From assembly GCA_028277945.1 (NCBI GenBank), contig JANQFH010000024.1, positions 102,917 through 166,916 on the forward strand: a DNA stretch of 64,000 bases. The letters are read 5' to 3'. Positions 1 through 64,000 of the stretch are shown here, piece after piece. Below the pieces are notes generated by a model, which did not search any database, was not told where the DNA came from, and saw only the letters and a list, made by a program, of their open reading frames with translations. The translations under genes and the position numbers were made by a program. Each line of letters starts with the position of its first letter. Position 1 is the first letter of the stretch. The DNA is from Oligoflexia bacterium. Its GTDB lineage: Bacteria; Bdellovibrionota_G; JANQFH01.

Positions 1-2
1 AT

Positions 3-308
3 CCCGAGATCTCCCTCTATCTTGGTTGGGCACGCTATAAGGTGGCGAGCGCGAGTAAAGTTCATGGAGAGATGCAAGCCGCCAAGGCACTTATAGAGAA
101 GTATAAGGACGGCCGACCAAACCTCGATGCGGGTTATTTTTTCCTTGGCCAGATTGCCAAGCTTGAGGGCAATCTACATTCGGCCGAACAGATGTTTGTT
201 AAAACCATGGACATCAACCCACGGAACCACGAAGCCGAGCGCGAGCTCCGTCTTATGGATAGGCGGCGTGAAAAAACACGCAAGGGAATTTTTAAGAAGG
301 AGAAGTAG
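3..308 (+). CDS. C-terminal fragment of a TPR-repeat protein (5' end outside the window)
   Basis: The frame is open from nt 3 to TAG 306-308. The tracked 42..308 ORF is only its GTG-delimited part. TPR-like GYFFLGQIAKLEGNLHSAEQMFVKTMDINPRNHEAEREL is followed by a basic tail. Confidence 0.5.
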   Translation, partial: PEISLYLGWARYKVASASKVHGEMQAAKALIEKYKDGRPNLDAGYFFLGQIAKLEGNLHSAEQMFVKTMDINPRNHEAERELRLMDRRREKTRKGIFKKEK

Positions 309-359
309 CATTATCACTTGGACGGATTTACTCTCTGTTTCTAATAGGACGACACTATT

Positions 360-998
360 GTGTATGGCATGACGGACATTATCACTATCATCGCCATGTT
401 TGTGGCTGCTGGAGGCATTTATCTTGCTGTTGCCTGCAGACAGGTCAACATTCTGTTTATTATTCTTCCTGTGCTTATGGTGCTCATTGCTTGGGTGCTG
501 CTATTCCCTAGCAGCAAACCCGTTGGTAGTGATGATATTGAATCAGGCACTCTTTTGCTCACGCATGTCATCTTTTTTTCTTTTGGCATTGGGGCACTTT
601 TCTTGGCATTTATTCTCGGCGTGCTCCTAATCCTACAGGACTACTGCATCAAGCACAAAAGGGTAGGTAGGATCACGGAGTTCTTACCCTCGCTGCAAGT
701 GTTAGACCGTCTGATGCTACGCTTTATTCTTGTTGGGTTTCCTTTTATCACCGCTGGCCTGGTGTTTGGCATCATTCTGGCTCACACTAGCTGGACGACC
801 TTATGGATCAAGGACGCCAAGGTAATCTTTTCGTTGATTTGCTGGGTGTGGTATACGTTGCTACTACAGTTCCGTTTGGCATTTGGCTGGCGAGGCAGGA
901 GGCTGGCTCTGCTCAACCTCTTTGGCTTTGTGGTTTTGGTGTTTACACTATTTGGGGTACAGATGTTATTTAGCGGTGGCAGCCACCGCTATCTTTGA
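360..998 (+). CDS. Polytopic membrane protein of the cytochrome c assembly (CcsA/HemX-like) family
   Basis: 212-aa ORF with about 6 hydrophobic helices and a Trp-rich C-terminal half (HTSWTTLWIKDAKVIFSLICWVWYTLLLQFRLAFGWRGRR). It lies directly upstream of hemA, as hemX/ccsA-like genes often do. Start is 360 (GTG) or 369 (ATG). Confidence 0.6.
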   Translation: MYGMTDIITIIAMFVAAGGIYLAVACRQVNILFIILPVLMVLIAWVLLFPSSKPVGSDDIESGTLLLTHVIFFSFGIGALFLAFILGVLLILQDYCIKHKRVGRITEFLPSLQVLDRLMLRFILVGFPFITAGLVFGIILAHTSWTTLWIKDAKVIFSLICWVWYTLLLQFRLAFGWRGRRLALLNLFGFVVLVFTLFGVQMLFSGGSHRYL

Positions 999-1017
999 GG
1001 TTTATGGACACAACGGC

Positions 1018-2334
1018 ATGGAGAAGACTCTAGCAGATCATAACTTTGTGGTTGTAGGTCTCAGCCATCACAACACACCTCTGCCGCTGTTGGAGCAGGC
1101 TACGTTTGATCAAAACCGTCTACCGTTGGCACTCAGAGATCTGCATACACGCAAACAGGTAAAGAGCGGCCTTATAATCTCGACTTGTAACCGAGTTGAG
1201 GTCTATGCACTCGGCAAGGGCGAGGCGTTACCTAAGAGCTGTGAGGAATTTCTGCTGCATTGGTGCCGTGGTCCAGCAGAGGAGGTCCGTCGGCATCTCT
1301 ATAAGAAGGAAGGCAAAGCGGCTCTGCAGCAGCTATTTGACGTAGCTGCAAGTCTTGACTCTATGGTTCCAGGTGAGCCACAGGTCTTCGGTCAGGTTAA
1401 GGCGGCCTATGCCCAGCAGATGCGCCTGCATTACAACCACCCGCTTATGGACCGGATCATGCGCAAGACCTTTTCTGTAGCTAAAAGAGTGCGCACGGAA
1501 ACCGGTATTGCCACGCAGCCAGTTTCTCTGGCTTATGTTGCCGTAGAATTAGCTCGCAAGATCTTTGGCGAGCTGCGTGGCAGCAAGGTCATGCTGGTCG
1601 GTGCCGGCAAGATGGGAGAGCTAGCCCTGCGACACCTGATGGCTAGAGGTATTAGCGAACTGATCATCTGCAATCGTTCGTACCAGAACGCCCTCACCTT
1701 GGCGACGGAATTCTCAGCTACTGCCATACACATGGAGGCTTTGACGGAGTACCTTAAGCAGGTTGACATCGTTATCGCCTCAACCGCTGCCCAGGGTTTT
1801 CTCATCAACAAGAAGAGTGTGAGTATGATGATGCCAGAACGGATGAACCGCCCTATCTTTTTTATCGATATCGCCATGCCAAGAAACATTGATCCCATGG
1901 TCAACCGAATCGATAATGTCTATCTGTACAACCTCGATGACCTTAAAACCGTTTCCATACGCAATGTAGAGCAACGCAAACAAGAAATGGTCAAAGGCAC
2001 ACAGATTGTTGCTGGTGAAGTCGAGAGCTTCTTGTCCACACTTGCACAACAGCGATTTCGTGACACCATCGGTCAGCTGCAACAGTCGGTTAAGAAAATT
2101 GTCGAAATCGAGATGGGTGTTGTTGCTGATAGACTTAAGCAGTCACTTTCTCCGGAAGAGATAGATGTGCTTAAGAGGTCTTCTGAGCGCTTAACAGCAA
2201 AGCTCATGCAGCAACCCGCCCACTTTTTAAAGAACGCCGCTGTTGCAAGAGAAGTTGAAGTGTTGCGCCAGGCCTTTGGCTTAGCAAACGGTCTCGACAG
2301 TGAAGAAGATCCGCATCGGCAGTCGCGGCAGTAA
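1018..2334 (+). CDS. hemA: Glutamyl-tRNA reductase
   Basis: The ATG at 1018 gives MEKTLADHNFVVVGLSHHNTPLPLLEQ, a typical HemA N-terminus. It also has the STCNRVEVY active-site Cys motif and the NADPH site LVGAGKMGEL. The tracked ORF start at 883 overlaps the upstream gene and is not used. Confidence 0.93.
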   Translation: MEKTLADHNFVVVGLSHHNTPLPLLEQATFDQNRLPLALRDLHTRKQVKSGLIISTCNRVEVYALGKGEALPKSCEEFLLHWCRGPAEEVRRHLYKKEGKAALQQLFDVAASLDSMVPGEPQVFGQVKAAYAQQMRLHYNHPLMDRIMRKTFSVAKRVRTETGIATQPVSLAYVAVELARKIFGELRGSKVMLVGAGKMGELALRHLMARGISELIICNRSYQNALTLATEFSATAIHMEALTEYLKQVDIVIASTAAQGFLINKKSVSMMMPERMNRPIFFIDIAMPRNIDPMVNRIDNVYLYNLDDLKTVSIRNVEQRKQEMVKGTQIVAGEVESFLSTLAQQRFRDTIGQLQQSVKKIVEIEMGVVADRLKQSLSPEEIDVLKRSSERLTAKLMQQPAHFLKNAAVAREVEVLRQAFGLANGLDSEEDPHRQSRQ

Positions 2335-3244
2335 GCTCGCGCTAATACAGGCAGCAACGGTACGAGACCGGCTGGTAGAAATCGACCCTAGCCTAGAGAG
2401 AGCGTGCGAAATTGTGCCCATCCATACAACGGGGGACAAAATCCAAGCTGTTGCTAGCAACCTAACCAACAAGGCCGGGCTGTTTGTCAAAGAGATTGAG
2501 AGGGCGCTCAAAAAGCAGAAGATTGATATTGCGGTTCATAGTCTAAAAGACTTGCCAGCAAAACAACACAGTGATTTCGATCTTGGCGCTTTTTTAGCCC
2601 GACAGGATCCGCGAGATGCCATTGTCTGTAGTGACCGCCGTCGTGTCGACAGCATCTGGCATATGTTACAAACGGGCGCTGCTGCAGGAGTTCGGTTTGG
2701 CACCTCAAGTCCACGCCGCAGTGCCATGTTAAGACACTATCTTCGCGATTGCCACATCCAACCTTTGCGCGGCAATGTCGATAGCCGGCTTAAAAGACTG
2801 CAAACAGATGACTTTGATGTGATTGTCTTGGCTATGGCTGGGCTGTTACGTCTTGGCTTGCAATCAGAAGCAGTACGCGCTTTACCATTACAACGTTTTA
2901 TTCCCGCAGCTGGCCAAGGAGTGGTTGTTGTTGAGCTGCTTAAACAGCAGCAACAGCTTTTAACTCTCGTGGAGCAAATCAACCATCCACCCACACAGAC
3001 GGCGGCCCTTGCCGAACGCAGCTTTATTGCCAAACTAGGAGCCAGTTGCTGGAGTGCTGTGGGTGTCTATGCCGAACTTGAAGGCGATACCATTCGTCTA
3101 CATGCCGCACTCTTTTCTAGCGACGGCAGAGAAAAGATAGAAGATCAACTCGAGGGTAGATTAGACGAGCCGGAAGAGTTGGGCTGTGGTTTGGCCGAGC
3201 GGTTTATTGCCCAGGGAGCCGCTTCGCTTATGGGAGATGGCTAA
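2300..3244 (+). CDS. hemC: Hydroxymethylbilane synthase (porphobilinogen deaminase)
   Basis: The GTG start gives MKKIRIGSRGSKLALIQA. Also present are HSLKDLP, GTSSPRR, RGNVDSRL and the cofactor-Cys region. The gene overlaps the hemA stop by 35 nt. Confidence 0.93.
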   Translation: MKKIRIGSRGSKLALIQAATVRDRLVEIDPSLERACEIVPIHTTGDKIQAVASNLTNKAGLFVKEIERALKKQKIDIAVHSLKDLPAKQHSDFDLGAFLARQDPRDAIVCSDRRRVDSIWHMLQTGAAAGVRFGTSSPRRSAMLRHYLRDCHIQPLRGNVDSRLKRLQTDDFDVIVLAMAGLLRLGLQSEAVRALPLQRFIPAAGQGVVVVELLKQQQQLLTLVEQINHPPTQTAALAERSFIAKLGASCWSAVGVYAELEGDTIRLHAALFSSDGREKIEDQLEGRLDEPEELGCGLAERFIAQGAASLMGDG

Positions 3245-3250
3245 GAGAGC

Positions 3251-4084
3251 ATGGATGTTGTTGGCAAACGGCTGGTTATTACGCGGCCGCCACGGGAGGC
3301 GAGGCGCATGCAACGCGAGCTTGAACGTCGTGGTGCCAAGGTGCACTGTTGTCCCACCGTGGACATTGTGTCCCTGCCTTTGTCCGCTAGTATGGCCAAG
3401 CTCTTGGAGCAGCTTGAGCGCTTTGATGGCATCCTCTTCTCCAGCAAGAATGGCGTGCGCTGCTTTCTTCGTCTTTTTAGGCAGCATGCTCGAAGGCACG
3501 ACCTAGGTCAGCTACGCCGACTTGCCGCAGCCGCCGTGGGTGCGAGTACAGCAAGGCTTTGGCAACGTTGCACGAAGGTGGCGCCGCTCTACCCCTTACA
3601 AGAAAAAGGAAGTCGCGCTCTTGTGGAGTGCATGGCGCGTCAGTGGATTACTGAGGCTGCTGTTGCCGCCAATAAAGGCGATGGCCAAACAGCACTCTTG
3701 GTCAACGGACCCAAGCGTTGGTTGTTCCCGAGTGCCACGCGAGGAGGTGAGCCACTTAGCCGAGCACTGCAACAACTCGGCTTTATTGTTGCACCGCTTG
3801 CCTGTTATGAAACCAAAAGTCGCAGCGTCGACGCTATCGATCTATCGCCATTTACCGCAGCGGACGTCGACATCATTGTCTTTTTCAGCCCCAGCCAAGT
3901 TCGAGCTCTGACCGCGGCACTGAAGCATCGCGGTCTCTTTCCTTTGCCGTCAAAGACCCTTGTCCTCTCTATGGGCGAACGGACAACCACTCAAATTCGC
4001 CAAGATGGCTACGGCAAAACCTGCGAGGCGAGTATCAGCAGTGTTGACGGACTGCTGACGACGCTTGCCAGCGTTGGAGTATAA
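3251..4084 (+). CDS. hemD: Uroporphyrinogen-III synthase
   Basis: 277 aa with an N-terminus LVITRPPREARRMQRELERRGAKVHCCPT typical of HemD/HEM4. It sits in the hemA-hemC-hemD order. Confidence 0.8.
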   Translation: MDVVGKRLVITRPPREARRMQRELERRGAKVHCCPTVDIVSLPLSASMAKLLEQLERFDGILFSSKNGVRCFLRLFRQHARRHDLGQLRRLAAAAVGASTARLWQRCTKVAPLYPLQEKGSRALVECMARQWITEAAVAANKGDGQTALLVNGPKRWLFPSATRGGEPLSRALQQLGFIVAPLACYETKSRSVDAIDLSPFTAADVDIIVFFSPSQVRALTAALKHRGLFPLPSKTLVLSMGERTTTQIRQDGYGKTCEASISSVDGLLTTLASVGV

Positions 4085-4101
4085 ATGGACGGAGTGTCTA
4101 T

Positions 4102-4109
4102 GCTATAAT
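4102..4109 (+). promoter_or_regulatory. Candidate extended -10 element (TGcTATAAT) for the 4134 gene
   Basis: A perfect TATAAT at 4104-4109 is preceded by TGc and lies 25 nt upstream of ATG 4134. No good -35 is present. Motif-only call. Confidence 0.3.
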
Positions 4110-4133
4110 GGTTTGAGGGGAGTCCCACCAAAC

Positions 4134-4790
4134 ATGGCAAAAAATAATTTTTTTAGTAAATTCAGCAGGTTAAATGCTGGAGAGCGAGGCGTCGTGGTCG
4201 TGGTGGCGCTTGTGGTGCTCACCTTAGGGGCGCTTGTGGCCATTGTCTCGCTGACCGTCAGCCGGCAGAATGTCGTCAGTACCGGCAAGGTTCGAGGCGT
4301 CGTCGGTGCTAAGTATACTGTGGATGAGGCTATCCAGCGTACGCTCTCGGAGATTCGCCAAAATGTGAATGATTTCTATTCCAATGACAGCGATGCAACC
4401 AATACGCTCTACGCCACCTTCGACCCTGCCAACGATGATTCCGATGACATTGTCGATTGCCTATCTCAGTACCAGTGGACCGAGGCCGATCATGACGATC
4501 ACCTTAAGGTATACAGCGATGGCCGCGTAATGTGCAATTACCTCGGTGACGCTATGGAAAACACCCGTGTAGCGATCGTACGGCATAAGGACTTTCAGGA
4601 CGTCGACAACTACGGTCAGCGGTCAGCGGTTTACCTGATTAATGCCGTTGCCAAGCAGCCGAACGGCGTATTGGTAAAAAAGTATGCGGTTATCCTGGTA
4701 CCGCTGATCCTAGAGCAGTTCTTTCTGCCTGAGACCTCCATTCCAGACCCCACCGTGCATCCCTTTATTGCCTCGGTCCAAGAGGGTTGA
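4134..4790 (+). CDS. Hypothetical N-terminally membrane-anchored protein
   Basis: The ATG at 4134 gives MAKNNFFSKFSRLNAGERG followed by one hydrophobic helix (VVVVVALVVLTLGALVAIVSL). The remainder is acidic and I recognise no family. Confidence 0.5.
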   Translation: MAKNNFFSKFSRLNAGERGVVVVVALVVLTLGALVAIVSLTVSRQNVVSTGKVRGVVGAKYTVDEAIQRTLSEIRQNVNDFYSNDSDATNTLYATFDPANDDSDDIVDCLSQYQWTEADHDDHLKVYSDGRVMCNYLGDAMENTRVAIVRHKDFQDVDNYGQRSAVYLINAVAKQPNGVLVKKYAVILVPLILEQFFLPETSIPDPTVHPFIASVQEG

Positions 4791-4802
4791 GAAGCTTTGC
4801 AC

Positions 4803-4830
4803 TTGACTTTGCAATCGGCCTCATAATAAT
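4803..4830 (+). promoter_or_regulatory. Candidate sigma70-type promoter for the response-regulator gene
   Basis: TTGACT (4803-4808), a 16-nt spacer, then AATAAT (4825-4830), about 40 nt upstream of ATG 4868. Motif-only call. Confidence 0.35.
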
Positions 4831-4867
4831 AAGCATGTAAAACTATTTAAAAATTTCGTTACTTGTT

Positions 4868-6007
4868 ATGGCAAAGAAGCTCTTACTCGCGGATGACAGT
4901 ATTACCATTCAAAAGGTGGTGGGGATCACCTTTGCGCAGGAGGATTTCGACATCACCTATGTTGACAATGGGGTGGATGCCATCAACAAGGCCAAGGAAC
5001 TTCATCCAGACATCATTCTTGCCGATATCGTCATGCCGCAGAAGACCGGTTACGACGTCTGTGAAGCGATCAAGAACGACGCGGAACTCAAAGGCATTCC
5101 CATCCTATTGCTAGCCGGCACCTTTGAGACCTTTGATGTCAACCGTGGCAAAACCGTCGGTGCCGACGATTACATCATCAAGCCATTTGAGTCGCAGGCG
5201 CTCATTGATAAAGTCAATCATCTGCTTGCCGGGGAGGCCCAGCAACCTTCAGCAGAGCCGGAAGAGGTTTCCGCGGTAGAGCCTCAAGCCGTGGAACCGC
5301 CAACGCAACCCCCTTCTGTCGCTGCAGAATCCGAGGGTGTTGCCTTTGATTTGCAAGCCGATGTCGATGCTACGCAAGCTGAGGGCCTAGACGATCTGTC
5401 TATGCCTGAACCGACGGTGTCGGCACCAGAACCAGCGCAACCTCTGGAGCCGGAACCGCTAGCTGCGGAACCCATGGATGCTGAGAGCATGGCCCCACCT
5501 CCTAGCGACACCCCTATGGAACCAGCCTTTGACGTAACGACTGTCGAAAGTGCCAGCCCGGTGACAGAAGCGCCGAGCTTTGCTGAGCCTCCCGCCATGG
5601 ATGAGTTTGGTTTGGGTACGATCGATGAACCCCTGGCAGCGGACGCTGTGGCCACTCCCGTGTCCCAGGGTGAAGAGCCACTAGCCGTAGAGCCGGAGGG
5701 CACTGCCGCAGATTTTGCCGACGTGGCTGCAGAACTACCCACAGAGAGTGGCGCCGCCGCAAGTGATGTCGATCTTCTTGACCTTCCACCCCTTCCCGAG
5801 GATACCTTAGAGGCTGCAGAGACAAGCACGCCAGCTGCCGAGGCAGCGCTGCCAAGCGCAGCCATTAGCGAGGCAGAGATCCATCGTCTCATCGATGAGA
5901 AAGTACGTGCGGTTGTCGAGAAGATAGCCTGGGAGATCATTCCCGATTTGGCGGAGAGGCTGATCAAGGAAGAGATCGAGCGTCTCACTCGTGACGACAA
6001 CAACTAG
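4868..6007 (+). CDS. Response regulator: CheY-like receiver, ~200-aa Pro/Ala/Glu-rich linker and a short conserved helical C-terminal tail
   Basis: REC motifs are present: LLADDS, phospho-acceptor ILADIVMP, and the ADDYIIKPF Lys loop. A low-complexity acidic P/A/E region follows, then EIHRLIDEKVRAVVEKIAWEIIPDLAERLIKEEIERL. Confidence 0.85.
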   Translation: MAKKLLLADDSITIQKVVGITFAQEDFDITYVDNGVDAINKAKELHPDIILADIVMPQKTGYDVCEAIKNDAELKGIPILLLAGTFETFDVNRGKTVGADDYIIKPFESQALIDKVNHLLAGEAQQPSAEPEEVSAVEPQAVEPPTQPPSVAAESEGVAFDLQADVDATQAEGLDDLSMPEPTVSAPEPAQPLEPEPLAAEPMDAESMAPPPSDTPMEPAFDVTTVESASPVTEAPSFAEPPAMDEFGLGTIDEPLAADAVATPVSQGEEPLAVEPEGTAADFADVAAELPTESGAAASDVDLLDLPPLPEDTLEAAETSTPAAEAALPSAAISEAEIHRLIDEKVRAVVEKIAWEIIPDLAERLIKEEIERLTRDDNN

Positions 6008-6009
6008 TA

Positions 6010-6126
6010 TTCGAGAGTCCGCAAAGACTTTACGGTGGCTACGCGCATCGATTATAGTCTTTAACGCCTTTGCGATGCTCTCGAGCTCTGCACTCCCTTG
6101 CGAGTGAATCGCTCGGTCGCTTTGCA
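6010..6126 (-). repeat. 117-nt core repeat, copy A (inverted relative to copy B at 15891..16007)
   Basis: By hand alignment, the reverse complement matches 15891..16007 at 105 of 117 positions. Confidence 0.85.
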
Positions 6127-6148
6127 TTTGCCTAACTCCACCTCTACA

Positions 6149-6245
6149 GGCGTGTCCAACCAAACCTGAGGTGGAATAAAGCGCAGACGAGCGGAGCGAG
6201 GCGAGCCATCCACCGAAGAGTTGGTTGGACACGCCATATAGAGGT
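6149..6245 (+). repeat. Shell element, copy A: long hairpin with a perfect 15-bp stem, ending at the valS Shine-Dalgarno
   Basis: GGCGTGTCCAACCAA (6149-6163) pairs perfectly with TTGGTTGGACACGCC (6221-6235). There is an inner GGTGGA/TCCACC stem. The two halves are homologous to 15851..15885 and 16018..16062. Confidence 0.8.
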
Positions 6246-6246
6246 T

Positions 6247-8967
6247 ATGAAGATCAAGTTTGATAAAGCCTACGAACCGCAGCTGGTTGAACAGGTTTGG
6301 TATCAGCGCTGGCAGCAAGCGGGTTGCTTTCACGCCGATGCCGACTCTACCAAAGACCCCTTTTGTATTGTCATCCCGCCGCCAAACGTCACAGGTTCGT
6401 TGCATATGGGTCACGCCCTAGACAACACCTTGCAAGACATTCTCATCCGCTACAGACGTATGCGCGGCTATAACGCCCTGTGGATGCCAGGCATGGACCA
6501 TGCCGGCATTGCCACGCAAAATGTCGTCGAAAAACAACTCGAATCCCAAGGTTTGAGTCGCGAAACGCTTGGCCGTGAGAAGTTCGTAGCCGCAGTATGG
6601 AAGTGGAAAGAAGAGTATGGCGGTAAGATTCTTACACAGCTGCAGCGCTTAGGCGCCTCCTGCGACTGGCGGCGGCAACGTTTTACCATGGACGCAGGAC
6701 TTTCGACAGCCGTACGCGAAGTCTTTGTTGAACTCTACGAAGAGGGTTACATCTATCGCGGTTTCTATATTATCAACTGGTGTACTCGCTGCCACACGGC
6801 GTTGAGCGATCTCGAAGTCGAGCATGAAGAGCTTCCAGGTAGGCTCTACACGATCAAATATCCCTTGGCCGATTCAGCCAAAGCGTTCATTCCCATAGCA
6901 ACCACTCGTCCAGAGACGATGCTTGGCGACACCGCCGTGGCCGTTCATCCAGACGACAAACGTTACCAGCGCTACATTGGCAAACAGCTGCGTTTGCCGT
7001 TGGTGGATCGTCTGATTCCAGTGATAGGCGATGCGAGTGTTAAACAGGACTTTGGTACCGGTGCATTAAAGATCACTCCAGCACACGACTTCAATGATTT
7101 TGAAATTGGCAAAAAGCACCAGTTGGATTCGGTCTCGGTTATGGACGAAAAGGGTCAGATTGACTGTGCGCAGACACGCTATCATGGGATGACGGTTAAA
7201 GGGGCGCGTAAGGCTGTGGTGGCCGATCTCAAACAGCATAACCTTTTTATGAACGACAAAGCGCATCCACACATGGTCGGGCACTGCTCTCGCTGCGAGA
7301 GTATTGTCGAGCCGCGAGTCTCGCGGCAGTGGTTTGTGAAGATGCAAGGGTTGGCCAAGACCGCCATCCATGCCGTACGCCAAGGTGAAACAGAGATCAT
7401 TCCGCGTAACTGGGAGAAGGTCTACTTTGATTGGTTAGAAAACATCCGTGACTGGTGTATCAGCCGTCAGCTCTGGTGGGGGCATCGCATTCCCGTCTGG
7501 TACTGTGAGAAGTGCGATGCAACGATCGTCAGCAAAACCGATCCTAAATCCTGCAATCAATGTTCTAATAAGAAACTGAAACAGGACGACGATGTGCTTG
7601 ACACATGGTTTAGTTCTGCTCTGTGGCCATTTTCAACCCTAGGTTGGCCTGAAAAGACAACCGAGCTGAAGACCTTTTATCCGACCTCCGTTCTGGTTAC
7701 TGGCTTTGACATTCTCTTCTTCTGGGTCTGTCGCATGATGATGCTGGGCCTGAAGTTTATGAACGACGTTCCCTTTAGGCAGGTCTACTTACACGCTCTG
7801 GTCCGTGACAGCCAAGGCCAGAAAATGACGAAGTCCAAGGGTAACGTGATCGATCCACTGACGCTGATGGACGAATACGGCACGGATGCGCTACGTTTTA
7901 CCCTTACCGCTTTAGCGATCCAAGGCCGAGACATGTCGATTTCTCATGAGCGCATTAAGGGATACCGCCACTTTGTCAATAAGCTGTGGAATGCCTCGCG
8001 GTTTGTGGCTATTAGCTTTGAAAATCTTCGCGCCAAGGTCGATTTGACCGATAGAGCAAAAGAGCCGCCAAAAGCTACAACAGCTGCCGATATTTGGATC
8101 AACAGCCTTCTCAGGGAAACCATCAACCAGGTGAACCAAGCTTATGAGGAGATGCGTTTTAGCGATGCCGCGCAACAGCTCTATCACTTTGTCTGGCATC
8201 AGTACTGTGACTGGTACATTGAAATGGCCAAAAGCAGTTTGATTGTGGCAGACGGTGCTAACAACGAACAACTCGAGCGCGCTGTGGCTACTGCCACCAA
8301 TCTCGTACACACTCTAGATACCATTCTACGTTTGTTACATCCGATCATGCCTTTTGTTACAGAGGAGATCTGGCAAAAGCTTGCTAGCTTGGTCGGTACT
8401 CAGGCGAGCGACTATCTCATGCTCGCACCCTTTCCTGAGCTTGCCGCAGCTGAGCTCAACTCAGAGCAGCAGGTGCAGTGCAGCGAGATCGAGTTTATCA
8501 AACAGGTGGTCACAGCCATACGTACGCTTAAGAGTGAGAACGCCATTGCTCCCTCTCGCCGCGTTCCCGTGACCTTTGTGGATGTGAAAACAGAGCAAGC
8601 GGCTGTGCTCAAGAGGCACTGGCAGTATGTGGTCAATTTAGCGCTTCTTGAAGCCGACCCACACTTCCAGGCGACTGCTGCAGGAGCGCAGCAAAAGGGC
8701 CCGGTTGCCAGTAGCGTTGTTGACGGTATGCAGATCGTCCTACCGTTGGGTGATCTTATTGACGTTGACAAAGAGAGGGGTCGACTCGAGCGAGAAATCA
8801 GCAAGCTCAAACAAGAGTGGCAGCGTCTGGACAAGAAGCAGAAAGACCGCGAGTTTCTAAAAAAGGCGCCACCCGAGGTTGTTGAGACACAGCAGAAGCG
8901 ATTTGTCCAAGCAGAAAAAGACCTGCAATCACTGCAAGCTTTTCTGCAGCGACTAACAGATGGCTAG
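6247..8967 (+). CDS. valS: Valine--tRNA ligase
   Basis: 906 aa with the HIGH motif PPPNVTGSLHMGHAL, the KMSKS motif KMTKSKGN, an editing domain and a C-terminal coiled coil. Confidence 0.97.
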   Translation: MKIKFDKAYEPQLVEQVWYQRWQQAGCFHADADSTKDPFCIVIPPPNVTGSLHMGHALDNTLQDILIRYRRMRGYNALWMPGMDHAGIATQNVVEKQLESQGLSRETLGREKFVAAVWKWKEEYGGKILTQLQRLGASCDWRRQRFTMDAGLSTAVREVFVELYEEGYIYRGFYIINWCTRCHTALSDLEVEHEELPGRLYTIKYPLADSAKAFIPIATTRPETMLGDTAVAVHPDDKRYQRYIGKQLRLPLVDRLIPVIGDASVKQDFGTGALKITPAHDFNDFEIGKKHQLDSVSVMDEKGQIDCAQTRYHGMTVKGARKAVVADLKQHNLFMNDKAHPHMVGHCSRCESIVEPRVSRQWFVKMQGLAKTAIHAVRQGETEIIPRNWEKVYFDWLENIRDWCISRQLWWGHRIPVWYCEKCDATIVSKTDPKSCNQCSNKKLKQDDDVLDTWFSSALWPFSTLGWPEKTTELKTFYPTSVLVTGFDILFFWVCRMMMLGLKFMNDVPFRQVYLHALVRDSQGQKMTKSKGNVIDPLTLMDEYGTDALRFTLTALAIQGRDMSISHERIKGYRHFVNKLWNASRFVAISFENLRAKVDLTDRAKEPPKATTAADIWINSLLRETINQVNQAYEEMRFSDAAQQLYHFVWHQYCDWYIEMAKSSLIVADGANNEQLERAVATATNLVHTLDTILRLLHPIMPFVTEEIWQKLASLVGTQASDYLMLAPFPELAAAELNSEQQVQCSEIEFIKQVVTAIRTLKSENAIAPSRRVPVTFVDVKTEQAAVLKRHWQYVVNLALLEADPHFQATAAGAQQKGPVASSVVDGMQIVLPLGDLIDVDKERGRLEREISKLKQEWQRLDKKQKDREFLKKAPPEVVETQQKRFVQAEKDLQSLQAFLQRLTDG

Positions 8968-8975
8968 GAGTTGCT

Positions 8976-9596
8976 GTGGAGTTGGTAAACGACTTGCAGC
9001 TGCAGGAGCTCTGCCTAGCACTAGAGACGACGATGTCGTTGGGTAAACCCTGTTACTACGTCAAGAGCTGCACCTCAACCAATGACATCGTAAACAAACT
9101 TGGTGAAGCTGGAGCGCCTGAGGGCTTGGTGGTTGTTGCTGAGAGCATGACTCATGGCCGTGGCCGGCGTGGTCACAGCTGGTTTAACAACGCCGATAGC
9201 CTGCAGTTTTCTATGCTGCTGCGCCCACCCAGTGAGCTCGAAGACCTACCCTTTCTCAACGTGCTCGTCGCCTATGCCGTTTTAAAAGTATTGTACGGTC
9301 TGTATCGGCTGCCACTGCTGCTTAAGTGGCCGAACGATCTGCTCATCGGCCAACGTAAGCTCTGCGGTGTGATGAGTGAGATGCGTACCTCCGGCGACAA
9401 CAGCAACTTTGTGGTGATGGGCTGTGGTCTTAATCTCAACAACCGCGCCGACGCCTTTCCTGCTGAGCTCAAGAGCGTGGCAACCAGCGTCTTTGCGGAG
9501 ACCGGTCAGTCCACTGACAAGGAGCACCTCTTAACTAAATTGTTTCCCATCATCTCTACCCTCTATACGGGCTACCTAAAACAGGAACCGGCTTAG
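8976..9596 (+). CDS. birA: Biotin--[acetyl-CoA-carboxylase] ligase, short form (no HTH, apparently no C-terminal domain)
   Basis: It has the BPL signature GRGRRGHSW and KWPNDLL, with a GTG start. At 206 aa it is shorter than usual. Confidence 0.75.
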   Translation: MELVNDLQLQELCLALETTMSLGKPCYYVKSCTSTNDIVNKLGEAGAPEGLVVVAESMTHGRGRRGHSWFNNADSLQFSMLLRPPSELEDLPFLNVLVAYAVLKVLYGLYRLPLLLKWPNDLLIGQRKLCGVMSEMRTSGDNSNFVVMGCGLNLNNRADAFPAELKSVATSVFAETGQSTDKEHLLTKLFPIISTLYTGYLKQEPA

Positions 9597-9785
9597 AGAT
9601 TTCGATGCATCTGTGTAAGGTTTTCATGGCAAGCCTGGGGAGCCATGCGTGCAAGCAGACTTCAGTCAATTTAATGTAATTATTTTAAATAGTTGTGACG
9701 AAGTAGCCTGCATGACAGTATGGCATCTCTCTTGCTAGTAATATCGGTGGACATGGGAGTCTCGCCGAGAAAAGAGGAATCACGG

Positions 9786-12377
9786 ATGCTGCTTCAGCAA
9801 CCTAGGCATGGCAGAGTTCTCACCCTGCTGATGATCTTGCCACTGTTTGTCCTGCTGCAGCTAACCCCTCCTGCTTCAATGGCCAGCAGTAGTAATTGGC
9901 GCGATCAATTGAGTAAAATGTATCCAAGACTCTATGAGCAGCTATTTGAAAAGCAAGGAGATGACATTTATCGATACCGCGAGCTTATTGATCTTATCGA
10001 TGACTATCCTAAAGAGTACCGCGACAAATTATTTCAGGATGAAGATCCTCTCGAAGACCTTATTGAGGATTATGATGAGTACAAGGCTTGGCTAGAGGAA
10101 AATCAAGATCTCAAACCAAAACATTACAGCTCTCCAGTAACTCGCGATGGTGTCATCAGATATCTGGAAGAGCGCCGTGAGCAGGGGAATGCAAAAGAGC
10201 AGTATGATCGACGCAGCAGATTCTTCGATAGTGGGTGGTTGACCGAAGCAAGAGTAGAGTTGTTGGAGTACTTTCGCGAGCACTGGGCCTATGAACAAAG
10301 CGATCAGGCTCCGAAAATGGCGATGTCGTCACCTCTAGAGGAAGATAGTTCAGACCAAGATAGTAGAGCGTTTGGCCGCTTTAGCTTCAAAGCAGATTTT
10401 GACCATGATCACCTATCGACGCCGGCAGATAAGGAGCTTTATCGTATGGAGGAGACTGCGGCTTCCTTTGAGGCGTCTTATAAATGGCTAAAGGTCAATA
10501 GAGCAAAAGACCTGCCGGAGTTGACTGTTGTTGAATTCAAAGAGAGCGGCATTCGTAACAACGACCCTACTGTAAAATTTCGTGAGGTTCTGATGGAGCC
10601 GATCTTACCTCATCTGCCAGCACTGATTATGCTCTATCGAGATTCCGAAGGTGATCCTAAGAGTACGGAAGTTCGCACGCATGTGAGGCAACTGCTGCGC
10701 AGTCTCTTGGCAAATAAGCTTGTAAAGCTAGCCTATCAAATATGGAAAGAGATGTTGGGTGCTTACTTACCTGTGGTAGAGACCTTTGCTCTCTATCCGG
10801 GATTTCTTCCAAGGTCGTGGCTTTTTGTTTCTCTGAATGAGGAGCCGCAGCTCGAGCTCATTCAAGGAGATAAAGGGGAGTGGCCGGACCTTTTGGGTAG
10901 CATTCCTGCCTTTTTGCGTCTGGTTCTCGGCAAGGAGAGAGATAGGAAGAGAAGCCTCACTGCAAAGGAGGTCTTTTGGCAAAGCCTTCCTCTCCACCCT
11001 GGCGAGGAGGAGCTTGCACGCATTGATGAGGAGCTGTCAGCTCATCTTGCACAAATGGATGAGGTAAATTGGGAATCGCTTGAAAAGATTTTGGCTTCCA
11101 CTCCAGAAGCGGATTTGCACGAGGCCATCCAATCTCTGTTTGGAGGGTCGAATCTACGTGGGCTTACCGGGCGCAACCTAGCTGCCTATGAGAGTTACAA
11201 AGGTGGTGAACAGCAGCTGTTAGGCGGGACTAATGCAGGCGGGTGGTATCGTCCCGCAGCGAGCTACCTCCTTACTGAAATAGATTATTCTTATAGAGAT
11301 TTTTTAGAGGAACAGCAGAAATACACGAAAGAAGGTTTAGTAGAAGCTTACCCGCAAGTATCGGATCCCACGGCAGCAAAGGACGAGAGACCAAGCCTGA
11401 ATTACGCCGCAAACCTTGAGCTGTTTGCTAGATTTATCCAGGTGAAAGATTCCATTCTAAGCAGTGGTTGTTTATCATCAACAGATGATCCGGTGCTTAC
11501 GTGGCAAAATACTTTTATGCAGCAGACTGATCATATGGAACCCTACCAGCGCAGGCGCTGGCTTGACCTCGAAGACGCTTTTCACTACGTAGGCTCGTCT
11601 GAGGAGGAGGATGAAACCATTGCTGAGTTGCTCGAACCACCAAGTTATTCTTCTTCGATACATACGATTCTTTTTGGGCGACCTGGCGGTTGGGCTGCAG
11701 AGAGACGATTAGGAGGCGATGCGGCAAAGGTTGCGCAATGGGCGCATGGCTACAGGGAAGCCGTCAATCAGAGAAACATACAACGGGCCGCGGAGTTTGT
11801 TGAAGAAAGGGGAAAGAAGACGGATGAACTGCGAAAACAGCATGAGTCTCTGTTATTTCAATATCGCAGGCTGCAGAGAGAGTGTGATGAATTCAACGAA
11901 AACTACTATAAGGCCGAAGAGGATGGAGAAGAGTCAGAGGCAGAAAGAGATCGAGATGCTCTCGTTGATGAGTTAGGCGCTTGTATCGCTCAGTTAGATA
12001 AAGTTCAAAGCAAGTTAGAAGAGGTAAGGCGGCATCTTTGGGACCAGTTGGTCGGTGTCGACGGACTCTACATCTACTATCTTCTGGCAAACAGACTTCC
12101 CTTTGATGAAGAACATTACAACTGGGGAGATGCAGATCCACAAGCGGCGGCCTTTCTGCGGGAGCAGTGGGCCGAGAGTCCTGAAGTGAAGTTGGCTACG
12201 GCTTTTGTCGACCAACTCAATACCATGATCTTTATGAGTTATTTCGACATCAATTTAGACGGTTATGCTGACTTTAACGATTTAAATATCTATAGGCGTA
12301 AGGTTGACTCCGTAGACTACCGACACTGGCATAGAAACCGCTCTGCTGATTTTTACGACTCGCGGCGTTCAAAGTGA
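9786..12377 (+). CDS. Hypothetical secreted acidic helical protein (864 aa from ATG 9786)
   Basis: The ATG at 9786 is preceded by AAGAGGA. Signal peptide MLLQQPRHGRVLTLLMILPLFVLLQLTPPASMA. The protein is very D/E-rich with coiled-coil-like stretches. A C-terminal DINLDGYADFND loop resembles an EF-hand or dockerin Ca loop. No family recognised. Confidence 0.6.
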   Translation: MLLQQPRHGRVLTLLMILPLFVLLQLTPPASMASSSNWRDQLSKMYPRLYEQLFEKQGDDIYRYRELIDLIDDYPKEYRDKLFQDEDPLEDLIEDYDEYKAWLEENQDLKPKHYSSPVTRDGVIRYLEERREQGNAKEQYDRRSRFFDSGWLTEARVELLEYFREHWAYEQSDQAPKMAMSSPLEEDSSDQDSRAFGRFSFKADFDHDHLSTPADKELYRMEETAASFEASYKWLKVNRAKDLPELTVVEFKESGIRNNDPTVKFREVLMEPILPHLPALIMLYRDSEGDPKSTEVRTHVRQLLRSLLANKLVKLAYQIWKEMLGAYLPVVETFALYPGFLPRSWLFVSLNEEPQLELIQGDKGEWPDLLGSIPAFLRLVLGKERDRKRSLTAKEVFWQSLPLHPGEEELARIDEELSAHLAQMDEVNWESLEKILASTPEADLHEAIQSLFGGSNLRGLTGRNLAAYESYKGGEQQLLGGTNAGGWYRPAASYLLTEIDYSYRDFLEEQQKYTKEGLVEAYPQVSDPTAAKDERPSLNYAANLELFARFIQVKDSILSSGCLSSTDDPVLTWQNTFMQQTDHMEPYQRRRWLDLEDAFHYVGSSEEEDETIAELLEPPSYSSSIHTILFGRPGGWAAERRLGGDAAKVAQWAHGYREAVNQRNIQRAAEFVEERGKKTDELRKQHESLLFQYRRLQRECDEFNENYYKAEEDGEESEAERDRDALVDELGACIAQLDKVQSKLEEVRRHLWDQLVGVDGLYIYYLLANRLPFDEEHYNWGDADPQAAAFLREQWAESPEVKLATAFVDQLNTMIFMSYFDINLDGYADFNDLNIYRRKVDSVDYRHWHRNRSADFYDSRRSK

Positions 12378-12401
12378 GGATTGACCTTAGCGACGTCGTG
12401 C

Positions 12402-12429
12402 TTGACATGTTGTGGCTGTGGACTACATT
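12402..12429 (+). promoter_or_regulatory. Candidate sigma70-type promoter for the EF-G paralog
   Basis: TTGACA (12402-12407), a 16-nt spacer, then TACATT (12424-12429). Motif-only call. Confidence 0.35.
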
Positions 12430-12493
12430 CTCATGATCGAGGCCAGCTCACCCCGCCGGGAAAGGCCTTAAAATCCAACCTGTTACAAAGGAA

Positions 12494-14584
12494 GTGTGCA
12501 TGGCAGCGCAAGCTTCAGATTCTCTGATCAACTTTGGTCTCTTCGGTCACCACGGTGCTGGTAAGACCTCACTGGCTGAGGCCATTCTCTACACCAGTAA
12601 AGCCATCGGCCGGCTCGGCACGGTAGAGGAGTCAACCACGGTGATGGATTTTGAGCCGGAAGAGAAGCAACACAAGATGAGTCTCTCAAGCGGCTTTTTT
12701 CATTTTAATTGGAAAAAACAGGAGCTCAACCTTCTCGACACGCCAGGAGAGAGCAACTTCTTTGCTGATGCCAGAGGTTGTATGCAGGCGGTAGAGACCG
12801 CGGTTGTTGTGGTCGATGGTGTCGACAGTTTTAAGGTAAACGCTGAAAAGTCCCTGGTGCTATCCAAAGAACTTAACCTCTCCCGCGCCCTGGTGATCAA
12901 TCGGCTCGATAAAGATCGCGCTGACTTTGACCGCGTATTTGCGGATGCCGTCAACCTAGGCAAAGAGCTTGGCATAACCTTTGTACCCGTGACCCTGCCG
13001 ATTGGCGCTGGCGCCAATCTAGAGGGCATGGTCGACTTAGTAGCGATGCAAGCCTATGGTTTTAAACCGGGCGACAGTGGGGAACTTGAGAAAAGAGAGC
13101 TGCCAGAGAGTGCGAGCAAGTATCGCGACAAGCTGGTTGAAGCCGTGGCAGAGACAGACGATGCCTTGACGGAAAAGTATCTCGAAGCAGGAGATCTTAC
13201 CGCCGAGGAGCTTACAGGTGGGCTGCGTCAGGGTATTGTCAGTGGCCTGTTGGCGCCGGTGTTTGCGACCGCAGCAACCAACAACTGGGGCACCCCACTC
13301 TTCCTAGATTACATTGCAGAGTTCTTTCCCAAGCCGACAGAAAAGCAGCATGTGCTCAAGGTCGATGGCGACAATGTCGTGCCTCTGGAAGGCAAAGAGG
13401 GTGATCCCTTTTGCGGTCTTGTCGTCAAGACCTTGGTCGACCCCTATGCAGGACACCTTTCGGTGTTGCGCGTTTTTGCCGGCCATCTCGACCACGCCTC
13501 CACAGTTTATAACAGTAACAGGAGGCACAAAGAGCGGGTGGGCAACATACTGCGTCTCAAAGGCGACAAACAGGATACTATCCCCTCCTGCGGATTTGGC
13601 GATATTGTCGCGCTTCCTAAGCTCAAATCCACGGCCACGGGAGATACCCTGTGTGATGAAAAACAGCACCTGCAGCTCAAGTCCCTACCGCCGACGCCAG
13701 GTGTGATTGCCTTTGTCATTAGACCAAAGACCAAAGGTGAAGAGGATAAAGTGGGTCAAGGGCTGCATCGGCTGCAGGAAGAGGATCCGACCTTGGTGTT
13801 GGGTCGCGATGAACAGACAAAAGAGGTTTTGGTAACGGGTATGGGTCAGATGCACGTTGAGATTACGGTGGAAAAACTCAAACGCAAGTTTGGCGTTGAG
13901 GTTGAGCTGCAGACACCCAAGGTTCCCTACCGCGAGACGATCAACGGCACCACAAAAATACAGGGTAAGTATAAAAAGCAGACCGGTGGTCGGGGTCAAT
14001 ATGGGGATTGCTGGTTAGAGCTGGCACCGCTTGTGCGCGGCAAGGGGTTTGAGTTTGTCAACAAGATTGTCGGCGGGGCGATTCCCAGACAGTATATACC
14101 TGCAGTGGAAAAGGGCATTGTCGAGGCGATGCAGAATGGCGCTATGGCTGGTTATCCCGTGGTCGATGTTAAAGTGACGCTATATGATGGCTCCTATCAC
14201 GATGTCGACTCGTCAGAGATGGCGTTCAAAATTGCCGGTTCCATGGCTTTTAAAAAAGGTGTTCTCGAAGCGAAACCGGTTTTGCTAGAACCTGTCATGC
14301 ACGTTGAGATTACCGTTCCTGAAGAGAACATGGGCGATGTTATGGGAGATATCAACAGTCGACGTGGCCGTGTTCTTGGTATGGAACAAAAGGGCCACAC
14401 ACAACTGATCCGTGCACAGGTGCCGATGGCCGAGGTACTTACCTATGCCCCTGACCTTAAGTCGATGACAGCTGGACGTGGTTCGTTTATCATGGAGTTT
14501 GATCATTATGACCAGCTGCCAGCGCACTTAAAGGAGAAGGTTGTGGCTGCTAGCCAAAAAGATAGAGCAACAGACGAGAGTTAA
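12494..14584 (+). CDS. Elongation factor G-like translational GTPase (divergent paralog)
   Basis: 696 aa with a five-domain EF-G layout. G1 is GHHGAGKTS, G3 is DTPGESNF and G4 is NRLD. The C-terminal half is typical of EF-G (GQMHVEI, KKQTGGRGQYG, YHDVDSSEMAF). Start is 12494 (GTG) or 12500 (ATG). Confidence 0.85.
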   Translation: MCMAAQASDSLINFGLFGHHGAGKTSLAEAILYTSKAIGRLGTVEESTTVMDFEPEEKQHKMSLSSGFFHFNWKKQELNLLDTPGESNFFADARGCMQAVETAVVVVDGVDSFKVNAEKSLVLSKELNLSRALVINRLDKDRADFDRVFADAVNLGKELGITFVPVTLPIGAGANLEGMVDLVAMQAYGFKPGDSGELEKRELPESASKYRDKLVEAVAETDDALTEKYLEAGDLTAEELTGGLRQGIVSGLLAPVFATAATNNWGTPLFLDYIAEFFPKPTEKQHVLKVDGDNVVPLEGKEGDPFCGLVVKTLVDPYAGHLSVLRVFAGHLDHASTVYNSNRRHKERVGNILRLKGDKQDTIPSCGFGDIVALPKLKSTATGDTLCDEKQHLQLKSLPPTPGVIAFVIRPKTKGEEDKVGQGLHRLQEEDPTLVLGRDEQTKEVLVTGMGQMHVEITVEKLKRKFGVEVELQTPKVPYRETINGTTKIQGKYKKQTGGRGQYGDCWLELAPLVRGKGFEFVNKIVGGAIPRQYIPAVEKGIVEAMQNGAMAGYPVVDVKVTLYDGSYHDVDSSEMAFKIAGSMAFKKGVLEAKPVLLEPVMHVEITVPEENMGDVMGDINSRRGRVLGMEQKGHTQLIRAQVPMAEVLTYAPDLKSMTAGRGSFIMEFDHYDQLPAHLKEKVVAASQKDRATDES

Positions 14585-14627
14585 GTTGGTCTGTTAACAA
14601 GCAATCGCCACTGGCCAAAGTTATTCC

Positions 14628-15731
14628 ATGTCCTCTGTCCCGGACTATAAGGTCAAAATACCACCTGAGATCGTCAAGTTTCTTGATAAGGCTGCACCCA
14701 AAGATGCCAAGCTTCTTGCTGCTCGGGGTTTGGTACCCATGGCGCCGGATGTACTGATTACGGCGCTGTTTTTGCTATCTGGCGATAGCGATGCTGAGGT
14801 TCGCGATACAGCAAAAAAGAGCCTCTTGGGACAGCCAGAAACCGCCTTAATCAATCTACTCAAGCAACCCTGCCATGCCAAGGTCCTCGACTTTTACGCA
14901 AAAACAAAAATGGATAACAGCACTATTATCGAGGCCATTCTTCTCAACCGCTATACCCCTGATGAAACCTTTGTCTATTTGGCACCGCAGGTTGGTGAGC
15001 AGCTGCTTACAATTATCGCCAACAACCAAGAACGGCTACTACGTTGCCCTAAGATTGGTGAGAGCCTGCGCAAAAATCCACAAGCATCCCAGTCTGTGAT
15101 TGATCGTATGGTCTCCTTTTTGCGTTTGAATGGCATCATTCTCGAAGGCGTTAGCGAAGAGCTTACCAGAGAAGAGATCCAACAGATTATGGCCGAGGAT
15201 GACCAGCTACTGATCGCGGCGATCTATAACGAAGATGAAGACGATAGCCTAGAAAACCTCTCTATCTCCCTGCTTCAGGAGGAAGATGATGAAGATCTGA
15301 CCAAAGAGGGAGTAAGTCTCGATGATCGGCAGATCTTGAAGAAACTTTCAGAGCTCACAGTTGCAGAAAAGATCAAGCTGGCGATCAAGGGAAACAGAGA
15401 GGTGCGTACGGTACTGATCAAGGATCCCAACAAGCTCATCTGTACGGCTGTCATCAAGAGTCCAAAGATCAAGGACAATGAAGTGATCAGCATTGCCCAG
15501 ATGCGCAGCGTTCATGACGAGATACTACGCTTGATCGCCAGAAATCCCGAGTGGACGAAAAATTACCAAATCAAGAGCTCACTAGTTAACAATCCCAAGT
15601 GTCCCATTCCTGTGGCGGTACAGTTTATCAAGCACCTGCGCGTCAACGACCTTGGTATGCTGTCTAAGAATCGCAATGTCTCACAGCAGGTGCGCCGCTT
15701 TGCCAGGCAGCTCTACAATCAGAAGCGCTAG
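14628..15731 (+). CDS. Hypothetical protein with HEAT/ARM-like repeats and an acidic central segment
   Basis: 367 aa, 43 nt downstream of the EF-G paralog. It has a HEAT-like LSGDSDAEVRDTAKKSLLG motif and an acidic DEDDSLENLSISLLQEEDDEDL stretch. No family recognised. Confidence 0.55.
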   Translation: MSSVPDYKVKIPPEIVKFLDKAAPKDAKLLAARGLVPMAPDVLITALFLLSGDSDAEVRDTAKKSLLGQPETALINLLKQPCHAKVLDFYAKTKMDNSTIIEAILLNRYTPDETFVYLAPQVGEQLLTIIANNQERLLRCPKIGESLRKNPQASQSVIDRMVSFLRLNGIILEGVSEELTREEIQQIMAEDDQLLIAAIYNEDEDDSLENLSISLLQEEDDEDLTKEGVSLDDRQILKKLSELTVAEKIKLAIKGNREVRTVLIKDPNKLICTAVIKSPKIKDNEVISIAQMRSVHDEILRLIARNPEWTKNYQIKSSLVNNPKCPIPVAVQFIKHLRVNDLGMLSKNRNVSQQVRRFARQLYNQKR

Positions 15732-15850
15732 CATTTTAGGCGCCTATCAACGCAACACGTCATCTACAGCCTAGTGTTTTGGCGCACAACCACTGTCGCA
15801 AAGTTCAAGGTAGTGATCTTAATTTTTGTTCTCCACTCTTCGTTAGCGAT

Positions 15851-16062
15851 GGTACGACAACCTGAGAGAAAATAAAGCGCAGGAGGCCCTTGCAAAGCGA
15901 CCGAGCGATTTACTCGCGAGGGAGCGCAGAGCTCGAGAGCATCGCAAAGGCATTAAAAACTATGGTCGATGCGAGTAGCACCCCTAAAGTCTTTGCGGGC
16001 TCTCGAAATAATCGTCCGACGAGCCATTCGCCGAAGGCTGGTTGGGCACGTCCTATAGAAGT
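15851..16062 (+). repeat. Composite repeat, copy B: shell halves (15851-15885 and 16018-16062) flanking the core (15891-16007)
   Basis: The left half AACCTGAG..AATAAAGCGCAG and the right half GAGCCAT.C.CCGAAG..TGGTTGG.CACG match the copy A shell at about 80%. The core matches the reverse complement of 6010..6126 at 105/117. Confidence 0.8.
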
Positions 16063-16140
16063 GACGTTAAACGTAGAAAGAATTTACAAAACATGGGTGG
16101 GCCACTAGACTAGGCTTCAGCTTACCAAGGTAGGGTTATC

Positions 16141-16863
16141 GTGATGACAAAACGGCAGCGACAAAAAGAACTTAGCCAGCCCGATAGGTTTCATCTGATC
16201 ATCGATAGATTGCACGAGAGTCTTGTGCAGCATCGCAGCGAGATCCTCTTTGCCTTTGTGGCGTTGTTGGTGCTGATCGGTCTTGGTGTTGGCGTTGTTG
16301 CCTGGATGGATAGTCGCGAGCGGCGTGCCTTGGATATGCTGGAAGCCATTGAGTTGGACTACAACGCCTACTTTGAAGCGGGGAATGATGAAGAGAGAGA
16401 AGTCGATGTTACCCATCTCATCACCCGACTCGATGAGCTGGCGCAACAAAGGGGCAGTACCAAGGCAGGCGGGCTGGCCTTCTTTTATCTCGGTGAGCTC
16501 TATTACCAAGAAGAGCGCTATGAAGACGCTGTTGCTGCCTATCAAGGTTATCTAAACAAACTGCCAAAAAAATCTCCCTATCGCGCTTGGGTGTTGACAA
16601 ATATAGGCTACAGTTATGAGGCGTTGTCCGATTTTGCGGCCGCAGCAGAGAGCTTTTTGGCTGTCGCACAGATGGCGGGTAATCCGCTGCAAGACGACGC
16701 CTATTTGAATACAGCGCGGGTGTTGGAAAAACAGAATAAGGTTGGTGAGGCACGTCAGTACTATCAACGCTTGATCGATGAGTTTCCGGACTCGCCGCAG
16801 GCACCCTTGGCACGCACCAAACTAGCGCTGTTAGCATCGAAAGAGGCTGCTGCTACTCCATGA
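16141..16863 (+). CDS. YfgM-like membrane-anchored TPR protein
   Basis: N-terminal basic segment, one TM helix (ILFAFVALLVLIGLGVGVVAW) and a TPR-like C-terminus. It sits upstream of a bamB-like gene, as in the enterobacterial yfgM-bamB arrangement. Confidence 0.6.
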   Translation: MMTKRQRQKELSQPDRFHLIIDRLHESLVQHRSEILFAFVALLVLIGLGVGVVAWMDSRERRALDMLEAIELDYNAYFEAGNDEEREVDVTHLITRLDELAQQRGSTKAGGLAFFYLGELYYQEERYEDAVAAYQGYLNKLPKKSPYRAWVLTNIGYSYEALSDFAAAAESFLAVAQMAGNPLQDDAYLNTARVLEKQNKVGEARQYYQRLIDEFPDSPQAPLARTKLALLASKEAAATP

Positions 16864-17516
16864 ATCCGTTTGCTCTGGCGCAACGTCGATGGATCTGTCT
16901 ATGGGTTTTTGCTAGCATGTTTTTGCCCGGGCTGTCCTATGGTTTTGATTCTCTCAGCAAGCAAGAGTCTTACCTAAACATTCGGCGTGGCCAGATGCTA
17001 TTGGGGTTCACTGCCGGCGCATTGATCAGTGATAGCGGGGTGACCAACAATGGCGAGGACTTTGGCTTTCGCCTCGGTTTTGGCTACTCTTTTACCCGTC
17101 GCTTGCGGCTTGAGTTCATCTATCAGTTTTCGGTCATTCCTTTTGAATCACCCGATCCCCTCAGTAGTGGCACAAGACAGACGAACTTTCATTTCAACAG
17201 TGAGACCTTCCGTCTAGTCTATCGCTACGACCGCTCCAAGCTCATTCCCTATGGTTTTTTGGGTTTAGGGTTGTATCAGCTCAGTGGCATCAGCTCCAAT
17301 ACTGGGCTCGATTTTTCTACGGATGTGCATATGCCCGCGGGTCTTGGTATAGAGACCTACCTCTATAAAGACCGCTTTTCTTTGGCGCTCGAGTACGCCT
17401 ACCATTTCATGTTTGATGAGAACCAAGACAGTGGTGTTCTCAACTTGCTGAGCTTAGATGAAGTTTCCTTCGACATCCACATAGCAACCTTACAAATCTA
17501 TTGGCATCTGTTTTGA
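16860..17516 (+). CDS. Putative outer-membrane beta-barrel protein
   Basis: It has a signal peptide, alternating aromatic/hydrophobic strands (FGFRLGFGYSF, LEFIYQF, LALEYAYHF) and a C-terminal Phe (YWHLF). Its ATGA start overlaps the upstream stop. Confidence 0.5.
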   Translation: MNPFALAQRRWICLWVFASMFLPGLSYGFDSLSKQESYLNIRRGQMLLGFTAGALISDSGVTNNGEDFGFRLGFGYSFTRRLRLEFIYQFSVIPFESPDPLSSGTRQTNFHFNSETFRLVYRYDRSKLIPYGFLGLGLYQLSGISSNTGLDFSTDVHMPAGLGIETYLYKDRFSLALEYAYHFMFDENQDSGVLNLLSLDEVSFDIHIATLQIYWHLF

Positions 17517-18706
17517 TGAATTGTCATTTTAGAATAACTACAGCTCCCGAGAAGGTACGGCCTTACTTTCAGGGAACGCGTTCCCTGAAAGTAAGGCCGT
17601 ACCTTTTTCTGTTAGGGGCGCTGCTCTCTCTCTGTCTCGTTACCACTGCTTGCAGTAGCAAGAAACCCTATAGACTCAAGTGGGAGCGGGGCAAGCTCGA
17701 CGGTGTGGGTGGCTCTCCCATACGCTCTTCACTGCATGGGGCGACAACGCTTTATACCGACAGGTCCGAGTCGGTCATCTATGTTGGCACTCGTGGTGGT
17801 CGCTTGATTGCGCTTGCAGGCAAACGGGGTAAAGCTCTGTGGCAGCTAGCAGGAGAAGCTGGCTATGAGGCTCCTGCAGCCGTGAGCGATCGGGTTTTGT
17901 ACCTTGGCAACCTCGATGGCTCTATGGTTGCCGTCGAGCGCCAGCAAGGCGAGCTGTTGTGGGAATACCAAGGGGATGCAGAACTTCTCAGCCAGCCGGT
18001 GATCTTCAAAGAGCTGGTCATTTTTGGCGACAGCGCCAACACTGTGGTGGCCCTCAACCGTAGCGATGGCTCTTTTGCGTGGAAATACCGTGAAGATCCA
18101 CCTGCAGATCTTACCTTACGTGGTACTTCAACACCGGTTATTGCCTCAGAACGGGGCTGGCTCTTTGTTGGTTTTAGCGGTGGGGTATTGGCGGCGCTTG
18201 AAGCTGCTACGGGTCGGCTGCTCTGGCGTCAGCAGATAGCCTCCCAGTCACGGCAGATTGATGTGGATGCTACCCCGCTTGTTCTCGGCGAGCGAGTTTA
18301 TGTGGCTTCGGTAAGTGGCCCGCTGGTTGCGATGGATCTTACCGGTAATCTGTTGTGGAGCAAACCCCAGTTGCGCACGCAGTTGAGCGTTCAGGATGAT
18401 GGTGAGCATCTCTTTGTGGCAACTTTGGATAGTCGCGTTTATGCCTTAGATATGCAAGATGGCAACCAGCTCTGGGAGTGTGATTTAGCCGGTGATGGTA
18501 GAGTGCCTACTTCGCTGCTTATCGATGGTAACCATCTATTGGTTGCACTCAGTGATGGTCGCGTTGCTGCTCTTTCAGTTCAGGATGGTAACCTGCTGTG
18601 GCAGTACAAGCTTGGTAGACAGATCAGCGGTCGTTTGCTGCAGGCAGGGGATGGTTTTGTTGCCATGAACGGGGCCGAGACCTTGTTCTATTTCAGCCGT
18701 CGTTGA
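17516..18706 (+). CDS. BamB-like PQQ-type beta-propeller lipoprotein
   Basis: The ATG at 17516 shares its A with the upstream TGA. Lipobox-like LVTTAC. There are repeated propeller blades (LYVGT..G.LIAL....G..LW). The tracked ORF starts at TTG 17501. Confidence 0.7.
   Translation: MNCHFRITTAPEKVRPYFQGTRSLKVRPYLFLLGALLSLCLVTTACSSKKPYRLKWERGKLDGVGGSPIRSSLHGATTLYTDRSESVIYVGTRGGRLIALAGKRGKALWQLAGEAGYEAPAAVSDRVLYLGNLDGSMVAVERQQGELLWEYQGDAELLSQPVIFKELVIFGDSANTVVALNRSDGSFAWKYREDPPADLTLRGTSTPVIASERGWLFVGFSGGVLAALEAATGRLLWRQQIASQSRQIDVDATPLVLGERVYVASVSGPLVAMDLTGNLLWSKPQLRTQLSVQDDGEHLFVATLDSRVYALDMQDGNQLWECDLAGDGRVPTSLLIDGNHLLVALSDGRVAALSVQDGNLLWQYKLGRQISGRLLQAGDGFVAMNGAETLFYFSRR
17552..17605. repeat. 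54-bp perfect palindrome (27-bp arms) followed by a T-run, inside the 5' coding region of the bamB-like ORF
   Basis: AAGGTACGGCCTTACTTTCAGGGAACG / CGTTCCCTGAAAGTAAGGCCGTACCTT, checked base by base, with TTTTT at 17604-17608. Confidence 0.9.
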
Positions 18707-18724
18707 GTTTCTGCAGGCAGGCTA

Positions 18725-20935
18725 GTGACACGGGCAGCCTCCATATGGGTCGTTTTCTTCACATCGGTAGGTTTTTTTCTTATTGCCATGCTTCCTGGCG
18801 AGGCGTGGTTTGACTCTACCGAACTGACCCAAGGGGCTTACTTTCTCGATTCGACCCATCCGCCAGGACAACCTCTATATATCTCTGTTGGTAAACTCTT
18901 GACCTTTTTACCGCTGGGTTCGATTGCCTTTCGTACCAACCTACTATCCGCGCTCAGCTGTGCCGGTGCCATTGCCGTGGCGAGTCTGTTGCTGACGCGC
19001 GGCCCTTCCCTATTTTTGGCAGCGCTGTTTGCTCTGGTTTTGAGCATGCATCCAACCATGGCACTACAAGGAGTGCGAAGCGAGGTGTATGGTCTGCATC
19101 TGATTATAGCGATTCTCGTCATCGTATTGATGCAGTGGCGCCTGATGCAGCAACGAGCCGCTATACAACAGGGCTGGCTCCTGCCACTGTTTCTCTTTGG
19201 CCTTGGACTTGCCAATCATCATTTTCTTACCTTGCTGTTACTACCTTTTATCTTGGTTCACGCTCTGCTGTTAAAGGTTCCAAGAGGTCGCAAACTACAG
19301 TTAGCCCTCTGGGGTATCTTTTTCATGTTGGCTGGCCTCTCTCTCTACCTCTTTCTGCCAGTGCGTAGCCATTCACAACAGGCGATTTTTTCTTGGGGCG
19401 CCCCAACCCATTTTGTCGCCTTGATACACATGCTGGCTGGCAGAGACTATCAAGTCTTCTTTCTGCCGCCGTGGCGCGATTGGGCGCCGTTTCTAAAAGC
19501 GGTTACTACAGTACGGCTAGAGATCATCGTTGCCGCTCTTATCGCCTTCTATCTGCTGCTACGTGCTCGGCAGTGGCAAACGCTGTTACTGCTGCTTGCT
19601 GTGGCCAGCACGCTTCCTGCCTTTCTCGTTCGTGCCTTCAACCCGGAAAACCCAGACGCCCAAGGCTACATTGCCATGGTGCCACTCCTATTCTACGTGG
19701 TGGTCTTTATGGTCGTGCAAGAGCGCAAGGCGTGGGTACGTGCTGCTTGTATCGGAATCTGCTTTTTATTTGCCGTGCAGCTGGTGATCCGTTCACCGGA
19801 CCCCATAGTACGTCATAGTGATTATCTCGTGGAGGAGTATGTTCAGGACCTAGAAGCAAACGCACCCTATGGCGCGCTCTTTTTTCTCTCTAGTGACCAC
19901 GCCATCTTCCCAATGGTCTACAGCCAAAACGTCTTTCGCGCGCGACCCGATCTGCGGTTTATCTCACCGCTATTGGGTCGTGCCCGCTGGTATCATGATT
20001 ATCTTCGGCGTCGTTACCCTGATCTTGACATGCCGCCAGCGCGACGCGGCTGGCTTGCGGCGTTGTTAGAGACCAGCAGACGACCGCTCTTTGCCGAGCA
20101 ACCCAAGACTCTGCGAGCTGGTAGCCAAGATCCCGGGGGGCCACAGAGCATACAACCTTGGTACCACTGGTATCGGCTGCACTCATCCACGCAACCGCAA
20201 CAGGAGGTGCAGGCGACCATAGCATCGAGTTTTTTCCAACAAGCCTATACAACCCATCCCCAACGCTACCGCATGACCGCCAGAAAGATTCGTGATTTGA
20301 TCTACGTGACTCGTGGCAACTTCTATTACCGGCAGGGGGATCTTGCTGCAGCAACTCACCAGTTGGAGTTGGCCGTCAACCACGAACCTCTTCCAGCCAT
20401 CGTCAGACGTAGCGAGAGGGTGGAAAGGAGTATCCTGCCAATGCATCGTCGCCGACATCCCGTGTGGATCTCGGAGCCGGCAGACAACCTCTACTTGCTT
20501 GGCAGCTACTATATGCAAGCAGCTGAGGTTGAAGCAGCCCGTAGCGTTTTTGCCGAAGCTGCAGCAGCGGGTAACCCCAATGGCATGTTGTTACTTGCGG
20601 ATCTGGCCTTGCGACAAGGTGACGCCGGCAAGGCTGTGCGCCTGATCCAACGCATTCCGAACGACTTTCCTGAAAAGCCTCTGGCACTTGGCATTGCCTA
20701 TCTAAGGCAAGGAGACTTTGATCTTGCCGAGCGTTTTCTGCGCCAAGGCTCTCGCCGTCTGCCTGAAGATATTCCTTCGCGTCTCTACCTCTCCCGTATA
20801 GAGCGTACCCGTGGCAACTTTACTCGGGCACGCGCGTTGGTCGAGGAGCTGTTACAACAGCATCCCGACAATCCACAGATCTTGCACGAGCTCGAGACCT
20901 TAGAGCGTATTCGTAGCGGTAGGGAGGGAGGCTAG
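18725..20935 (+). CDS. DUF2723-type polytopic membrane protein (glycosyltransferase-like) with C-terminal TPR repeats
   Basis: N-terminal WFDSTELTQGAYFLDSTHPPGQPLY, which is characteristic of DUF2723. About 10 TM helices are followed by TPR-like repeats (YYRQGDLAAA, LRQGDAGKA, YLRQGDFDLAE). Confidence 0.65.
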   Translation: MTRAASIWVVFFTSVGFFLIAMLPGEAWFDSTELTQGAYFLDSTHPPGQPLYISVGKLLTFLPLGSIAFRTNLLSALSCAGAIAVASLLLTRGPSLFLAALFALVLSMHPTMALQGVRSEVYGLHLIIAILVIVLMQWRLMQQRAAIQQGWLLPLFLFGLGLANHHFLTLLLLPFILVHALLLKVPRGRKLQLALWGIFFMLAGLSLYLFLPVRSHSQQAIFSWGAPTHFVALIHMLAGRDYQVFFLPPWRDWAPFLKAVTTVRLEIIVAALIAFYLLLRARQWQTLLLLLAVASTLPAFLVRAFNPENPDAQGYIAMVPLLFYVVVFMVVQERKAWVRAACIGICFLFAVQLVIRSPDPIVRHSDYLVEEYVQDLEANAPYGALFFLSSDHAIFPMVYSQNVFRARPDLRFISPLLGRARWYHDYLRRRYPDLDMPPARRGWLAALLETSRRPLFAEQPKTLRAGSQDPGGPQSIQPWYHWYRLHSSTQPQQEVQATIASSFFQQAYTTHPQRYRMTARKIRDLIYVTRGNFYYRQGDLAAATHQLELAVNHEPLPAIVRRSERVERSILPMHRRRHPVWISEPADNLYLLGSYYMQAAEVEAARSVFAEAAAAGNPNGMLLLADLALRQGDAGKAVRLIQRIPNDFPEKPLALGIAYLRQGDFDLAERFLRQGSRRLPEDIPSRLYLSRIERTRGNFTRARALVEELLQQHPDNPQILHELETLERIRSGREGG

Positions 20936-20946
20936 AGTTCGGTTGC

Positions 20947-21717
20947 ATGTACCTTGTGGCCAACAATCTGCGTCGACTAGGCATCGTCCATGGATTCTGT
21001 GGCCGTCTCCACGGCCTGAGCTTACCACCCTACAACAGCCTCAATACCGGGCTGCGTTGTGGCGATGAGGAACCACGCGTCTGGCAAAATCTACAGCTCA
21101 TTGGCAGACGTGCTGGCTTCTCCCTACAGCAACTCCACTGGGCGCGGCAGCAGAGTGGTGATGGCATCCTTGAAGTGCGTGGACAGGATCGGGCTGAGAG
21201 CAGTCGCAATAAGGCGGCTGACAGCCTTATCACTCAAGCGACTGGAATGGTGCTGGCTGTGAAGACCGCAGACTGTCTACCTATACTCATCGGCGCGCAA
21301 GGCAGCTCATGGGTTGCCGTGGTGCACATGGGTTGGCGAGGTGCGCTACTCGAGATTCTACCAAAGACCTTAAAACGGTTGATTAAGGCACGGGTGGCAG
21401 TTGGCCAACTATACCTTGCTCTCGGACCTGCTATCGGTCCTTGCTGCCTGCGGTTGGATGGCGCAGCACAAAGCTCATTTGAGAAGCGATTTGCCAACCA
21501 CCGCGCTTTCCACCACAAGCGGGGTGAGCAGGCGCTTTATCTCGATCTGTGGGAGCTGGCGACGGCGGCTGCGTTGGCAGCGGGTGTGAACAGAAAAAAT
21601 ATAGAGATATTAAGGCGTTGTACAGTCTGCCAACCTCGCGCCTACTTCTCTTATCGGCGTGAAGGGGCTCGCACCGGCCGGCAGCTAAGCTTTATCATCG
21701 CCGCCGGCATTAGGTAG
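20947..21717 (+). CDS. pgeF: Peptidoglycan editing factor PgeF (YfiH/DUF152, laccase-domain protein)
   Basis: Motifs TADCLPILI, HMGWRG, GPAIGPCC and CTVC...YFSYRR. Confidence 0.85.
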   Translation: MYLVANNLRRLGIVHGFCGRLHGLSLPPYNSLNTGLRCGDEEPRVWQNLQLIGRRAGFSLQQLHWARQQSGDGILEVRGQDRAESSRNKAADSLITQATGMVLAVKTADCLPILIGAQGSSWVAVVHMGWRGALLEILPKTLKRLIKARVAVGQLYLALGPAIGPCCLRLDGAAQSSFEKRFANHRAFHHKRGEQALYLDLWELATAAALAAGVNRKNIEILRRCTVCQPRAYFSYRREGARTGRQLSFIIAAGIR

Positions 21718-21823
21718 TTGCTGGATATTAATACAAAAAAAGGCTTGTCCTGATCCCGTTAAATAGGTATACCATTTTATTAAAGATTTATCGGTTAAAG
21801 ACTTAGAGTCGGGAGGGCTCAAT

Positions 21824-22111
21824 ATGGCACTGACGAAGGCGCACCTCATCGAAAAGGTTACTAATGAGGTTGGCCTCAACAAAAAGGTTGCCATGGAGAT
21901 CATTGAGAGGTTCTTTGAGATCCTCAAAGGCTGCTTAGAGCGTAGCGAAGATTTAAAGATCTCAGGTTTTGGCACCTTTCATGTGCGCCAAAAAAAGACC
22001 CGTATGGGTCGCAACCCGCAAACCGGCGAAGCCATGGAGATCAGCGCGCGCAAAGTGGTCACCTTCAAACCGAGTCAACGCCTGCGCGACGCGCTTAATG
22101 GCAAGTCCTGA
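21824..22111 (+). CDS. ihfA: Integration host factor subunit alpha (HU/IHF family)
   Basis: MALTKAHLIEKV...ISGFGTFHVRQKKTRMGRNPQTGEAMEISARKVVTFKPS aligns closely with my memory of E. coli IhfA. Confidence 0.8.
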   Translation: MALTKAHLIEKVTNEVGLNKKVAMEIIERFFEILKGCLERSEDLKISGFGTFHVRQKKTRMGRNPQTGEAMEISARKVVTFKPSQRLRDALNGKS

Positions 22112-23113
22112 TCATTTCAACATCTTTTTCCGTCGTAACAACCAGATGTATTTCCAGCAGAAGAGCAGTGGCCAGCGTTTTTCGTAGGGTTTCACCTCAA
22201 TCTGCCAACGTTGGGTCCTTTCAATTTTCACCAACATATACCCAGCCCAGTCTTTGACCGTCACCACGTACTTTGGCCAGCGCAACAGGGCTCGTCTACG
22301 ACTACGCCGAATAAACCTTTTGGTTTGACGTTGAGCCGCCCGACACTCCCCTCGTCGGTAGTGAGTTTTGTCTCTCTCCTGATCCAACCAGGTTGTCTTT
22401 GCCGCTGTATCGTCGAGGATGGGCAGAAAAAACTGGCGATAAAACTCCGTTTGACTCGCAAAGATTTTTTTTACCTTGTCTGTTGCTTCAACACGTGGCT
22501 CGCCGGTGTAACTCAACCGTAGTGCCGCCAAGATCGCTTCATCCGGACTAAAGCGGTTTGGCAGCAGCGGTAGAGAGCGTTGCACTGCCTGTTGCATAGC
22601 ATGGAGACAGCAGCGGACGATCTTAGACAGAACCTCTGGACGTTTCAGGTAGACAACGGCCAGACGTTTGCTGAAGCGACCCACATGGTAAACGTCGGCT
22701 GCTCTTGCCGAGGTTTCCCGCTCAAGGTCGTTCAAGGAGATGACCGAGTACTTACTGCTGCCATAGCGGTAGATGTTAGGTGGCAGCATGCGGTTGAGTT
22801 GGGCGTGCAGCCAACCAAGACGATGCCAACGCCGCTCTTGCGGGCGTCCACCACCGCCATAGAAACCGGCATAACTGTCGACGATGACGTAGTAATCTGG
22901 AGTAGAGGTCGCTGTCGCCATGCCGGCATGCAAGCGCGAGCCATAGAAGAGAATGGCTAAGATTGCCGCTGCCCCAGGCTCACTCGTCTGGGTGAGCTCG
23001 CCTACAAACTGCTCGGCATGCGCATGATCCGTGAGCGGCTGCGGCTGGTAGGTTTGACGCAGCTGCTCCTCAAGCCGTGAGTGGATTGGGGCTGAGGTTG
23101 GGCTCGCATTCAC
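22112..23113 (-). CDS. Tam41/Mmp37-like protein (putative phosphatidate cytidylyltransferase fold)
   Basis: The string of motifs resembles PF09139: LFYGS...DYYVIVD, KYSVISLNDL, VYHVGRFSKRL, LRLSYTGEPRV, FYRQFFLPIL. GTG start. The stop abuts the ihfA stop. Confidence 0.5.
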   Translation of the reverse strand: MNASPTSAPIHSRLEEQLRQTYQPQPLTDHAHAEQFVGELTQTSEPGAAAILAILFYGSRLHAGMATATSTPDYYVIVDSYAGFYGGGGRPQERRWHRLGWLHAQLNRMLPPNIYRYGSSKYSVISLNDLERETSARAADVYHVGRFSKRLAVVYLKRPEVLSKIVRCCLHAMQQAVQRSLPLLPNRFSPDEAILAALRLSYTGEPRVEATDKVKKIFASQTEFYRQFFLPILDDTAAKTTWLDQERDKTHYRRGECRAAQRQTKRFIRRSRRRALLRWPKYVVTVKDWAGYMLVKIERTQRWQIEVKPYEKRWPLLFCWKYIWLLRRKKMLK

Positions 23114-23271
23114 AATTTATTGAATATACTAGAAAATCTGACATAAAACCAGGCTCGCTTTTGACGCATTGGTGTAATAGAGCTTGACAAGCGCTCAGGC
23201 GTCACCTAAGGTGTAACGCGTTGAATAAATGACACCGCCCAAGATAGGGGGCGTGGGGAAAGGAGAAACCT

Positions 23272-23838
23272 ATGGCAACGGCTACTGAGACAACCGCGAG
23301 GGTGATCAAAAAGTATCAGAATCGCAAACTCTACGACACCCGCGATAGCTGCTACATCACTCTGGATGAGATTGCTAAGCTTATTCAGAAGGGTGAAGAT
23401 GTAACGGTGATTGACAACCGTACCAAGAACGATGTCACTTCAATCATTCTGACACAGATTCTTGTGGATCAAGAGAAGAGTCAGAAATCGATTTTACCGC
23501 TTAGCATGCTCAAACAGATCATCCGCGGAGGTAGTGGTTCGCTGTTTGATTTCATTCAGCGCTATGTGGTGTTGGGAATGGAAAACGAAAACGACTCGCA
23601 GGCAGAGGCAACCCGTTACATTGAACGCATGGTTAGCCGCGGTGAGATTACCAAGGCAGAGGGCAAGGTATTGCTCAATCAGCTAGCGGTGCAGAGTGCG
23701 AAAAACCTCGAGCAGCTGCAAAACCGTATCAACGACACTATTGAAAAGACCGTACGCCGTGCCAGCAACCTCGGTCAGATTGAAGACAAGATCGCCCGTC
23801 TCAATGAGCGTATCGACCATCTTGAGTCAACCGTCTAA
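23272..23838 (+). CDS. phaR: PhaR-type polyhydroxyalkanoate synthesis regulator
   Basis: The N-terminal domain IKKYQNRKLYDTRDSCYITLDEIAKLIQKGEDVTVIDNRTKNDVTSIILTQIL matches the PHB/PHA accumulation regulator DNA-binding domain. The C-terminus is a coiled coil. Confidence 0.8.
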   Translation: MATATETTARVIKKYQNRKLYDTRDSCYITLDEIAKLIQKGEDVTVIDNRTKNDVTSIILTQILVDQEKSQKSILPLSMLKQIIRGGSGSLFDFIQRYVVLGMENENDSQAEATRYIERMVSRGEITKAEGKVLLNQLAVQSAKNLEQLQNRINDTIEKTVRRASNLGQIEDKIARLNERIDHLESTV

Positions 23839-23866
23839 GCTCACGACTTCTTAGATAGAGCTTAAG

Positions 23867-23901
23867 AAGCGCCTGTGGTATAGACCCCAGGCGCTTTTTT
23901 T
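23867..23901 (+). terminator. Rho-independent terminator after phaR
   Basis: A 9-bp stem AAGCGCCTG / CAGGCGCTT runs into seven T residues. Confidence 0.7.
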
Positions 23902-25203
23902 ATGCGGATTTTATCCATGCGACCGAGCCTTGTTTATATATTGGGCACTGCCGGGGATGCTTTTTCGCAAGCGCTGTATACGGTGGGAAAAGCCGTGTTT
24001 CTGTGGCACTTTCTTGGCGATGATAATCTGCTCTCTGCGGGATTGATTGCCACGGCTTTCAGCTTTTTCTTCTTTTTTGAGGCTATCATGGAGGTGGTTT
24101 CTAGCTTTGCCGCGGATAGATGGGGTCTATCTAGAAGAAAGGTATTTTTAACGGGTATTCTGCTGCCGACAATCTGTTTTGTCGTGCTCTCGCTACATCC
24201 CTTTTGGATTGCAGATACCACGCTGGCCATGCTCGCTTTTGCTATCAGCCAGTTTCTGTTTGCAACCAGCATTACTTTGATATCCGGTACCTTTGATGGC
24301 TGGTCAATTACCGCCGAACTGTCGCAGGACTCTAGCTTTTCCAAGGCAAAGTTTTTTAGTTTGGCGACGATAGCCAAACGTTTAGCCTATTCTTTGGGAT
24401 GCTTGCTCATTGTCATAGTGTTATTCGTCATGGAAGCGAGTGAAAATCCTAACGTGAAAGGCATCTGGTGGACGCGCATATGGATATTTGCTGTGATATT
24501 TCAGATGATGCTGTTTGTGCTTTTGTATCATTTCTCCAGGGGACATGATTCCGTGCAAAAGGCAGGTCCACTGCCTGCATGGGCCCCTATGTTGCACGCT
24601 ACCTATCAACCATCAGCCCTACCCGGGCTTGTTTTGTACTGTAGCATGTATCTGCTAGGTATGGTGGTCACGGTTTCCTGGCCGACGCTGGTTGATGTTG
24701 TTGGGCCACGGCCGCTGCCCTACTTAATAGCGCCCGCGTTAACGCTGGTTGGTTTTTTTGGTGCTATGTGGGCGAAGCGTGTCACCAAACGATCGAGTGA
24801 TCAGGCCGCAGAACAACATGCGCTCAAAGGCGCACTGCACACCTGCTATCTTCTTATTGGTGCAGGGCTCTGTCTCTCTTTCTCTCAAGAGCGCGGCATG
24901 CTCCCATTGATTGCCGTGGCGTTTGTTATCCTCATGCGCCTACCTTTTTACTTTGGTTTTCCATTTGTCCTAAGCCTCATGCATGAGAATATTGGTGGCA
25001 GCGAGAATGTCCGTGCTTGCGTGGTGTCACTGCGTACAGCCACAGCGAGTCTGTTTGTTGGTGTCGCCTTTATCATACAACGTCTTCTATTCGACGCTCT
25101 CGCGCTAGCACCTTACAAGATGTTCGCCTGGACGCTGATTTGTGGTTCCCTGCTCGCCCTCGTGGCACTGCTAGCATTAAAGCTTCGCCAAAAAGATTTA
25201 TAA
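23902..25203 (+). CDS. Polytopic membrane protein, probably an MFS-type transporter
   Basis: 433 aa with about 12 hydrophobic helices and an MFS-like loop FAADRWGLSRRKV after TM2. Confidence 0.5.
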   Translation: MRILSMRPSLVYILGTAGDAFSQALYTVGKAVFLWHFLGDDNLLSAGLIATAFSFFFFFEAIMEVVSSFAADRWGLSRRKVFLTGILLPTICFVVLSLHPFWIADTTLAMLAFAISQFLFATSITLISGTFDGWSITAELSQDSSFSKAKFFSLATIAKRLAYSLGCLLIVIVLFVMEASENPNVKGIWWTRIWIFAVIFQMMLFVLLYHFSRGHDSVQKAGPLPAWAPMLHATYQPSALPGLVLYCSMYLLGMVVTVSWPTLVDVVGPRPLPYLIAPALTLVGFFGAMWAKRVTKRSSDQAAEQHALKGALHTCYLLIGAGLCLSFSQERGMLPLIAVAFVILMRLPFYFGFPFVLSLMHENIGGSENVRACVVSLRTATASLFVGVAFIIQRLLFDALALAPYKMFAWTLICGSLLALVALLALKLRQKDL

Positions 25204-25291
25204 AATCAAAATGCAGCGTCGATGCCAAAACTATTCGCAACTCCTTTGAAATTATTGAGGGCCTGATTCTTGGTCATTTGGTGATGCCCTT

Positions 25292-26485
25292 TTAAGAAAG
25301 AATGTCTTTGGGCTCGGCTGCAAAAAACTCCTCTAGTGGTATCCCGCCACTGCCGATGATGAGGCTTTTAGTTTTTGAGAATTTTTCTTTCAATCGATAC
25401 AGACCCGAAGCTTTCAACGGACGTCCACTCTTTACTTCGATTGCCCAGAGCTTGTCTGCTGTTCTTACCACAAAATCGACTTCGTTTGATCGTTCTCTCC
25501 AGTAAGTGACGCTATAAGGTAGTCCCTGAAGACAGTTGAGCAAATGCCCCCCAACGGCGTTTTCGACAATCCTTCCCCACCAACTTCCATCGTTTCTAGC
25601 TTCCTTGAAATTCTTTTGCGACAAAGCATGAATAAGACCATTGTTCCAAAGAATGAGCTTCGGACTTGATCCTCTCTTTTTAGCTTGATCTCTTGGGAAT
25701 CGTTCCAGGCCGCTGACGAGAAAAGCCGTTTCTAGGAGTCTGAGGTAGTGAGCAAGCGTAGTAGTATTGCCGACATCTTGCAACTGTCCTAGCATTTTAT
25801 TGTATGAAAGAATTTGTGCTGGGTAAGCAGCTGCTAGCGCGAACAGATGACGGAGAAGAGTAGGCTTTGTAATATGCTGCATTTGTAACACGTCTCTTGT
25901 GATGGCTGTTTCTATCAATGAATCCGTGATGTAGGATCGCCAAAAACCTTCATCTTTGTAGTACAGGGCTGCCTTGGGATAACCTCCGAAGAAGAGCCAG
26001 GATTCAAGATCCCATGCGAACTTTGCCTTACACTCCGTCCAACTCCAGTGAGCAAATCGAAAAAGCGTAAACCTTCCAGCTAAACTCTCTGATAGGCCGT
26101 GTTGTAAAAGAATGGACGAAGAGCCCAGCAAGAGGACGGCAATTCTACGTCCTTGTTTCTGATCCTCATCCCATAGACGCTTAACTATTTCACTCCAACT
26201 TTGAACTTTTTGTACTTCGTCAAGGATCAATAGGGTTCTTAGCTTATTGCATTCTGATAAACGTCTAGCCACATGCCATTGGTTTTCAATCCATTCGATA
26301 CCGAAAGGTTGCATGCCATCTGCGGCTGCATAGTGAACGGATCCCTTCCATCTCTTTTCAATTTGCGTGGCAGCTGTGGTCTTGCCAACTTGGCGAGGCC
26401 CCATGACCACGTGGATGAGGTCCTTGGCCGTTTGCAAACTCTGCCAGAGCTTTACTGTGGTTGGGCGTAGATAGTCTTTTGCCAT
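25292..26485 (-). CDS. AAA+ ATPase of the AAA_14 / DUF4143 family
   Basis: Walker A VMGPRQVGKTT and Walker B LILDEVQ. The C-terminal half is typical of DUF4143 (restriction-endonuclease-like, WEVDFVV-type motif seen as NEVDFVV...WAIEVK). The gene is visibly AT-rich. Confidence 0.8.
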   Translation of the reverse strand: MAKDYLRPTTVKLWQSLQTAKDLIHVVMGPRQVGKTTAATQIEKRWKGSVHYAAADGMQPFGIEWIENQWHVARRLSECNKLRTLLILDEVQKVQSWSEIVKRLWDEDQKQGRRIAVLLLGSSSILLQHGLSESLAGRFTLFRFAHWSWTECKAKFAWDLESWLFFGGYPKAALYYKDEGFWRSYITDSLIETAITRDVLQMQHITKPTLLRHLFALAAAYPAQILSYNKMLGQLQDVGNTTTLAHYLRLLETAFLVSGLERFPRDQAKKRGSSPKLILWNNGLIHALSQKNFKEARNDGSWWGRIVENAVGGHLLNCLQGLPYSVTYWRERSNEVDFVVRTADKLWAIEVKSGRPLKASGLYRLKEKFSKTKSLIIGSGGIPLEEFFAAEPKDILS

Positions 26486-26521
26486 AACCTAGATATAACA
26501 CGGAGTTAATGCGATGGTAAA

Positions 26522-26574
26522 CAAAATACTCGGTGGTTGAGTATTTTTGCTCAATCACTGAGTATTTTGTTTTT
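26522..26574. repeat. Inverted plus direct repeat cluster (CAAAATACTC / GAGTATTTT / GAGTATTTTG + T-run) between the ATPase gene start and the dehydrogenase gene end
   Basis: 26522-26531 is the exact reverse complement of 26560-26569. A 9-nt second copy of the right arm lies at 26539-26547. TTTTT at 26570-26574. Confidence 0.8.
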
Positions 26575-26621
26575 AGAAAAATATCTTTTTATTTGAACTT
26601 GTTAGCTAGCAAAACCGATTT

Positions 26622-27917
26622 TCAGAGGCGAAAGACTTTGGGACTGTTGATGCCACGGGTGGCATCGCGGGTGTCGATGATCAGCTTGGCTTTGTCGACG
26701 AGGTTGTTGTAGTCAATACCATCGTGTTTGGTAGTGATCACCACACAGTCGCAGCTCTCAATCAGATTGTCGGTTAGCTGACAACTGCTTAACTTCTCAC
26801 TGCCAACTTCCAACGCGGAAACATAAGGATCGTGATAGCTCACCTGGGCGCCGCGCTGTTTTAAGAGTTCGATGATGTCGAGAGCAGGTGATTCCCGCGT
26901 GTCGTCGATATTCTCTTTATAGGAGACACCGAGCAGCAGGATCTTAGCGTTTTTGATGCTCTTTTCTAAACTGTTTAGTCCGGTGGTGATGCGCTCAACA
27001 ATGTGGTGGGGCATGTTGAAGTTGATCTTGCCGGCGAGCTCAATGAACTGCGGAATGTAGTCGAGGGTTTTGAGTTTCCACGATAAATAGTAGGGATCCA
27101 CGGGAATGCAATGGCCACCAAGCCCGGGGCCGGGGTAGAAAGGTAAAAACCCAAAGGGTTTGGTGGCAGCAGCATCAATGGTCTCCCAGGTGTCGACCCC
27201 GAGCAGGTTGCACATGATCGAGAGCTCGTTCACCAAGCCAATGTTGACCATCCGAAAAGTATTCTCTAAGAGCTTGACCATCTCCGCCACACGCGTTGAG
27301 CTTACGGGTACGGGTTTATCGATAAAGCTCTTAAAGAAAGCCGTAGCCACACGGGTACAGTTTGGCGTGATGCCACCCACAACCTTGGGGGTGTTTTTGA
27401 TATTGAACTTCTTGTTGCCCGGATCCACTCGTTCTGGGCTGAAGGCGAGGAAGTAGTCTTTACCCACCTGCAGCCCACTCTCAGCAAGCAGGGGTAATAC
27501 AATCTCATCCGTAGTACCCGGATAGGTGGTGCTCTCAAGAATGACCAGCTGTCCACGCTTGAGGCGACTCTTTAGCTGTTGGCAGGCGGCAATGATAAAG
27601 CTGATATCGGGATCTTTGGTCTTTGCTAGCGGCGTCGGCACACAGATGTTGATGACATCAGCCTCGCGGACAGCGTCGTAACTGCTGGTTGGCGTTATCC
27701 GCGACTGCACAGCGCGATAACTAGCGCTAGGAACATCGAGGATGTAGGAGTGGCCACCTTTTAACTGCTCGATCCGCTGCTTATCGATGTCCACGCCAAT
27801 GACGTCGATACCCGCCTCAGCCAGGTGTACCGCCAACGGCAGGCCAACGTAGCCCAGACCAATGACCGCTACCTTGTGCTCCTTGGCAGCGATCTTCTTT
27901 AGAAGCTCACTTTCCAT
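26622..27917 (-). CDS. Nucleotide-sugar dehydrogenase (UDP-glucose/GDP-mannose dehydrogenase family; UDP-N-acetyl-hexosamine dehydrogenase-like)
   Basis: N-terminal Rossmann motif KVAVIGLGYVGLPLA, catalytic Cys region GLGGHCIP, and UDP-binding domain LLGVSYKENIDDTRESP. Start is ATG 27917 (MESELLKK); the tracked ORF extends to 27941. Confidence 0.85.
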   Translation of the reverse strand: MESELLKKIAAKEHKVAVIGLGYVGLPLAVHLAEAGIDVIGVDIDKQRIEQLKGGHSYILDVPSASYRAVQSRITPTSSYDAVREADVINICVPTPLAKTKDPDISFIIAACQQLKSRLKRGQLVILESTTYPGTTDEIVLPLLAESGLQVGKDYFLAFSPERVDPGNKKFNIKNTPKVVGGITPNCTRVATAFFKSFIDKPVPVSSTRVAEMVKLLENTFRMVNIGLVNELSIMCNLLGVDTWETIDAAATKPFGFLPFYPGPGLGGHCIPVDPYYLSWKLKTLDYIPQFIELAGKINFNMPHHIVERITTGLNSLEKSIKNAKILLLGVSYKENIDDTRESPALDIIELLKQRGAQVSYHDPYVSALEVGSEKLSSCQLTDNLIESCDCVVITTKHDGIDYNNLVDKAKLIIDTRDATRGINSPKVFRL

Positions 27918-27948
27918 TTGCTGGCGTAAGCCAAGCGGCACAAAGCCA

Positions 27949-28548
27949 TTAACGGTGTTTGCCCTGGGCGTATTCCTTAAGGCCGTTTGGATCTGGTTTC
28001 ATGGTCTCACTTCCAGGTGTCCAATCTGCAGGACAGACCTCACCGCTCTGCTTTGCATGTTGGAACGCCTGAATAAGGCGGATGGTCTCATCCACACCGC
28101 GGCCGACCGCAAGGTTGTTGATGGTTGCGTGTTGCACCATGCCCTCGTCATCAATAAGAAAGAGACCGCGCAGTGCTACACCAGCATCCTCGATCAACAC
28201 GCCGTAGCTACGTGCCACTGTTTTGTTGAGATCAGCCAGCAGCGGAAAGTTGATATCACCTACACCCCCTTGGCTGCGATCGGTCTCCGTCCACGCCAGG
28301 TGGGTAAACTTGCTGTCCACAGAGATACCATAGAGGTTGGTATTCAGTTCTTTGAAGCGGTTGTCAGCGTCGCTAAAGGCGACAATCTCAGTCGGGCAGA
28401 CAAAGGTAAAATCCAGTGGGTAGAAGAGCAACAGCGTCCACTTGCCATCGCTATGCGGTAGCTTGTAGGTGTTGAAGTTTTTGTGGAGCACACCTTCCAA
28501 TTCAAAGCTCGGCGCCTTACCCCCGATTGCTAGGGTCGATTCACTCAT
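27949..28548 (-). CDS. Typical 2-Cys peroxiredoxin (AhpC/Tsa family)
   Basis: Peroxidatic Cys motif FYPLDFTFVCPTEI and resolving Cys motif GEVCPADW. Confidence 0.9.
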   Translation of the reverse strand: MSESTLAIGGKAPSFELEGVLHKNFNTYKLPHSDGKWTLLLFYPLDFTFVCPTEIVAFSDADNRFKELNTNLYGISVDSKFTHLAWTETDRSQGGVGDINFPLLADLNKTVARSYGVLIEDAGVALRGLFLIDDEGMVQHATINNLAVGRGVDETIRLIQAFQHAKQSGEVCPADWTPGSETMKPDPNGLKEYAQGKHR

Positions 28549-28696
28549 GCGTCTCTCTCCTTTTAATTTCTACTAGTTAGTTGCGAATGCGGCAGGTTCT
28601 AGCACGCTGGCGCTATGGTGTCAATGCGCCCATACCCGTTGGCCTGAGAGCAGGGCTTTACACCCTCTACTAATGGTAATAAGGAGTGTGGTCGTT

Positions 28697-29662
28697 ATGG
28701 CTGCGCAGCAGAAACAGGACAAACTGGCCTTTCTCTTTCCAGGTCAGGGTTCGCAGTATGTAGCGATGGGCCGCTATCTCTATGACCATGACCCTGAGAG
28801 CCACAAGCTCTTTAGCCTTGCCGACAAAGTCTTAGACTTCCCGCTATCGCAGACAATCCTTGAGGGGCCTGAAGCGCGCTTGCAAGAGACGGAAGTTACC
28901 CAGCCGGCCATCCTCACGGTCAGCGTGGCCACGGCACGTTATCTACTTGCAGCTGGCATAGAGCCCGATCTTGTTGCCGGTCACAGTCTTGGCGAGTACA
29001 GTGCGTTGGTGTTAGCCGAGAGCCTAGACTTTGCTGATGCCCTGCGCACCGTGAGTTTGCGGGGTCGCTACATGCAGGAGGCCGTACCCCCAGGACAGGG
29101 TACGATGGCGGCGATTCTCGGCCTCAAGGATGCTGAAGTCGAGGCTCTCTGTCAGCGCGTCTGTGATCAGGGTAACAGGGTCGAGCCCGCGGGTTACAAC
29201 TGCCCCGGACAGGTCGTGGTTGCTGGAGAGGTCGCTGCGATCGAAGAGCTGGTTTCCCTGGCAAAGGCAGCTGGAGCCAGGGCACGTCAGCTCAAAGTCA
29301 GTGCGCCCTTCCACTGCTCGTTGCTTGCACCGGCAGCAGAGAAGCTTGCCAAACAGCTCGCGCGCATCGCCATCAGCAAGCCAAAGATCCCCTACTTTGC
29401 CAATGTCGATGCCAAGCTGGTGACCGATCCTACTGAGATCGTTAGCAAACTAACAGAACAGGTGTGCAACCCGATACGCTGGTCGCAAACCCTGATGAAC
29501 ATGTTTCTTGCTGGGGTGCAGCGATTTGTCGAAGTCGGGCCTGGCAAGGTGCTGATTGGCCATCTTAAAAAGGTTGAACGTCGACGTGGAGAGCGCGCTG
29601 CAGTTTTTGCGGTTACCGACAGAGAGGCGGATCTGAAGAACGTTTTAGCGACCTTCGCTTGA
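28697..29662 (+). CDS. fabD: Malonyl CoA-ACP transacylase
   Basis: The ATG at 28697 follows AAGGAG. Motifs FLFPGQGSQY, active-site GHSLGEYSAL, and SAPFHCSLL. Confidence 0.9.
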   Translation: MAAQQKQDKLAFLFPGQGSQYVAMGRYLYDHDPESHKLFSLADKVLDFPLSQTILEGPEARLQETEVTQPAILTVSVATARYLLAAGIEPDLVAGHSLGEYSALVLAESLDFADALRTVSLRGRYMQEAVPPGQGTMAAILGLKDAEVEALCQRVCDQGNRVEPAGYNCPGQVVVAGEVAAIEELVSLAKAAGARARQLKVSAPFHCSLLAPAAEKLAKQLARIAISKPKIPYFANVDAKLVTDPTEIVSKLTEQVCNPIRWSQTLMNMFLAGVQRFVEVGPGKVLIGHLKKVERRRGERAAVFAVTDREADLKNVLATFA

Positions 29663-29738
29663 CAAGGGTAGGCAGTTTCCTTAAAAGGAGCCTGTTATCG
29701 AAAATGGCAACAGGCACTCTAACCTGAGGAGTAGAACC

Positions 29739-30287
29739 ATGAAGATCAAACGAGATTTTTTTATGACAACCGCGGTCCTGTCACTGGTGTTGCTGCTGGC
29801 AGCATGTGGCAGCAAGCAAGTCGACGATGTTGCCGCGGCTTCCGATCAGCCTGGCGATGATGAGGGTATTGCAGCTGGCTTTGACAGTGAGACCTCCGGC
29901 ATCGAGGAGGGTGCGGCTGGTGCAGAGGCGGGCAGTATCGATGCCGCCAAAAGCGCGCTCACGCCCATCTACTTTGAGTTTGATCAAGCAACGTTAACCA
30001 GCGATGCTCGCCAGACACTGCGAACACATTACGAGTTTTTACGCAACTACCCACAAGCGGCGATCGTTGTTGAAGGCCACTGTGATGATCGTGGCACCGA
30101 TGAGTACAACCTTGCTTTAGGTGAGCGTCGTGCTAAATCGGTGAAAGACTACCTTTCTAGCCTGGGTGTCGAGGCAGGTCGCTTGTCGATTATCAGCTAT
30201 GGCGAAGAGCGCCCAGTCGTCTTTGGTAGCGGTGAGAGTTCCTGGGCCAAGAACCGCCGTGCCGAATTCGTGATGAACCTAAAGTAA
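29739..30287 (+). CDS. pal: Peptidoglycan-associated lipoprotein (OmpA-family C-terminal domain)
   Basis: Lipobox LLAAC and OmpA-like domain IYFEFDQATL...VEGHCDDRGTDEYNLALGERRA...NRRAEF. Confidence 0.85.
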   Translation: MKIKRDFFMTTAVLSLVLLLAACGSKQVDDVAAASDQPGDDEGIAAGFDSETSGIEEGAAGAEAGSIDAAKSALTPIYFEFDQATLTSDARQTLRTHYEFLRNYPQAAIVVEGHCDDRGTDEYNLALGERRAKSVKDYLSSLGVEAGRLSIISYGEERPVVFGSGESSWAKNRRAEFVMNLK

Positions 30288-31100
30288 TTGCAGTCCGTTA
30301 GCACAATGAGTGGTTTCTGTTTGCGGCACAACCGCGATAAGCAGTTGTGCCCTTTTTTCATCTTAGCGTTTGTACTGTCGATGACGTTCGTGGCATGCCA
30401 GTATCGTGAAGATCAGCTTAAGGACAAAATGGACAGGCAGTCTGGGGAAGTGGCCGCTTTGCAGCAGCGGGTTGACAGTTTTTCTCGAGAGTTTGCCGCT
30501 AAGGAAGAGGCCATCGACGATTTGCTCGAGAGTGTTAAACAGGAACGTGCCGACACGCAGGTGACGATTCAGGATATGCGTACTGAAATACAAGGGTTGC
30601 GCGGTGATATCGAAGAGCTCGGACACAAGCTAGAAGTTCTTAAGCTTGATGTGCAAAAGATACGAGCAGACTTTCAAAACAACAGCCTCAGTCGTCTTGA
30701 GCAGGGTCGCAGTGGTGCTGACGATGTCGAGTTCTACAACCGAACCTTGAAGATCATACTGGAGGAGAAGGACTACACTCTTGGCATTACCAAGTTTCAG
30801 GAGTTTATCCGTAAGTACCCACAGAGCACGCTCGCAGACAATGCCGCCTATTGGATCGGCGAAGGTTACTACGCGCAAGGCAAGTTCGGCGAAGCGATCC
30901 TTGAGTTCCAACGGATCATGGACGACTATCCTAACAGTGATAAGGTCTGTGCTGCCCTACTCAAGCAAGCGCTTTGTTTTGAGAACCTCGGTCAGAGAGA
31001 CAAGGCAAAGGTCTTTTTTGAAGAGACCGGTGCCCGTTGCCAAGGTAAGCCTGAAGGCAGACAAGCGGCACAGCGTCTTGCCGAACTAAAGAAAAAGTAA
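30288..31100 (+). CDS. cpoB: Tol-Pal system protein YbgF/CpoB-like (coiled coil plus TPR)
   Basis: It lies immediately downstream of pal. It has a lipobox-like FVAC, a coiled-coil N-terminal half, and a C-terminal FIRKYPQSTLADNAAYWIGEGYYAQGKFGEAILEFQRIMDDYPNSDK typical of YbgF. Confidence 0.7.
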   Translation: MQSVSTMSGFCLRHNRDKQLCPFFILAFVLSMTFVACQYREDQLKDKMDRQSGEVAALQQRVDSFSREFAAKEEAIDDLLESVKQERADTQVTIQDMRTEIQGLRGDIEELGHKLEVLKLDVQKIRADFQNNSLSRLEQGRSGADDVEFYNRTLKIILEEKDYTLGITKFQEFIRKYPQSTLADNAAYWIGEGYYAQGKFGEAILEFQRIMDDYPNSDKVCAALLKQALCFENLGQRDKAKVFFEETGARCQGKPEGRQAAQRLAELKKK

Positions 31101-31106
31101 GCTTCT

Positions 31107-32150
31107 GTGGCTTTACTCGGCATAGAAACCTCTTGTGACGAAACCGCAGCAGCGGTGATTTCAGATCAGGGCGAGATTCTCTCATCTATTGTCCGGTCCC
31201 AACAGCAGCTGCACGCACCCTTTCTCGGGGTGGTACCCGAAGTGGCGTCAAGGTCTCACTGTACGACCATGCTGCCGATAATCGATGCAGCTCTCAAGAG
31301 CGCTGGCATCGACTATCCGCAGCTGTCTGCCGTTGCCGTCACCACCGGCCCCGGCCTCCGTGGCAGCCTCTTGGTAGGCCTGGTCACAGCCAAGGCTTTG
31401 GCCTACGGTTTGCAATTACCGCTTATCGGCGTTGACCATCTAGAAGCCCACATCGCCGCAGCCTTTTTGGGTGAGGCCGAGCCACGTTTTCCCCTGCTCG
31501 CCCTGGTAATCTCTGGCGGCCATACCATGCTCTGTTTCCTCACTCGCTTCGGCGAGATGGAGATCGTTGGCAATACCTTAGACGACGCCGTAGGTGAAGC
31601 CTACGACAAGGTCGCCACTTTTCTCGATCTCGGCTATCCAGGTGGACCGATCATCGATCGCTTGGCAGAGGAGTACGCTGGAGACTTGATAGAGCTGCCG
31701 ATTCCTATGCAGCGCTCTGGAGATCTAAATTTTAGCTTTAGCGGCTTAAAGACCGCGGTAGTGCAATTTTGTAGAGCTTATCCAAAAGAGGTCGGTGAAC
31801 ACAAAGACAAGATTGCTGCCTCTTTCCAACGTGCTGCTGTAACCTCCCTCATGCAAAAGCTACTAAGAGCCGGTGAGCTCTACCCGCAGGTGCAACAGAT
31901 TATCGTTTGTGGTGGAGTCTCCTGCAACCGCGCTCTTCGTCGTGCCCTTAGGGAGCAACCAGTTTTTCGCCAGCGACCGCTCCTCCTGCCAGAGCCACAG
32001 TACTGTACCGATAATGCGGCGATGATTGCCAAGCTGGGGCACTACTACTTTAAACGCGAGAATTTCACTCCCCTTGACGTTTCTCCTTATACCTCCGCAA
32101 GTCATTCCCCCGTGTGTCATCGTCGAACGGACATCTCTCCTATGGCATAG
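31107..32150 (+). CDS. tsaD: tRNA N6-adenosine threonylcarbamoyltransferase
   Basis: LLGIETSCDETAAAV, the HLEAHI metal site, and the GGVSCN motif. Confidence 0.92.
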   Translation: MALLGIETSCDETAAAVISDQGEILSSIVRSQQQLHAPFLGVVPEVASRSHCTTMLPIIDAALKSAGIDYPQLSAVAVTTGPGLRGSLLVGLVTAKALAYGLQLPLIGVDHLEAHIAAAFLGEAEPRFPLLALVISGGHTMLCFLTRFGEMEIVGNTLDDAVGEAYDKVATFLDLGYPGGPIIDRLAEEYAGDLIELPIPMQRSGDLNFSFSGLKTAVVQFCRAYPKEVGEHKDKIAASFQRAAVTSLMQKLLRAGELYPQVQQIIVCGGVSCNRALRRALREQPVFRQRPLLLPEPQYCTDNAAMIAKLGHYYFKRENFTPLDVSPYTSASHSPVCHRRTDISPMA

Positions 32151-32153
32151 GGG

Positions 32154-32990
32154 TTGATGCAACTCTTTGGCCACAGACCAAAACGGCGCGCCGGCCAAAA
32201 TTTTCTCGTGCACGCGAGCACGGCCGAGCGGTTTGTCGATACGGCAACCCATCCAGCTCTTGCGAATGTGACAACAGTCGTTGAGATTGGCCCCGGTCTT
32301 GGCGCCATCACGCAAATTCTCTGCCGTCGCTTTCCCCAAGTCATAGCCATTGAAGCGGACCGACGACTTGTCAAGATTTGGCAAGAGAAGCTATCCCAAC
32401 CGAAAAACTTACAGTTAATACAAGCAGACGCCACCAACTTTGACTACGCTCGCTTGGCAAAAAGGCTTGGCCATCGCCTCTGCATCTTTGGTAATCTGCC
32501 CTTCAATGTCTCTACGGTCATCCTCGAACGTCTCTTTAGCCAGTGGCAGCACATCAGTTACGCTCATCTCACCTTTCAGCAGGAGGTGGCTGCCCGGTTG
32601 GTGGCAAAACCGGGCAGCAGAGACTACGGTTCGCTCACACTCTTTGCTTACCTATACTGCGATGTGGAAAAGCAGCTGAACATCGATAAAAATCAATTCT
32701 TTCCTCTGCCCAAGGTGGACACAACCGTTGTTGGGCTGAGCTTTCTCGATCATCCACGTGTTGAGGCGGCGCATCTAAAAGACTTTGAAAAGTTCGTCCG
32801 CCAGCTCTTTATGTACCGGCGTAAGACTCTGCTCAACGGCCTGAAGCAGATACGCCGTTTTTCATCTTCTCTTGCGCAGGCTCAAGAGTATTTACAACAG
32901 CAAAAACTTAAGGCAGACATTCGAGTGGAGAGGTTGACCCCTGCCGAGATTTACGAACTCTACTGTTACTGTTGTCGTAAGGAGGCATAG
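32154..32990 (+). CDS. rsmA: 16S rRNA (adenine1518/1519-N6)-dimethyltransferase
   Basis: GQNFL motif, SAM site VVEIGPGLGAIT, and GNLPFNVST. Confidence 0.9.
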   Translation: MMQLFGHRPKRRAGQNFLVHASTAERFVDTATHPALANVTTVVEIGPGLGAITQILCRRFPQVIAIEADRRLVKIWQEKLSQPKNLQLIQADATNFDYARLAKRLGHRLCIFGNLPFNVSTVILERLFSQWQHISYAHLTFQQEVAARLVAKPGSRDYGSLTLFAYLYCDVEKQLNIDKNQFFPLPKVDTTVVGLSFLDHPRVEAAHLKDFEKFVRQLFMYRRKTLLNGLKQIRRFSSSLAQAQEYLQQQKLKADIRVERLTPAEIYELYCYCCRKEA

Positions 32991-32993
32991 GCT

Positions 32994-33842
32994 ATGGGTT
33001 GGAAGATAGACTGTATTAGTATGGGGAGCTTTGGGCTAGATGGCGGTGCTATGTTTGGCATCATTCCCAAGCCTCTGTGGCAGCGCACCAACCCTGACGA
33101 TGATAAGAACCGTATCACCCTGCAGAGCAACTGTATGTTGCTACGTCAGGGAGAGCGCTGTGTGATCGTAGAGGTAGGCAACAGTTTTGACTTTAGCGAT
33201 AAGGATCGATCTATCTATGCTATTGGTGGTGTGACTCCGCAACCGACTTGGCAGCAGGCTCTCAAACCTTTTGATTTAACGCCTGAACAGATCACCGACG
33301 TCATCTGTACGCATCTACATTTTGATCATGCCGGTGGCCTGTCTTTTCTGAATTCAGATGGCAAGCGGCAGCTCAGCTTTCCTAATGCTACTCATTATAT
33401 CCAGAAGCGTCAGCTGGAGTGGGCCAAAGCACCCTCAGAAAAGGATGCCGGCAGCTTTCGTAGTGAGGGTATCTATCCCTTTATAGAAGATCACGCCAAG
33501 TGCGTTTTCTTAGAGGGGGATGGCGAGCTCTTCGAAGGTGTGCGGGTTACTACGGTGGATGGTCATACACCGGCACAGCAACTGGTGCATGTGCAGCAGC
33601 AGGAGCAGAACTGGGTCTTTGTGGCCGATCTTATTCCCACCACCTCGCATCTACATCTGCCCTACATCATGGCCTATGATGTTGAGCCGCTAAAGACCCT
33701 CAAAGAGAAACAGGACTTTCTAAAGCAAGCAGTGGATGAGGCGTGGACCCTCTGGTTCTATCACGACCCAAAGACCATTGCTGCCAAGGTCACCTTTGAT
33801 GGCAGGCGCTTCCAACTCGGCGAGGTGGTTTTGCCAGGCTGA
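32994..33842 (+). CDS. MBL-fold metallo-hydrolase
   Basis: It has the HLHFDHAGG (HxHxDH) motif plus downstream His/Asp ligands. Confidence 0.75.
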   Translation: MGWKIDCISMGSFGLDGGAMFGIIPKPLWQRTNPDDDKNRITLQSNCMLLRQGERCVIVEVGNSFDFSDKDRSIYAIGGVTPQPTWQQALKPFDLTPEQITDVICTHLHFDHAGGLSFLNSDGKRQLSFPNATHYIQKRQLEWAKAPSEKDAGSFRSEGIYPFIEDHAKCVFLEGDGELFEGVRVTTVDGHTPAQQLVHVQQQEQNWVFVADLIPTTSHLHLPYIMAYDVEPLKTLKEKQDFLKQAVDEAWTLWFYHDPKTIAAKVTFDGRRFQLGEVVLPG

Positions 33843-33878
33843 CAGTACCGTTGACCTACCTTCTCCTTTTGGTAACGT

Positions 33879-34454
33879 TTGCTCATGCAAGATGGGTTCT
33901 TAACCGACCGTCGAAAAGAGCTTGAAGAGAGCTTCTTTCATCGACTCGAGGTCAAGCAGCTTGAAAAAATGCAGCAGGAGCAGCAAAAGGCTGACAGACG
34001 CCAAGCCCTGAAAAACGCCTCTGGCATTGCTGACCCCGCCCTTCTCGACAAGCTGCTTGAATTAGAGATTTCGCCGCAGACCCTAGCAGCGCTCACGCTC
34101 ACGCCGTTGATAGAGGTGGCCTGGGCAGATGGTAAGATGGAGGATAAAGAGCGCACGGCGATTCTTGCCGCCGCAGAAGACCAGGGTGTGCAAAAGCAAA
34201 GCGCTGCCAGCGAGCTCCTGCAGGCGTGGCTCAACCACCGTCCTGGGCCAGAACTTATGCAAACCTGGCAAGACTACATTCAGCAGCTTGGAAAACAGAT
34301 GTCGGCAGAAGAGTTTACCGGTCTGAAACTTGCGGTACTCCACCGCGCCCGAGCCGTTGCTGAAGCCGCCGGCGGCTTCCTCGGCCTTGGCAACAAGGTC
34401 TCCAAAGAGGAAGAGCAGGTATTGCAAAAGCTGGAGAAGGCTTTTACAAACTAG
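33879..34454 (+). CDS. TerB-like (tellurite-resistance TerB / DjlA N-domain fold) protein
   Basis: EVAWADGKMEDKERTAILAAAE is a typical TerB-type helix pair. The start is probably ATG 33885. Confidence 0.45.
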   Translation: MLMQDGFLTDRRKELEESFFHRLEVKQLEKMQQEQQKADRRQALKNASGIADPALLDKLLELEISPQTLAALTLTPLIEVAWADGKMEDKERTAILAAAEDQGVQKQSAASELLQAWLNHRPGPELMQTWQDYIQQLGKQMSAEEFTGLKLAVLHRARAVAEAAGGFLGLGNKVSKEEEQVLQKLEKAFTN

Positions 34455-34906
34455 CTGGATTTGTCACTGTGCATTTGATTAATCTCTCGTTTTATAGCGG
34501 TAACAAATTGCTTGGCTGCTTCGAGATAGCCCTTTAATTCCTGCGTGCCCATTTCAAAAATTCCTAAATACTCAAATCGATTTCGCCGTTTTCTGAGGCG
34601 ATTAAACTTTAGAAGCAACTGCTTGTATTCCTTTCCCAGCATCCTTTCTACGGCAATCAGAACGCCCTGATGTTGGCGGACGGGTCCTGGGCGATAGCCA
34701 TGAAGCCTTAGCAGAGCATTAGCCGTATGAAAGAACGCCTTATATACAAAGTCCATCGCTCCAGCCTCGTCAAAGGAGATTAACTTACTTGCTGAATCAA
34801 GGTCCTTTTCGGCTCGGATCATCAGCAATTCAACCTGCTCTTTCCCTATTCCAGGCTCGTGTTTTAATTGGCCCTTTTCCAGCAAATCTTTAAAGTCCGT
34901 TTTCAT
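34451..34906 (-). CDS. HEPN-domain protein (toxin-like partner of the upstream nucleotidyltransferase)
   Basis: 151-aa helical protein lying 2 nt downstream of the MNT gene. HEPN-like LKFNRLRKRRNRFEY sits where the Rx4-6H motif is expected, with Tyr in the His position. Confidence 0.65.
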   Translation of the reverse strand: MKTDFKDLLEKGQLKHEPGIGKEQVELLMIRAEKDLDSASKLISFDEAGAMDFVYKAFFHTANALLRLHGYRPGPVRQHQGVLIAVERMLGKEYKQLLLKFNRLRKRRNRFEYLGIFEMGTQELKGYLEAAKQFVTAIKREINQMHSDKSS

Positions 34907-34908
34907 AG

Positions 34909-35502
34909 TTACGTTTTCAGTTCAATGCGCTTTTGCTTTAATACATTCATAACAAAGCTGTCTTTCTGTCTTTGCTTCCCCCCCCATTCTTCTTCGGTGT
35001 GATAGATGTAGGATATCTCTCGACTGAACTGCTTTTCTAAGGTCTGAAGTTTTTCTGTAAACTTCGAATCGTCAAATTTTTCATTATCTACAATAAGACA
35101 CAGGTCAATGTCCGAATAGGCTTTCTCCTCGCCCTTGGCAAAGGATCCATAAATAAAGCCGCGCTTGACAGCTGTAAACTCCTTTAAAAGATCTTGCAAG
35201 GCTCCCTTTATACCAATCGTCTTGAAAATAAGAGACTTTAGATCTTGGTATAAGGGATGGTCTTTATTAATGGAAAAAAATTTCTGCACTCCTCGCTTTT
35301 CCGATTTAAAGAGGTTGTCTTTTTCAAGCGCTTGCAGCTCTTTAGACAGGTTGCCGGCGCTGACTTCCAACCTACGCGCTATATCTCGCAAGTGCAGCCA
35401 AGCATCAGGATTCGTGAAAAAATAGGCAAGGAGCTTATTTCGTAGAGTCGCTTTATCTGTTCGTAGCAGTATCGGTGGCATTGTTATATAAATATATAAC
35501 AT
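34909..35502 (-). CDS. Minimal nucleotidyltransferase (MNT) with N-terminal winged-helix domain
   Basis: NTase motif YGSFAKGEEKAYSDIDL. An ArsR-like wHTH precedes it (LHLRDIARRLEVSAGNLSKELQALEKDNL). The real start may be ATG 35481 (MPPILL). Confidence 0.75.
   Translation of the reverse strand: MLYIYITMPPILLRTDKATLRNKLLAYFFTNPDAWLHLRDIARRLEVSAGNLSKELQALEKDNLFKSEKRGVQKFFSINKDHPLYQDLKSLIFKTIGIKGALQDLLKEFTAVKRGFIYGSFAKGEEKAYSDIDLCLIVDNEKFDDSKFTEKLQTLEKQFSREISYIYHTEEEWGGKQRQKDSFVMNVLKQKRIELKT
35482..35501. promoter_or_regulatory. 20-bp palindrome TGTTATATA-AA-TATATAACA at the MNT gene start (candidate operator)
   Basis: Perfect 9-nt arms at 35482-35490 and 35493-35501. A third half-site, ATGTTATAT, follows at 35503-35511. 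The MNT protein carries a wHTH. Confidence 0.45.
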
Positions 35503-35540
35503 ATGTTATATTTTTTTACAACATAAGTGTTCAACTTGCC

Positions 35541-35810
35541 TTTGTGACTGCGGCGGCGGCAAAAGCCTACCTCGTCCAAGCCGGCAAAATCGTTGCGGAC
35601 TTTGTGCCGCCCAAGACAGGCAAATTTGTCGATGCTGTTGGCGCGGGTGACGCCTTTAGCGCTGCGGTTATCCTTGGTCTCTATAATGATTGGCCAGAGA
35701 GTCAGCTGTTACAAAGAGCTTGCGGGTACGCCACCGCCACCTGTGAGATTCAAGGGGCCGTTAGTCATGATCGCAGTCACTATCAACGATGGTGCGATAG
35801 ATGGTGCTAA
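35541..35810 (+). pseudogene. 3' remnant of a PfkB-family sugar kinase gene
   Basis: Only the last ~90 codons are present: KAYLVQAGKIVADFVPPKTGKFVDAVGAGDAFSAAVILGL carries the PfkB DxxGAGD signature 2. There is no N-terminal two-thirds, and the upstream sequence is the AT-rich MNT promoter region. Confidence 0.6.
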
Positions 35811-35827
35811 AGCTTAGGGTGCCACAG

Positions 35828-36754
35828 CTAAAAGCGTATGCCCAAGCCAGCCACGGGAGCAAAGAAGATACGATCATCAAAGACGTGGAATTGCAAACCA
35901 AAGGTTGGGCCTAAGTGTTTCGTAAGATAACAGGTGATATCAAACTTTGCACCAACGTAGAACTCATCCTCTTCAAGGATGCCGAGCAACGGCGCAAATC
36001 GTAACCATAGCTCTTCGCTTACCGTGAAGCGGTTGATCAAGCTAAAGTAACCTCCTGATAAACCGTTGCCACCTTGGTCGACATGGAGAAAGCCGATCCC
36101 TACCCCTGGTTGGTTATGAAGCCTGGGTCTGGCCATGAGGTGTAGACCTGTTTGCACTACCGTGAGTTCATCATTTGGATCACTATTTGGCGAGTAAGAT
36201 GTTTCAAAATCAATGCCGATGTTACGAAAGTCCAAAGAGATGTCTCCTAATATTTGTGCGTTCTTGGTGAGATTGTATCCCCCCTTTGCATGCAACTCAC
36301 CATGCAGTCGTTGAAAACGTTGTAGCTGGGGCTCGTCAGCAGGCCGGTCGTAATAGTAAAAGACAAAACCAAATGCAGAGGCAACATAAAGTAGGATTGC
36401 CGTCAACGCCTCGTCCTTGTCTGATCTATCCGCGGTAACTGGGCCACGAATCTGGTCTTTTGTGCTCCCCTCGATGGCCGTCGGTGCCTGTGGGTAAAAA
36501 CCAACATCGCCCTGTTTGGAACGGTACAGCTCATAGCCGGCTCGACATCGTTGCTGACACCTCGCGATGCAGGCTTTAAGCACTTGTTCTCGACGGGAAG
36601 CATCAACAATCGTCTCAAACTGTTTTTGGCATTGTTGCGAACACTCTTGAATACAGTCTGCCACACCCTCAGCCGAGGTCTGCGCATTGGCGGCTGTTGG
36701 CAATGCTAGCAGCAGAAGCAAACAGAGAAACAGCATACGCATTGATAAACCCAA
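35828..36754 (-). CDS. Secreted protein: twin CX3CX3C helical hairpin followed by a putative outer-membrane beta-barrel
   Basis: Signal peptide ...ALPTAANA. CIQECSQQC and CIARCQQRC are 19 aa apart. The C-terminal half is strand-rich and ends GLGIRF. Confidence 0.5.
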   Translation of the reverse strand: MGLSMRMLFLCLLLLLALPTAANAQTSAEGVADCIQECSQQCQKQFETIVDASRREQVLKACIARCQQRCRAGYELYRSKQGDVGFYPQAPTAIEGSTKDQIRGPVTADRSDKDEALTAILLYVASAFGFVFYYYDRPADEPQLQRFQRLHGELHAKGGYNLTKNAQILGDISLDFRNIGIDFETSYSPNSDPNDELTVVQTGLHLMARPRLHNQPGVGIGFLHVDQGGNGLSGGYFSLINRFTVSEELWLRFAPLLGILEEDEFYVGAKFDITCYLTKHLGPTFGLQFHVFDDRIFFAPVAGLGIRF

Positions 36755-36777
36755 TCTAAGATGATAGGCAAGCCTTT

Positions 36778-38382
36778 ATGACGAACCCCTCCCACTGGTA
36801 TGAAGCTGGGACCATTGCCGATCTTCGTAAGAAAGGCCGCCTGCTCTTTCGTCATGGGCCATTGCAGCTTGCTATATTTCAAGTGGATGAGCAAATCTTT
36901 GCCATAGACAACCGTTGTCCGCATGAGGGCTATCCTCTGGTTGAGGGAAAGATCGCTGCCGGGGAAAAGGTGCTTACCTGTAACTGGCACAACTGGAAGT
37001 TTGATCTGCACAGCGGCCGCTGTCTGCGTGGTAGTGACAACACCCGAGTCTACCCTACCAAGTCAGAGTCTGGATCAATCTGGGTCGAGATTGCACCGCC
37101 AAACAAAGAGGAAATTGCCACGCGTCTACTGGCAGGACTCAAGCAGGCGATTGCCAAGCAGGAGTACGGTAGGATTGCGCGTACACTTGCACGGCTCCAT
37201 TTCAACGGCATTGATCTCAAGCGTGCTTTGATCCACGCTATTGAAAACTCCTACGATCGACTCGAGTTTGGTACCACACACGCCTATGCAGCTACGGCCG
37301 ACTGGTTGCAGCTCTATCAAGAGAGCCCAACAAACCTAGAGAGCCAGATCATTGCTCTGGCCGAAGCCATCGATCATATTGCCCAGGACAGTCTGCGCCA
37401 TCCCTCCTACCCTTACCCCCAGACAAGCCGCGAGTTCTCGCATGCGGGTTTTCTCGATGCCGTAGAAAAAGAAGACGAAGAAGGGGCGCTGTCCCAACTC
37501 CGCGGTGCTTTTAATGCAGGTAAGAGCTTTGCCGATTTGGAGCACTCGCTAACTGCTGCGGCATTGGCGCATTACAATGACTTTGGTCACTCGCTCATCT
37601 ATGTCTATAAGAGCCGCTATCTCATCGAACAGTTAGGCAGCTGCGTTGAGCAGCCCTTATCTCTGGCATTGGGCCGATCGCTATGCGGCGCTACCCGCGA
37701 GGATCTACTACCGGAGTTTCGTAAGTATACGCACTACCTAGATGCGGCATCCAAGCAGCCACCGTCCTCTCAGCAAGATGTTGAGGATGTAGAGGATCTG
37801 TTCGGCCTCTCAGTCAACCGCGCCATGCAATGGGTCGTCGACAAACTACAGAGCCACGCACCAATGGCAGTTTTCGCCGCTCTGCTCGAGGTTAATGCCC
37901 GCAACCTGCTTTGCTATGATATGGGTTTTCAAACAGCCAGCGATCGATCGGTAAGCGATAACGTTGGTTGGCTTGATTTTACCCACGCCATCACCTTTGC
38001 CAATGCCGCTCGCATGCAGTGCAGCCGTTTCCCAGAGTTTTGGCCGCAGGCACTGCTGCAGCTCGCCTGTTTTCACGGCCGCAACCAGCCTTACACCACG
38101 GCTGTGGACGAAGAGAGGTGGCAGGTAGAAAACAGCGAGCGCTTTTTTGCTGCGGCCAGCGAGCAGATCTTCGATCATGGAATGGCGCGTCCCATCTACT
38201 CAGCACATCTGCTTAAAACCACGATTGCTGTGAGAGAAGAGCTACCCACGGCAACACCTAGCGGCACGCGCTACCTGCTGGCAGCCTTGAATCGATTCCT
38301 GCACTCCCCCATCAAAACCAAACACACCCGCCGCGTTGCCAAACAGGCAATTAGCTTAGTGTCACGAGACTTTCACTCTTAG
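36778..38382 (+). CDS. Rieske [2Fe-2S] domain protein fused to a ~430-aa helical domain of unknown function
   Basis: CPHEGYPL ... CNWHNWKF (CxH...CxxH) lies in the first 100 aa. I do not recognise the rest. Confidence 0.75.
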   Translation: MTNPSHWYEAGTIADLRKKGRLLFRHGPLQLAIFQVDEQIFAIDNRCPHEGYPLVEGKIAAGEKVLTCNWHNWKFDLHSGRCLRGSDNTRVYPTKSESGSIWVEIAPPNKEEIATRLLAGLKQAIAKQEYGRIARTLARLHFNGIDLKRALIHAIENSYDRLEFGTTHAYAATADWLQLYQESPTNLESQIIALAEAIDHIAQDSLRHPSYPYPQTSREFSHAGFLDAVEKEDEEGALSQLRGAFNAGKSFADLEHSLTAAALAHYNDFGHSLIYVYKSRYLIEQLGSCVEQPLSLALGRSLCGATREDLLPEFRKYTHYLDAASKQPPSSQQDVEDVEDLFGLSVNRAMQWVVDKLQSHAPMAVFAALLEVNARNLLCYDMGFQTASDRSVSDNVGWLDFTHAITFANAARMQCSRFPEFWPQALLQLACFHGRNQPYTTAVDEERWQVENSERFFAAASEQIFDHGMARPIYSAHLLKTTIAVREELPTATPSGTRYLLAALNRFLHSPIKTKHTRRVAKQAISLVSRDFHS

Positions 38383-38405
38383 GTTCGTATACGAATTTTT
38401 TGCTT

Positions 38406-39563
38406 TTAACGTTGGCTAAGTCGGTCTTCAATCACTCTCGAGATCAATAGAGTTGCCCGCCTCGGAATCTCAGCCAGTGAGTATATATCGAGAGGCTTGT
38501 CGCCGCTCTTTTTCTTAACTAGCCTTTCCAAAACCTTTTGAAACTCGTTTAGGGATCTTACCTGAACGGCCCAGTTTTCCTGGATAGCAACATTTGTGTA
38601 GTTTCCTGTTGGAAGATCTAAGTATATGACGGGTTTGTTCATAAAAAGCGCTTGTACCCCTACGGTCGATCGATGGCAGACAATTACTTCAGCAATCACA
38701 CTCACACTCTTTGTATCAATAGTCTTGGGAACGACTTGGATATTTTCGGCTCCCTCTTCTCTGAGGATTTGCTTTTCCAATTTTCCATCTACCTTAGGAT
38801 GAAGAGAAAGTAGAAAGGTCAGACTGGGAAAGGCTCTTGTAGCGCGTACAAATAGACGGAAAGCCTCTGCATAGTCTCTTCCGTAACCACCGGCGTAGAG
38901 AACCATGGGTCGCGTTGCAGCGAGTTCAAGTTTTGCATATATTTTCCTTGGATCAACGTTGGCTGTAGTCTGCGCCCAGTGTTCAAGGCTCGGCTGTCCA
39001 ACTACACGGAGTCTGTGCCCCTTCAGAAGGGACGAAGAGAGTTTATTTGTTGGAATCCAGATTTCGTCCCAAGAGTCACCTGCGCGGACCACAAGAGTAT
39101 CCTCTTCTGGAGGAGAAAAGGCATCATAAAAACCGGCGACAAAGGCTTCCTTCTTGTAGCTTCGAGCAACCTGTGCCTGAACTTCAGACACAACACCCGT
39201 AACAATCACCTTCGGTCTAACACAGCCTTTTAGTTTGGCGATTTGTTTCTCAGAGAGCTTCCTTGTCCTTGACCAGTGAATTCTCTCGGCAGACAAGACG
39301 ACGCCGCAATTTTTATCAAAGGATTTAGCGGGTTGCTGGCTCTCCACAAGGGAAAGGGCGGTTGAAAAGGCCAGTATCGCGTAGTCTATGCTTTTTTTAT
39401 CCAGCTCCTTGAATACTGGCTGGAGTCCCTTTGTCTCTCCTGCATCATACAAGACAAACAGGGTCGACGGGCCTTTGGCATCGCCGAAAGAGATGTGAAT
39501 TGCTAAAAGATAAAAGGACAGAAAAGTGGCTATGAAATACAGTGACTGACGTGCTTTTTTCAT
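38406..39563 (-). CDS. Hypothetical signal-anchored protein, possibly GT-B-fold glycosyltransferase-like
   Basis: The ATG at 39563 gives MKKARQSLYFIATFLSFYLLAIHISFG. Two Rossmann-like halves are suggested. The gene is AT-rich. The tracked ORF extends to 39596. Confidence 0.4.
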   Translation of the reverse strand: MKKARQSLYFIATFLSFYLLAIHISFGDAKGPSTLFVLYDAGETKGLQPVFKELDKKSIDYAILAFSTALSLVESQQPAKSFDKNCGVVLSAERIHWSRTRKLSEKQIAKLKGCVRPKVIVTGVVSEVQAQVARSYKKEAFVAGFYDAFSPPEEDTLVVRAGDSWDEIWIPTNKLSSSLLKGHRLRVVGQPSLEHWAQTTANVDPRKIYAKLELAATRPMVLYAGGYGRDYAEAFRLFVRATRAFPSLTFLLSLHPKVDGKLEKQILREEGAENIQVVPKTIDTKSVSVIAEVIVCHRSTVGVQALFMNKPVIYLDLPTGNYTNVAIQENWAVQVRSLNEFQKVLERLVKKKSGDKPLDIYSLAEIPRRATLLISRVIEDRLSQR

Positions 39564-39653
39564 GGAATTATAGAATTCTTCATTACCCAGGCCCAATAAA
39601 AATAGCTATGGTGATTTAAAGATCAACAGTTACAGGCCCTTAACATTTAGAGA

Positions 39654-40961
39654 TCAGTCTCTGTTTCCCTCTCTAAACTCCAACTTTATGGGTACGCCAA
39701 CAAGTTTTAGCTGTTTGTACAATGAATTCTCAAGATACTTCTTGTAGTTGTTGGTAAGTCGTTCTAGGTGGTTGACAAAGATCTGGAAGGTGGGCGGGCT
39801 GCAACCGGTCTGGGTGGCATAACGAATCTTTAATGGCCGGCCACCGGCTTGTGGTGGTGGTGTCTGCGCGGTGATCTTTGCCATCATCTCATTGAGTTTT
39901 GCCGTGGTTACCTTCTTCTTGTAGCTGCGCATCACCTTTTTAACGAGAGGAAAGAGTGCCTCCATGCCCTGCCCTAGCTTGGCAGCGCCATGGCAGGTGC
40001 TTACATAAGGAAAGTGTTTCACGCCTGAAGGTGCAGGACCCTCAAGCAGATCGCACTTGTTGTAGAAACAGATCAGGCCGCGACCACGTTGCAGGATTTG
40101 CGATACCAGCCGCATCTCCTGGTGCGTGATGCCTTCAGTGGCATCGACAACCAAGATAGCAATGTGCGAGCGGCCGACAGCACGCATGCTGCGCAGAACA
40201 GCGAGGTATTCTAAGGTTTCGTCTATCTTTGCCTGTCGGCGGATACCTGCTGTGTCAATGAGAAGATACTCTTGTCCTTGGTGTGAGATACGCGTGTCGA
40301 TCGGATCCCTGGTGGTACCAGGTTGTGGCGACACCACAGCGCGCTCTTCACCACAGAGGTAGTTCAATAGCCGACTCTTGCCAACATTGGGCCGACCGAC
40401 AATAGCGATGCGGGTCAAGTCTTTATGGATTTCTGCATCGCTCTCACGATAGAGCGACATATAGTCTGCAAGCACGGCGGTCATGAGCTCATCAATACCG
40501 CGGTTGTGCTGGGCTGAGATGGGAAAGATCGGGGTGATACCGAGTTTGTGAAAGGGTAGTAAGAAGTCCTCGTGCAGGTTGAGATCGACCTTGTTGACGC
40601 AAAGAAAGAGCTTTTTCTCACTTCGTCGTAGACGTCGAATCAACTCCTCGTCTTCGGGCAGGAGACCTGCCCGCCCATCGACAACGGTAATGATGCAGTC
40701 TGCCTGGTCGATGGCCGCATCGACTTGACGAGTGACGTAGTTGCGCAGGCTCTCGCGCTTGCCCAGCTCGAGGCCGCCGGTATCCACGAGCGTGAAGTCG
40801 ACGATTTTGCCATCCACCGACCACTCAGCCGAGGAGTAGAGACGGTCTCGGGTGACCCCAGCAACGTTATGGACTAGAGAGCGCTGCTCGCCAACGATGC
40901 GGTTGAACAGGGTCGATTTGCCAACATTGGCCCGACCGACTATGGCAACGACAAAGGACAT
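39654..40961 (-). CDS. der: Ribosome-associated GTPase Der (EngA), tandem G domains
   Basis: Two P-loops, GRANVGKST and GRPNVGKSR, two DTGG/DTAG motifs, NKVD/NKCD, and a KH-like C-terminus. Confidence 0.93.
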   Translation of the reverse strand: MSFVVAIVGRANVGKSTLFNRIVGEQRSLVHNVAGVTRDRLYSSAEWSVDGKIVDFTLVDTGGLELGKRESLRNYVTRQVDAAIDQADCIITVVDGRAGLLPEDEELIRRLRRSEKKLFLCVNKVDLNLHEDFLLPFHKLGITPIFPISAQHNRGIDELMTAVLADYMSLYRESDAEIHKDLTRIAIVGRPNVGKSRLLNYLCGEERAVVSPQPGTTRDPIDTRISHQGQEYLLIDTAGIRRQAKIDETLEYLAVLRSMRAVGRSHIAILVVDATEGITHQEMRLVSQILQRGRGLICFYNKCDLLEGPAPSGVKHFPYVSTCHGAAKLGQGMEALFPLVKKVMRSYKKKVTTAKLNEMMAKITAQTPPPQAGGRPLKIRYATQTGCSPPTFQIFVNHLERLTNNYKKYLENSLYKQLKLVGVPIKLEFREGNRD

Positions 40962-40964
40962 GAT

Positions 40965-41852
40965 TCAGTAACCAAAGGCTTTCACGGTCTTGAGCTCTTG
41001 ACGCCAATTCTTATGGACTTTGACAAAAAGTTCAACATGGACTTTCTTGCCATGGTTCGCCTCAAGCTCCTCTCTTGCTGCCATGCCAATCCGCTTTATG
41101 GTGGCACCTCGCTTGCCAATGAGGATTTTCTTGAGGGCTTGGCGATCGACAACGATCACCGCCTGAACGAGGAGCTGCTGCGTACTCTCTTTATACGCTT
41201 CGACGATGACCGCACAAGCGTAGGGGACTTCCTGACCGGTGAACTTGAAGATCTTTTCGCGAATGATCTCTGCCGCGAGGAAGCGCTCTGTTTGATCAGT
41301 AAGCGTCTCATTGGGGTAGTAGAGTGGGCCATCCGGCAGATGTTTACGGATGGTGGCGAGCAGTTGGGAGAGCCCCTCGCCACTCTTTGCCGAGACCGGT
41401 AACAGGGTTGCAACACCGCTGTTGTTGCCGATCTCTTGCAACGTTCTCTCCTGTTCAGCTTTGTCGGCAAGCCGGTCTACTTTGTTGAGCACGGCAATCC
41501 GCTTGACACCGCTCTCTTTGCTCTGTTTTGTCACCAGCGCGTCTTCCTCACCCCACTCCCGTGTCGCATCGAACAGCAAAAGGGCAAGATCAGCCTCCTT
41601 GAGCGCTTCTAAGGCGTTGGCTTGAATACGCTGATCTAAGCTGAGCTCCGTTGGCCGACAGTTGAGACCAGGGGTATCCAAAAAGACCATCTGCGCCTGC
41701 TCGTCCGTATGAACACCGAGGATGCGATGCCGCGTTGTCTGTGGTTTGGCGGAGACAATGCCCACCTTATGACCGAGGACACGGTTGAGCAGTGTTGTCT
41801 TACCGGTGTTGGGCCGACCGCAGATGGCTATAAACCCACTCTTAAATGCCAT
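40965..41852 (-). CDS. era: GTPase Era
   Basis: GRPNTGKTTLLN, DTPG, NKVD and a KH domain (VIVVDRQALKKILIGKRGATIKRI). ATG 41852 is preferred; the tracked ORF runs to 41882. Confidence 0.9.
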   Translation of the reverse strand: MAFKSGFIAICGRPNTGKTTLLNRVLGHKVGIVSAKPQTTRHRILGVHTDEQAQMVFLDTPGLNCRPTELSLDQRIQANALEALKEADLALLLFDATREWGEEDALVTKQSKESGVKRIAVLNKVDRLADKAEQERTLQEIGNNSGVATLLPVSAKSGEGLSQLLATIRKHLPDGPLYYPNETLTDQTERFLAAEIIREKIFKFTGQEVPYACAVIVEAYKESTQQLLVQAVIVVDRQALKKILIGKRGATIKRIGMAAREELEANHGKKVHVELFVKVHKNWRQELKTVKAFGY

Positions 41853-41902
41853 CTTGCAGCTATAGCGATTTGCCTGGAGCATAGCAACTAGTTGCTATGG
41901 GC

Positions 41903-43585
41903 TTATAGAATGCCTGCCTGCATCAGCCACACCTCGGTGGCGGCAATACGCTGGAGGTTCTTGGGAACGAGTTGATGCGTCTTTTGCAGCATTGCCTTTG
42001 CTGAGCTCTTGTAGAGCGCCCGGCGTGGATCCACCTTTGCTGCATTGAGATAGAGCCTGCCGTAAGCGCGAGCCAGCCAAGTGAACGTATAGGCATCCCC
42101 TTGATCGATGGCCATGGATTTTTTGAACGCCTCAACCGCGTCATCATAGTGCTTGGTCTGATAGTGAAGATAGCCGAGATACTTCCAGCCAAAAGGACTC
42201 TGCGAAGATAATTGTAAAAACCTTTTGATCTCCTTTATGGCACTTTTGTATTGGTAGGTCGTACTAACATGCGCAATGGCCAGATACTTGTGCGGCAGAG
42301 GGTGGTCTGGTTTAAGCGATCGCGCTTTTTTGAGCGGCGGAAAGATATGCTTTGGTCGCATGGAGGCGATGGTGTTCAACCTTCCCAGTTCCAAGGCGGT
42401 ATCAAAGTCGTTGGGATGCTGCTTGATTTTTTTCTCTAAGCGGCGGATGGCAGCGGCGACTTGCGGATCGTTTGCCACTCTATAGACATCTTTGTCTTGC
42501 CAAGGGATATCTTGGCCCACCCATTGCGGTGCGTAGTCAAGTAGCGCTATATAGGGGTGATCGGCCCGCTCTACCCCCCAAGAGGGGCTGTTGCCCATGC
42601 GCACGAACTTTCGCGTGGAAACCAGATCCAACTTCCAACCCTCTGGTGTGCGAGCAAAGAGAAAGGGTGAGTTATCCCAACCCTTGTTGTTGCCAAAGGA
42701 GACCACAGCATAGTCTCTATCTTGGATAATCTCATAGGTTCGGCCGCTCCAGGTTTGGTAGTTGCGTTCCAGACGCGATTTTGGTGAGTTTACATAGTCT
42801 CGGTAGGCGAGTTTTGTAACCTCGGTGTAGACACCAAGGTTAGGGTCGTTGACCCTGTCTTTCCAGGCGCGCAGTAGGGTCTGCCAAGCTGATTCAGCAT
42901 CCTTGCCAGCCGGGTATTGTTTACCAACTTTTGAGAGTTGCTCTGGCAAGAAAGTCTTGAGGTCTCGCTTGGCGCCGGCGCCGCCAGTTAAAAGCTGCTG
43001 GTCAAGCGCGGTAATCGTGCTCTGATTGTAGTTTCCTCTCTGCTTGATCTGTGCCCGTTGCTCTAGCTCTTCCATCACGGCAACCAAACCAACACCCAAC
43101 TGCCCACTCAAAAAATAGGGACGCAGCTGTATGTCTTCTATGTAACCGGTAAAGGCGTCGGTAAACACATCTTCAAGTTCGTAGGAGACCTCTAGCTTGA
43201 CCTGTTTCTTGTTCTCAACCACAAGCAGCAACAACGCTCGCCCATTAAACTCTCTACCGAGTTGCCAACCATTCAAGATTTTGTCAGCCAGGACTTCGAT
43301 TGAATCTGCAGTTGTCATAGTGGGCAAGGTCACAATAGCAGCTTCAATATGGTAGCGATCACGGTTTGTTTTAAGAAAGAGGTTTGTCGATTCATGGAAG
43401 TCTTGCAACAGGTTGGCGTAGTCGAAAAGCAGATTTTCAGAGAAGGGACGCTTGGCGGTATCGAACTGACCAACCTGTGCTCCAGTCTGGTATTGGGAGC
43501 GCAGCCTCTGTCGATAGGCTTGTATGCCAATAGCTACCACAAGCAGAGCGAGTAGCAACGTGCCGTAGAGAACTCGCTTACGCAC
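41903..43585 (-). CDS. Membrane-anchored TPM-domain protein with C-terminal TPR repeats
   Basis: N-terminal TM helix, then a TPM-like segment (NLLFDYANLLQDFHESTNLFLKTNRDRYHIEAAIVTLP). The C-terminus has TPR-like repeats (LGYLHYQTKHYDDAVEAFKKSMAI). It lies directly downstream of lemA. Confidence 0.55.
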   Translation of the reverse strand: MRKRVLYGTLLLALLVVAIGIQAYRQRLRSQYQTGAQVGQFDTAKRPFSENLLFDYANLLQDFHESTNLFLKTNRDRYHIEAAIVTLPTMTTADSIEVLADKILNGWQLGREFNGRALLLLVVENKKQVKLEVSYELEDVFTDAFTGYIEDIQLRPYFLSGQLGVGLVAVMEELEQRAQIKQRGNYNQSTITALDQQLLTGGAGAKRDLKTFLPEQLSKVGKQYPAGKDAESAWQTLLRAWKDRVNDPNLGVYTEVTKLAYRDYVNSPKSRLERNYQTWSGRTYEIIQDRDYAVVSFGNNKGWDNSPFLFARTPEGWKLDLVSTRKFVRMGNSPSWGVERADHPYIALLDYAPQWVGQDIPWQDKDVYRVANDPQVAAAIRRLEKKIKQHPNDFDTALELGRLNTIASMRPKHIFPPLKKARSLKPDHPLPHKYLAIAHVSTTYQYKSAIKEIKRFLQLSSQSPFGWKYLGYLHYQTKHYDDAVEAFKKSMAIDQGDAYTFTWLARAYGRLYLNAAKVDPRRALYKSSAKAMLQKTHQLVPKNLQRIAATEVWLMQAGIL

Positions 43586-43588
43586 GCC

Positions 43589-44557
43589 TCACTCTTTGCT
43601 GCCAAAGGGGTCTTCGATAGGTTTCATGGCTGCCGCCTCCGCCTGAAAGTAAGGCTTTTGATGGAAATCAAACAGCGTCGCTATAAGATTAGAGGGAAAG
43701 GTCATGGTTCTGGTATTGTAGTGTCGAACGATCTCATTAAAGTGTCGCCTCTCCATGGCAATACGGTTTTCCGTGCCTTCAATTTGATCTTGAAGCGTGA
43801 GAAAGTTTCGGCTCGCCTTCAAATCTGGATAGTTCTCCACTACCGCGAAGAGGCGCGTGAGTGCGGACTGAACTCCAGCCTGGGCAGACTCCAAACTCTG
43901 CAACTTTTCTAGGTCATCTGGGGCAGTGCCCTGCATTCCTTGTAGGACTCCTGCAGCGCGTGCTCTTGCTTCGGTTAGAGTTTCTAAGGTCTGGCGTTCG
44001 TGCTGCATATAGGTTTTCACGGCATCGATGAGCAGCGGCACGAGATCTAACCGGCGTTGGTAGGCATTTTCAACCTGGGCCCAACCAGCATTGACCCCTT
44101 CACGGCCCTTAACCAGGCTATTGAACATAAAAAAACTTAAGCTTCCGAGCATGGCGGCAATGACAATAAAAATCATGGCGACACCAAACCGAGTACCTTT
44201 TGTCATAGTGAGTCTCCTTTCTTGATCTAATTGAGAAAGATCAACGGGACGATTCTGTGTGGTCTGATTTTGTTGAATGACACCCGCTGACGAACCTTCT
44301 GGGGTTTTCTTAGCCTCATAGAAGAAAAAAGAGCCAGCTATCAGGCCAAAGATAAAAAATGTTACCAACCACAACAACCAGCCACGAATTTTTGTTGTGA
44401 ATCCCTTGTGGCGCAGTTGCGCCACACGGTTATACTGCTCCTGCCTCTCTTCTTGTGTCTTTAGCACCGTGAACAGGCGATCAGCTTCCTGTTGAGACAA
44501 CTTGTTGTCACGGACCATCTTTTCCAGGCGCTGCTTTTCGTTTGGCAAATCAGACAT
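43589..44557 (-). CDS. lemA: LemA-family protein with a ~120-aa N-terminal extension
   Basis: The LemA core is GWAQVENAYQRRLDLVPLLIDAVKTYMQHERQTLETLTEARA ... NRIAMERRHFNEIVRHYN. An extra N-terminal coiled-coil plus TM region precedes the usual anchor. Confidence 0.85.
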   Translation of the reverse strand: MSDLPNEKQRLEKMVRDNKLSQQEADRLFTVLKTQEERQEQYNRVAQLRHKGFTTKIRGWLLWLVTFFIFGLIAGSFFFYEAKKTPEGSSAGVIQQNQTTQNRPVDLSQLDQERRLTMTKGTRFGVAMIFIVIAAMLGSLSFFMFNSLVKGREGVNAGWAQVENAYQRRLDLVPLLIDAVKTYMQHERQTLETLTEARARAAGVLQGMQGTAPDDLEKLQSLESAQAGVQSALTRLFAVVENYPDLKASRNFLTLQDQIEGTENRIAMERRHFNEIVRHYNTRTMTFPSNLIATLFDFHQKPYFQAEAAAMKPIEDPFGSKE

Positions 44558-44561
44558 ATTC

Positions 44562-44912
44562 CTAGAGACCCTCGATCAAGCGCATGCCATGTTTGGCAGA
44601 GATTCTGCCGGCCTCAATGTCATTTAAGATCTGTTCTTGGCGTTGTTTATCCTTTTGCTTTTCGGTTTCGAGGTGCTCGATTAGCTGGTCAAGTCGGTTA
44701 CGAATGGTCGGGTAAGAGAACTCCAACTGGCGGGCCATCTCCTTAAGGCTGCCACTGGCGAGCAGAAAGAGTTCAGCAAAGCGTTGTTCCTCTTGGCTCA
44801 AACGAAATAGAGCGGGTGTCGGCATGCTGCCTTCGACAGCGAGAGCACACTCGCCGCAGGTGAGTTTGCTGATGTGCATCGGGGTCGAGCAGTATGGGCA
44901 GTCGGGCTGCAT
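44562..44912 (-). CDS. DUF2089-type protein (zinc ribbon plus HTH)
   Basis: A CPYC...CGEC zinc ribbon at the N-terminus is followed by an HTH-like RFAELFLLASGSLKEMARQLEFSYPTIRNRL. Confidence 0.6.
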   Translation of the reverse strand: MQPDCPYCSTPMHISKLTCGECALAVEGSMPTPALFRLSQEEQRFAELFLLASGSLKEMARQLEFSYPTIRNRLDQLIEHLETEKQKDKQRQEQILNDIEAGRISAKHGMRLIEGL

Positions 44913-44999
44913 ACTTCTGACTATACTGAATAAAATTCAAAAAATCAAAGAAAAAAATAAATAAAATTAATAATTACTATGAAATTATTGGATTTTATT

Positions 45000-46091
45000 C
45001 TAGAATAGAAATCGTCGTAGACCAACGTTCATGAGCAGGCCAAAAGCTACGAAGGCACTGATCGTTACCGAGCCACCGTAGCTCAAAAAGGGTAGGGGTA
45101 GGCCAACCACCGGCAACAGGCCAAGCTCCATGCCAATGTTAATGAAGAAGTGCCAAAAGAAGTAGGCGGCTATGCCAAAGGCGAGCAAGGTGCCAAAACG
45201 GTCTTTTGCGCGCATGGCAATGTTTAGCGCTGAGAGAATAAACAAGAAAAAGCAGGCCATCAGAAACATCGAACCCAAGAAACCCCACTCTTCCGCAAAA
45301 TTGGAAAAGATGAAATCCGTGTGCTGTTTGGGCAGAAACATCAACTTGCTCTGCGTGCCGCTTAAAAAACCTTTTCCCGTGAGCATTCCAGAGCCTACGG
45401 CAATCTTGCTCTGAATCACTTGGTAGCCGCCAGCAAGACGATACTTCTCCGGATTGAGAAAAGTGATCACGCGGCTCTTCTGATAGGCAGAGAGCAAGAA
45501 GATCCAAGCCAGCGGTAGCGACACAGCAATGGCAATGGCCATACCGATAATAGTGCGACGGTGCACACCCACGTAGAGAATGATACTCACGCCGGTAATT
45601 CCCAGTACCAGAGTCGTGCCAAGATCGGGCTGCAGGTTGATAAGTCCCATCGGCAGTAGGATTACCAACAGCGGCACAATAAGCTGAACCAAGTTGTAGG
45701 GGGGTTGCTGTTCACGTTTGGCAAAGATCTTCGCCAACATGATGATCACTGCGAGTTTTGCCAGCTCCGATGGTTGGATGGTCAACGGGCCAAGGTGCAA
45801 CCAACGCACGCTGCCGCCAATAGGATTTCCAGTGACGAGCACCAGAACTAGCAGCAGTATAGTAAAGCCGTAGATAAAATAGGCAGCGCGCTCCATATAG
45901 AGGTAGTTGACAAGGCTTGCCAGTATAAAGACGATGAGGCCGAGCAGAATCCAGATCATCTGGTTTTTAAAGTACTTTGCCACCGGTAAGCCGTAGGTTG
46001 CCGAATAGAGGTTGGCAAGACCGACAAGCGTCAACAACAAGACAATGATAACCAGCGGCCAATCAATATTACTGAGGAGTTTACGTTCCAT
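45000..46091 (-). CDS. rodA: SEDS peptidoglycan polymerase RodA
   Basis: About 10 TM helices with SEDS motifs (QPSELAKL, TDFIFSNFAEEWGF, LPFLSYGGS). It lies downstream of mrdA. Confidence 0.9.
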   Translation of the reverse strand: MERKLLSNIDWPLVIIVLLLTLVGLANLYSATYGLPVAKYFKNQMIWILLGLIVFILASLVNYLYMERAAYFIYGFTILLLVLVLVTGNPIGGSVRWLHLGPLTIQPSELAKLAVIIMLAKIFAKREQQPPYNLVQLIVPLLVILLPMGLINLQPDLGTTLVLGITGVSIILYVGVHRRTIIGMAIAIAVSLPLAWIFLLSAYQKSRVITFLNPEKYRLAGGYQVIQSKIAVGSGMLTGKGFLSGTQSKLMFLPKQHTDFIFSNFAEEWGFLGSMFLMACFFLFILSALNIAMRAKDRFGTLLAFGIAAYFFWHFFINIGMELGLLPVVGLPLPFLSYGGSVTISAFVAFGLLMNVGLRRFLF

Positions 46092-47961
46092 GGGACAACT
46101 GCTTCTCCTCTTCGTCGACTAAGTAGGCTTCGATAATCTGTTTGGCAATGGGTGCGGCTGCTTTGGCACCATTGCCACTATGCTCGGCAAGCACGGCAAC
46201 AGCGATCTTAGGCTGCGTTACTGGAGCAAAAGCAATGAACCAAGCGTGGTCCTCAAACTCTGCCGCAAGCTTTTCACCGCGTTGTTGTTTCACAACTTGT
46301 GCCGTACCAGTCTTGCCGGCAATGCGAATCTTGTTGCTGCGCGCGCGCCAGTAGGCTGTGCCTTTGCGTTCATTGACCGCCTGATCCAACCCGGTGATAA
46401 TCTGCTCAAGCTGTTGACGTTGCAATGGCAAGGTCGACTCTACGGTCGTGGTAAATTCCTGGGTTGCTCCAGTGACAGGGTTGACTGCCTTTTGTACCAC
46501 TCTAGGTTGTACCAACTTCCCGCCATTCGCCACTGCTGCGGTAACCCGTGCCATCTGCAGCGGCGTGACTGCCAGATAACCTTGGCCAATGGCAACTGAG
46601 GCGGTCTCACCGTCGACCCAAGGCTGTTGCAAGGTCTTGCGTTTCCACGCGGTTGTTGGCACGATACCACTCTGTTCGTGGTTCAAGCCCAAGCCACTGC
46701 GACGCCCAAGTCCGAAAATCTTTGCCTCCTCAGCAATGCGGTCAATACCGAGTTCAAGCCCAAGCTGATAGAAAAAGACATCACAAGATCGTTCCAAAGC
46801 GGCAATCAGATCGACCGCTTCGTGTCCTGGGTAGGGTCGCCAGCAACGTTTGACCTCACGACCTATTCGGTAAGATCCGCGACACGCTTGGAAGTCCTGT
46901 CCATCTAAAGGTAAACGCTCTCGCAGTCCAGCAGCAGCGGTGATGACTTTAAAGGTTGATCCCGGCGGATAGATTCCCATGGTGGCGCGATCGTAGAGTG
47001 GCTTTTCTGGATCTTGGCGCAGTTGTTTCCAGTAGTCCGCAGGAATGGTACGGGAGAACTTTGTCAGATCAAAGCAGGGTTTGCTAACCATCGCCAAGAT
47101 CTCACCGCTTTCAGGCTCTAGGGCAACCACAGCACCCGATTTATGGATAAATACCTCCTCAGCCCGCTTCTGGAGTTCCAGATCAATGCTAAGAAAGAGA
47201 TCCATTCCGGGTTTGGCCTCTCGCTTGCGCAGGGTCGGTAACAGAAAGTCAGCATCCTCCTCGCCGAGCTCACGGCCGTAGGCATCTTCAATGACCGGCC
47301 TGGCGCCGTTGCTGCCACGCAGTTGTGCATCCATCAACGCTTCCACACCCCAAACACCGATATAGTCACCACGACTGATATCACTGTCGGCGTTGGCTGT
47401 GCGTAGCTGCGCTAAGCGATTCTTACTGACTTCGCGCAGGTAGCCAAAGAGATGGCAGGCAAGGCTGCCGTGCGGGTAGCGCCGCATCGGCCGGTAAACA
47501 ATATCCACACCAGGTAGCTGATACTTCTTTGCCTTGGTGTTGGCTATGATCTCGTGGGAGACATCTTCAAGTATCGTTGTAGCTTCAAACCGTGGTGCGC
47601 TGCTGACCTTGGCTTCAATGTTAGCCATTTGTTCAACAGGGAGCTGCAGATCATTACGCAAGAAAGCAAACACCGCAGCCTTTCTATCGCCAAGGTGGCC
47701 ACGGGTGATGGTAATGTCAAAAGAGGGACGATTGTCGACGAGAATCCTGCCGTGACGATCTAAGAGTTTACCGCGCAGAGCATAGATCTTTTTGATAGTG
47801 ATGCGGTTTTCTTCGGAGAACTGTTTGTACTCTTTACCATGTACAAGCTGGAGCTGGATGAGTCGTAGCGTAAGGATGACAAAAAAAATGCCAAACAGCA
47901 GGGCAGCAACGGCGATCTTCTCTTTGCTCTCCTTAGAGTCTAAGTTCGGTCTTATCAGCAT
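46081..47961 (-). CDS. mrdA: Penicillin-binding protein 2 (elongasome transpeptidase)
   Basis: The SxxK motif appears as PPGSTFK. A KTGT motif (GKTGTAQV) and a PBP dimerisation domain are present. ATG 47961 is preferred; the tracked ORF runs to 48012. Confidence 0.9.
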   Translation of the reverse strand: MLIRPNLDSKESKEKIAVAALLFGIFFVILTLRLIQLQLVHGKEYKQFSEENRITIKKIYALRGKLLDRHGRILVDNRPSFDITITRGHLGDRKAAVFAFLRNDLQLPVEQMANIEAKVSSAPRFEATTILEDVSHEIIANTKAKKYQLPGVDIVYRPMRRYPHGSLACHLFGYLREVSKNRLAQLRTANADSDISRGDYIGVWGVEALMDAQLRGSNGARPVIEDAYGRELGEEDADFLLPTLRKREAKPGMDLFLSIDLELQKRAEEVFIHKSGAVVALEPESGEILAMVSKPCFDLTKFSRTIPADYWKQLRQDPEKPLYDRATMGIYPPGSTFKVITAAAGLRERLPLDGQDFQACRGSYRIGREVKRCWRPYPGHEAVDLIAALERSCDVFFYQLGLELGIDRIAEEAKIFGLGRRSGLGLNHEQSGIVPTTAWKRKTLQQPWVDGETASVAIGQGYLAVTPLQMARVTAAVANGGKLVQPRVVQKAVNPVTGATQEFTTTVESTLPLQRQQLEQIITGLDQAVNERKGTAYWRARSNKIRIAGKTGTAQVVKQQRGEKLAAEFEDHAWFIAFAPVTQPKIAVAVLAEHSGNGAKAAAPIAKQIIEAYLVDEEEKQLSHGT

Positions 47962-48469
47962 GTTGGACACTCTCTTTGACCCAGTCAAAGAAGGTAAAGA
48001 TGATGGCACCAAACAGGGCGTTCATCAACGCTTGCCGCACCGAGGGCCACAGCAGCTGCTCCATGCCAACACTCCAGTTGGAGACAAGCTGCATCATGTA
48101 AAAGAAAAGGTGATTGTAAAGAAGGCTAAGCGAAAACACTAGCAGGATATAGGTCTCAATTCTCTTAAAGAAGAGACGGATATTAAGAATATAGGTAACG
48201 AGAAAACAGAGCGGAGCCAACAACGCGTAGAGACGCATACTAGAGGGTGAGAAGGTGTTGGCAAAGAGTCCGACGATAAATGCGAGGATGGTTCCTCGCA
48301 GAATGGATTTTTCTCGCACCCCTAAATAGATGCAAAAGATACAGGCAATGTCAGCCTGAGTACGAATCACTTTAAAGGGTAGGGCAAAGTCAAGCAGGCG
48401 GTAGGCCGGCAGGCTCTGCAGAACGTATAAGATGGCAACCGTGGCACTAATAGTGATGACCTGTTTCAC
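47933..48469 (-). CDS. mreD: Rod shape-determining protein MreD
   Basis: 178-aa polytopic membrane protein lying between mreC and mrdA. Confidence 0.7.
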   Translation of the reverse strand: MKQVITISATVAILYVLQSLPAYRLLDFALPFKVIRTQADIACIFCIYLGVREKSILRGTILAFIVGLFANTFSPSSMRLYALLAPLCFLVTYILNIRLFFKRIETYILLVFSLSLLYNHLFFYMMQLVSNWSVGMEQLLWPSVRQALMNALFGAIIFTFFDWVKESVQHADKTELRL

Positions 48470-49356
48470 GGGGTTGCCTCGCTGGTGGTATTAGCCGGCT
48501 GCTCTGCCGTCTGGTTACGGCGGCCTTCTATGACCACCAACACCTCTTCAAGGCGAGCGAACTTGACTGTAGGCTCAACATAGCCATCGACAAAGAGGCT
48601 GGCGGGATCCTGACGCTTTTCAACGATGGTGCCAACAGCAATCCCCTTAGGATAAATACTATCGAGACCCGAGCTGACAAGGCGGCTGCCTATTTCCATG
48701 GCCTCACCACGGACGACAAACTCCAGCCGTAATCGTACTGTTCCCTGTCCCTGTAGGATGCCGCGAGCGCGGGTGTTCTGATCGTAAACGTCGATGCTAC
48801 TGTTGGGATCGACCAGCAGCAGAACATTGGCATAGTGTGCTGTCGTATTGAGAACATGACCGACAACACCGGCAGAGTTGACCACCGCCATACCGGCACG
48901 TACCCCATCACGCTCGCCTTTGTCTATGCGCACACTGTGTTTGAAGCTAGAACTTCCCAGCGAGATGACCCGTGCAGCGACAGTTTGCAGCTGCGTTTGC
49001 GCTTGGAAACCAAGCAGATGGCGCAGTCGCAGGTTCTCCTGGCGCTCTTCCTCGAGTTGGGCTAGGCGTAGCACCTGGTTGCGGTGACGTTTGCTAAGTT
49101 CCAGGTAGTTTTGCCGCACATCTTTGAGAAAGAGGTAGTCCATCCACAACTGATAGGTTCTATCGATGAGGTAGGTCAGTGCCTGTTGTGGCGGGGAGGT
49201 GATGTTAACCAACAACCTCTCTAAAGGGTTTAGTTGGTGCTGATTCTGCAAGCGTAGGGAAAAGATCTGGGCGAGCGCATAGAGCAGCAGCAGGGAGATG
49301 ATGAGAATATCGCGATAACGGTGCAGAAGCGAACCCACAGCTGCCTCAATCAGCAA
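48466..49356 (-). CDS. mreC: Rod shape-determining protein MreC
   Basis: N-terminal anchor, coiled coil (ENLRLRHLLG) and beta-barrel domains (GVVGHV, SSGLDSIYPKGIAVG). TTG start. Confidence 0.85.
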   Translation of the reverse strand: MLIEAAVGSLLHRYRDILIISLLLLYALAQIFSLRLQNQHQLNPLERLLVNITSPPQQALTYLIDRTYQLWMDYLFLKDVRQNYLELSKRHRNQVLRLAQLEEERQENLRLRHLLGFQAQTQLQTVAARVISLGSSSFKHSVRIDKGERDGVRAGMAVVNSAGVVGHVLNTTAHYANVLLLVDPNSSIDVYDQNTRARGILQGQGTVRLRLEFVVRGEAMEIGSRLVSSGLDSIYPKGIAVGTIVEKRQDPASLFVDGYVEPTVKFARLEEVLVVIEGRRNQTAEQPANTTSEATP

Positions 49357-49378
49357 AAAACCGGTTGATTTAACCTAC

Positions 49379-50311
49379 TTGAAGAATATGGTGGAGGCAA
49401 TGGATTTACTCTGGCAGGAGCCGCAACAGGTGCTGTCGCTACGTTGTCCGGCAAAGGTCAATCTCTTTTTGCGTATTCTTGGCCGCAGGCAGGATGGTTA
49501 TCACAACCTAGTAAGCCTTATGGCCAAGGTGACACTCTTTGATGAACTGATCCTACGGCGCTTGCGTCGCTCGACCATTAAACTCATCTGTCCACAAAAC
49601 CGCCAACTCGAAAGCGACGATAACCTTGTCATGCGTGTTGCCAGAGAGCTGCTACCAGCAGACATTGGGGTTGAGATGGAGTTGCACAAATCGATTCCCA
49701 TAGGTGCTGGGTTAGGGGGTGGTAGTAGTAATGCCGCCGCTGCTCTGCTTGGCCTCAACCAGCTATTCGAGCTAAAGCAAGACACTCAGCGGCAACACCA
49801 GCTCGCCGCTCGTCTCGGCGCCGACGTACCATTCTTTCTTCTCAAACAGAGTGCTGCCATGGCCACCGGCATAGGCACAACCTTAAGACCTCTCTCTCGC
49901 CTACCCAAACTTGCGCTGTTGTTGGTCTATCCTCGGGTGGCGGTTTCATCGGCAGCGGCCTACCGAGCCTTTGCCCATGCCACCGAAGCCGGCTCTGAGC
50001 AAATTTCTTTGACATTAAGTTCTAGTAATGATAAGAGAAATTGCGGTATGGGGGCTGCGTCCGCGGCGCATTGCGTAGCACGTATGCTGCACAATGATTT
50101 AGAAACGGTCGTAGCGCAGCAACTTCCCCAGATCCAAGAGCTTAAACAGCGGTTGTTGGCAGCCTCTGCACTGGCAGCAACCATGAGCGGTAGTGGCTCT
50201 ACCGTCTTTGGGCTCTATGCGGGTGAAGAGGAAGCAAGACGTGACGAGAAGCAGTTACAGCAGGAGCATCACCTGTGGGTGAAGCAGGTAGCGACACTGT
50301 CTGCAGATTGA
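49379..50311 (+). CDS. ispE: 4-diphosphocytidyl-2-C-methyl-D-erythritol kinase
   Basis: CPAKVNLFLRILGRRQDGYH and the GHMP motif IPIGAGLGGGSSNAAA. Start is 49379 (TTG) or 49388 (ATG). Confidence 0.88.
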   Translation: MKNMVEAMDLLWQEPQQVLSLRCPAKVNLFLRILGRRQDGYHNLVSLMAKVTLFDELILRRLRRSTIKLICPQNRQLESDDNLVMRVARELLPADIGVEMELHKSIPIGAGLGGGSSNAAAALLGLNQLFELKQDTQRQHQLAARLGADVPFFLLKQSAAMATGIGTTLRPLSRLPKLALLLVYPRVAVSSAAAYRAFAHATEAGSEQISLTLSSSNDKRNCGMGAASAAHCVARMLHNDLETVVAQQLPQIQELKQRLLAASALAATMSGSGSTVFGLYAGEEEARRDEKQLQQEHHLWVKQVATLSAD

Positions 50312-50336
50312 CTGGGGTGCTCATTAGGAGGGCGGC

Positions 50337-50666
50337 ATGGAGATAACTAGCATCAAGGTTTTTCCGGTTGATGAAGAGCGGTTGAAGGCGTTTGCAACGA
50401 TTGTTTTCGATAGTTGCTTCGTGGTTCGCGATCTCAAGATTATCAAAGGCAATAAGGGCCTGTTTGTGGCCATGCCAAGCAAGCGGTGCAAGGATGGCAC
50501 CTTTAAAGATATGGCCCATCCGCTCAATAGCGAGACGCGCAATCTGATCGAGGAGCTTGTCATCAAAGAGTACAATGAAGAGTTGAAGAGAAACGGCACA
50601 ACCCCAAAAGCTGGCTCTGCGGACGACTCTCCCGAGGATTCTTCCCTTGATGTTATCTCTCCCTGA
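50337..50666 (+). CDS. spoVG: Septation/regulatory protein SpoVG
   Basis: MEITSIKVFPVDEERLKAFATIVFDSCFVVRDLKIIKGNKGLFVAMPSKR...AHPLNSETR is near-consensus SpoVG. Confidence 0.9.
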   Translation: MEITSIKVFPVDEERLKAFATIVFDSCFVVRDLKIIKGNKGLFVAMPSKRCKDGTFKDMAHPLNSETRNLIEELVIKEYNEELKRNGTTPKAGSADDSPEDSSLDVISP

Positions 50667-50699
50667 AGTATGAAGAAGGCCAACAGGCAAGCCGGTCAT

Positions 50700-50771
50700 T
50701 GGGGCGTCGTCAAGTGGTAAGACACAGGATTTTGGTTCCTGCATTCGGAGGTTCGAATCCTCCCGCCCCAG
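50700..50771 (+). tRNA. tRNA-Gln (anticodon UUG), CCA not encoded
   Basis: The cloverleaf was folded by hand. The acceptor TGGGGCG pairs with CGCCCCA. The D stem is GTC/GAC. The anticodon stem is CAGGA/TCCTG with loop TTTTGGT. The T arm is GGAGG-TTCGAAT-CCTCC and the discriminator is G. It is close to E. coli tRNA-Gln as I remember it. Confidence 0.9.
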
Positions 50772-50795
50772 CTTTACGTCTAAAGTAGGTTAAAG

Positions 50796-51779
50796 ATGAA
50801 ACACAACGATAAGATCTCTCCCAGCGCCTCAGAAACGGCCAGGGACATTAAGGTCTTTAGCGGCAACGCCAACAAAGAGCTGACCAAGCATATCTGTGAC
50901 TTTCTCAACATTGTTCCTGGCGAAGCTGAAGTGAGCCGCTTTAGTGATGGTGAGACCCGGGTAGAAATTAACGAGAACGTCCGCGGTCACGATATCTTTA
51001 TCGTCCAATCCACTTGCGATCCCGTCAACGACCATCTCATGGAGCTGTTGGTGATGATCGACGCCTTAAAACGCGCCTCTGCCCATCGCATCACTGCGGT
51101 GATACCCTACTACGGTTATGCCCGTCAGGACCGCAAGGTAGCTCCGCGTGCACCTATTACCGCCAAGCTGGTGGCTGACCTGTTGGCTGCTGCTGGCACC
51201 GATCGCGTTCTCAGTATGGATTTGCACGCCGGCCAGATTCAGGGCTTTTTTGATATTCCCTTTGACCACCTCTATGCCGCTCCGGTTTTGCTCGACTATT
51301 TAAAAAAGCTCCGCGGAGACCGCGAGGTCGTGGTGGTGGCGCCAGATGCAGGCGGTACAGAGCGCGCTCGTTACTACGGTAAGCGTCTCGATGCGAGTCT
51401 CGCGGTTATTGATAAACGGCGTGAACGCGCCAATGTCTCGGCAGTGATGCACATCATTGGTGATGTCAAAGATCGGGTTGCTATTCTTGTCGATGACATC
51501 ATCGATACCGCCGGTTCTATCACCCAGGCTGTACCCGCACTGCTCGATGCCGGCGCCATGGAGGTTTATGCCGTAGCCACCCACGCCGTGCTCTCAGGTC
51601 CTGCCTTGGAACGGATTGCCGCCTCGAAGATGTTAAAGTTGGCAGTAACAGACACCATCCCGCTGAGCGAGGAGTGCCGTAAGGTCGACAAGGTTGAGGT
51701 CTTCTCCGTGGCCCAGCTCTTGGGCGAGGCCATCAAGCGCATCCACAACGCTGACTCGGTCAGCTCGCTGTTTATTTAA
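50796..51779 (+). CDS. prs: Ribose-phosphate pyrophosphokinase
   Basis: [16 protein letters not shown], the PRPP loop [10 protein letters not shown], and a typical SVSSLF C-terminus. Confidence 0.95.
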
Positions 51780-51788
51780 AGACCCCTT
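51737..51788 (+). repeat. Direct repeat DR1a: last 43 nt of prs (stop codon included) plus 9 nt
   Basis: It matches 52518..52569 at 50 of 52 positions. Both differences are silent in the Prs frame (GCT/GCC and TAA/TGA). Confidence 0.9.
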
Positions 51789-51836
51789 TGGCCCCAAAGG
51801 TAATAAATTGTTAGGGGGCCTTCTTAGTCTTCATGA

Positions 51837-52115
51837 CTAGGCCACCAGTTTTTTCCTAAGCTTTTCAAGCTCATGCTCTAGACGATCTAGTCGAGATTCC
51901 TGCTGCTTTCTGTGGTGGAGCGTGTCGCGTAGGAGCCTATTTAATAGTGTCTGATAAGGGATTCCAGTGTTGTCGGACATCTTTTTTACTTCTGCCAACA
52001 AATCAGCATCAAAGTTTATGGTAATTTTCACCTTGTGCACTTTTGCCATCTGCTGACGTATTTGACGCGTTCCTTTTTTATCAATCTTTAGCTCACTCAA
52101 CTTTGGTTGCTTCAT
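51837..52115 (-). CDS. brnA: BrnA-type antitoxin
   Basis: The ATG at 52115 gives MKQPKLSELK. VKITINFDADLLAEVKKMSDNTGIPYQTLLNRLLRD is typical of the BrnA antitoxin family. The tracked ORF starts at TTG 52154. The gene overlaps the brnT stop. Confidence 0.75.
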   Translation of the reverse strand: MKQPKLSELKIDKKGTRQIRQQMAKVHKVKITINFDADLLAEVKKMSDNTGIPYQTLLNRLLRDTLHHRKQQESRLDRLEHELEKLRKKLVA

Positions 52116-52383
52116 GGTACAGTCTCCTAAAGTTACGCCATTCGGCTGATCCAATAATACGGATCTTATTTCCTCGCCTTGTGAAACGAGTTGTGAGAAT
52201 GCGATTTGATCTTGATTTGCCTACCCAGTAAAACCGCTTCTCATTCTGAGAATGCTGTTTATCCACCATCTGCACACCTTTAGGATCAAAAAAGGTTTCA
52301 ACTGCTTCGGCAAAACGGATGCCATGTTTTTGTATATTAAGACGCTCCTTGTCGATATCCCATTCAAATTCCACCTCAATCAC
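52093..52383 (-). CDS. brnT: BrnT-type toxin (DUF497 ribonuclease family)
   Basis: FEWDIDKERLNIQKHGIRFAEAVETFFDP is the BrnT/DUF497 N-terminal signature. GTG start. A TGgTAATAT extended -10-like box lies upstream on the minus strand. Confidence 0.8.
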   Translation of the reverse strand: MIEVEFEWDIDKERLNIQKHGIRFAEAVETFFDPKGVQMVDKQHSQNEKRFYWVGKSRSNRILTTRFTRRGNKIRIIGSAEWRNFRRLYHEATKVE

Positions 52384-52517
52384 TTACCGTATATATATGT
52401 ATATTACCATATTTTCACTCATGAGCGGGTCGTTGCTGAGCCAGACAAATAAGTTCTTTATTGTCAAATAGTTATTATTTCTGGTTACTAGAATAGCGGC
52501 GCAACTCAGCATGATTG

Positions 52518-52569
52518 GCGCATCCACAACGCCGACTCGGTCAGCTCGCTGTTTATTTGAAGACCCCTT
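52518..52569 (+). repeat. Direct repeat DR1b: orphan copy of the prs 3' end
   Basis: See DR1a. Homology to prs starts abruptly at GCGCATCC, and no prs-like sequence lies upstream of it. Confidence 0.9.
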
Positions 52570-52741
52570 CCTTCTCACGGGAGCCTGAGTCGCAAATAGG
52601 AAAAATTTTACGCAGTTTTATTTATGCCTCATCTGAATAAGTGTTTGAAAATTAACAGCTTTTCTCCTGGCACTTTTCTTGCTTTAAAACTTGCTATAGA
52701 AATGGAGAATGAATCATTCAGGCATTCATAGGAGTATGAAA

Positions 52742-53161
52742 ATGAAACGAATATCACTCATGTTTATCCTGGGAGCCGTGTTGGTACCCGTTTCGGGCTA
52801 CTCTGAACTCAGCATGGTTGAATGTGTCGCCCTTAAACAGATTATTGAAGAGTATGCGGTGACAAAGCCATTAAAAGAGATGTCCGGGAATGGTTCAGGG
52901 AATATTGGCCTGTCCGACAAAGCGACCCCAGAAGAGATTGCGGAGGCAGAACGACAGGCAGAGAAGATACAAGCAGCGTATGAAAAAAGAAAGCTTGAGG
53001 TAGAAGCTGACAATAAAGAAGCCCAAGCATTCAATGAGGAGATGAAAAGAAAACGGCAAGCAGTTGAAAAAGTGTATTCCGACAACGCGTGTGAAGAACA
53101 CTTCGAAGATCTTCTTAGTACGTTGGGTGTAAAGCTAGGTGACGAGCAAGAAGGCGACTAG
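52742..53161 (+). CDS. Small secreted Lys/Glu-rich coiled-coil protein
   Basis: The ATG at 52742 lies 7 nt after AGGAG. Signal peptide MKRISLMFILGAVLVPVSGYS, then a charged helical region (EEIAEAERQAEKIQAAYEKRKLEVEADNKEAQAFNEEMKRKRQAVEK). No family recognised. Confidence 0.5.
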   Translation: MKRISLMFILGAVLVPVSGYSELSMVECVALKQIIEEYAVTKPLKEMSGNGSGNIGLSDKATPEEIAEAERQAEKIQAAYEKRKLEVEADNKEAQAFNEEMKRKRQAVEKVYSDNACEEHFEDLLSTLGVKLGDEQEGD

Positions 53162-53194
53162 AAGGCCAAATCTGATATTGCCTCGGTTTCTTAT

Positions 53195-54496
53195 CTAAGA
53201 GCTATCCTCTGTGGATCTTTCTTTCTGCCTTTGAATATAGGTGTGGGTATTGGAGAGGGCTTGAATCATATCCTTATCTGTCTCAGCCAAAAGAGCTGTT
53301 GCTACTTTCTCTAATGCCTCATCTGCACGGTTGATGTTGACCGCCACCAGTGCCTCTGCCTTGGCAGCAAGCGCCAGAGCATAACTATCGTCGATCGTGC
53401 GCCATAACTCTTCCTCGGCACGCTGCTCGTAAAAGGCAAATTTTCTCTCAAGGCTCTTGGCTTTAAGACCTAGTGCAGCTTGACGCCGCACCTCTCCATC
53501 CGCATCATCTAACCGCGCGATAAACAGGATAACTACCTCATCGTTCTTTTTCCAATCGAGGAATCCGAGCGCAGCCGTTGCCCGCTGCCGTGATCGTTGA
53601 TCATCGTTGTCGCCCGTTGCTTGTGCCAGCAATGAAAACGCCAGATCGAGTAAGGCTCTGTTGAATTCTAAATAGTATAATATGGTTTCCATGTCCTTAA
53701 CCATGAACTCCTTATCGGTAGTCAGGTAGTTTTCAACCAAATCCTCAAGCAGCACTGAGTAGGCGTCATCACCTTCTTCGTCGGACATGGGTTTATATTC
53801 CAACAAGTAGCCAAAGGCCACGGGAAGGGCCTCTCGCTGCCAAACCACATCTTCATCATTCCCTTTGAACTGCAGGTAATGGTCTGAGTAGAGTGCCTCG
53901 ACGGTTAGAGGTCTACTATAGAGGTGCTCACGCAGCTCAGACCCCACTAAAAATTTGTTTCTTTCTGCAAAACCTAACTCTGCCAACCAGACCCAAGTTC
54001 GATCTCCATGGCCAAGTTTAGCCAGTGTATGCAACGCCTGCGCTATAGCGTCCCTTAAGGTGAAATTTTTCTCTTCTTTTGCTTGGCGCGCATCTTCTTC
54101 TATCGCTACATCCAACAACTCATCGAAAGCAGCACCATACTCCATGGCAACTAAGGTCTCGACTGCCTGCTGTCGCAATTGTGCCGCCTGCCATGAGGAT
54201 TCCTCACCTTCTTCGGCACTCTTAACGATTTCTAGAACCGCCTCTCCCGCCTTTTCAGCAGCCTCTTTGCCTCTGTCAGCTAACATACAGAGAGCAGTGC
54301 TGCGCGTTTCGTAGCTCCATTCACTACTCAGTCGCTCTACCAAGGTGTCGATGTCGTCTATCAAGCCTGCAGGGTTGGCAATGCCTTGCGGGCAATGTGC
54401 CCGTGCGACTGCCTGGTTCGTTAACGTTGAGCTCATGACAAAGATACAGGCCAAAACAGTCGAGAGTCCGATCTTACTTTGGCTAGGTAAAGACAT
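53195..54496 (-). CDS. Secreted HEAT-repeat protein
   Basis: The ATG at 54496 lies 6 nt after GGAGG. Signal peptide MSLPSQSKIGLSTVLACIFVMSSTLTNQAVARA. It has HEAT-like units (TRSTALCMLADRGKEA; LDDADGEVRRQAALGLKAKS). It is divergent from the 2411-aa gene. Confidence 0.6.
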   Translation of the reverse strand: MSLPSQSKIGLSTVLACIFVMSSTLTNQAVARAHCPQGIANPAGLIDDIDTLVERLSSEWSYETRSTALCMLADRGKEAAEKAGEAVLEIVKSAEEGEESSWQAAQLRQQAVETLVAMEYGAAFDELLDVAIEEDARQAKEEKNFTLRDAIAQALHTLAKLGHGDRTWVWLAELGFAERNKFLVGSELREHLYSRPLTVEALYSDHYLQFKGNDEDVVWQREALPVAFGYLLEYKPMSDEEGDDAYSVLLEDLVENYLTTDKEFMVKDMETILYYLEFNRALLDLAFSLLAQATGDNDDQRSRQRATAALGFLDWKKNDEVVILFIARLDDADGEVRRQAALGLKAKSLERKFAFYEQRAEEELWRTIDDSYALALAAKAEALVAVNINRADEALEKVATALLAETDKDMIQALSNTHTYIQRQKERSTEDSS

Positions 54497-54745
54497 GACG
54501 ACCTCCAGCGGCAAGTAAGCCCTGATTAAAAATTCCTTGAGATTTCCCTAACCTAGATATCGCATCGTGTCAACAAGACATTTCTTTGTAACATCTCTCT
54601 TACCACGGGCTTGCCACGGGCGGCTGGGTCGCAAATAGGGAGAAGACTAAGAGAACAGCTCCTGCTGGCCCAAGGTAGATGGTCACCGGCCAGCCCTAAC
54701 TTATTTTTTCTTTTTTTCCAACAACTTAGTCTTTCCCATCCCCTC

Positions 54746-54774
54746 TTGACACCCCCTAACGCATCGCATACAAG
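54746..54774 (+). promoter_or_regulatory. Candidate promoter for the 2411-aa gene
   Basis: TTGACA (54746-54751), a 17-nt spacer, then TACAAG (54769-54774). The -10 is weak. Motif-only call. Confidence 0.25.
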
Positions 54775-54795
54775 ATTTAGTTATCAGGATATAGT

Positions 54796-57700
54796 ATGGC
54801 CGAGTTTCAGCGTAAGATTTTCACATCTTCAGTATTTTTCAGGTCTTTTGGTTTGCTGTGTTGGTTTGTATTGCTCTTTGCCAGCCCAGCTTTAGCCCAT
54901 TCTTCAGCAGCTGAGCTGTATGCCAACTACCGTTCTATATACGGCAGCTATAGTTGGTGGTTAGAGCGTTGGCTGGATTGGCATGAGCAGCGGCGTAGGT
55001 ACTTTGCCGAGATTGAGAGTCCTCAAGGAGACTTCACCGCCTTTGCCGAGACCTCAGCGTTTGCCGATTTATCAGATTTAGAGCAGCGGTTCTATTATGA
55101 GAACTCGCTTAGGCAGTTCACGGTTTTAAAGGCCGATGATCTAGTCATTGTAGCTCAAGCAGAGCCCAATGCCCTGGTACGTGCACAGTTATTAGAGGCT
55201 GCCTTAGGCAACTACCTGCTCGTGCAAGACCGTTGGCGTATTGAGGCCACAGACAGAGCGTTACTTACGACCTATGCTGAAGCTGGGGATGTTTTTTGGC
55301 AGCATTACTATGAAGCGCGGCGGATGATGCTGGGTTTGGATGCCACTGCTACTTGGCAGCAGATGCTCGTTGCTTTTGATCGTTTGGCCACAGAGACCCT
55401 CGGCCTATCTGAGTACGAACGCATCTACCAGGGCTCTCAGCACTTTTTAGCTTACATAGAAGAGGAGGAGCCTCGTTCCATAGCCCGCAATCTTGCCAAG
55501 AACGGTTTGGCCCTGACCCTGTTGGAATCGAGCGATGTCAACAGTACCTGGAAGAACTCCGCTTATGAGACCTCAAAGTTAATCAAGCAACTCGGTTTGC
55601 TCTCTGTGTTGCTGGAGTGGGTCCATAACCAAGAAGCTAGTACGCTTGAGGAGGCGCTGCCTCTCCTGACAAAGCATGCTCCTAAGAGCGGCGTCCTACC
55701 CAAGCAAGAGGGTGAGCCTGGGGTGCACTATGTGGATGTGACCCAGAAGGTCTATTTGGGGTTGGGTCAAGAGAACGATCGTTGGATCCTACGTGGGGGT
55801 GAGATCTATTTACTCCCAAGCATCCAAGATAAGCAGATCACCATTGAGGTCACTGAGATTGGTGGGATGGTGGGCATGGTTCGTGACACTCCTACTGTCC
55901 AGGTAGATGACACCCAGAGAGGTACGGGACGTCTGTGGGCTTTAGATGAGGCTAAGCTGTATGCCAAGGTAAAGCTGCGCTCATCCATGCATTTTGCAGG
56001 GGATCAAGTAGGTACGATAACCGTTCAGCATGGCAGGATCATCGCCTCGGAGTATGAAGAGAACAAAGATCTCCATGGCAAGCTCTACCTAGCCTTGCAG
56101 CCGAGCAAACTACGGCGTCAATGGATCAGCTCACTATACCGGGATCTTCCCAAGCAATGGCAACAACAGGGACGTACAGATGTCGCCCTATTAGATGATC
56201 TTCTAGCACTCGAGCGTCTCTCTAAGCACAACTGGCGTTCTCGGCATGATCGTTATCTTGCCATGGCCAAGCGTTACCGCAGAGAGCACAGCCACAACAC
56301 CGCGACCCACATTGCAGAGGATAACCTGTTGTTGACCCTACACTCCCGTGAAGCTGAGGAGATGGCCGCACAGATCAATGGTTTTTTTGGCGATCGTCAT
56401 AGGGATCAACTAGCCGCTTTTACGATCTACGATCTGCCCATTTTAGTCCCCGCCTTAGCATTGATGGTTCCAAGTGGGGGTGCCAGCCTTGGTGGCGTAG
56501 CCGCGGCCACGGGGCGTAGTGTAATGTGGCGCACTCTGTTTGCTCAAGGAGCCAAGCGTTGGTTGATCCGAGGTCTTATTGGTAGCTCTATCCTCACTCC
56601 CTTACACGCGGGTTGGAAGCATCTAACTGGCCGTCCAGCCTTGGATCACATCTGGTTAGACTTTGCCGTCAATGCCACCTTTATTGCTTCGTTTGGCGGT
56701 ATTCGTGTGCTGCATCAGCTGGGAGACCGGTTGATGTTGAAGGCGCTGCCTTTTTTAAGAAAGCCAGGGGGTTATCTCGTACCACGGATGACCTTCCGCG
56801 GCACCATGGAAGCGGCTCCAGCCTTAAGCCATACAGGTACGGCGTTGAGTCAAACGGCTTTGGTTTTAGAGATGGGTATGGCTCTCACCGCAGCCTCTGG
56901 GGGTTGGAGTAATCTGCTTAGTCTCGGTGCCCAAGGTCCCAAAAGCCTGAGTGATTGGCGCGATCTGTATTTTCGTACGACGTTGATGGTGGGTATGCTG
57001 CATACCTCCTTAGTGGCTATGCGACCTGGTCTTTTACGCCAACCCATCATCGGTCAACAGATCGCTGGCCAACGCTTTGGCTTGCAACAGATCGGTCAGC
57101 AGCTGCAACCCTCGACTCGTCCAGGTTCTTCCCAGCCTGCAAACTATGCCAGACAGGCTGAAGCAGTTGCTCTGGAGATCATGGAGAGCTGGCGCCAAGG
57201 AGGCTCTGGACCTCGGCAGCCTAGCTCAAGTTGGGGAGAGGCTGGCAACTACAACAATTTTGTAGAAAGCCTGCCTGGATCCTCAACAACAGGACCGAGA
57301 GCGGCTACACCCGTAAACAGTAGACAAGTGGCGACAAGAACAACAACACCCACCTCAAGTAGAACCCAGAGCCCACAGAATAACCGGCAAACTACTCCTG
57401 AAAATACCCCCACAACAACCATGCCAGATATGCCAGCTGTGGTACCCATTACCGTACTACCCGCTATGCCAGAGATGTTCCCTGCTGAACCGGATGCAAC
57501 AACGACAATGCCTGATGAAGCTCAATCAAAAGCAGTCTTGCACAAGGCAAATTTTCAGGCTAGCAATGCCCCTCCATCCCTTCCTCCCGGCAATGACCTT
57601 TTAGATTGGTTTGCCTACGTAAAACTCTGTGCTGAATCTAGCGAATTTTGTGGTCGTTTTTCGTTTAAAGACTTTCAAACACAACGTAATGAACTGTTGA

Positions 57701-60700
57701 CAGCGTGGGGGCATCTTCTTGGGGACGAAACATTTGATCCTAAGCGCGAATTTCAGACCCTGTTAAGGCAACTCATAGTCGCACTTGAGACTGCAACAGG
57801 GTTGGAAAGATTCAAATCCTTCCGCGCTAATGAATTTGAATCGGTGGGAAGAGAAATTGAAGCACTAGGTGGGAAGATGGCCTACTATACGCTAAACATG
57901 GTGGGTGGAAGGCGTGTCATGCTAAGGCTCATTCCAGAGAGTCTCATGGATGCGGACAGGCAAGGGATCAACGTTGGCATTGTAGAGACTCAGTTTCTGG
58001 CTCAATATGATTTGGCACCAGAGATTTTAGGGGTCGTCCCAGCAGATGAACTTAAAGAACTACTGAAACTGCCAGGAATTAGTGACAACCCTCACGACCC
58101 GTTTGTTCTTGGTGTGGTGTTTGAAGATTTCAGTGATGCCTATTGGCCAGGACACGAGGAAATGCCTACAGGTGAAGAGCGCTCGTGGGACCCAATGGCT
58201 GTACGTCACCGTATGTTGGCTTTGGAATACTTTCTAGATCAATTGCATATAAACTATTCAAGCCAAATTGAGCTTCTCATCATGCCCGATGGACGAGTAT
58301 GGGTGTTCCCAAGTGACCTGCCACACTTTGCTGGGGTTGATGCAGACGTAAGGAATAATTTTGTTAGTCATCTCTGGAATCGAGTAGAGTGGGCTGACAT
58401 AGACCCTGACCGGTTTGGAGATTCTGTAGTATCGCTGCGACCCTTTCTTGAAGCCATGGGCCTACAGCCACCAAGTGGAAGGTCTCTTTCTGCGGAAGAC
58501 ATCGACGCTGAGCTCCGTGGTGAGGGCGGTATCAATGACCCGGATGAGACGGAACGACGCCTCATTGAGGGATGGCAAAGAATGATTGAACATGATGATT
58601 CTAATGGCGGTCCAAGAGGACCGCAGGCACTCTTGGACGATGGGACCTCTGGGGAGAGTTTTGGGCCACCCCTGCCTTTGGACTACGGCCCACCCCTCGA
58701 TCCAGAACTTACAGAGATGCCGTTGCTGCCGCATATTGTTCTTCCGAAGACCTCACCTTATATCGGTGATTCCCCTGGTTCCGCCACTTCCTTTGTGGCA
58801 TCCGAACAGGACAATCCATTGAGAGAGGATCGTGAAGAACAGTTTCGACATGCAGACCAAAAGCTACGATTGATTTTTGGTAATGCTGCCAATTGGGCAT
58901 TTCATAATAGTCCACCTAGCCTTGAGCACTATTTCCAAACGGAGCATGGATCACCAGAGCAAACTACACAAGAACGACAACTATTGGTGTTGCGCGCAAT
59001 GCTTGATGGCGTCTTTTTTGCTGGATTAAATAGATTGCTCGAACTCCAAAAGCTCTTTTTGTTTTCGGATGAAACGTTGCAACAGTTTAGAAGGTTCAAA
59101 GAACGTGTTCTTGCTAACCCTCCATCCAAGGGTAGAGACATAGCTGCTATTCTAGGTGAAATAGAAAAGGAGGCTAGTGATCTTATTGGCAGTCGGATCG
59201 ATGACGTTATGATTAGTGTTTTTCGCGATCCAGAGTTGGCTCCTCAGAGTGTACGGGATGCCCTTGCCCAGGCAGGTGTTGACTACCAGGACACTGTGCG
59301 TTGGAGTCCGGAAGTGCTTGCCCCAGATAAGTTTCAACAGCTGTTGTTTGAAGTTATGAAGGTTCTTGGGTGGGACGGCACTATTGAAGTCGGTATTACG
59401 TTTGGGCTTCCCGATCCTAGACATCCAGATCGACTATATCAGCTTCACGCTACAATACCTGAATGGGCTGGTTATATGGCACTGGTTCATGAGATAGGCC
59501 ACTGGTACCAAAGCTTTAGTCTTTTGCGGGCTGGGAGGCCAAGGCCTACTACACCTACCGTCACTATAGAAGGTGCCGATCTTTTCGAAACGCTTAGAGA
59601 ACTTGAAGTTTATCTTGAGATGCTAAGACCTACTGACCCAGAACATAGGACAACGGAGGAATTGCTTGACAGAGTTCACCATCTATCTCAACTTTTCGAT
59701 TATTATCTTCCACTGCTTCGCACCCTAGCTGCAAGGTCTGATCTAGTGACCGAGGTTGAAACTGCGTTACGTGTTGGAGAAGGTGAACACAGTGAAAATC
59801 CAGATTACGAAAGGTTTGTTGCATTCTGGCTTTCATTGGTTGATCCTGAATTTATACAGGAGGTTGTTGAAACACTTGATCGTCTTGAGGAACGTGCGGA
59901 AATTGTTCTCGAATTTTATTCGAGTTTAGACCTCTCCGTACGTCTTCAAAGTAGACCATCGTTGATTTTAGAAGAAGAAACCATGTCTGAGAGCGGAGGC
60001 GAAACTGTTGCGTCCTCGCCTCCTAGTCGCGGGTCTTCTCGAAGTACCTCTGTGGCGCCTGCCCGCCCTACTAGCATTGCCCAAAACGAACCTTGTCCTT
60101 GTGGCAGCGGTAAAAAATTCAAGAAATGTCATGGCGCGCCGGGTGGACCGAACGCACTCTTGGACGATGGGATCTCTGGGGAGAGTTTTGGGCCGCCCCT
60201 GCCTTTGGACTACGGCCCACCAGTCGATCTAGAACTTACAGAGATGCCGTTGCTGCCGCATTGGCATGCGGGGCAAGGCGCTGCAGGGTTTCCACTGGGG
60301 GACAGTGATGCAGATCCGCCATTCCTAACTCCTCGTTGGATCGAACAGACCACCCCGCCATGGGTGGTGGGTGACGAAGCTGATGTCGATGCTGCTGACG
60401 GTGACAACACAGACGAAACAGCAGCGCAACCACTCCTGACGCCGCTCGCTCCATCTCTATTGCCAAATGACGGGCTGTCCAATTTGCAGCTGCAAGCTTC
60501 TTCTGAGGAAAGAGATGCGGAAGACCAATCGACACCCGATGAACCCGAGGAAGCAACAACTCCAGCAGCAGAAGAAGCTCAACCAAGTGACGCTGGGCAC
60601 GAAGATGTCGTTGTAGATTTGTTAGGAGAGGAAGCCGCTACAATTTGGCATGCGCACTGGCCGTTAGAAGCTGACGCCACTGATTTAGCAGAGCAATTGT

Positions 60701-62031
60701 ACAGAGCCCTGGTTGCTGAAGCAGACATCCTAGGTAGAATGTTCGATGCGAAACTCAAAGCGGTTGGCTCTAATAGAGAGGAGGCGATTAGATGGGCGGA
60801 TCGAGATGCCGAGGGTGGAGAAGCAGAGGAAGACATCCCTGAAGATGTTTATCAGAGATACAAAAGAGCTGAAGCATTAGCGAGGGCAGATGCCGATTTT
60901 CAGCGGCAGATGCAAACCATTGAATTACTGAAGACCCTTTTAAAAGGAGCCGTAGATCGCTTAGCCAGTTGGGGCATCCATACATTGATCCATCGTCTTG
61001 GTCTTAGACCAGAACTATCCTTGGGAGAAGCGATGGGTGGTATGCCGACATGGGATGCTAACGAAGTATTTGCAGAAGCTGTGGGTAGTCTCCTACTTAG
61101 TCGAGGCATTGATTTTTTTGGTCCGGAATCCCCAATTACTGATGTGATGCTTGTTCAAGAGAGACTAAGGTGGGATTTAGCCTTGATAGCATTTACAGCA
61201 GGAGTTGATCCGGCAGTACTGACGACAGATTCTCATTATGAACTAGTACAGGACGACCTAAATGCTTTGCTACAGACGCTCGCAGTAGTTTGTCGTCGGA
61301 TTGAGGTGTTAGAGGTACAACGCGCCCTGGGACTTCGCACCATTAGCAAAGCAATAGCAGCTCTCGAAGCATTGCAAGGGGAAACAGGGCAGCGTGAATT
61401 TGAAGTTGAGGGTTTAACGGCTAACGAGAGGGATTTTTTTAATCTTGTTATATTGAATGCGCTTCCCGACGAGTTTGATGTTGCTAGTGCGATATCCGTA
61501 TTAGCAGACCTTCGTGCAGAGCAAAATCGAGCCGTTGATACAAAACAAGCGCTAGACAGATCTTTAAAGCCGTTATTGGATCTGCTTGAGCGATTTGATC
61601 AATTTCTGGGTGAACAGAGTGATGTAGAGCACAGCCTTGCGGATGCTTTTAGAGGTCAAGATGTGTCTGAACATCGGTTGAGAGAAAGAGTACAAATTTT
61701 CTTTGGTGGAAATAGAGAACTATCCGAAGCCGTCTACAAAGCTTTCCTTGGTGAACAGCATCTTGAGGGAGAAGCCAAAGTCGAATTTTGGCGTCGAGTT
61801 GCGGAGATTGCCGCTACAGCGTCTAATTTACTTTGGTCTATTGTGCACCGCCATCGAGCTCTGCCAACAGTAGAAACAATGGGCGATGGCATGGCACTAC
61901 GCTTTCAACCGGCTAGCCCTGAACTTGACCCAGCAGCAAGAGCAGAACAAATTGAGCGAGCCCTTGCTCGCGTGGCTGTAGAGTTCCGGTCCCGTCTTGA
62001 AGCGAGAGAGCGTGAACAAGGTGGTGAATAA
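54796..62031 (+). CDS. Giant multi-module protein (2411 aa): signal peptide, ~500-aa exported region, ~5 TM helices, S/T/P linker, three large modules separated by a duplicated 36-aa motif; HEIGH and SEC-C motifs
   Basis: The reading frame is uninterrupted for 7.2 kb, with AGGA 8 nt before the ATG. The N-terminus FVLLFASPALA|HS looks like a signal peptide. Hydrophobic helices lie around aa 540-745. HEIGH is at aa 1565-1569 and CPCGSGKKFKKCHG at aa 1767-1780. Confidence 0.8.
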   Translation: MAEFQRKIFTSSVFFRSFGLLCWFVLLFASPALAHSSAAELYANYRSIYGSYSWWLERWLDWHEQRRRYFAEIESPQGDFTAFAETSAFADLSDLEQRFYYENSLRQFTVLKADDLVIVAQAEPNALVRAQLLEAALGNYLLVQDRWRIEATDRALLTTYAEAGDVFWQHYYEARRMMLGLDATATWQQMLVAFDRLATETLGLSEYERIYQGSQHFLAYIEEEEPRSIARNLAKNGLALTLLESSDVNSTWKNSAYETSKLIKQLGLLSVLLEWVHNQEASTLEEALPLLTKHAPKSGVLPKQEGEPGVHYVDVTQKVYLGLGQENDRWILRGGEIYLLPSIQDKQITIEVTEIGGMVGMVRDTPTVQVDDTQRGTGRLWALDEAKLYAKVKLRSSMHFAGDQVGTITVQHGRIIASEYEENKDLHGKLYLALQPSKLRRQWISSLYRDLPKQWQQQGRTDVALLDDLLALERLSKHNWRSRHDRYLAMAKRYRREHSHNTATHIAEDNLLLTLHSREAEEMAAQINGFFGDRHRDQLAAFTIYDLPILVPALALMVPSGGASLGGVAAATGRSVMWRTLFAQGAKRWLIRGLIGSSILTPLHAGWKHLTGRPALDHIWLDFAVNATFIASFGGIRVLHQLGDRLMLKALPFLRKPGGYLVPRMTFRGTMEAAPALSHTGTALSQTALVLEMGMALTAASGGWSNLLSLGAQGPKSLSDWRDLYFRTTLMVGMLHTSLVAMRPGLLRQPIIGQQIAGQRFGLQQIGQQLQPSTRPGSSQPANYARQAEAVALEIMESWRQGGSGPRQPSSSWGEAGNYNNFVESLPGSSTTGPRAATPVNSRQVATRTTTPTSSRTQSPQNNRQTTPENTPTTTMPDMPAVVPITVLPAMPEMFPAEPDATTTMPDEAQSKAVLHKANFQASNAPPSLPPGNDLLDWFAYVKLCAESSEFCGRFSFKDFQTQRNELLTAWGHLLGDETFDPKREFQTLLRQLIVALETATGLERFKSFRANEFESVGREIEALGGKMAYYTLNMVGGRRVMLRLIPESLMDADRQGINVGIVETQFLAQYDLAPEILGVVPADELKELLKLPGISDNPHDPFVLGVVFEDFSDAYWPGHEEMPTGEERSWDPMAVRHRMLALEYFLDQLHINYSSQIELLIMPDGRVWVFPSDLPHFAGVDADVRNNFVSHLWNRVEWADIDPDRFGDSVVSLRPFLEAMGLQPPSGRSLSAEDIDAELRGEGGINDPDETERRLIEGWQRMIEHDDSNGGPRGPQALLDDGTSGESFGPPLPLDYGPPLDPELTEMPLLPHIVLPKTSPYIGDSPGSATSFVASEQDNPLREDREEQFRHADQKLRLIFGNAANWAFHNSPPSLEHYFQTEHGSPEQTTQERQLLVLRAMLDGVFFAGLNRLLELQKLFLFSDETLQQFRRFKERVLANPPSKGRDIAAILGEIEKEASDLIGSRIDDVMISVFRDPELAPQSVRDALAQAGVDYQDTVRWSPEVLAPDKFQQLLFEVMKVLGWDGTIEVGITFGLPDPRHPDRLYQLHATIPEWAGYMALVHEIGHWYQSFSLLRAGRPRPTTPTVTIEGADLFETLRELEVYLEMLRPTDPEHRTTEELLDRVHHLSQLFDYYLPLLRTLAARSDLVTEVETALRVGEGEHSENPDYERFVAFWLSLVDPEFIQEVVETLDRLEERAEIVLEFYSSLDLSVRLQSRPSLILEEETMSESGGETVASSPPSRGSSRSTSVAPARPTSIAQNEPCPCGSGKKFKKCHGAPGGPNALLDDGISGESFGPPLPLDYGPPVDLELTEMPLLPHWHAGQGAAGFPLGDSDADPPFLTPRWIEQTTPPWVVGDEADVDAADGDNTDETAAQPLLTPLAPSLLPNDGLSNLQLQASSEERDAEDQSTPDEPEEATTPAAEEAQPSDAGHEDVVVDLLGEEAATIWHAHWPLEADATDLAEQLYRALVAEADILGRMFDAKLKAVGSNREEAIRWADRDAEGGEAEEDIPEDVYQRYKRAEALARADADFQRQMQTIELLKTLLKGAVDRLASWGIHTLIHRLGLRPELSLGEAMGGMPTWDANEVFAEAVGSLLLSRGIDFFGPESPITDVMLVQERLRWDLALIAFTAGVDPAVLTTDSHYELVQDDLNALLQTLAVVCRRIEVLEVQRALGLRTISKAIAALEALQGETGQREFEVEGLTANERDFFNLVILNALPDEFDVASAISVLADLRAEQNRAVDTKQALDRSLKPLLDLLERFDQFLGEQSDVEHSLADAFRGQDVSEHRLRERVQIFFGGNRELSEAVYKAFLGEQHLEGEAKVEFWRRVAEIAATASNLLWSIVHRHRALPTVETMGDGMALRFQPASPELDPAARAEQIERALARVAVEFRSRLEAREREQGGE
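58627..58734 (+). repeat. Intragenic repeat R1 (36 codons: ALLDDGTSGESFGPPLPLDYGPPLDPELTEMPLLPH)
   Basis: It matches 60154..60261 at 103 of 108 nt by hand alignment, in the same reading frame. Confidence 0.9.
60154..60261 (+). repeat. Intragenic repeat R2 (ALLDDGISGESFGPPLPLDYGPPVDLELTEMPLLPH)
   Basis: See R1. It starts 6 codons after the SEC-C motif. Confidence 0.9.
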
Positions 62032-62045
62032 ACTAGGCTAAAGGC

Positions 62046-62075
62046 TTGACTTAGAGCGGCTGGTGCAGGTATATA
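62046..62075 (+). promoter_or_regulatory. Candidate promoter for rplY
   Basis: TTGACT (62046-62051), an 18-nt spacer, then TATATA (62070-62075). A GGCAAC...GTTGCC hairpin lies in the leader. Motif-only call. Confidence 0.3.
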
Positions 62076-62137
62076 GCCCCGGGTTCAAGGCAACATCGCT
62101 GATTCGTTGCCAAAATAGCGACCCCAGAATAGAGACC

Positions 62138-62851
62138 ATGGAGAAGATAACACTACAGGCGGAGCTGCGGCAGAGCCGTGGTACCAACGCCAACCGTCGA
62201 CTGCGGCTGCGGGGACTCGTGCCAGCAGTGGTCTATGGCCGCGGCAGTGATCCGGTCAGCCTACAGTTCAATCCCAAGAGCTTGCTACAGGCCCTGCAGG
62301 GGGGAGAGAGTGCCACGCGGCTGATCAGCCTCGATATTAGCGGTACTAAGAAAGACAGCTCGCGCCTGGTGTTGCTCAAAGAGGTGCAGCGCGATCCGCT
62401 AACGCAGGCTTGGAGCCATGTCGACTTTCTCGAAGTCAACATGAAAGAGGCCATTACCGTACCCGTGCCGCTGCGCTACGTCGGTAAAGCCGCCGGTCTT
62501 GTACAGGGCGGGATTGTCGATATCCAACGACGTCAACTAAACATCAGCTGCCTACCGGCAGATATCCCGACCCACATTGACGTGGATGTAACGCAGCTCA
62601 ACATTGGCGATTCCCTACATATTAGTGATATTCAAGTGGCTGCAGGCTTGACCATTGTCGATAGTGCTCATCTTACCTTGGCCACGGTGGTGGTGCCTGG
62701 TAAGGAAGAAGAGCCCGCAGCCGTCAGCGAGGAAGAGGCGGCCGCGGCGGAAGCGGCAGCCGCTGAAGGCGAACAACCTGCTGCTGCAAAGCCTGAAGCA
62801 GAAGCTGACGCTAAAGAAAAAGACAAAGAGAAAGAAAAAGAGAAAACATAG
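62138..62851 (+). CDS. rplY: 50S ribosomal protein L25 / general stress protein Ctc (long form)
   Basis: The ATG at 62138 gives MEKITLQAELRQSRGTNANRRLRLRGLVPAVVYG, the L25/Ctc signature. An acidic Ala/Glu/Lys tail follows. The tracked ORF starts earlier, at 62063. Confidence 0.88.
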   Translation: MEKITLQAELRQSRGTNANRRLRLRGLVPAVVYGRGSDPVSLQFNPKSLLQALQGGESATRLISLDISGTKKDSSRLVLLKEVQRDPLTQAWSHVDFLEVNMKEAITVPVPLRYVGKAAGLVQGGIVDIQRRQLNISCLPADIPTHIDVDVTQLNIGDSLHISDIQVAAGLTIVDSAHLTLATVVVPGKEEEPAAVSEEEAAAAEAAAAEGEQPAAAKPEAEADAKEKDKEKEKEKT

Positions 62852-62966
62852 CCATCCAACCATTCCTGTAGGCTTAACCATAGACCTTGCGAATTCCAGG
62901 CTGTAGATGTGGAAAAGACCGTAACTCATTTTTTAACTTCAATGAACCTCGGAACGAATTCAGCGA

Positions 62967-63112
62967 CTCAAAACAGAGTAGCGGGTGACGCGCCGGAGGG
63001 GCCCGCCTCCCGCCCAGTGCAACGCGAACTAGCGCAGCGTTGCGCAATATCACAAGACAGGACGGGAGGATGGGAGCATACGGCGCGGCAGGACCCGTTA
63101 CTCTGTTTTGAG
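62967..63112 (+). other. 146-nt imperfect long hairpin (structured RNA or MITE-like element) ending in the pth Shine-Dalgarno
   Basis: A 14-bp perfect outer stem, CTCAAAACAGAGTA / TACTCTGTTTTGAG. Inner stems are CGGGT/ACCCG, CGCGCCG/CGGCGCG, CCTCCCG/CGGGAGG and an apical GCAACGC/GCGTTGC. Confidence 0.6.
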
Positions 63113-63120
63113 GCTATGAA

Positions 63121-63780
63121 ATGAGTCTCAGTTTAGTAGTAGGCTTGGGCAATCCGGGCGGCGAGTACGCTGCAACAAGACACAACCTCGGCTTTCTTAT
63201 TGTCGACGCTTACCTGGCAAAGTGTGGTTTGAACTCACACAAGCACGGACTTTGGAAGCAGCTCCTGAGCAAAAAGCTGTGGCAGAAAAAATTTTCAGCA
63301 AAGTTTCTCGATCTTGAAAGGGTCGCTCCAGAAGTCCTAAAAAAAATAGGAATTCGCTATTGGTTAAAGCCCACAACCTTTATGAACCGCAGCGGCCAAT
63401 CTGTCGGTCCCTGCTTGCACACCCTGCAGTTAAAACCAGAGCAGATGTTGGTGGTGCACGACGATCTGGACATACCCCTGGGAAAAGTTAAGGTTAAGAG
63501 CTCCGGCGGTCATGGTGGCCATAACGGCATACGCTCCATCATCGACGCTGTGGCTGGCGACGGCTTCTGGCGTTTGCGTATTGGTATTGGTAAGCCAGCG
63601 GCAGATTTTGGTGGTGATGGTGCCGATTGGGTATTGCAGCCCAAAGATAGCGAAGAGCTGCAACCCTGTATTGCCGCGGGAACGCAAGCGCTCACAACAA
63701 TCGTGCAACACGGTTTAGAAAAGGCTATGCAGATCATACATACCAATACAGATAAGGAGAGAGATGATGTTGACGGATAA
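63121..63780 (+). CDS. pth: Peptidyl-tRNA hydrolase
   Basis: [30 protein letters not shown] and GGHGGHNG. It carries a ~25-aa Lys-rich insertion relative to E. coli Pth as I remember it. Confidence 0.92.
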
Positions 63781-64000
63781 GTTTTCAACCTTGGTCGTTG
63801 GCATGCCAGTGCTCGCCATTCTTGGCATGGTAGTCACCGCCTTTATTTATCTGACGGTAAAACGCTATCCTGAAGGTAATGAGACCATGGTATCGCTAGC
63901 GACCTCGATTCGCGAGGGAGCGATGGTCTTTCTCAAGCGCGAGTACAGCATCTTGGCGATTTTTGTTTTGCTTGTCTTTGTGCTGTTAACGCTTACTAAA
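63764..64000 (+). CDS. hppA: N-terminal fragment of a membrane-bound proton/sodium-translocating pyrophosphatase (runs off the window)
   Basis: This ORF is not in the track because it has no stop. ATG 63764 follows [39 protein letters not shown]...[23 protein letters not shown] matches the conserved I..GA..FL..EY N-terminus of H+-PPases. It overlaps the pth stop by 17 nt. Confidence 0.65.

Follow-up and report, generated by a model that had tools for sequence, protein, structure and literature searches.

The window, the whole 64-kb stretch of DNA analyzed here, contains a conserved ispE–spoVG–tRNA-Gln–prs block in which the 3′ end of prs is present twice (Table 1). The repeat, DR1, is direct and 52 nt long, and its two copies start 781 nt apart and show 50/52 identity: the left copy, DR1a, consists of the final 43 nt of prs, stop codon included, and the 9 nt beyond, and the right copy, DR1b, is an orphan. 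Between the copies lie 729 bp (51789–52517) that hold only an intact, low-GC brnT–brnA operon, and the noncoding DNA that accompanies it, 48 nt plus 134 nt (182 nt in total), leaves no room for gene remnants. This cassette occupies the prs-proximal edge of an island of ~10.3 kb that separates prs from rplY. The tRNA-Gln(UUG) gene of the block was considered as an alternative att site and rejected, because the tRNA 3′ end is not duplicated.

Table 1. Features of the prs–rplY region (window coordinates)
Feature	Position	Strand	Basis
tRNA-Gln(UUG), upstream of prs	50700..50772	+	tRNA and Rfam scans; same synteny in the nearest relative (L083)
prs, ribose-phosphate pyrophosphokinase, intact; last 43 nt lie in DR1a	50796..51779	+	Pfam Pribosyltran_N, 187 bits; Pribosyl_synth, 101 bits
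DR1a, left copy: functional prs end plus 9 nt	51737..51788	+	sequence, repeat search
brnA, antitoxin, 92 aa, not truncated compared with homologs	51837..52115	-	Pfam BrnA_antitoxin PF14384, 31.8 bits (cutoff 26.1)
brnT, toxin, 96 aa from GTG at 52383	52093..52383	-	Pfam BrnT_toxin PF04365 (DUF497), 71.2 bits (cutoff 34.5), residues 8–78
brnT upstream region, 134 nt; candidate extended −10	52384..52517	-	sequence
DR1b, right copy: orphan prs 3′ end, 50/52 relative to DR1a, untranslatable	52518..52569	+	sequence, repeat search
DR2a, begins 1 nt after DR1b	52571..52605	+	repeat search
σ54 consensus TGGCAC-N5-TTGCT, sole perfect one in the window	52668..52683	+	motif scan
orf139, small protein, signal-peptide-like N terminus, no family match	52742..53161	+	ORF list, profile searches
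439-aa protein, weak subthreshold HEAT-repeat similarity only	53195..54514	-	profile search
DR2b, 28/35 relative to DR2a; lies 152 nt before the giant gene	54610..54644	+	repeat search
2411-aa giant protein, bulk of the island	54796..62031	+	profile searches
rplY promoter region, right boundary of the inserted DNA	62038..62075	+	comparison with the nearest relative
rplY (L25/Ctc), ancestral downstream neighbor of prs	62138..62851	+	domain search, synteny
pth, ancestral downstream neighbor of prs, after rplY	63121-63780		domain search, synteny

BrnT/BrnA systems are characterized by a ribonuclease toxin that the antitoxin neutralizes and by autoregulation, properties that are putative for the pair in the window. 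In the cassette described here, the two genes overlap by 23 nt and form a toxin-first bicistronic operon, the same order as in three other BrnTA loci (L088, L089, and L090). The BrnT homologs detected among 5.8 billion protein clusters are 93 aa long and at most 74% identical, and they occur as compact cassettes in unrelated phyla and unrelated contexts. BrnT also matches PDB entry 7vd7_A (“toxin”; E = 1.7e-8) in an alignment that starts at residue 4, and the GTG at 52374, giving a protein of 93 aa, is a more likely start codon than the GTG at 52383. BrnA aligns over its full length, at 52% identity, with the BrnA partners of three BrnT homologs; its score against the NCBIfam equivalog NF047399, 16.3 bits, lies below the cutoff of 60. 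The GC content of the cassette is about 0.40–0.42, compared with 0.55 in prs, and GC3 is 0.39 in brnT and 0.47 in brnA, compared with 0.53–0.63 in the flanking core genes; by composition, the cassette is foreign. A preliminary description of this DNA had stated that the insert comprises brnT, brnA, and their promoter and nothing else. The gene content is as described, with both genes above their Pfam thresholds, but the promoter is less secure: a scan for consensus promoters between the DR1 copies found none, and the candidate, an extended −10-like TGGTAATAT at 52409–52401 on the minus strand, was spotted by eye. Neither the BrnTA cassettes at the three other loci nor the HEPN/MNT pair in the window has flanking repeats; this mode of insertion therefore characterizes neither the cassette family nor the genome, a point against the reading favored below.

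A search allowing up to three mismatches found two matches in the 64-kb window, against zero expected from shuffles, and the homology sets in abruptly on both sides, so that the position, identity, and sharp onset reported for the duplication were all reproduced. The preliminary description had named a generic repeat as a weaker refutation; within the window, local alignment revealed no degenerate third copy (best score 16, shuffle range 13–16). Two positions distinguish the copies: T/C at 51752 (GCT/GCC, Ala in both) and A/G at 51778 (TAA/TGA). Both differences are silent, as had been pointed out, but the probability of two silent differences is 0.058 when coding substitutions are considered, 0.14 over all 52 nt, and 0.25 for transitions only, and the pattern is therefore not significant and carries no statistical weight. 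Likewise, DR1b does read as the end of prs through to a stop, but it is untranslatable, with a stop codon 9 codons upstream and no start. The longest exact run common to DR1a and DR1b is 25 nt. This invariant core had no matches in metagenome contigs and viral contigs, a degenerate 39-mer encoding the DR1 peptide had none in viral contigs, and the whole prs–brnTA locus had none in plasmids and phages; the check proposed earlier, a search for the 52-mer next to integrases or in other islands, thus gave no match in these collections. DR1a contains a 15-nt palindrome, GCTGAC-TCG-GTCAGC, at 51750–51764, which by a rough estimate would arise by chance with P of about 0.1 and is absent as a conserved feature in the nearest relative. 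Hairpin or terminator structure at the junctions was no better than in shuffles (z −0.1 to −1.7), and the tRNA was the sole match in an Rfam scan.

Comparison with other genomes places the insertion. In the nearest relative, whose Prs is 75% identical, prs is followed directly by rplY–pth, and prs and rplY are adjacent in 63 of 85 related loci; judged from gene order, this adjacency is ancestral. The rplY promoter (CTAAAGGCTTGAC...TATATA) is conserved with the nearest relative, where it starts 8 nt past the prs stop codon. The direct prs–rplY junction and the conserved promoter together indicate that 51789–62037 (~10.3 kb) is inserted DNA, in keeping with the earlier proposal, which places the toxin–antitoxin (TA) module at an insertion junction. 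Clustering at 90% identity leaves Prs as the only member of its cluster, and 80 prs loci from GTDB are at most 67% identical. Because the nearest Prs is only 75% identical and no conspecific genome is on record, gene order can be compared but the preinsertion sequence cannot; the nearest relative has one prs end, identical at 36 of the 43 coding nucleotides and followed by the rplY promoter, and is too distant to give the exact preinsertion sequence. A total of 86 prs loci were compared, one of which is a contig identical to the window, and none of the remaining 85, from other genomes, has a duplicated prs end.

Beyond the cassette, the island consists largely of one gene. Its 2411-aa product has a SEC-C motif (residues 1764–1780) as its sole recognizable feature, and the gene contains an internal 131-nt repeat; a homology search with the first 1000 aa returned no matches and missed even the protein itself, the word prefilter having probably been swamped. 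Searches of the island proteins against Pfam, NCBIfam, and PADLOC yielded nothing beyond this motif and the subthreshold HEAT matches. The perfect σ54 consensus lies 59 nt upstream of orf139. No integrase, transposase, or recombinase domain is present among the ORFs of at least 150 aa in the window, and both the interval between the DR1 copies and the rest of the island are free of recombinase genes and pseudogenes, in agreement with the earlier statement that no recombinase was left behind. A second direct repeat, DR2, which the preliminary description overlooked, adjoins the orphan DR1b; its motif occurs just twice in the window and has no matches in metagenome contigs. On its right side, DR1 ends where the older island DNA begins, no more than 1 nt from DR2.

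The possibility that DR1 is no recombination scar at all, but a chance or functional motif or an artefact of joining two strains during assembly, has nothing in its favor beyond the general caution that the window probably derives from a metagenome assembly. It is highly improbable and effectively refuted. Chance predicts no matches, and the orphan copy is untranslatable and shows no structure beyond that of shuffles. Moreover, Logan contig SRR20820740 (4025 bp), which is separately catalogued but may share reads with the window, is base-for-base identical across both DR1 copies, and exact-protein lookups of Prs, BrnT, and orf139 each returned one contig only, identical to the window, which leaves a single assembled configuration on record. 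Because DR1a and DR1b have no exact run of more than 25 nt in common, it can further be reasoned from the sequence that no long k-mer could have created the junction at 52517|52518. The DR1 duplication is not an assembly artefact, and the DR1–brnTA structure is a real and fairly ordinary insertion scar.

How the scar arose is a matter of weighing mechanisms. The reading that we favor, tentatively and at slightly below an even chance, is that an acquired brnT–brnA cassette inserted once at the prs 3′ end with duplication of 52 bp of target and no element-encoded recombinase. It is favored because the repeat is unique in the window, the insert is a lone intact TA operon of foreign composition, prs–rplY is the ancestral order, no recombinase domain is present among the ORFs of at least 150 aa in the window, BrnT homologs are spread over unrelated phyla as compact cassettes, and there is precedent among restriction–modification (RM) modules. 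In Haemophilus influenzae and Thermus thermophilus, RM modules have inserted with 46–47-bp duplications (44/46 identity); the repeats overlap flanking gene 3′ ends, and the inserts are low in GC and lack mobility genes (PMC2853133). Such repeats often span start or stop codons, and a threshold of >30 bp separates them from typical site-specific repeats (PMC2853133). RM and TA systems are regarded as parallel addiction modules, this mode of insertion having been reported for RM only (PMC3874152). Furuta et al. 2010 define the class, insertion with long target duplication, by an insert of <20 kb that carries an addiction module and no mobility genes, a repeat of >30 bp that is not multicopy, and a single-copy empty site in a relative. 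Here, the 729-bp insert carries brnT and brnA only, without mobility genes, and the 52-bp repeat has two copies, counted within the 64-kb window.

In the proposed sequence of events, an intact, horizontally acquired brnT–brnA unit, 729 bp with its own upstream region, would have inserted a single time at the 3′ terminus of prs and thereby duplicated the 52-bp target (43 nt of the prs end and 9 nt more), the left copy keeping prs complete and the right copy becoming a dead orphan. The incoming DNA may have been attached to the chromosome at two points offset by 52 bp, through a short-homology or illegitimate join at each end or through a single crossover of a circularized fragment, and an element-encoded recombinase would have had no part in the joining. 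The resulting unit would be nonautonomous, and a cell that lost brnTA through recombination between DR1a and DR1b would be left exposed to the predicted BrnT ribonuclease. In this way the cassette would guard against its own loss and, as a secondary effect, against larger deletions of the 10.3-kb island; stabilization of the island by BrnTA would be a reasonable expectation from general TA biology.

A repeat that runs from within a gene to a point just beyond its stop codon is the classic mark of integrase-mediated integration at a gene 3′ end, and because the anatomy of DR1 matches this signature as well, it counts against an insertion with long target duplication. The main rival is accordingly a decayed, integrase-borne element resembling a cis-mobilizable element (CIME), which we regard as possible but rather unlikely: an integrase-encoding island or prophage would have entered an attB within the terminal 43 nt of prs by site-specific recombination, its own prs end restoring the gene, and later deletions would have spared only the self-addictive brnTA, attL (51737–51788), and attR (52518–52569). 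The abrupt start of the repeat within prs and its end 9 nt past the stop are typical of 3′-end att sites, the 50/52 rather than 52/52 identity would fit an attP and attB that were never identical, palindromes like that in DR1a are often found in recombinase core sites, and an edge of DR1 that is also the boundary of older island DNA would be expected if one att site were reused. Precedent exists for remnants of this kind: CIMEs are ICE or IME remnants without integration and transfer genes that retain attL and attR, and they accrete in tandem at gene 3′ ends (PMC5704250). DR1 has the corresponding anatomy, with one copy rebuilding the 3′ end of its target gene, but neither sign of descent from an integrase-encoding element was found: no recombinase domain occurs among the ORFs of at least 150 aa in the window, and no related intact element turned up in the viral, metagenome, plasmid, and phage searches. 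With 182 nt of noncoding DNA between the copies, all other genes would have had to be removed cleanly; no third att copy is present at the far end of the island; and the palindrome is at about chance level and not conserved in the nearest relative. The att-like target duplication advanced in the preliminary description thus has at least one competitor among the mechanisms that could produce such an anatomy, and neither these searches nor the other prs loci supply a pointer to an integrase, the latter indicating that prs is no recurrent attB in these lineages; a literature search for prs as attB likewise found no report. A transposon or insertion sequence was also considered. Such elements are characterized by terminal inverted repeats, a transposase, and a target duplication of 2–15 bp; here, no inverted repeat joins the ends of the insert, there is no transposase, and the duplication is 52 bp, and this candidate was rejected.

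Recombination between lineages is less probable still. In this scenario, DNA from a sister lineage carrying brnTA immediately after prs would have recombined homologously within prs on the left and joined illegitimately at 52517|52518, 43 nt before the recipient prs stop, so that the DR1 copies would be the prs ends of two lineages. Homology-facilitated illegitimate recombination of this kind is known from naturally transformable bacteria and from E. coli conjugation (PMC3240628). The differences between the copies are synonymous or stop-to-stop, as if each had once been a functional prs end, but this signal is not significant. Since the 9 nt past the stop are identical in the two copies, the donor would have been very closely related, but no second lineage by which donor and recipient alleles could be told apart occurs in any collection searched. 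In addition, no microhomology is visible at 52517|52518, and the scenario requires that two lineages took up different insertions at one and the same nucleotide. A further consideration, which counts against the favored reading, concerns the coinciding edges of DR1, the island, and DR2, which point to a reused, defined breakpoint and fit a site-specific process better than random staggered joining. A speculative and decidedly doubtful extension is that the prs–rplY gap is a recombinase-free stacking site for cassettes, at which successive insertions at one breakpoint 9–10 nt past the prs stop each duplicated tens of base pairs of target (DR1, 52 bp and 96%, around brnTA; DR2, 35 bp and 80%, around orf139 and the 439-aa gene). 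If true, it would extend insertion with long target duplication from RM to TA and other cargo and link the process to a particular hotspot, and the mechanism could thereby become tractable.

The DR1–brnTA locus is one instance in one uncultured genome, without an empty-site comparator, and its value is mainly that of a pointer. If insertion with long target duplication is the correct reading, the locus provides a clean, minimal case of a type II TA pair entering a chromosome as some RM modules do, arriving alone and with a long duplication that spares the neighboring essential gene, and it would support the idea that a carrier element is not required for addiction modules to spread. The same reading would account for persistence of the scar, since recombination between the copies deletes the cassette and the toxin then selects against the deletion. 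It also carries a caution, namely that gene-end duplications need not all be att sites.

Among known systems, the cargo most resembles the BrnT/BrnA type II TA system, for which Brucella abortus provides the prototype: both Pfam domains score above threshold, the genes overlap in toxin-first order, and the sizes (93–96 aa and 92 aa) are typical, although BrnT is no more than 74% identical to any BrnT among the 5.8 billion protein clusters and BrnA misses the NCBIfam equivalog cutoff. Described CIMEs are several kilobases long, and the 729-bp, single-operon insert is far smaller. It is accompanied by no related intact element and by no integrase among the ORFs of at least 150 aa in the window, and the far end of the neighboring island lacks an attR. 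The locus nevertheless shares with CIMEs the absence of recombination genes, a tandem arrangement with further inserted DNA at one gene end, and cargo of a kind, TA modules, that is a common accessory of such elements (PMC5704250). A close parallel is provided by the long target duplications of RM modules (Nobusato et al. 2000; Furuta, Abe and Kobayashi 2010, PMC2853133). The class was defined there against a conspecific empty site, whereas the locus is classed here, tentatively, from its repeat and gene content, and the cargo here is a type II TA pair, the mode having been described for RM only in the literature searched. [quoted passage not shown]

A 10.3-kb insertion (51789–62037) interrupts an otherwise conserved prs–rplY–pth cluster. 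In the closest relative on record, a 4.7-kb Logan contig (L083) with 75% Prs identity, the gene order is ispE–spoVG–tRNA-Gln–prs–rplY–pth with nothing intervening; the window has the block mreC, ispE, spoVG, tRNA-Gln, prs, and rplY lies at most 600 nt from prs in 63/85 related loci. A promoter-like rplY element, CTAAAGGCTTGAC–N17/18–TATATA, is conserved despite only 75% Prs identity, beginning in L083 (3081–3116, N17 spacer) 8 nt past the prs stop; the window copy of the 13-mer and its −10 box is 6 nt past the stop of the giant open reading frame (ORF). Because of this gene order, the conserved element and the count of loci, we infer that prs–rplY adjacency is ancestral and, therefore, that 51789–62037 is inserted DNA, the element marking its precise right boundary. 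The GC3 of flanking core genes is 0.53–0.63, and that of the island is 0.39 (brnT), 0.47 (brnA), 0.46 (orf139), 0.52 (439-aa gene) and 0.44 (giant gene); over 51800–53000, GC drops from 0.55 to ~0.40–0.42. ORFs of at least 150 aa across the 64-kb window encode no integrase, transposase or other recombinase domain, and no duplicate of the tRNA-Gln 3′ end was found. The preliminary description had proposed a toxin–antitoxin (TA) module captured at an insertion junction with no recombinase left behind, and these data bear it out.

Features at and around the prs–rplY insertion (window positions)
Feature	Coordinates	Strand	Remarks
AAA_14/DUF4143 ATPase gene	25292–26485	−	amid core genes
HEPN gene	34451–34906	−	TA-like pair, 34451–35502
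MNT-type nucleotidyltransferase gene	34909–35502	−	same pair
prs	50796–51779		Pfam
DR1a	51737–51788		left copy of 52-nt direct repeat
Palindrome	51750–51764		in DR1a
brnA	51837–52115	−	Pfam, 31.8 bits (cut-off 26.1)
brnT	52093–52383	−	Pfam, 71.2 bits (cut-off 34.5)
DR1b	52518–52569		right copy
DR2a	52571–52605		second direct repeat
Sigma-54 consensus	52668–52683	+	TGGCAC-N5-TTGCT
orf139	52742–53161		139 aa; signal-peptide-like N terminus
439-aa gene	53195–54514	−	HEAT similarity, sub-threshold only
DR2b	54610–54644		second direct repeat
Giant gene	54796–62031		2411 aa; sole recognisable feature a SEC-C motif
131-nt repeat in giant gene	58604–58734, 60131–60261
rplY promoter-like element	62038–62075
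rplY (L25/Ctc)	62138–62851		10.3 kb downstream of prs
pth	63121–63780		after rplY

Three island proteins, the 2411-aa protein included, each have a signal-peptide-like N terminus, and none could be assigned to a family; a search with the first 1000 aa of the 2411-aa protein returned no homologues, nor the query itself. In five high-GC relatives (L005, L012, L035, L039 and L051), unrelated inserts of 0.9–1.5 kb lie between prs and rplY and a duplicated prs end is absent; the three inserts read (L012, L035 and L051) hold small ORFs. Other lineages, too, occasionally have insertions in this gap. The AAA_14/DUF4143 gene type also occurs near prs in another locus, L084.

A repeat search recovered the 52-nt direct repeat at the prs 3′ end (50/52 identical) as previously described; DR1a comprises the final 43 nt of prs with its stop codon and the 9 nt that follow. 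The abrupt onset of homology noted at the second copy holds for both ends of both copies. With up to three mismatches the repeat occurs just twice in 64 kb and never in shuffles, and the best local-alignment score for any degenerate third copy in the window stayed within the range of shuffled sequence, so within the window it is not the generic repeat that had been considered. Read in the prs frame, DR1b encodes the 13-residue C-terminal peptide and a stop; because a stop codon lies 9 codons upstream and a start codon is absent, it is an orphan fragment. The two differences, T/C at 51752 (GCT/GCC, Ala) and A/G at 51778 (TAA/TGA), are silent, as had been claimed, but they carry low evidential weight because silent changes make up 24% (coding), 37% (all 52 nt) or 50% (transitions) of single substitutions, giving P = 0.058, 0.14 or 0.25 for two under the respective models. 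A Logan contig, SRR20820740, catalogued separately and possibly sharing the window's reads, matches 50743–54767 with zero differences, and the longest run of identical bases common to both copies is 25; on these grounds we regard the junctions as genuine, not as products of misassembly.

Both brnA and brnT lie within the 729 bp that separate the copies. The preliminary description had also placed their promoter here; the genes stand, but a consensus scan of this interval detected no promoter, and only a candidate extended −10-like sequence, TGGTAATAT (52409–52401, minus strand), was spotted by eye. Because the alignment of BrnT to a solved toxin structure begins at residue 4, translation probably starts at the GTG at 52374. 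Compared with the partners of three BrnT homologues, BrnA is of full length. The closest BrnT is 74% identical, and homologues sit in compact cassettes in unrelated neighbourhoods, dispersed across unrelated phyla; the three homologous cassettes inspected have no flanking direct repeats. In its anatomy the unit is a small and intact addiction module of foreign origin, with neither mobility genes nor room for gene remnants. Elsewhere, the HEPN/MNT pair occupies a low-GC pocket (0.41–0.45) amid core genes and, unlike brnTA, has no long flanking direct repeat.

DR2 (28/35 identical) starts straight after the orphan DR1b, with a 1-nt gap. Its 25-nt core, CACGGGNGNCTGRGTCGCAAATAGG, is confined to these two sites within the window and has no occurrence in the metagenome collection; the window has just five direct-repeat families of at least 28 nt, DR2 among them, and 0/60 first-order Markov random windows held a comparable repeat. 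The copies flank orf139 and the 439-aa gene, lying 137 nt upstream of the orf139 start codon and 152 nt upstream of that of the giant gene. The window's single perfect sigma-54 consensus is found 59 nt upstream of orf139, on the side of DR2a, and DR2a is 63–97 nt upstream of this consensus; enhancer-binding sites are usually found at such a distance upstream of sigma-54 promoters. DR2 could represent either another insertion scar, older than DR1, or a cis-regulatory site shared by the two genes. In both cases DR1 ends on its right where the older inserted DNA begins, suggesting that a breakpoint 9–10 nt past the prs stop was reused.

[quoted passage not shown] Such an element would account for the position at a gene end, the imperfect identity between the copies and the reused breakpoint, and it may be favoured by a 15-nt perfect palindrome in DR1a (GCTGAC-TCG-GTCAGC), which might be a recombinase core or have arisen by chance; the palindrome is not kept in L083, and in DR1b one arm is disrupted by the difference at 51752. 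However, the unit is very small, the window's ORFs of at least 150 aa bear no trace of a recombinase, the window has no third att copy, and the collections searched gave no related element. The "att-like" label originally applied is not demonstrated. The proposed search for the 52-mer elsewhere found no exact match to its invariant 25-nt core in metagenome and viral collections, no match in viral contigs to a degenerate 39-mer for the same prs-end peptide, and no blastn match to the whole locus in plasmids or phages. Moreover, no other genome examined has the prs end as target: in 0/85 prs loci from other genomes does the retrieved flank contain the locus's prs end a second time. In the alternative put forward by the preliminary description, a prs end may have been imported from a different lineage through homology-facilitated illegitimate recombination (PMC3240628); the sole specific support for this, the silent differences, is non-significant. 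Prs is the sole member of its cluster at 90% identity, and look-ups of exact sequences matched only one identical contig; because public data hold no strain-level comparator, they offer no empty site.

The unit is probably not self-mobile; recombination between DR1a and DR1b would yield a 781-bp circle with brnTA alone and leave the chromosome with one prs end. In characterised type II systems the toxin outlives the antitoxin. If BrnT likewise outlives BrnA, brnTA deletants would be poisoned and the cassette and its flanking repeat kept; larger deletions taking in brnTA may also be disfavoured, which would stabilise the island as the preliminary description had suggested.

Insertion with long target duplication is a class described for restriction-modification (RM) modules, with repeats of 46–47 bp (44/46 identity) that extend over the 3′ ends of genes and often span start or stop codons, around low-GC inserts with no other mobile element (PMC2853133). 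The brnTA locus, with 52-bp, 96% identical repeats across the neighbouring gene's stop codon, agrees point by point in repeat length, near-identity, gene end, low GC and lack of mobility genes. Because the class is defined by a conspecific genome that has the site empty and the repeat in one copy, which cannot be had here, we claim resemblance and not proven membership. The cargo differs, being a type II TA pair rather than an RM module, and the literature searched states this mode for RM and not for type II TA. The brnTA scar is, on this resemblance, a further example of an insertion scar of known kind, carrying a cargo type new for that kind in the literature searched.

Follow-up and report, generated by a model that had tools for sequence, protein, structure and literature searches.

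In the window, the whole 64-kb stretch of DNA analysed here, the gene order ispE, spoVG, tRNA-Gln, prs is intact on the left and rplY followed by pth is intact on the right, while the prs-rplY interval of ~10.3 kb is occupied by brnA, brnT, a gene for an exported protein of 139 or 150 residues, one for an exported helical protein of 433 residues and a giant gene encoding 2411 residues (Table 1). All of these genes lie where the initial annotation, which described accessory genes splitting prs from rplY, had placed them; it had also noted the lack of integrase, transposase, phage and conjugation genes, and none of these domains was found in the interval with Pfam, NCBIfam, PADLOC or PHROGs, nor was any defence, secretion or recombinase signature. 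The left junction and three genes of the interval are independently confirmed by a contig of the Logan assembly of SRR20820740 (L102), which is 100% identical to the window over positions 50743-54767 and in which brnA is likewise annotated as a 92-aa gene and the small exported protein as 139 aa. The overlap ends 29 nt upstream of the giant gene start, the giant gene and the right junction lying outside it.

Table 1. Features of the prs-rplY interval and its flanks (positions in the window; aa, amino acids of the giant protein unless a length is given).
Feature	Position	Strand	Evidence and remarks
ispE	49379-50311		
spoVG	50337-50666		
tRNA-Gln	50700-50772		
prs (ribose-phosphate pyrophosphokinase)	50796-51779	+	Left flank of insert; Pfam Pribosyltran_N, Pribosyl_synth, Pribosyltran
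Direct repeat, copy 1 (attL-like)	51737-51788	+	Functional prs 3' end plus 9 nt; repeat search
brnA antitoxin	51837-52115	-	92 aa from ATG (ORF reaches 52154); Pfam BrnA_antitoxin 31.6 bits, cutoff 26.1
brnT ribonuclease toxin	52093-52383	-	96 aa; Pfam BrnT_toxin 71.2 bits, cutoff 34.5; PHROG 4399 E=1.5e-10
Direct repeat, copy 2 (attR-like)	52518-52569	+	Displaced prs 3' end; 96% identical to copy 1, spacing 781 bp
Element D4, copy a	52571-52605	+	35 nt; left edge of 9.5-kb block; 80% identical to copy b
Sigma-54 -24/-12 consensus	52668-52682	+	Perfect TGGCAC-N5-TTGC upstream of small exported protein gene; consensus match only
Small exported charged helical protein	52742-53161	+	139 aa from ATG with best-placed AGGAG; N-terminal hydrophobic signal
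Exported all-helical protein	53195-54496	-	433 aa (ORF 439 aa); signal-like N-terminus
Element D4, copy b	54610-54644	+	35 nt; divergent promoter region between 433-aa gene and giant gene; repeat search
Giant mosaic membrane protein	54796-62031	+	2411 aa; only Pfam match SEC-C
Hydrophobic/transmembrane cluster of giant	56410-57036	+	aa 539-747; Kyte-Doolittle peaks 1.88, 1.32, 1.15, 1.19
Internal 131-nt repeat, copy 1	58604-58734	+	aa 1270-1313; motif ALLDDGxSGESFGPPLPLDYGPP..ELTEMPLLPH; copies 91% identical
Conserved module of giant	58813-60135	+	aa 1340-1780: helical region, HEIGH (59488-59502), ELEV motif, SEC-C; HMMER and alignment
SEC-C zinc motif of giant	60085-60135	+	Pfam 34.9 bits, cutoff 20.4
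Internal 131-nt repeat, copy 2	60131-60261	+	Opens 630-aa C-terminal extension (to 62031); begins exactly at homologues' stop codon position
Ancestral rplY promoter region	62038-62075	+	CTAAAGGC-TTGACT-18 nt-TATATA; right edge of insert; conserved with L014, there starting 8 nt past prs stop
rplY/ctc (ribosomal protein L25)	62138-62851	+	Right flank of insert; true start 62138; Pfam Ribosomal_L25p, TL5_C
pth	63121-63780		Pfam Pept_tRNA_hydro

Of the five nearest relatives available (Prs identity 66-75%), four, namely L014, L017, L103 and L104, have rplY directly next to prs; in one relative, L015, other orphans surround prs. Ancestrally, ~10 nt separate the stop codon of prs from the promoter of rplY. 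In L014, the closest relative, the motif CTAAAGGCTTGAC...TATATA comes after the prs stop, and in the window it comes after the stop of the giant gene; the promoter begins 6 nt past that stop and the right junction can be placed to ~6 nt. The comparison supports an accessory rather than an ancestral arrangement. The tRNA-Gln gene, which had been noted to the left of the interval, is kept upstream of prs in all five relatives and is thus ancestral and no landmark of an island. As the closest relatives in the collections are distant (best Prs 75% and RplY 51% identical), the insertion can be dated only to after the split from them, and the insert may be an old one that is already fixed in the genus; in this uncultured host, Prs has its affinity with Bdellovibrionales. 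The composition of the interval is foreign-looking, with a CAI of 0.70-0.735 versus 0.78 ± 0.03 in 45 other genes of the window, a likewise atypical GC3, and tetranucleotide correlations with the rest of the window of 0.77 and 0.65 versus 0.90 ± 0.02 (7.2 kb) and 0.82 ± 0.05 (3 kb) in size-matched control chunks; over its first 600 codons the giant gene is host-like in GC3 and CAI.

The toxin gene brnT precedes brnA, the two sharing 23 nt, with an AT-rich palindrome upstream of the pair. Both Pfam domains (PF04365 and PF14384) exceed their gathering cutoffs, and the order of toxin then antitoxin in overlapping genes is that of the BrnT/BrnA type II toxin-antitoxin family, first described in Brucella abortus; the NCBIfam BrnA equivalog scores 15.8 bits, far under its cutoff of 60. 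What differs from the family is the setting, absent from its definition, of a 729-bp minicassette between duplications of the end of a housekeeping gene. The duplicated prs end that the initial annotation saw at the left junction is real (52 nt, 96%), but it brackets brnTA alone and not the whole insert; the two differences between its copies, GCT/GCC and TAA/TGA, are both silent in the prs reading frame. Since brnTA has its own pair of direct repeats, it appears to be an independent insertion, and since repeat copy 2 runs straight on into element D4 and the rest of the 9.5-kb block, that insertion probably postdates the block. The geometry of the repeats suggests that they are att-like; no element carrying the prs 52-mer and no recombinase was found. 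In comparison, cis-mobilizable elements (CIMEs) and decayed integrative elements that target the 3' end of a housekeeping gene, such as the ICESt1/ICESt3 family at fda in Streptococcus thermophilus, likewise have direct repeats that include the end of the gene they target, which the copy nearest the element restores, and resemble the brnTA cassette in that no recombination or transfer genes lie between its repeats. The cassette differs in being only 729 bp long and in that a cognate integrase or autonomous partner element was not found, so that its mobility is putative; we know of no documentation of prs as a target of such elements.

At the left edge of the 9.5-kb block, D4 copy a stands 63 nt upstream of a sigma-54-like promoter, one of two perfect consensus matches in the window and the only intergenic one. 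D4 is confined to the block's two promoter regions, with an alignment score of z=11.7 against all other windows, and its 12-nt core occurs just twice in the 64 kb. Read from two copies only, D4 is a candidate element with no known binding protein; it is probably a regulator-binding site, and its presence in both promoter regions hints at co-regulation. The small exported protein would reach 150 aa if its ORF were read from 52709; it has no above-threshold family match in Pfam, NCBIfam, PADLOC or PHROGs and no relative in viral contigs. For the 433-aa protein, a word search of 5.8 billion proteins returned only itself and no PDB relative was found; its earlier naming as a HEAT-repeat protein is sub-threshold, the HEAT_2 score of 21.8 bits lying below the Pfam cutoff of 27.7. 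The three large products of the block all begin with predicted Sec-type signal peptides, which, together with the hydrophobic cluster of the giant, agrees with the prediction of exported proteins and a membrane-anchored giant. Other orphan ORFs are present elsewhere in the window.

In the N-terminal half of the giant, a signal peptide (aa 1-34) and an N-domain extending to aa 538 precede the hydrophobic cluster and a Pro/Thr-rich linker (~aa 780-900), a topology read from a hydropathy scan and not from a dedicated predictor. Downstream follow an orphan segment (aa 900-1269), a 43-aa Pro-rich motif, the HExxH module and SEC-C, then a second Pro-rich motif, an acidic tract and a helical C-terminal stretch of 590 aa. 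The SEC-C motif (CxCxSGxKxKxC[HC]) has PDB matches in YchJ and the tail of SecA; defence and secretion model scans, proposed with the initial annotation, gave no match, the PADLOC matches in the interval being confined to the 17 residues of this motif. A word search of 5.8 billion proteins returned no relatives of the giant, while a full HMMER scan with residues 900-2099 recovered two remote ones of 881 and 1109 aa. Homology is limited to residues 1340-1780 (E=4e-23 for P0123/P0273 and 3.5e-8 for P0124; the module ranges over ~1e-23 to 1e-30 for P0273 and ~1e-8 to 1e-16 for P0124). The three proteins are 26-29% identical across the module, keep H, E, G, H, Q, ELEV and the SEC-C cysteines invariant in their alignment, and share the order signal peptide, hydrophobic cluster, linker, module. 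SEC-C forms the extreme C-terminus of both homologues, and in the giant repeat copy 2 starts straight after it. Homologues of the module are known only from related lineages, and the giant probably belongs, as a derived and expanded member, to a family that is very rare and restricted to the clade.

The SEC-C proteins SecA (in its tail), YecA and YchJ, in which such a cysteine-based zinc site is typical of cytoplasmic proteins, share the motif with this family, and it is terminal in P0273 and P0124 as in SecA; here, by contrast, it belongs to a signal-peptide-bearing membrane protein and stands behind an HExxH module that is unclassified, and in the giant it is internal, with 630 residues fused after it. 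With the zincins (gluzincins and small HExxH families such as Peptidase_M78 ImmA/IrrE and Zn_peptidase PF04228) the module has in common an HE[IL]GHxxQ helix, on which weak sub-threshold matches land exactly, and an acidic ELE motif ~33 residues downstream. It differs from them in that no curated family reaches threshold (the best curated peptidase match, Zn_peptidase at E=0.0096, is below cutoff and concerns P0124 only) and in that the structural model, a weak one (pLDDT 57), has no Foldseek match; catalysis is putative. The HExxHxxQ motif presumably also resembles that of DUF4157-type domains.

We favour, as somewhat the better supported reading, a lineage-specific patchwork assembled by at least two independent events in the ~10-nt gap between prs and the rplY promoter. 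The first would have brought the 9.5-kb block (~52570-62037), with its foreign-looking composition and its three orphan proteins bearing Sec signals. Later, a 729-bp brnT-brnA cassette would have integrated at the 3' terminus of prs, where a Campbell-type or a site-specific crossover restored the end of the gene and, judging from repeat geometry alone, left the 52-nt att-like repeats and no recombinase; the cassette would thus be a non-autonomous CIME-type element or the remnant of one. The family of the giant would have the layout signal peptide, ectodomain, transmembrane cluster, low-complexity linker, helical zincin-like HExxHxxQ...ELEV module and terminal SEC-C zinc finger, to which the giant would have added an orphan 370-aa segment and, by read-through fusion via a recently duplicated 131-nt linker at the ancestral stop, 630 C-terminal residues. 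Genomic islets at recombination hotspots between conserved core genes are comparable: here too an insert of atypical composition, specific to the lineage, carries orphan genes for surface or exported proteins along with a toxin-antitoxin pair, at a spot that is also variable in L015; unlike them, the interval has no flanking tRNA scar, integrase or IS element, and its content is all orphans.

A different reading, near to the single undescribed system with a toxin-antitoxin lock that had first been proposed, joins the giant, the helical-repeat and the coiled-coil proteins into one new trans-envelope machine or signalling device, with brnTA stabilising the locus. Signal-like N-termini on all three products, D4 in both promoter regions and the compact, divergent gene arrangement speak for it, and the twice-repeated 43-aa Pro-rich motif could dock a helical-repeat partner. 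We nevertheless hold it to be unlikely: the 433-aa protein has no detected homologue, no secretion or defence model was matched, brnTA is bracketed separately by its own repeats, and the two homologues of the giant lie at loci unrelated to prs-rplY, where tblastn and phmmer found no relatives of the 433-aa or 150-aa protein. The co-occurrence of the large genes elsewhere that had been envisaged is therefore not seen as far as the data reach.

The surroundings of those homologues bear on a further reading, to which we give rather less credence, namely that of a secreted effector or polymorphic-toxin-like protein with which a predatory bacterium would act on prey or competitors, with HExxH as a toxic metallopeptidase and the divergently encoded 433-aa protein as immunity protein or chaperone. 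P0273 is encoded 98 nt downstream of a gene for a 1222-aa RHS/YD-shell-like protein, and P0124 in a cluster of signal-peptide-bearing orphans next to a transposase fragment; the Bdellovibrionales affinity of Prs and the mosaic giant gene with its recently shuffled C-terminus would fit as well. However, the RHS matches in L020 are merely 'faint' or 'weak', the giant has no recognisable trafficking domain (PAAR, VgrG, TPS, LXG, Rhs core), its conserved module is internal instead of a variable C-terminal tip and carries the SEC-C zinc site typical of cytoplasmic proteins, and immediately downstream lies rplY, not a small immunity gene. Growth in situ of fast-evolving or de novo lineage-specific genes in a permissive intergenic spot, their composition reflecting low expression and not horizontal transfer, would suit the host-like start of the giant gene, the restriction of core-module homologues to related lineages, the orphan ORFs elsewhere in the window and the different orphans of L015, yet it is improbable given tetranucleotide correlations far below the controls, the clear integration scars at the brnTA cassette and the inability of gradual growth to yield 9.5 kb in a 10-nt ancestral gap. 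That the giant gene and the right junction were mis-joined in metagenome assembly, as the end of the Logan contig just before the giant gene might suggest, is very improbable, since coverage often breaks short-read contigs, a proper signal peptide stands at the head of the uninterrupted 7.2-kb ORF, the region upstream of this ORF is linked by D4 copy b to the left part of the block, and the ancestral rplY promoter follows the stop of the ORF directly.

No recognisable defence, secretion or toxin-delivery system is encoded in the interval, and its toxin-antitoxin pair is a mere neighbour rather than a component. For the preferred patchwork, one tentative and rather doubtful functional picture is that of an N-out/C-in membrane protein whose zinc-binding HExxH module and SecA-type SEC-C would work at the cytoplasmic side of the membrane, either in proteolysis or as a tether to the ribosome, Sec or the membrane, with its ectodomain facing two co-regulated exported partners. 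The DNA between prs and rplY in this organism thus looks like the product of two or more separate insertions, and a single new system is not demonstrable from it; the functions of the three exported proteins are read only from their sequences, and the D4 element common to both promoter regions favours some functional link that may exist within the block.

The strongly conserved string tRNA-Gln-prs-rplY-pth can be invaded repeatedly at a single 10-nt gap, with neither prs nor rplY disturbed. The gene list that the initial annotation gave for the prs-rplY interval is confirmed by an ORF map, a tRNA scan and domain scans, and its remark that integrase, transposase, phage and conjugation genes are lacking also holds: domain and PHROG scans match no such family in the interval, and find no integrase or recombinase domain in any island ORF. 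An Rfam scan of the region returns the tRNA only, and literature searches yielded nothing specific. A defence function, for which a PADLOC check had been suggested, is not indicated; no defence model is matched beyond the 17-residue SEC-C motif of the 2411-aa protein (the giant), and the E2, E1-E2 and PDC-S12 matches were discarded as a defence lead as they span only residues 1758-1781, which are that motif. Outside the island, two further sizeable ORFs on the + strand at 9720-12377 (885 aa) and 23902-25203 (another 433-aa ORF) give no Pfam match at E<=1e-5, which suggests that orphan proteins are common throughout this genome. The C-terminal tail of RplY past the TL5_C domain is long, Ala/Glu-rich and then Lys/Glu-rich (KEKDKEKEKEKT, window 62700-62851); a 31-nt stretch of it is weakly similar to a segment of the gene for the small exported protein (family D2), a likeness that is probably a compositional effect.

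Features of the interval between prs and rplY and of its flanks (window positions)
Feature	Position	Strand	Basis
ispE	49379-50311	+	ORF map/domain scans
spoVG	50337-50666	+	ORF map/domain scans
tRNA-Gln(ttg)	50700-50772	+	tRNA scan
prs	50796-51779	+	ORF map/domain scans
brnA	51837-52115	-	ORF map/domain scans
brnT	52093-52383	-	ORF map/domain scans
150-aa ORF (probably 139 aa from 52742)	52709-53161	+	ORF map
433-aa ORF	53195-54496	-	ORF map
2411-aa ORF	54796-62031	+	ORF map
rplY	62138-62851	+	ORF map/domain scans
pth	63121-63780	+	ORF map/domain scans

No close relative is found in the collections: an RplY scan of the contigs of species-representative genomes reaches only distant phyla at <=42% identity, and the nearest homologues that Prs has in a set of 5.8 billion proteins reach 75%, 71% and 70% identity, one of them being annotated as a Bdellovibrionales MAG. 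The prs contexts of five relatives were compared, gene identities being checked by tblastn. The order tRNA-Gln-prs-rplY(-pth), with a prs-rplY gap of 5-140 nt, is present at the loci L014, L017, L103 and L104; prs and rplY are adjacent in four of the five nearest relatives, all of them distant (Prs <=75% identical). The insert is absent from the same site in these four, which upholds the neighbourhood comparison proposed earlier in favour of an accessory and not a clade-wide arrangement. In L017 the string is preceded on the left by mreC-mreD-PBP2-rodA, as in the window. The fifth relative (L015/L016, Prs 71% identical) has an M19 dipeptidase and a 160-aa orphan between tRNA-Gln and prs (L015 8450-12979), and a 131-aa orphan and an HtrA-like protease after prs, in place of rplY; because it carries these other genes around prs, the prs neighbourhood is a recurrent insertion or rearrangement spot. 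The tRNA-Gln gene, noted earlier to the left of the island, was rejected as an integration landmark: it has no repeat, and it is present in five of five relatives and therefore a member of the ancestral string. In L014 the rplY promoter motif (CTAAAGGCTTGACC...TATATA) starts 8 nt after the prs stop, and in the window the same motif lies at 62038-62075, 6 nt past the stop of the giant gene, so that 10.3 kb now stand inside a former gap of about 10 nt. The composition of the interval differs from its surroundings in codon adaptation (CAI 0.70-0.735 versus 0.782 +/- 0.031 for 45 other window genes), in GC3 (down to 0.34-0.45 versus 0.56 +/- 0.05) and in the 4-mer correlation with the rest of the window (giant gene 0.77 versus 0.90 +/- 0.02, and 51789-54795 0.65 versus 0.82 +/- 0.05, for size-matched controls); these values support a foreign or at least atypical origin.

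Direct repeats of 52 nt at 51737-51788 and 52518-52569 (GCGCATCCACAACGC[CT]GACTCGGTCAGCTCGCTGTTTATTT[AG]AAGACCCCTT), 96% identical and spaced by 781 bp, bracket brnTA alone. Copy 1 serves prs as its 3' end, and copy 2 is a displaced prs end; they differ at two sites (GCT/GCC and TAA/TGA), neither of which alters what the prs frame encodes, as expected if an incoming circular element brought a gene end of its own and entered through one crossover. Between the repeats lie 729 bp with a promoter/palindrome, brnT, brnA, a hairpin and nothing else. Copy 2 runs straight into the rest of the block, and brnTA therefore probably came after the three-gene block was already beside prs. The prs-end duplication, which had been read as the left junction of the island, is real but flanks the 729-bp cassette only, and a brnTA that is separately bracketed and probably later gives no support to a lock on one whole system. 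The 9.5-kb block has no flanking direct repeats, none joining 52570 to 62037. A third, degenerate prs-end copy upstream of the giant gene, suggestive in MAFFT, would have pointed to several successive insertions into a single att site; it was rejected, its local score being at background level (a fraction of 0.58-0.62 of shuffle/genomic controls score at least as high).

BrnT matches PF04365 at 71.2 bits (cutoff 34.5) and PHROG 4399 at E=1.5e-10, and BrnA matches PF14384 at 31.6 bits (cutoff 26.1) but the stricter NCBIfam equivalog NF047399 at only 15.8 bits (cutoff 60). The toxin gene precedes the antitoxin gene on the same strand with a 23-nt overlap, which is the bicistronic toxin-antitoxin order; both domains and the toxin-first order of type II BrnT/BrnA systems are present here, and RNase toxicity and its neutralisation are predicted. 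An AT-rich palindrome (GTATATATATGTATAT, window ~52386-52405) directly precedes the start codon of brnT and could plausibly serve the brnTA operon as an autoregulatory operator. With integrative genomic islands the insertion shares the absence at the same site in relatives and the atypical composition, whereas the whole-element direct repeats and the integrase/recombinase are absent; with cis-mobilizable elements the cassette shares att-like repeats containing the 3' end of a target gene and the lack of recombination genes inside. No plasmid is matched by the cassette in blastn. Only one strain is represented: Prs, BrnT and the 433-aa protein, each looked up as an exact sequence, gave a single contig, identical to the window (the Logan contig L102), and the giant protein, looked up in this way, gave no record. 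The interval is probably a patchwork islet, in which a 9.5-kb block that encodes three exported and apparently co-regulated orphans was joined later by a brnTA minicassette of an att-flanked, recombinase-free type, both insertions having spared prs and the rplY promoter.

All three block products open with a signal-peptide-like segment. A 35-nt element, D4, occurs at 52571-52605 (copy a) and 54610-54644 (copy b), the copies being 80% identical with a 12-nt exact core; it is confined to the two promoter regions of the block, with an alignment score 11.7 SD above all other windows. A perfect sigma-54 -24/-12 consensus lies at 52668-52682, 63 nt downstream of copy a, which would thereby be placed as enhancer-binding sites typically are. 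Copy b is flanked by the 433-aa and giant genes, which diverge from it and both have TTGACA-type -35 boxes; sigma-54 promoters for these two genes were rejected, none being found at <=3 mismatches, and only the small gene has one. The other perfect TGGCAC-N5-TTGC in the window (41102-41116) is inside an ORF on the opposite strand (40965-41882) and is probably a chance match. As for the two smaller products, the HEAT assignment of the 433-aa protein is below threshold (HEAT_2 21.8 bits, cutoff 27.7; HEAT 13.5 bits, cutoff 23.5); this protein has no relative in a word search of 5.8 billion proteins nor in the PDB, where a HEAT protein matches only at E=2.3. The small protein matches no family above threshold in domain, PADLOC and PHROG scans, and has no relative in viral contigs.

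The only family match of the giant is SEC-C at residues 1764-1780 (Pfam 34.9 bits, cutoff 20.4; C1767, C1769 and C1778 present, followed by His), with SecA tails matched in the PDB. The giant has no word-level homologue, and splitting it into five segments added none. When residues 900-2099 were run with HMMER over 1.84 billion representative proteins, 435 matches were obtained, and all but two of the best 150 listed cover the SEC-C motif alone. By HMMER, the giant is matched by P0123 (E=4e-23), a fragment of the 1109-aa protein P0273, and by the 881-aa P0124 (E=3.5e-8), and the homology with P0273 and P0124 is confined to residues 1340-1780. In the alignment of this module with the two homologues, H-E-x-G-H-x-x-Q, ELEV, further helical positions and the SEC-C cysteines are invariant; ELEV, 33-36 residues past the second His, may supply a third zinc ligand. 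The module resembles zincin metallopeptidases in that HExxH is conserved among the giant's homologues (H, E, G and H invariant). Among curated peptidase families the best match is PF04228 (Zn_peptidase), below threshold and for P0124 only (E=0.0096, 15.9 bits, cutoff 23.2); the sub-threshold Pfam matches to Zn_peptidase and Peptidase_M78 fall on the HExxH helix. The three-sequence alignment gave an AlphaFold model of mediocre quality (pLDDT 57, pTM 0.52); the HExxH/ELEV helices are its best part, and it finds no neighbour in the PDB with Foldseek. In metagenomes, SEC-C matches overwhelmed a scan with the module alignment, and the HExxH part is present in 0 of 80 loci. The giant, P0273 and P0124 share one order, namely a signal peptide, an N-domain, a hydrophobic Gly/Ala-rich cluster, a low-complexity linker, the module and SEC-C; their N-terminal halves show no sequence similarity, and the N- and C-terminal parts of the giant find nothing among PDB sequences. 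A degenerate protein-kinase-like domain at residues 900-1250 was considered and rejected, with no Pfam match at E up to 10, no HMMER match among the 1.84 billion representatives and an unusable single-sequence AlphaFold model (pLDDT 39). The family that these three proteins form is rare and clade-restricted, and within it the giant gene has been expanded and shuffled.

Four other, less probable explanations compete with the patchwork islet, and each of them lacks a defining feature that was tested. The first is a true three-part envelope system, for which D4 is the only positive evidence of a functional link between the three genes. D4 is absent from the loci of the giant's homologues. P0124 lies on a 2.92-Mb contig with a normal prs-rplY-pth string about 200 kb away, among unrelated signal-peptide orphans and a transposase fragment. 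The stretch of about 16 kb around it (L018 4462-20319) is without Pfam matches, has many signal-peptide-like N-termini, includes a 119-aa fragment reading like the C-terminus of an IS30-type transposase, and looks like an accessory region. P0273, which is closest to the giant, starts 98 nt past a 1222-aa gene with faint RHS_repeat and weak TEN_YD-shell matches (L020 1194-8290), possibly in an operon with this Rhs-like protein, and is followed by a 75-aa gene and an AAA_14/DUF4143 gene. By tblastn and phmmer, no relative of the 433-aa or 150-aa protein is found at either locus or at the 80 metagenome loci; as there is also no second strain, co-occurrence of the three genes elsewhere, on which the initial annotation had wanted its system judged, is not observed within a very sparse sampling.

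The second explanation is an effector directed at prey together with its immunity partner. The giant differs from polymorphic toxin systems (Rhs, CDI, T6SS/T7SS effectors) in that it has no trafficking domain in the domain scans and five-segment split; they carry a variable C-terminal toxin tip, whereas the conserved module of the giant is internal, and an immunity gene directly downstream, where rplY follows here. The third is in-situ gene birth. In the patchwork reading the giant gene is a mosaic, as indicated by its GC3, which is like that of the host over the first 600 codons (0.55) and 0.34-0.42 in the remainder. SEC-C is the extreme C-terminus of P0273 and P0124, and in the giant the second copy of a 131-nt repeat starts there (58604-58734 and 60131-60261, 91% identical in the same reading frame, three codons differing synonymously and eight non-synonymously), opening 630 further residues without relatives in a PDB sequence search. 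This is what a recent duplication of the linker would leave, the stop codon being lost and the sequence beyond it joined to the giant gene. Self-similarity among the giant's modules beyond this repeat was not significant. Mis-assembly, the fourth explanation, meets the Logan assembly of SRR20820740, 100% identical to window 50743-54767, so that the left junction is independently confirmed, along with brnTA and the two smaller genes; that assembly ends inside tRNA-Gln (50743) and 29 nt before the giant start (54767), and the latter break could reflect strain heterogeneity or simply coverage.

If the patchwork islet encodes a working assembly, the three exported proteins would form an undescribed envelope device of a Bdellovibrio-like bacterium, with periplasmic contact at the giant's ectodomain, a cytoplasmic zincin-like/SecA-type output and D4 control, a proposal that we hold to be rather improbable. 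The patchwork reading itself already includes a topology for the giant. The SEC-C motifs of SecA, YecA and YchJ are cytoplasmic; as the zinc site of SEC-C is cysteine-based, an N-out/C-in topology is inferred, in which the zincin-like module and SEC-C would face the cytoplasm and the ectodomain, together with the two small proteins, would be in the periplasm; the module may either cleave a substrate or merely tether the giant to ribosomes, Sec or the membrane. In the proposed device the giant would show its ectodomain to helical-repeat and coiled-coil partners, and its module and SecA-type zinc finger would turn contact into proteolysis or tethering to the ribosome/Sec translocon, a sigma-54 enhancer-type site (D4) governing the whole. 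Should this be true, HExxHxxQ...ELEV plus SEC-C would define a new family of proteins, and its signalling logic would be new as well.

The observation that was first made is confirmed; its reading as one undescribed system with a toxin-antitoxin lock has partial support only. An accessory islet at a hotspot, with a toxin-antitoxin pair and orphan envelope proteins, is of a well-known kind; its particular content is new, including a protein module not yet classified, and the findings do not yet amount to a new biological system. The membrane-tethered HExxHxxQ...ELEV plus SEC-C module, seen in three lineages among the matches listed from 1.8 billion representatives, merits a family definition. 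The giant gene shows gene growth in progress, through duplication of a linker and read-through fusion, and the recombinase-free toxin-antitoxin minicassette, with its 52-nt repeats, marks the prs 3' end as a candidate integration target for the clade. The value of the islet lies mainly in genome dynamics, as a base-level view of the invasion of a core string in which prs regains its end and the rplY promoter is preserved, and as a pointer for sampling this lineage.

Follow-up and report, generated by a model that had tools for sequence, protein, structure and literature searches.

The window analysed here, a 64,000-nucleotide stretch of DNA, carries at 54796..62031 a reading frame of 2411 amino acids (hereafter the giant), and the question raised by this locus is what such a protein could be and whether, as the original prediction proposed, it forms a novel system together with its neighbours. 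All features discussed below lie on the forward (+) strand. As had been assumed, the frame is one genuine gene rather than several: it runs uninterrupted from an ATG start and is open throughout its 2411 codons, a length not explicable by chance, and no 300-codon window of the gene has a better coding frame than frame 1. An AGGA ribosome-binding site lies 9 nt upstream of the ATG, with a TTGACA further upstream forming a plausible promoter.

Searching 1.84 billion proteins exhaustively with HMMER identified two true but distant relatives, both uncharacterised hypothetical proteins: P0152, of 1109 aa, from JGI metagenomes 3300045398/3300045392, and P0003, of 881 aa, from a 2.9-Mb contig in ENA ERZ21831104. 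The P0002/P0152 match spans aa 1340-1780 of the giant (E 4.1e-23) and the P0003 match aa 1539-1780 (E 3.4e-8); the relatives cover only a central module B and the SEC-C zinc knuckle that follows it, about a fifth of the giant, and the three proteins are 24-30% identical in the alignment. Module B and SEC-C define a small, undescribed family comprising the giant, P0152 and P0003. The claim that the protein belongs to no recognisable overall family therefore holds for the protein as a whole, but not for this part of it. Both relatives share the giant's layout, i.e. a signal peptide, an exported domain, a Gly/Ala-rich hydrophobic region, a low-complexity linker, module B and SEC-C, together with HE-GH--Q, ELEV, YLPLL-like and WL motifs in module B and an S/T-rich tail ending in SEC-C. 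They differ in that their SEC-C is C-terminal and in lacking modules A and C, repeats R1 and R2 and the acidic linker, and no sequence similarity links their N-halves to each other or to the giant, including its N-domain at aa 35-535. No close relative of the giant was found in any collection searched. A scan of genome contigs was dominated by the SEC-C peptide pattern and yielded at least 80 loci, all of them SEC-C-only among the matches listed, and two metagenome scans, one viral scan and tblastn against plasmids and phages were all empty. Word-indexed searches with the whole protein, with aa 35-830 and with the module-B alignment were also empty, a result of little weight since they missed the known relatives too.

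The N-terminal 34 residues (54796..54897) resemble a Sec-type signal peptide, in agreement with the original prediction: R6, K7 and R16, the core FGLLCWFVLLFA and SPALA followed by HS fit the n-, h- and c-regions. On inspection of the sequence, the hydrophobic core is 12 residues long and A-L-A precedes H35, and the segment was rated the strongest hydrophobic segment of the protein (Kyte-Doolittle 1.77, summed dG 1.7). The predicted exported or periplasmic N-domain that follows (aa 35-535; 54898..56400) is an orphan with host-like codon usage; searches of Pfam, NCBIfam and PDB were all empty, in keeping with the earlier failure to recognise a motif there. It leads into a Gly/Ala-rich, hydrophobic, basic region (aa 536-760; 56401..57075; G+A 24%, K+R 9%), which had been read as about five hydrophobic helices that might form a translocation or insertion device. 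A single segment, aa 539-571, is the only one to pass the usual transmembrane thresholds (Kyte-Doolittle 1.88 at aa 540-558), however, and the remaining segments are marginal (Kyte-Doolittle at most 1.32; Hessa-type dG sums 4.9-5.9), so that the region appears to consist of one clear transmembrane segment and then a basic, amphipathic, Gly/Ala-rich stretch. Hydrophobic moments were uninformative as to helix or strand character. In P0003 there are clear transmembrane helices (summed dG 0.1 and 2.0), and the corresponding region of P0152 comprises 200 residues, rich in Gly and aromatics and low in charge. Just after the transmembrane segment of the giant, aa 572-620 contain 7 K/R versus 1 D/E, and the flank before it is neutral; under the positive-inside rule, this excess supports an N-out/C-in orientation. 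Taken at the level of sequence, these features support a protein that is probably Sec-targeted and membrane-associated. A Gln-rich and then Ser/Thr/Pro-rich linker (aa 761-908; 57076..57519) closes the N-terminal part, with S+T+P reaching 43% across aa 801-900, in keeping with its earlier description.

This linker contains a break in codon composition. GC3 is host-like (~0.55) before aa ~825 and 0.30-0.45 thereafter: the N-domain lies at 0.51-0.61 (host 0.56 +/- 0.05), the linker falls from ~0.51 (aa 676-825) to ~0.37 (aa 826-975), module A has 0.42 and module C 0.33-0.41. Since P0152 shows a similar GC3 break at the junction of its N- and C-parts, the composition points to a C-terminal block that was probably grafted onto the N-terminal part.

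Within this block, module B (aa 1314-1763; 58735..60084) is the conserved core of the family, predicted to be helical and zincin-like. The ALVHEIGHWYQ reported earlier is present at aa 1562-1572 and is the sole HExxH of the 2411 residues; its HEIGHWYQ (aa 1565-1572; 59488..59511) follows the pattern HExxHxxQ and is a putative zinc-binding and catalytic motif. Its H, E, G, H and Q positions do not vary among the three proteins of the family (HEIGHWYQ, HELGHVLQ and HEIGHIFQ). Downstream of each, 33-35 residues past the second His in the family alignment, stands ELEV (aa 1602-1605 of the giant; 59599..59610; invariant columns E289, L290, E291 and V292 of alignment A2), an invariant Glu motif that offers a candidate third zinc ligand. 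The invariance of HE-GH--Q and ELEV at 24-30% identity speaks for selection acting on an active site. Module B matched no Pfam or NCBIfam peptidase profile at E <=10 and a PDB profile search for a peptidase match was empty; Zn_peptidase gave a weak match at the HExxH of P0003 only (E 0.19). An AF2 model from the three sequences is mostly helical and of low confidence (pLDDT 49), with the HExxH and E1602/E1604 on consecutive helices (pLDDT 34-57 there); the order of helix, short strands, HExxH helix and Glu helix would fit a minimal zincin fold at this low confidence, and Foldseek with the same model returned nothing significant (best E 0.17). From the conserved motifs, we infer that module B is probably a zincin-like metallopeptidase.

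The SEC-C zinc knuckle predicted at the end of module B (aa 1764-1780; 60085..60135) was matched by Pfam PF02810 above its cut-off (E 1.4e-8, 34.9 bits versus 20.4). Its CPCGSGKKFKKCH, at aa 1767-1779, satisfies the ligand pattern CxCx8C[HC], matches PDB SecA C-terminal peptides (E 1e-5) and differs at two of 13 positions from what we take to be the E. coli SecA motif. It is the only part recognised by profile and PDB searches of the whole protein; the PADLOC and phage (PHROGs) libraries likewise matched this stretch only, through 'E2' models and two PHROGs. As in SecA, a flexible S/T-rich linker precedes the knuckle, but the giant departs from the SecA tail and from YecA/YchJ in carrying SEC-C internally, 631 residues from the C-terminus, on a protein with a signal peptide. 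Of 148 other SEC-C proteins, 113 carry the motif no more than 12 aa from their C-terminus. Of 24 carriers of at least 250 aa, only the three members of this family combine SEC-C with a signal-like N-terminus, which is missing from the 21 others, all from unrelated families; we counted this in favour of a cytoplasmic C-part and against toxin export. SEC-C is described in bioRxiv 10.1101/613315 as the tail domain of SecA that binds SecB and ribosomes, and it may serve the giant for docking in a similar manner.

Around this core lie sequences confined to the giant. Module A (aa 909-1270; 57520..58605) is an orphan, with no relative among the 1.84 billion representative proteins in the exhaustive HMMER search and no match in Pfam or PDB, and its single-sequence AF2 model is unusable (pLDDT 39). 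A degenerate kinase-like fold, considered from 'LHINYSSQIELLIMPDGRVWVFPSDL', found no HMM, PDB or structural support and was rejected. Module C (aa 1950-2411 and the stop codon; 60643..62031) is also an orphan and has the lowest GC3 of the gene; it has no match in PDB, and DALR_2 remained below threshold (E 0.0045, 17.9 bits versus a cut-off of 22). The linker before it (aa 1823-1949; 60262..60642) is Pro-rich and, as had been described, acidic, with D+E at 26% and K/R almost absent around aa 1801-2000. Because both relatives end with SEC-C, and R2 follows it closely in the giant, module C appears to have been appended. An internal paralogy scan of the modules found R1/R2 as the only significant pair; the stretch of 27% identity that links modules A and B (E 0.01) lacks collinearity and is likely a chance match. 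No further copies of any module occur within the 64-kb window.

Both repeats are located where they had been predicted. R1 (aa 1278-1313; 58627..58734) ends exactly where the relatives' homology to module B begins, and R2 (aa 1787-1822; 60154..60261) starts six residues past the relatives' end. The copies share 33 of 36 residues and 103 of 108 nucleotides (95% at the DNA level), their longest exact shared run, counted on the alignment, is 31 nt, and their flanks are unrelated except for ~7 weakly similar codons just upstream. As the 5 differing nucleotides comprise 2 synonymous and 3 non-synonymous changes, the identity is better explained by recent duplication or gene conversion than by long-term selection on a site. 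The 44-nt core of the repeat is found in the window in these two copies only (0 expected), and a search of the 1.84 billion representatives revealed no counterpart. We also considered R1/R2 as a family-wide leader of module B and rejected it, as alignments to the sequence before module B in P0152 and P0003 scored within the range of shuffles.

The neighbourhood does not support the proposed novel system of giant, HEAT, coiled-coil and toxin-antitoxin (TA) genes. The TA cassette is indeed there, as BrnT/BrnA between 52-nt direct repeats. Of the exported HEAT and coiled-coil neighbours, both have signal-like N-termini, but the HEAT match is weak and under the Pfam cut-off; this pair lies between a weaker 35-nt repeat. 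Flanked separately by repeats and absent beside both P0152 and P0003, these neighbours seem to have been inserted independently. Only 31 nt separate the giant from the next gene downstream, which encodes ribosomal protein L25/Ctc and is followed by pth; no immunity-like gene lies immediately downstream of the giant. The 64-kb window carries no genes for eCIS, T6SS or T2SS, nor any for a sheath, tube, baseplate or AAA+ protein, and the giant, P0152 and P0003 share no neighbouring gene that could encode a substrate or partner. All three loci resemble accessory regions, with TA cassettes, KAP NTPase and AAA_14/DUF4143, and a probable transposase fragment was also judged from sequence to be present at the family loci; P0152, alone of the three, lies directly downstream of genuine RHS-repeat genes (E 8.5e-38), which are separate genes. 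The window's own BamB, Pal, CpoB, PhaR and Tol-Pal-type genes represent a diderm, proteobacterium-like gene content. A cyanobacterial origin was dropped because HIP1 (GCGATCGC) occurs at chance level, once against 1.06 expected.

The reading that we tentatively prefer is that the giant would be a mosaic, Sec-targeted zincin platform, anchored in the inner membrane with its N-terminus out and its C-terminus in; we infer its topology, peptidase activity and SEC-C role from the features above. About 500 residues after the signal sequence would then reach the periplasm, aa 539-571 would make the single membrane crossing, and ~1840 residues would lie in the cytoplasm, where the functional core would be the zincin-like module B (HExxHxxQ...E) followed by SEC-C. 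The family may work as a variable outside part coupled to a conserved inside peptidase, like BlaR1, FtsH and HtpX in kind but not by descent. Recombination would have attached the 3' two-thirds of the gene to a resident 5' third, and orphan modules would have been added to the core, A before it and C after the former C-terminus, joined via the near-identical 36-residue segments. Dissimilar N-halves with a conserved C-terminal core are a receptor-type pattern, which supports an anchored protease. BlaR1/MecR1 (M56), FtsH (M41) and HtpX (M48) combine a variable outside domain, one or more membrane segments and a conserved cytoplasmic HExxH peptidase; the giant follows a similar general logic, but with a different domain order and no AAA+ module, it matches no M56, M41 or M48 model, and its size, additional modules and SEC-C tail have no precedent there. 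The lack of a peptidase HMM or structure match and of a conserved partner gene argues against this model, as do the marginal hydrophobicity of the region outside aa 539-571 and the Gly/aromatic-rich, low-charge stretch of P0152, which looks more exported than cytoplasmic; bacterial proteins, moreover, seldom follow a cleaved signal peptide by a single transmembrane segment and a cytoplasmic domain of such size. The GC3 breaks, the RHS genes beside P0152 and the HExxHxxQ-E arrangement would better fit a conflict or toxin cassette. Such an exported, toxin-like multi-effector is a close but somewhat less likely rival. Its signal peptide would carry it over the inner membrane, its N-domain and hydrophobic region would bind to and insert in a target or outer membrane, and A, B and C would be delivered, with B as releasing peptidase, peptidase toxin or both, much as in PVC-metallopeptidase and MARTX toxins. 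All three family members have putative Sec-type signal peptides, marginal Gly-rich hydrophobicity is typical of insertion domains that are initially soluble, the GC3 drop at the N-/C-part junction of the giant and, independently, of P0152 is similar to that at Rhs and CdiA tips, the loci are accessory-like, P0152 adjoins RHS-repeat genes, and A and C are orphans like many toxin domains. Yet in their acidic, Leu/Glu-rich and putatively helical character the modules differ from most secreted giant proteins, a SecA-type Cys zinc knuckle has no precedent in exported proteins among the SEC-C carriers examined, the next gene encodes L25 rather than an immunity protein, eCIS, T6SS and T2SS genes are missing from the 64-kb window, and no close relatives show cassette swapping. 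The hallmark trafficking and repeat domains of polymorphic toxins (Rhs, CdiA, MafB, LXG) are missing as well; the original prediction saw none, and Pfam and NCBIfam profile searches returned no RHS, PAAR, LXG, Hint, CPD, RTX, TPS or autotransporter domain. The giant resembles MARTX and large clostridial toxins in its size, in a hydrophobic region reminiscent of those used for delivery, in its succession of unrelated modules and in the putative protease set between them. RTX repeats, CPD, glucosyltransferase and CROP are all missing from it, however, and it carries a Sec signal peptide instead of using T1SS- or holin-type export, and a putative zincin instead of a cysteine protease. A motif parallel is the PVC-metallopeptidase (DUF4157, PF13699) of eCIS/PVC and polymorphic toxins, a releasing peptidase or toxin whose HExxHxxQ-E signature is shared by module B, where the conserved Glu is predicted on the next helix, and which, as described in PMC3482391, likewise stands beside unrelated variable modules, can occupy the C-terminal 'toxin' position and often comes without an immunity gene (Zhang et al. 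2012, PMC3482391). Neither module B nor P0152 nor P0003 matches the DUF4157 profile even at E <=10, the PVC domain is compact (~80 aa) whereas module B is predicted to be helical and is ~450 aa long, and the giant has a membrane region as well as a Sec signal peptide, with no contractile-injection genes nearby.

With either topology, the giant might instead be a self-processing polyprotein in which R1 and R2 are cleavage sites and B cuts on both sides of itself, freeing C and itself while A stays anchored. MARTX toxins release neighbouring domains by a built-in peptidase, R1 and R2 bracket the family-homology unit, and the near-identity of the two copies stops at largely unrelated flanks; built-in releasing peptidases are established in polymorphic toxins, as reported in PMC3482391. 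The pattern of synonymous and non-synonymous changes nevertheless suggests recent duplication or gene conversion, and R has no counterpart in the relatives or the 1.84 billion representatives, so that we consider this quite improbable. Further still from likely is its combination with the anchored topology, as a self-excising polyprotein whose zincin, set between its own cleavage sites, would be triggered via the outside domain and release two orphan effectors, with SEC-C guiding the excised protease to ribosomes or to the Sec apparatus. Poor sampling could account for much of the oddness if the giant were a lineage-specific structural or scaffold protein with a non-catalytic HExxH and modules that are fast-evolving filler: at 90% identity, even the organism's Prs, ValRS and Pth each stand alone among 15 billion proteins, several other ORFs of the window have no confident family match, and no peptidase family was matched. 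Against the invariance of HE-GH--Q and ELEV at such low identity and the retention of the SEC-C knuckle in all three family members, this reading seems improbable. An assembly chimera, or pseudogenes fused at the R1/R2 repeat, would be suggested by the metagenome-type assembly (a 180-kb contig), by the presence of a 108-nt near-repeat at two module boundaries and by independent Logan contigs that span the flanks only and not the giant gene. The longest exact run of 31 nt is too short to collapse at the usual final k-mer sizes, however, the frame is kept over both junctions with frame 1 coding best throughout, and the two relatives independently join an N-part to module B in one ORF, which leaves an artefact very improbable indeed.

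The giant is an unusual protein rather than a demonstrated new system, and if none of these readings holds it would be another lineage-specific giant protein of an unsampled bacterium. Should its core be an active peptidase, the giant would belong to an undescribed family in which a zincin-like protease and a SecA-type knuckle are coupled to a Sec signal and a membrane region, an arrangement seen in none of the other SEC-C proteins recovered, and this family could inform the use of SEC-C outside SecA, whether in docking to ribosomes and SecB or in aiding export of a giant preprotein. Were the toxin or polyprotein readings true, modules A and C would represent novel effector domains, and a self-excising giant would parallel, in a bacterium, the processing of viral polyproteins, here serving signalling or conflict. 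The gene also illustrates how such proteins may grow, through a compositionally foreign 4.7-kb block on a resident anchor and a duplicated junction flanking the conserved unit.

The gene for the giant protein runs unbroken for 2411 residues from an ATG (54796..62031, +), which is preceded by AGGA at 9 nt and, at a greater distance, by a TTGACA hexamer. Scored with the codon usage of 14 housekeeping genes of the window as reference, frame 1 outscores the other frames in all 300-codon windows, which, together with the uninterrupted reading frame, excludes a chance ORF and establishes a single real gene. Independent Logan contigs reach only the flanks of this gene. An assembly chimera is unlikely, since the longest exact run common to its two near-identical 36-residue repeats, R1 and R2, is only 31 nt, and frame and coding signal continue uninterrupted across both repeat junctions.

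Most of the landmarks in the original prediction, and its view of a multi-modular and, by sequence heuristics, Sec-targeted protein, were borne out. The signal-like N-terminus ends in SPALA|HS and is followed by a domain (aa 35-535) described as lacking a recognisable motif, for which Pfam, NCBIfam and PDB searches were indeed empty. The Ser/Thr/Pro-rich linker (S+T+P = 43% over aa 801-900), R1 (aa 1278-1313), R2 (aa 1787-1822) and the acidic linker C-terminal to R2 are all present, as are ALVHEIGHWYQ, which holds the protein's sole HExxH (aa 1565), and a SEC-C motif (aa 1764-1780) exceeding the Pfam cut-off. The membrane device, in contrast, had been overstated: instead of about five hydrophobic helices, aa 539-571 alone reach transmembrane (TM) strength (Kyte-Doolittle 1.88), the remaining hydrophobic segments being marginal (KD <=1.32, Hessa-type sums ~5). 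The region aa 536-760 is better seen as a single TM helix and, after it, a basic, amphipathic stretch rich in Gly/Ala.

The protein also proved to lack an overall family, as had been proposed: no characterised family fits among those tested, and the SEC-C knuckle alone passes a curated threshold. This knuckle was the sole part recognised when the whole protein was searched against Pfam, NCBIfam, PADLOC, PHROGs and PDB sequences, and module-by-module Pfam and PDB searches gave no additional match. When aa 909-2108 were searched exhaustively with HMMER against 1.84 billion representative proteins, 438 matches were returned, and among the best 150 of these, 148 cover the SEC-C stretch only and two are true relatives. 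P0002 matches aa 1340-1780 (E 4.1e-23, 30% identity) and P0003 (881 aa) matches aa 1539-1780 (E 3.4e-8); module A, the R repeats, the acidic linker and the start of module C, the C-terminal module, drew none of the matches listed. P0002 is N-terminally truncated, and the full-length member of its cluster is P0152 (1109 aa). A word-indexed homologue search missed the query's own protein, P0002 and P0003, and its empty results therefore do not signify absence.

P0152 and P0003 have a common order of signal-like N-terminus, exported domain, Gly/Ala-rich hydrophobic region, low-complexity linker, module B, S/T-rich tail and, at the extreme C-terminus of both, SEC-C. The N-terminal halves of the three proteins show no sequence similarity in any comparison between them, and yet their layout and the composition of their hydrophobic regions resemble each other. 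Apart from these three, no SEC-C carrier of 250 aa or more in the matches listed has a signal-like N-terminus. The giant protein belongs to a small undescribed family with three known proteins, of which it is the most elaborate.

In the three-way alignment of the family, the densest invariant columns are H-E-x-G-H-x-x-Q and, 33-35 residues on, E-L-E-V; HExxH..Q is absent from every other protein recovered among the HMMER matches listed. According to Zhang et al. (PMC3482391), HExxHxxQ-E is the signature of the PVC-metallopeptidase (DUF4157), whose part in polymorphic and PVC toxins is that of a releasing peptidase or, in some cases, of a toxin. Module B has this same signature. An AlphaFold2 model of the module, built from three sequences, is of low confidence (pLDDT 49); in it, HExxH and ELEV fall on successive helices that come after a helix and short strands, an order of elements that, if the model is right, is that of a minimal zincin fold. 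A Foldseek search with this low-confidence model gave no significant match, the PDB profile search was empty, and the only peptidase HMM signal was a weak Zn_peptidase match on P0003 (E 0.19). Module B is probably a zincin-like peptidase, an assignment that rests on the conserved signature; we describe it as resembling the PVC-metallopeptidase but leave it outside that family, because the signature matches and the Pfam DUF4157 model does not, even at E <=10.

The position of the SEC-C knuckle differs within the family. In both relatives, and in 113 of 148 other carriers among the matches listed, no more than 12 residues separate it from the C-terminus; in the giant protein it is 631 residues away. 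In SecA, SEC-C is a cytoplasmic domain at the tail, with SecB and ribosomes as its binding partners (bioRxiv 10.1101/613315). The HMMER matches also include unrelated proteins with SEC-C knuckles, at times in several internal copies, alongside a Ser/Thr kinase with WD40 (P0004), a glycosyltransferase with a methyltransferase (P0005), TIR with S1 (P0015) or HEAT (P0051), and PADLOC 'E2' defence models match the giant protein over its SEC-C stretch only. This motif has the look of a portable, promiscuous module.

Homology to the relatives starts exactly at the end of R1, and R2 follows six residues past the end of the relatives, so that the repeats bracket the conserved unit. The DNA of R1 and R2 is identical at 103 of 108 positions, with unrelated flanks except for ~7 weakly similar codons just upstream. 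Counted manually on the alignment, the five differences comprise two synonymous and three non-synonymous changes, so that the identity reflects a duplication or gene conversion of recent date and not prolonged selection for a peptide motif. No further copy occurs in the 64-kb window, no match to R was among those listed from the 1.84 billion representatives, and P0152 and P0003 carry no counterpart ahead of module B. GC3 in the window is 0.56 +/- 0.05 (43 genes, minimum 0.44). Residues 1-750 of the giant protein are host-like (0.51-0.61), and GC3 drops past ~aa 825, within the Ser/Thr/Pro linker, to 0.30-0.49 through the stop codon. P0152 shows a like break at the same architectural position, the junction of N-terminal part and module B (0.42-0.53 ahead of aa 540, 0.27-0.35 beyond), and P0003 a mild shift only. 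The simplest reading is that a C-terminal block was recombined onto a resident N-terminal part, and that this took place more than once in the family.

The window is chromosomal, from a diderm, proteobacterium-like host, and encodes BamB, an OMP beta-barrel, Pal, CpoB/YbgF, PhaR, hemACD, MreC-PBP2-RodA, Der and Era. Many bacteria have prs next to the L25(ctc)-pth pair; here the giant gene lies between them. The same gap holds a BrnT/BrnA toxin-antitoxin cassette (51837-52383, -), a signal-bearing coiled-coil protein (52709-53161, +) and a signal-bearing, weakly HEAT-like protein (53195-54514, -), which had been proposed to form a linked system with the giant protein. This proposal was not sustained: none of these genes recurs beside P0152 or P0003, and they look like separate nested insertions. 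Copies of a 52-nt direct repeat (51737-51788 and 52518-52569, 96% identical) lie on either side of the cassette, and since the 3' end of prs is part of the first copy, the cassette appears to have been inserted with duplication of the prs end. The coiled-coil/HEAT-like pair lies between copies of a 35-nt repeat (52571-52605 and 54610-54644, 80% identical; core CACGGG-G-CTG-GTCGCAAATAGG) and may have entered the interval from prs to the giant gene as a second nested insertion. The relatives lie in accessory-looking contexts. The P0152 gene (L082 4961-8290) has genuine RHS-repeat genes directly upstream, the nearest encoding a 1222-aa protein (L082 1194-4862, E 8.5e-38) that ends 99 nt away, and a Relaxase_C-like small ORF and an AAA_14/DUF4143 ATPase downstream; P0003 is neighboured by orphan ORFs, a KAP NTPase and an apparent transposase fragment, judged from its sequence.

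Elsewhere in the window, an AAA_14/DUF4143 ATPase (25292-26485, -) has the lowest GC3 (0.44); the protein of this type near P0152 (L083 4110-5309) may be a coincidence, the family being common. A HEPN protein (151 aa) adjoins a nucleotidyltransferase (197 aa; GC3 low, 0.44) in an apparent HEPN/MNT toxin-antitoxin pair (34451-35502, -). The EF-G gene (12494-14584) scores 874 bits with NCBIfam NF009381 vs 668 bits with the canonical TIGR00484, which suggests a divergent type, perhaps of use in placing the host. A TMEM260-like protein O-mannosyltransferase is fused to TPR repeats (18725-20935), and the Ser/Thr-rich linker of the giant protein (aa 829-908), if periplasmic, would be a candidate substrate. 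The host carries many orphans: further ORFs at 9720-12377, 14628-15731 and 4065-4790 have no confident family match, and the sole match of one 885-aa orphan product is a weak, coiled-coil-type Dynamitin hit below the cut-off. At 90% identity, Prs (50796-51779), ValRS (6247-8967) and Pth (63121-63780) each form a singleton among ~15 billion proteins, and the organism was found only in one NCBI assembly, on a 180,710-nt contig, and in Logan run SRR20820740. Sampling of this lineage is very sparse, which accounts for part of the giant protein's orphan status.

Two close readings compete for its mechanism. Tentatively, we lean towards an anchored protease, in which ~500 residues would lie outside, one TM helix would cross the membrane and the remaining residues would be cytoplasmic. 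The flank past the strong TM segment is markedly basic (7 K/R vs 1 D/E), P0003 has clear TM helices, SEC-C is cytoplasmic in SecA, and the unrelated SEC-C carriers of at least 250 aa among the matches listed all lack signal-like N-termini. On this reading the family would also follow the receptor-type pattern, its outside part varying and its inside part being conserved. An exported, toxin-like protein is a close rival, somewhat less probable. In its favour, signal-like peptides are found in all three proteins, the hydrophobic regions are marginal and Gly-rich, with the P0152 stretch looking exported rather than cytoplasmic, the GC3 break recurs in P0152, RHS genes adjoin P0152, and the module B signature is similar to that of the PVC-metallopeptidase. 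Against export weigh the SEC-C zinc knuckle itself, the absence from the giant protein of all hallmark trafficking domains, the lack of an immunity gene, and a 64-kb window without secretion-system or contractile-injection genes. Either topology would accommodate a self-excising polyprotein with R1 and R2 as module B's own cleavage sites; its sole support is that the repeats bracket the peptidase exactly, and we consider it improbable.

The giant protein demonstrates no new mechanism, and under-sampling of the lineage inflates its apparent novelty. We regard it as a modular, membrane-associated, putative zincin-type protein with real oddities: a signal-like N-terminus combined with SEC-C, repeats that bracket the conserved unit, and a compositional break that recurs in P0152. 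These merit structural and topological follow-up.
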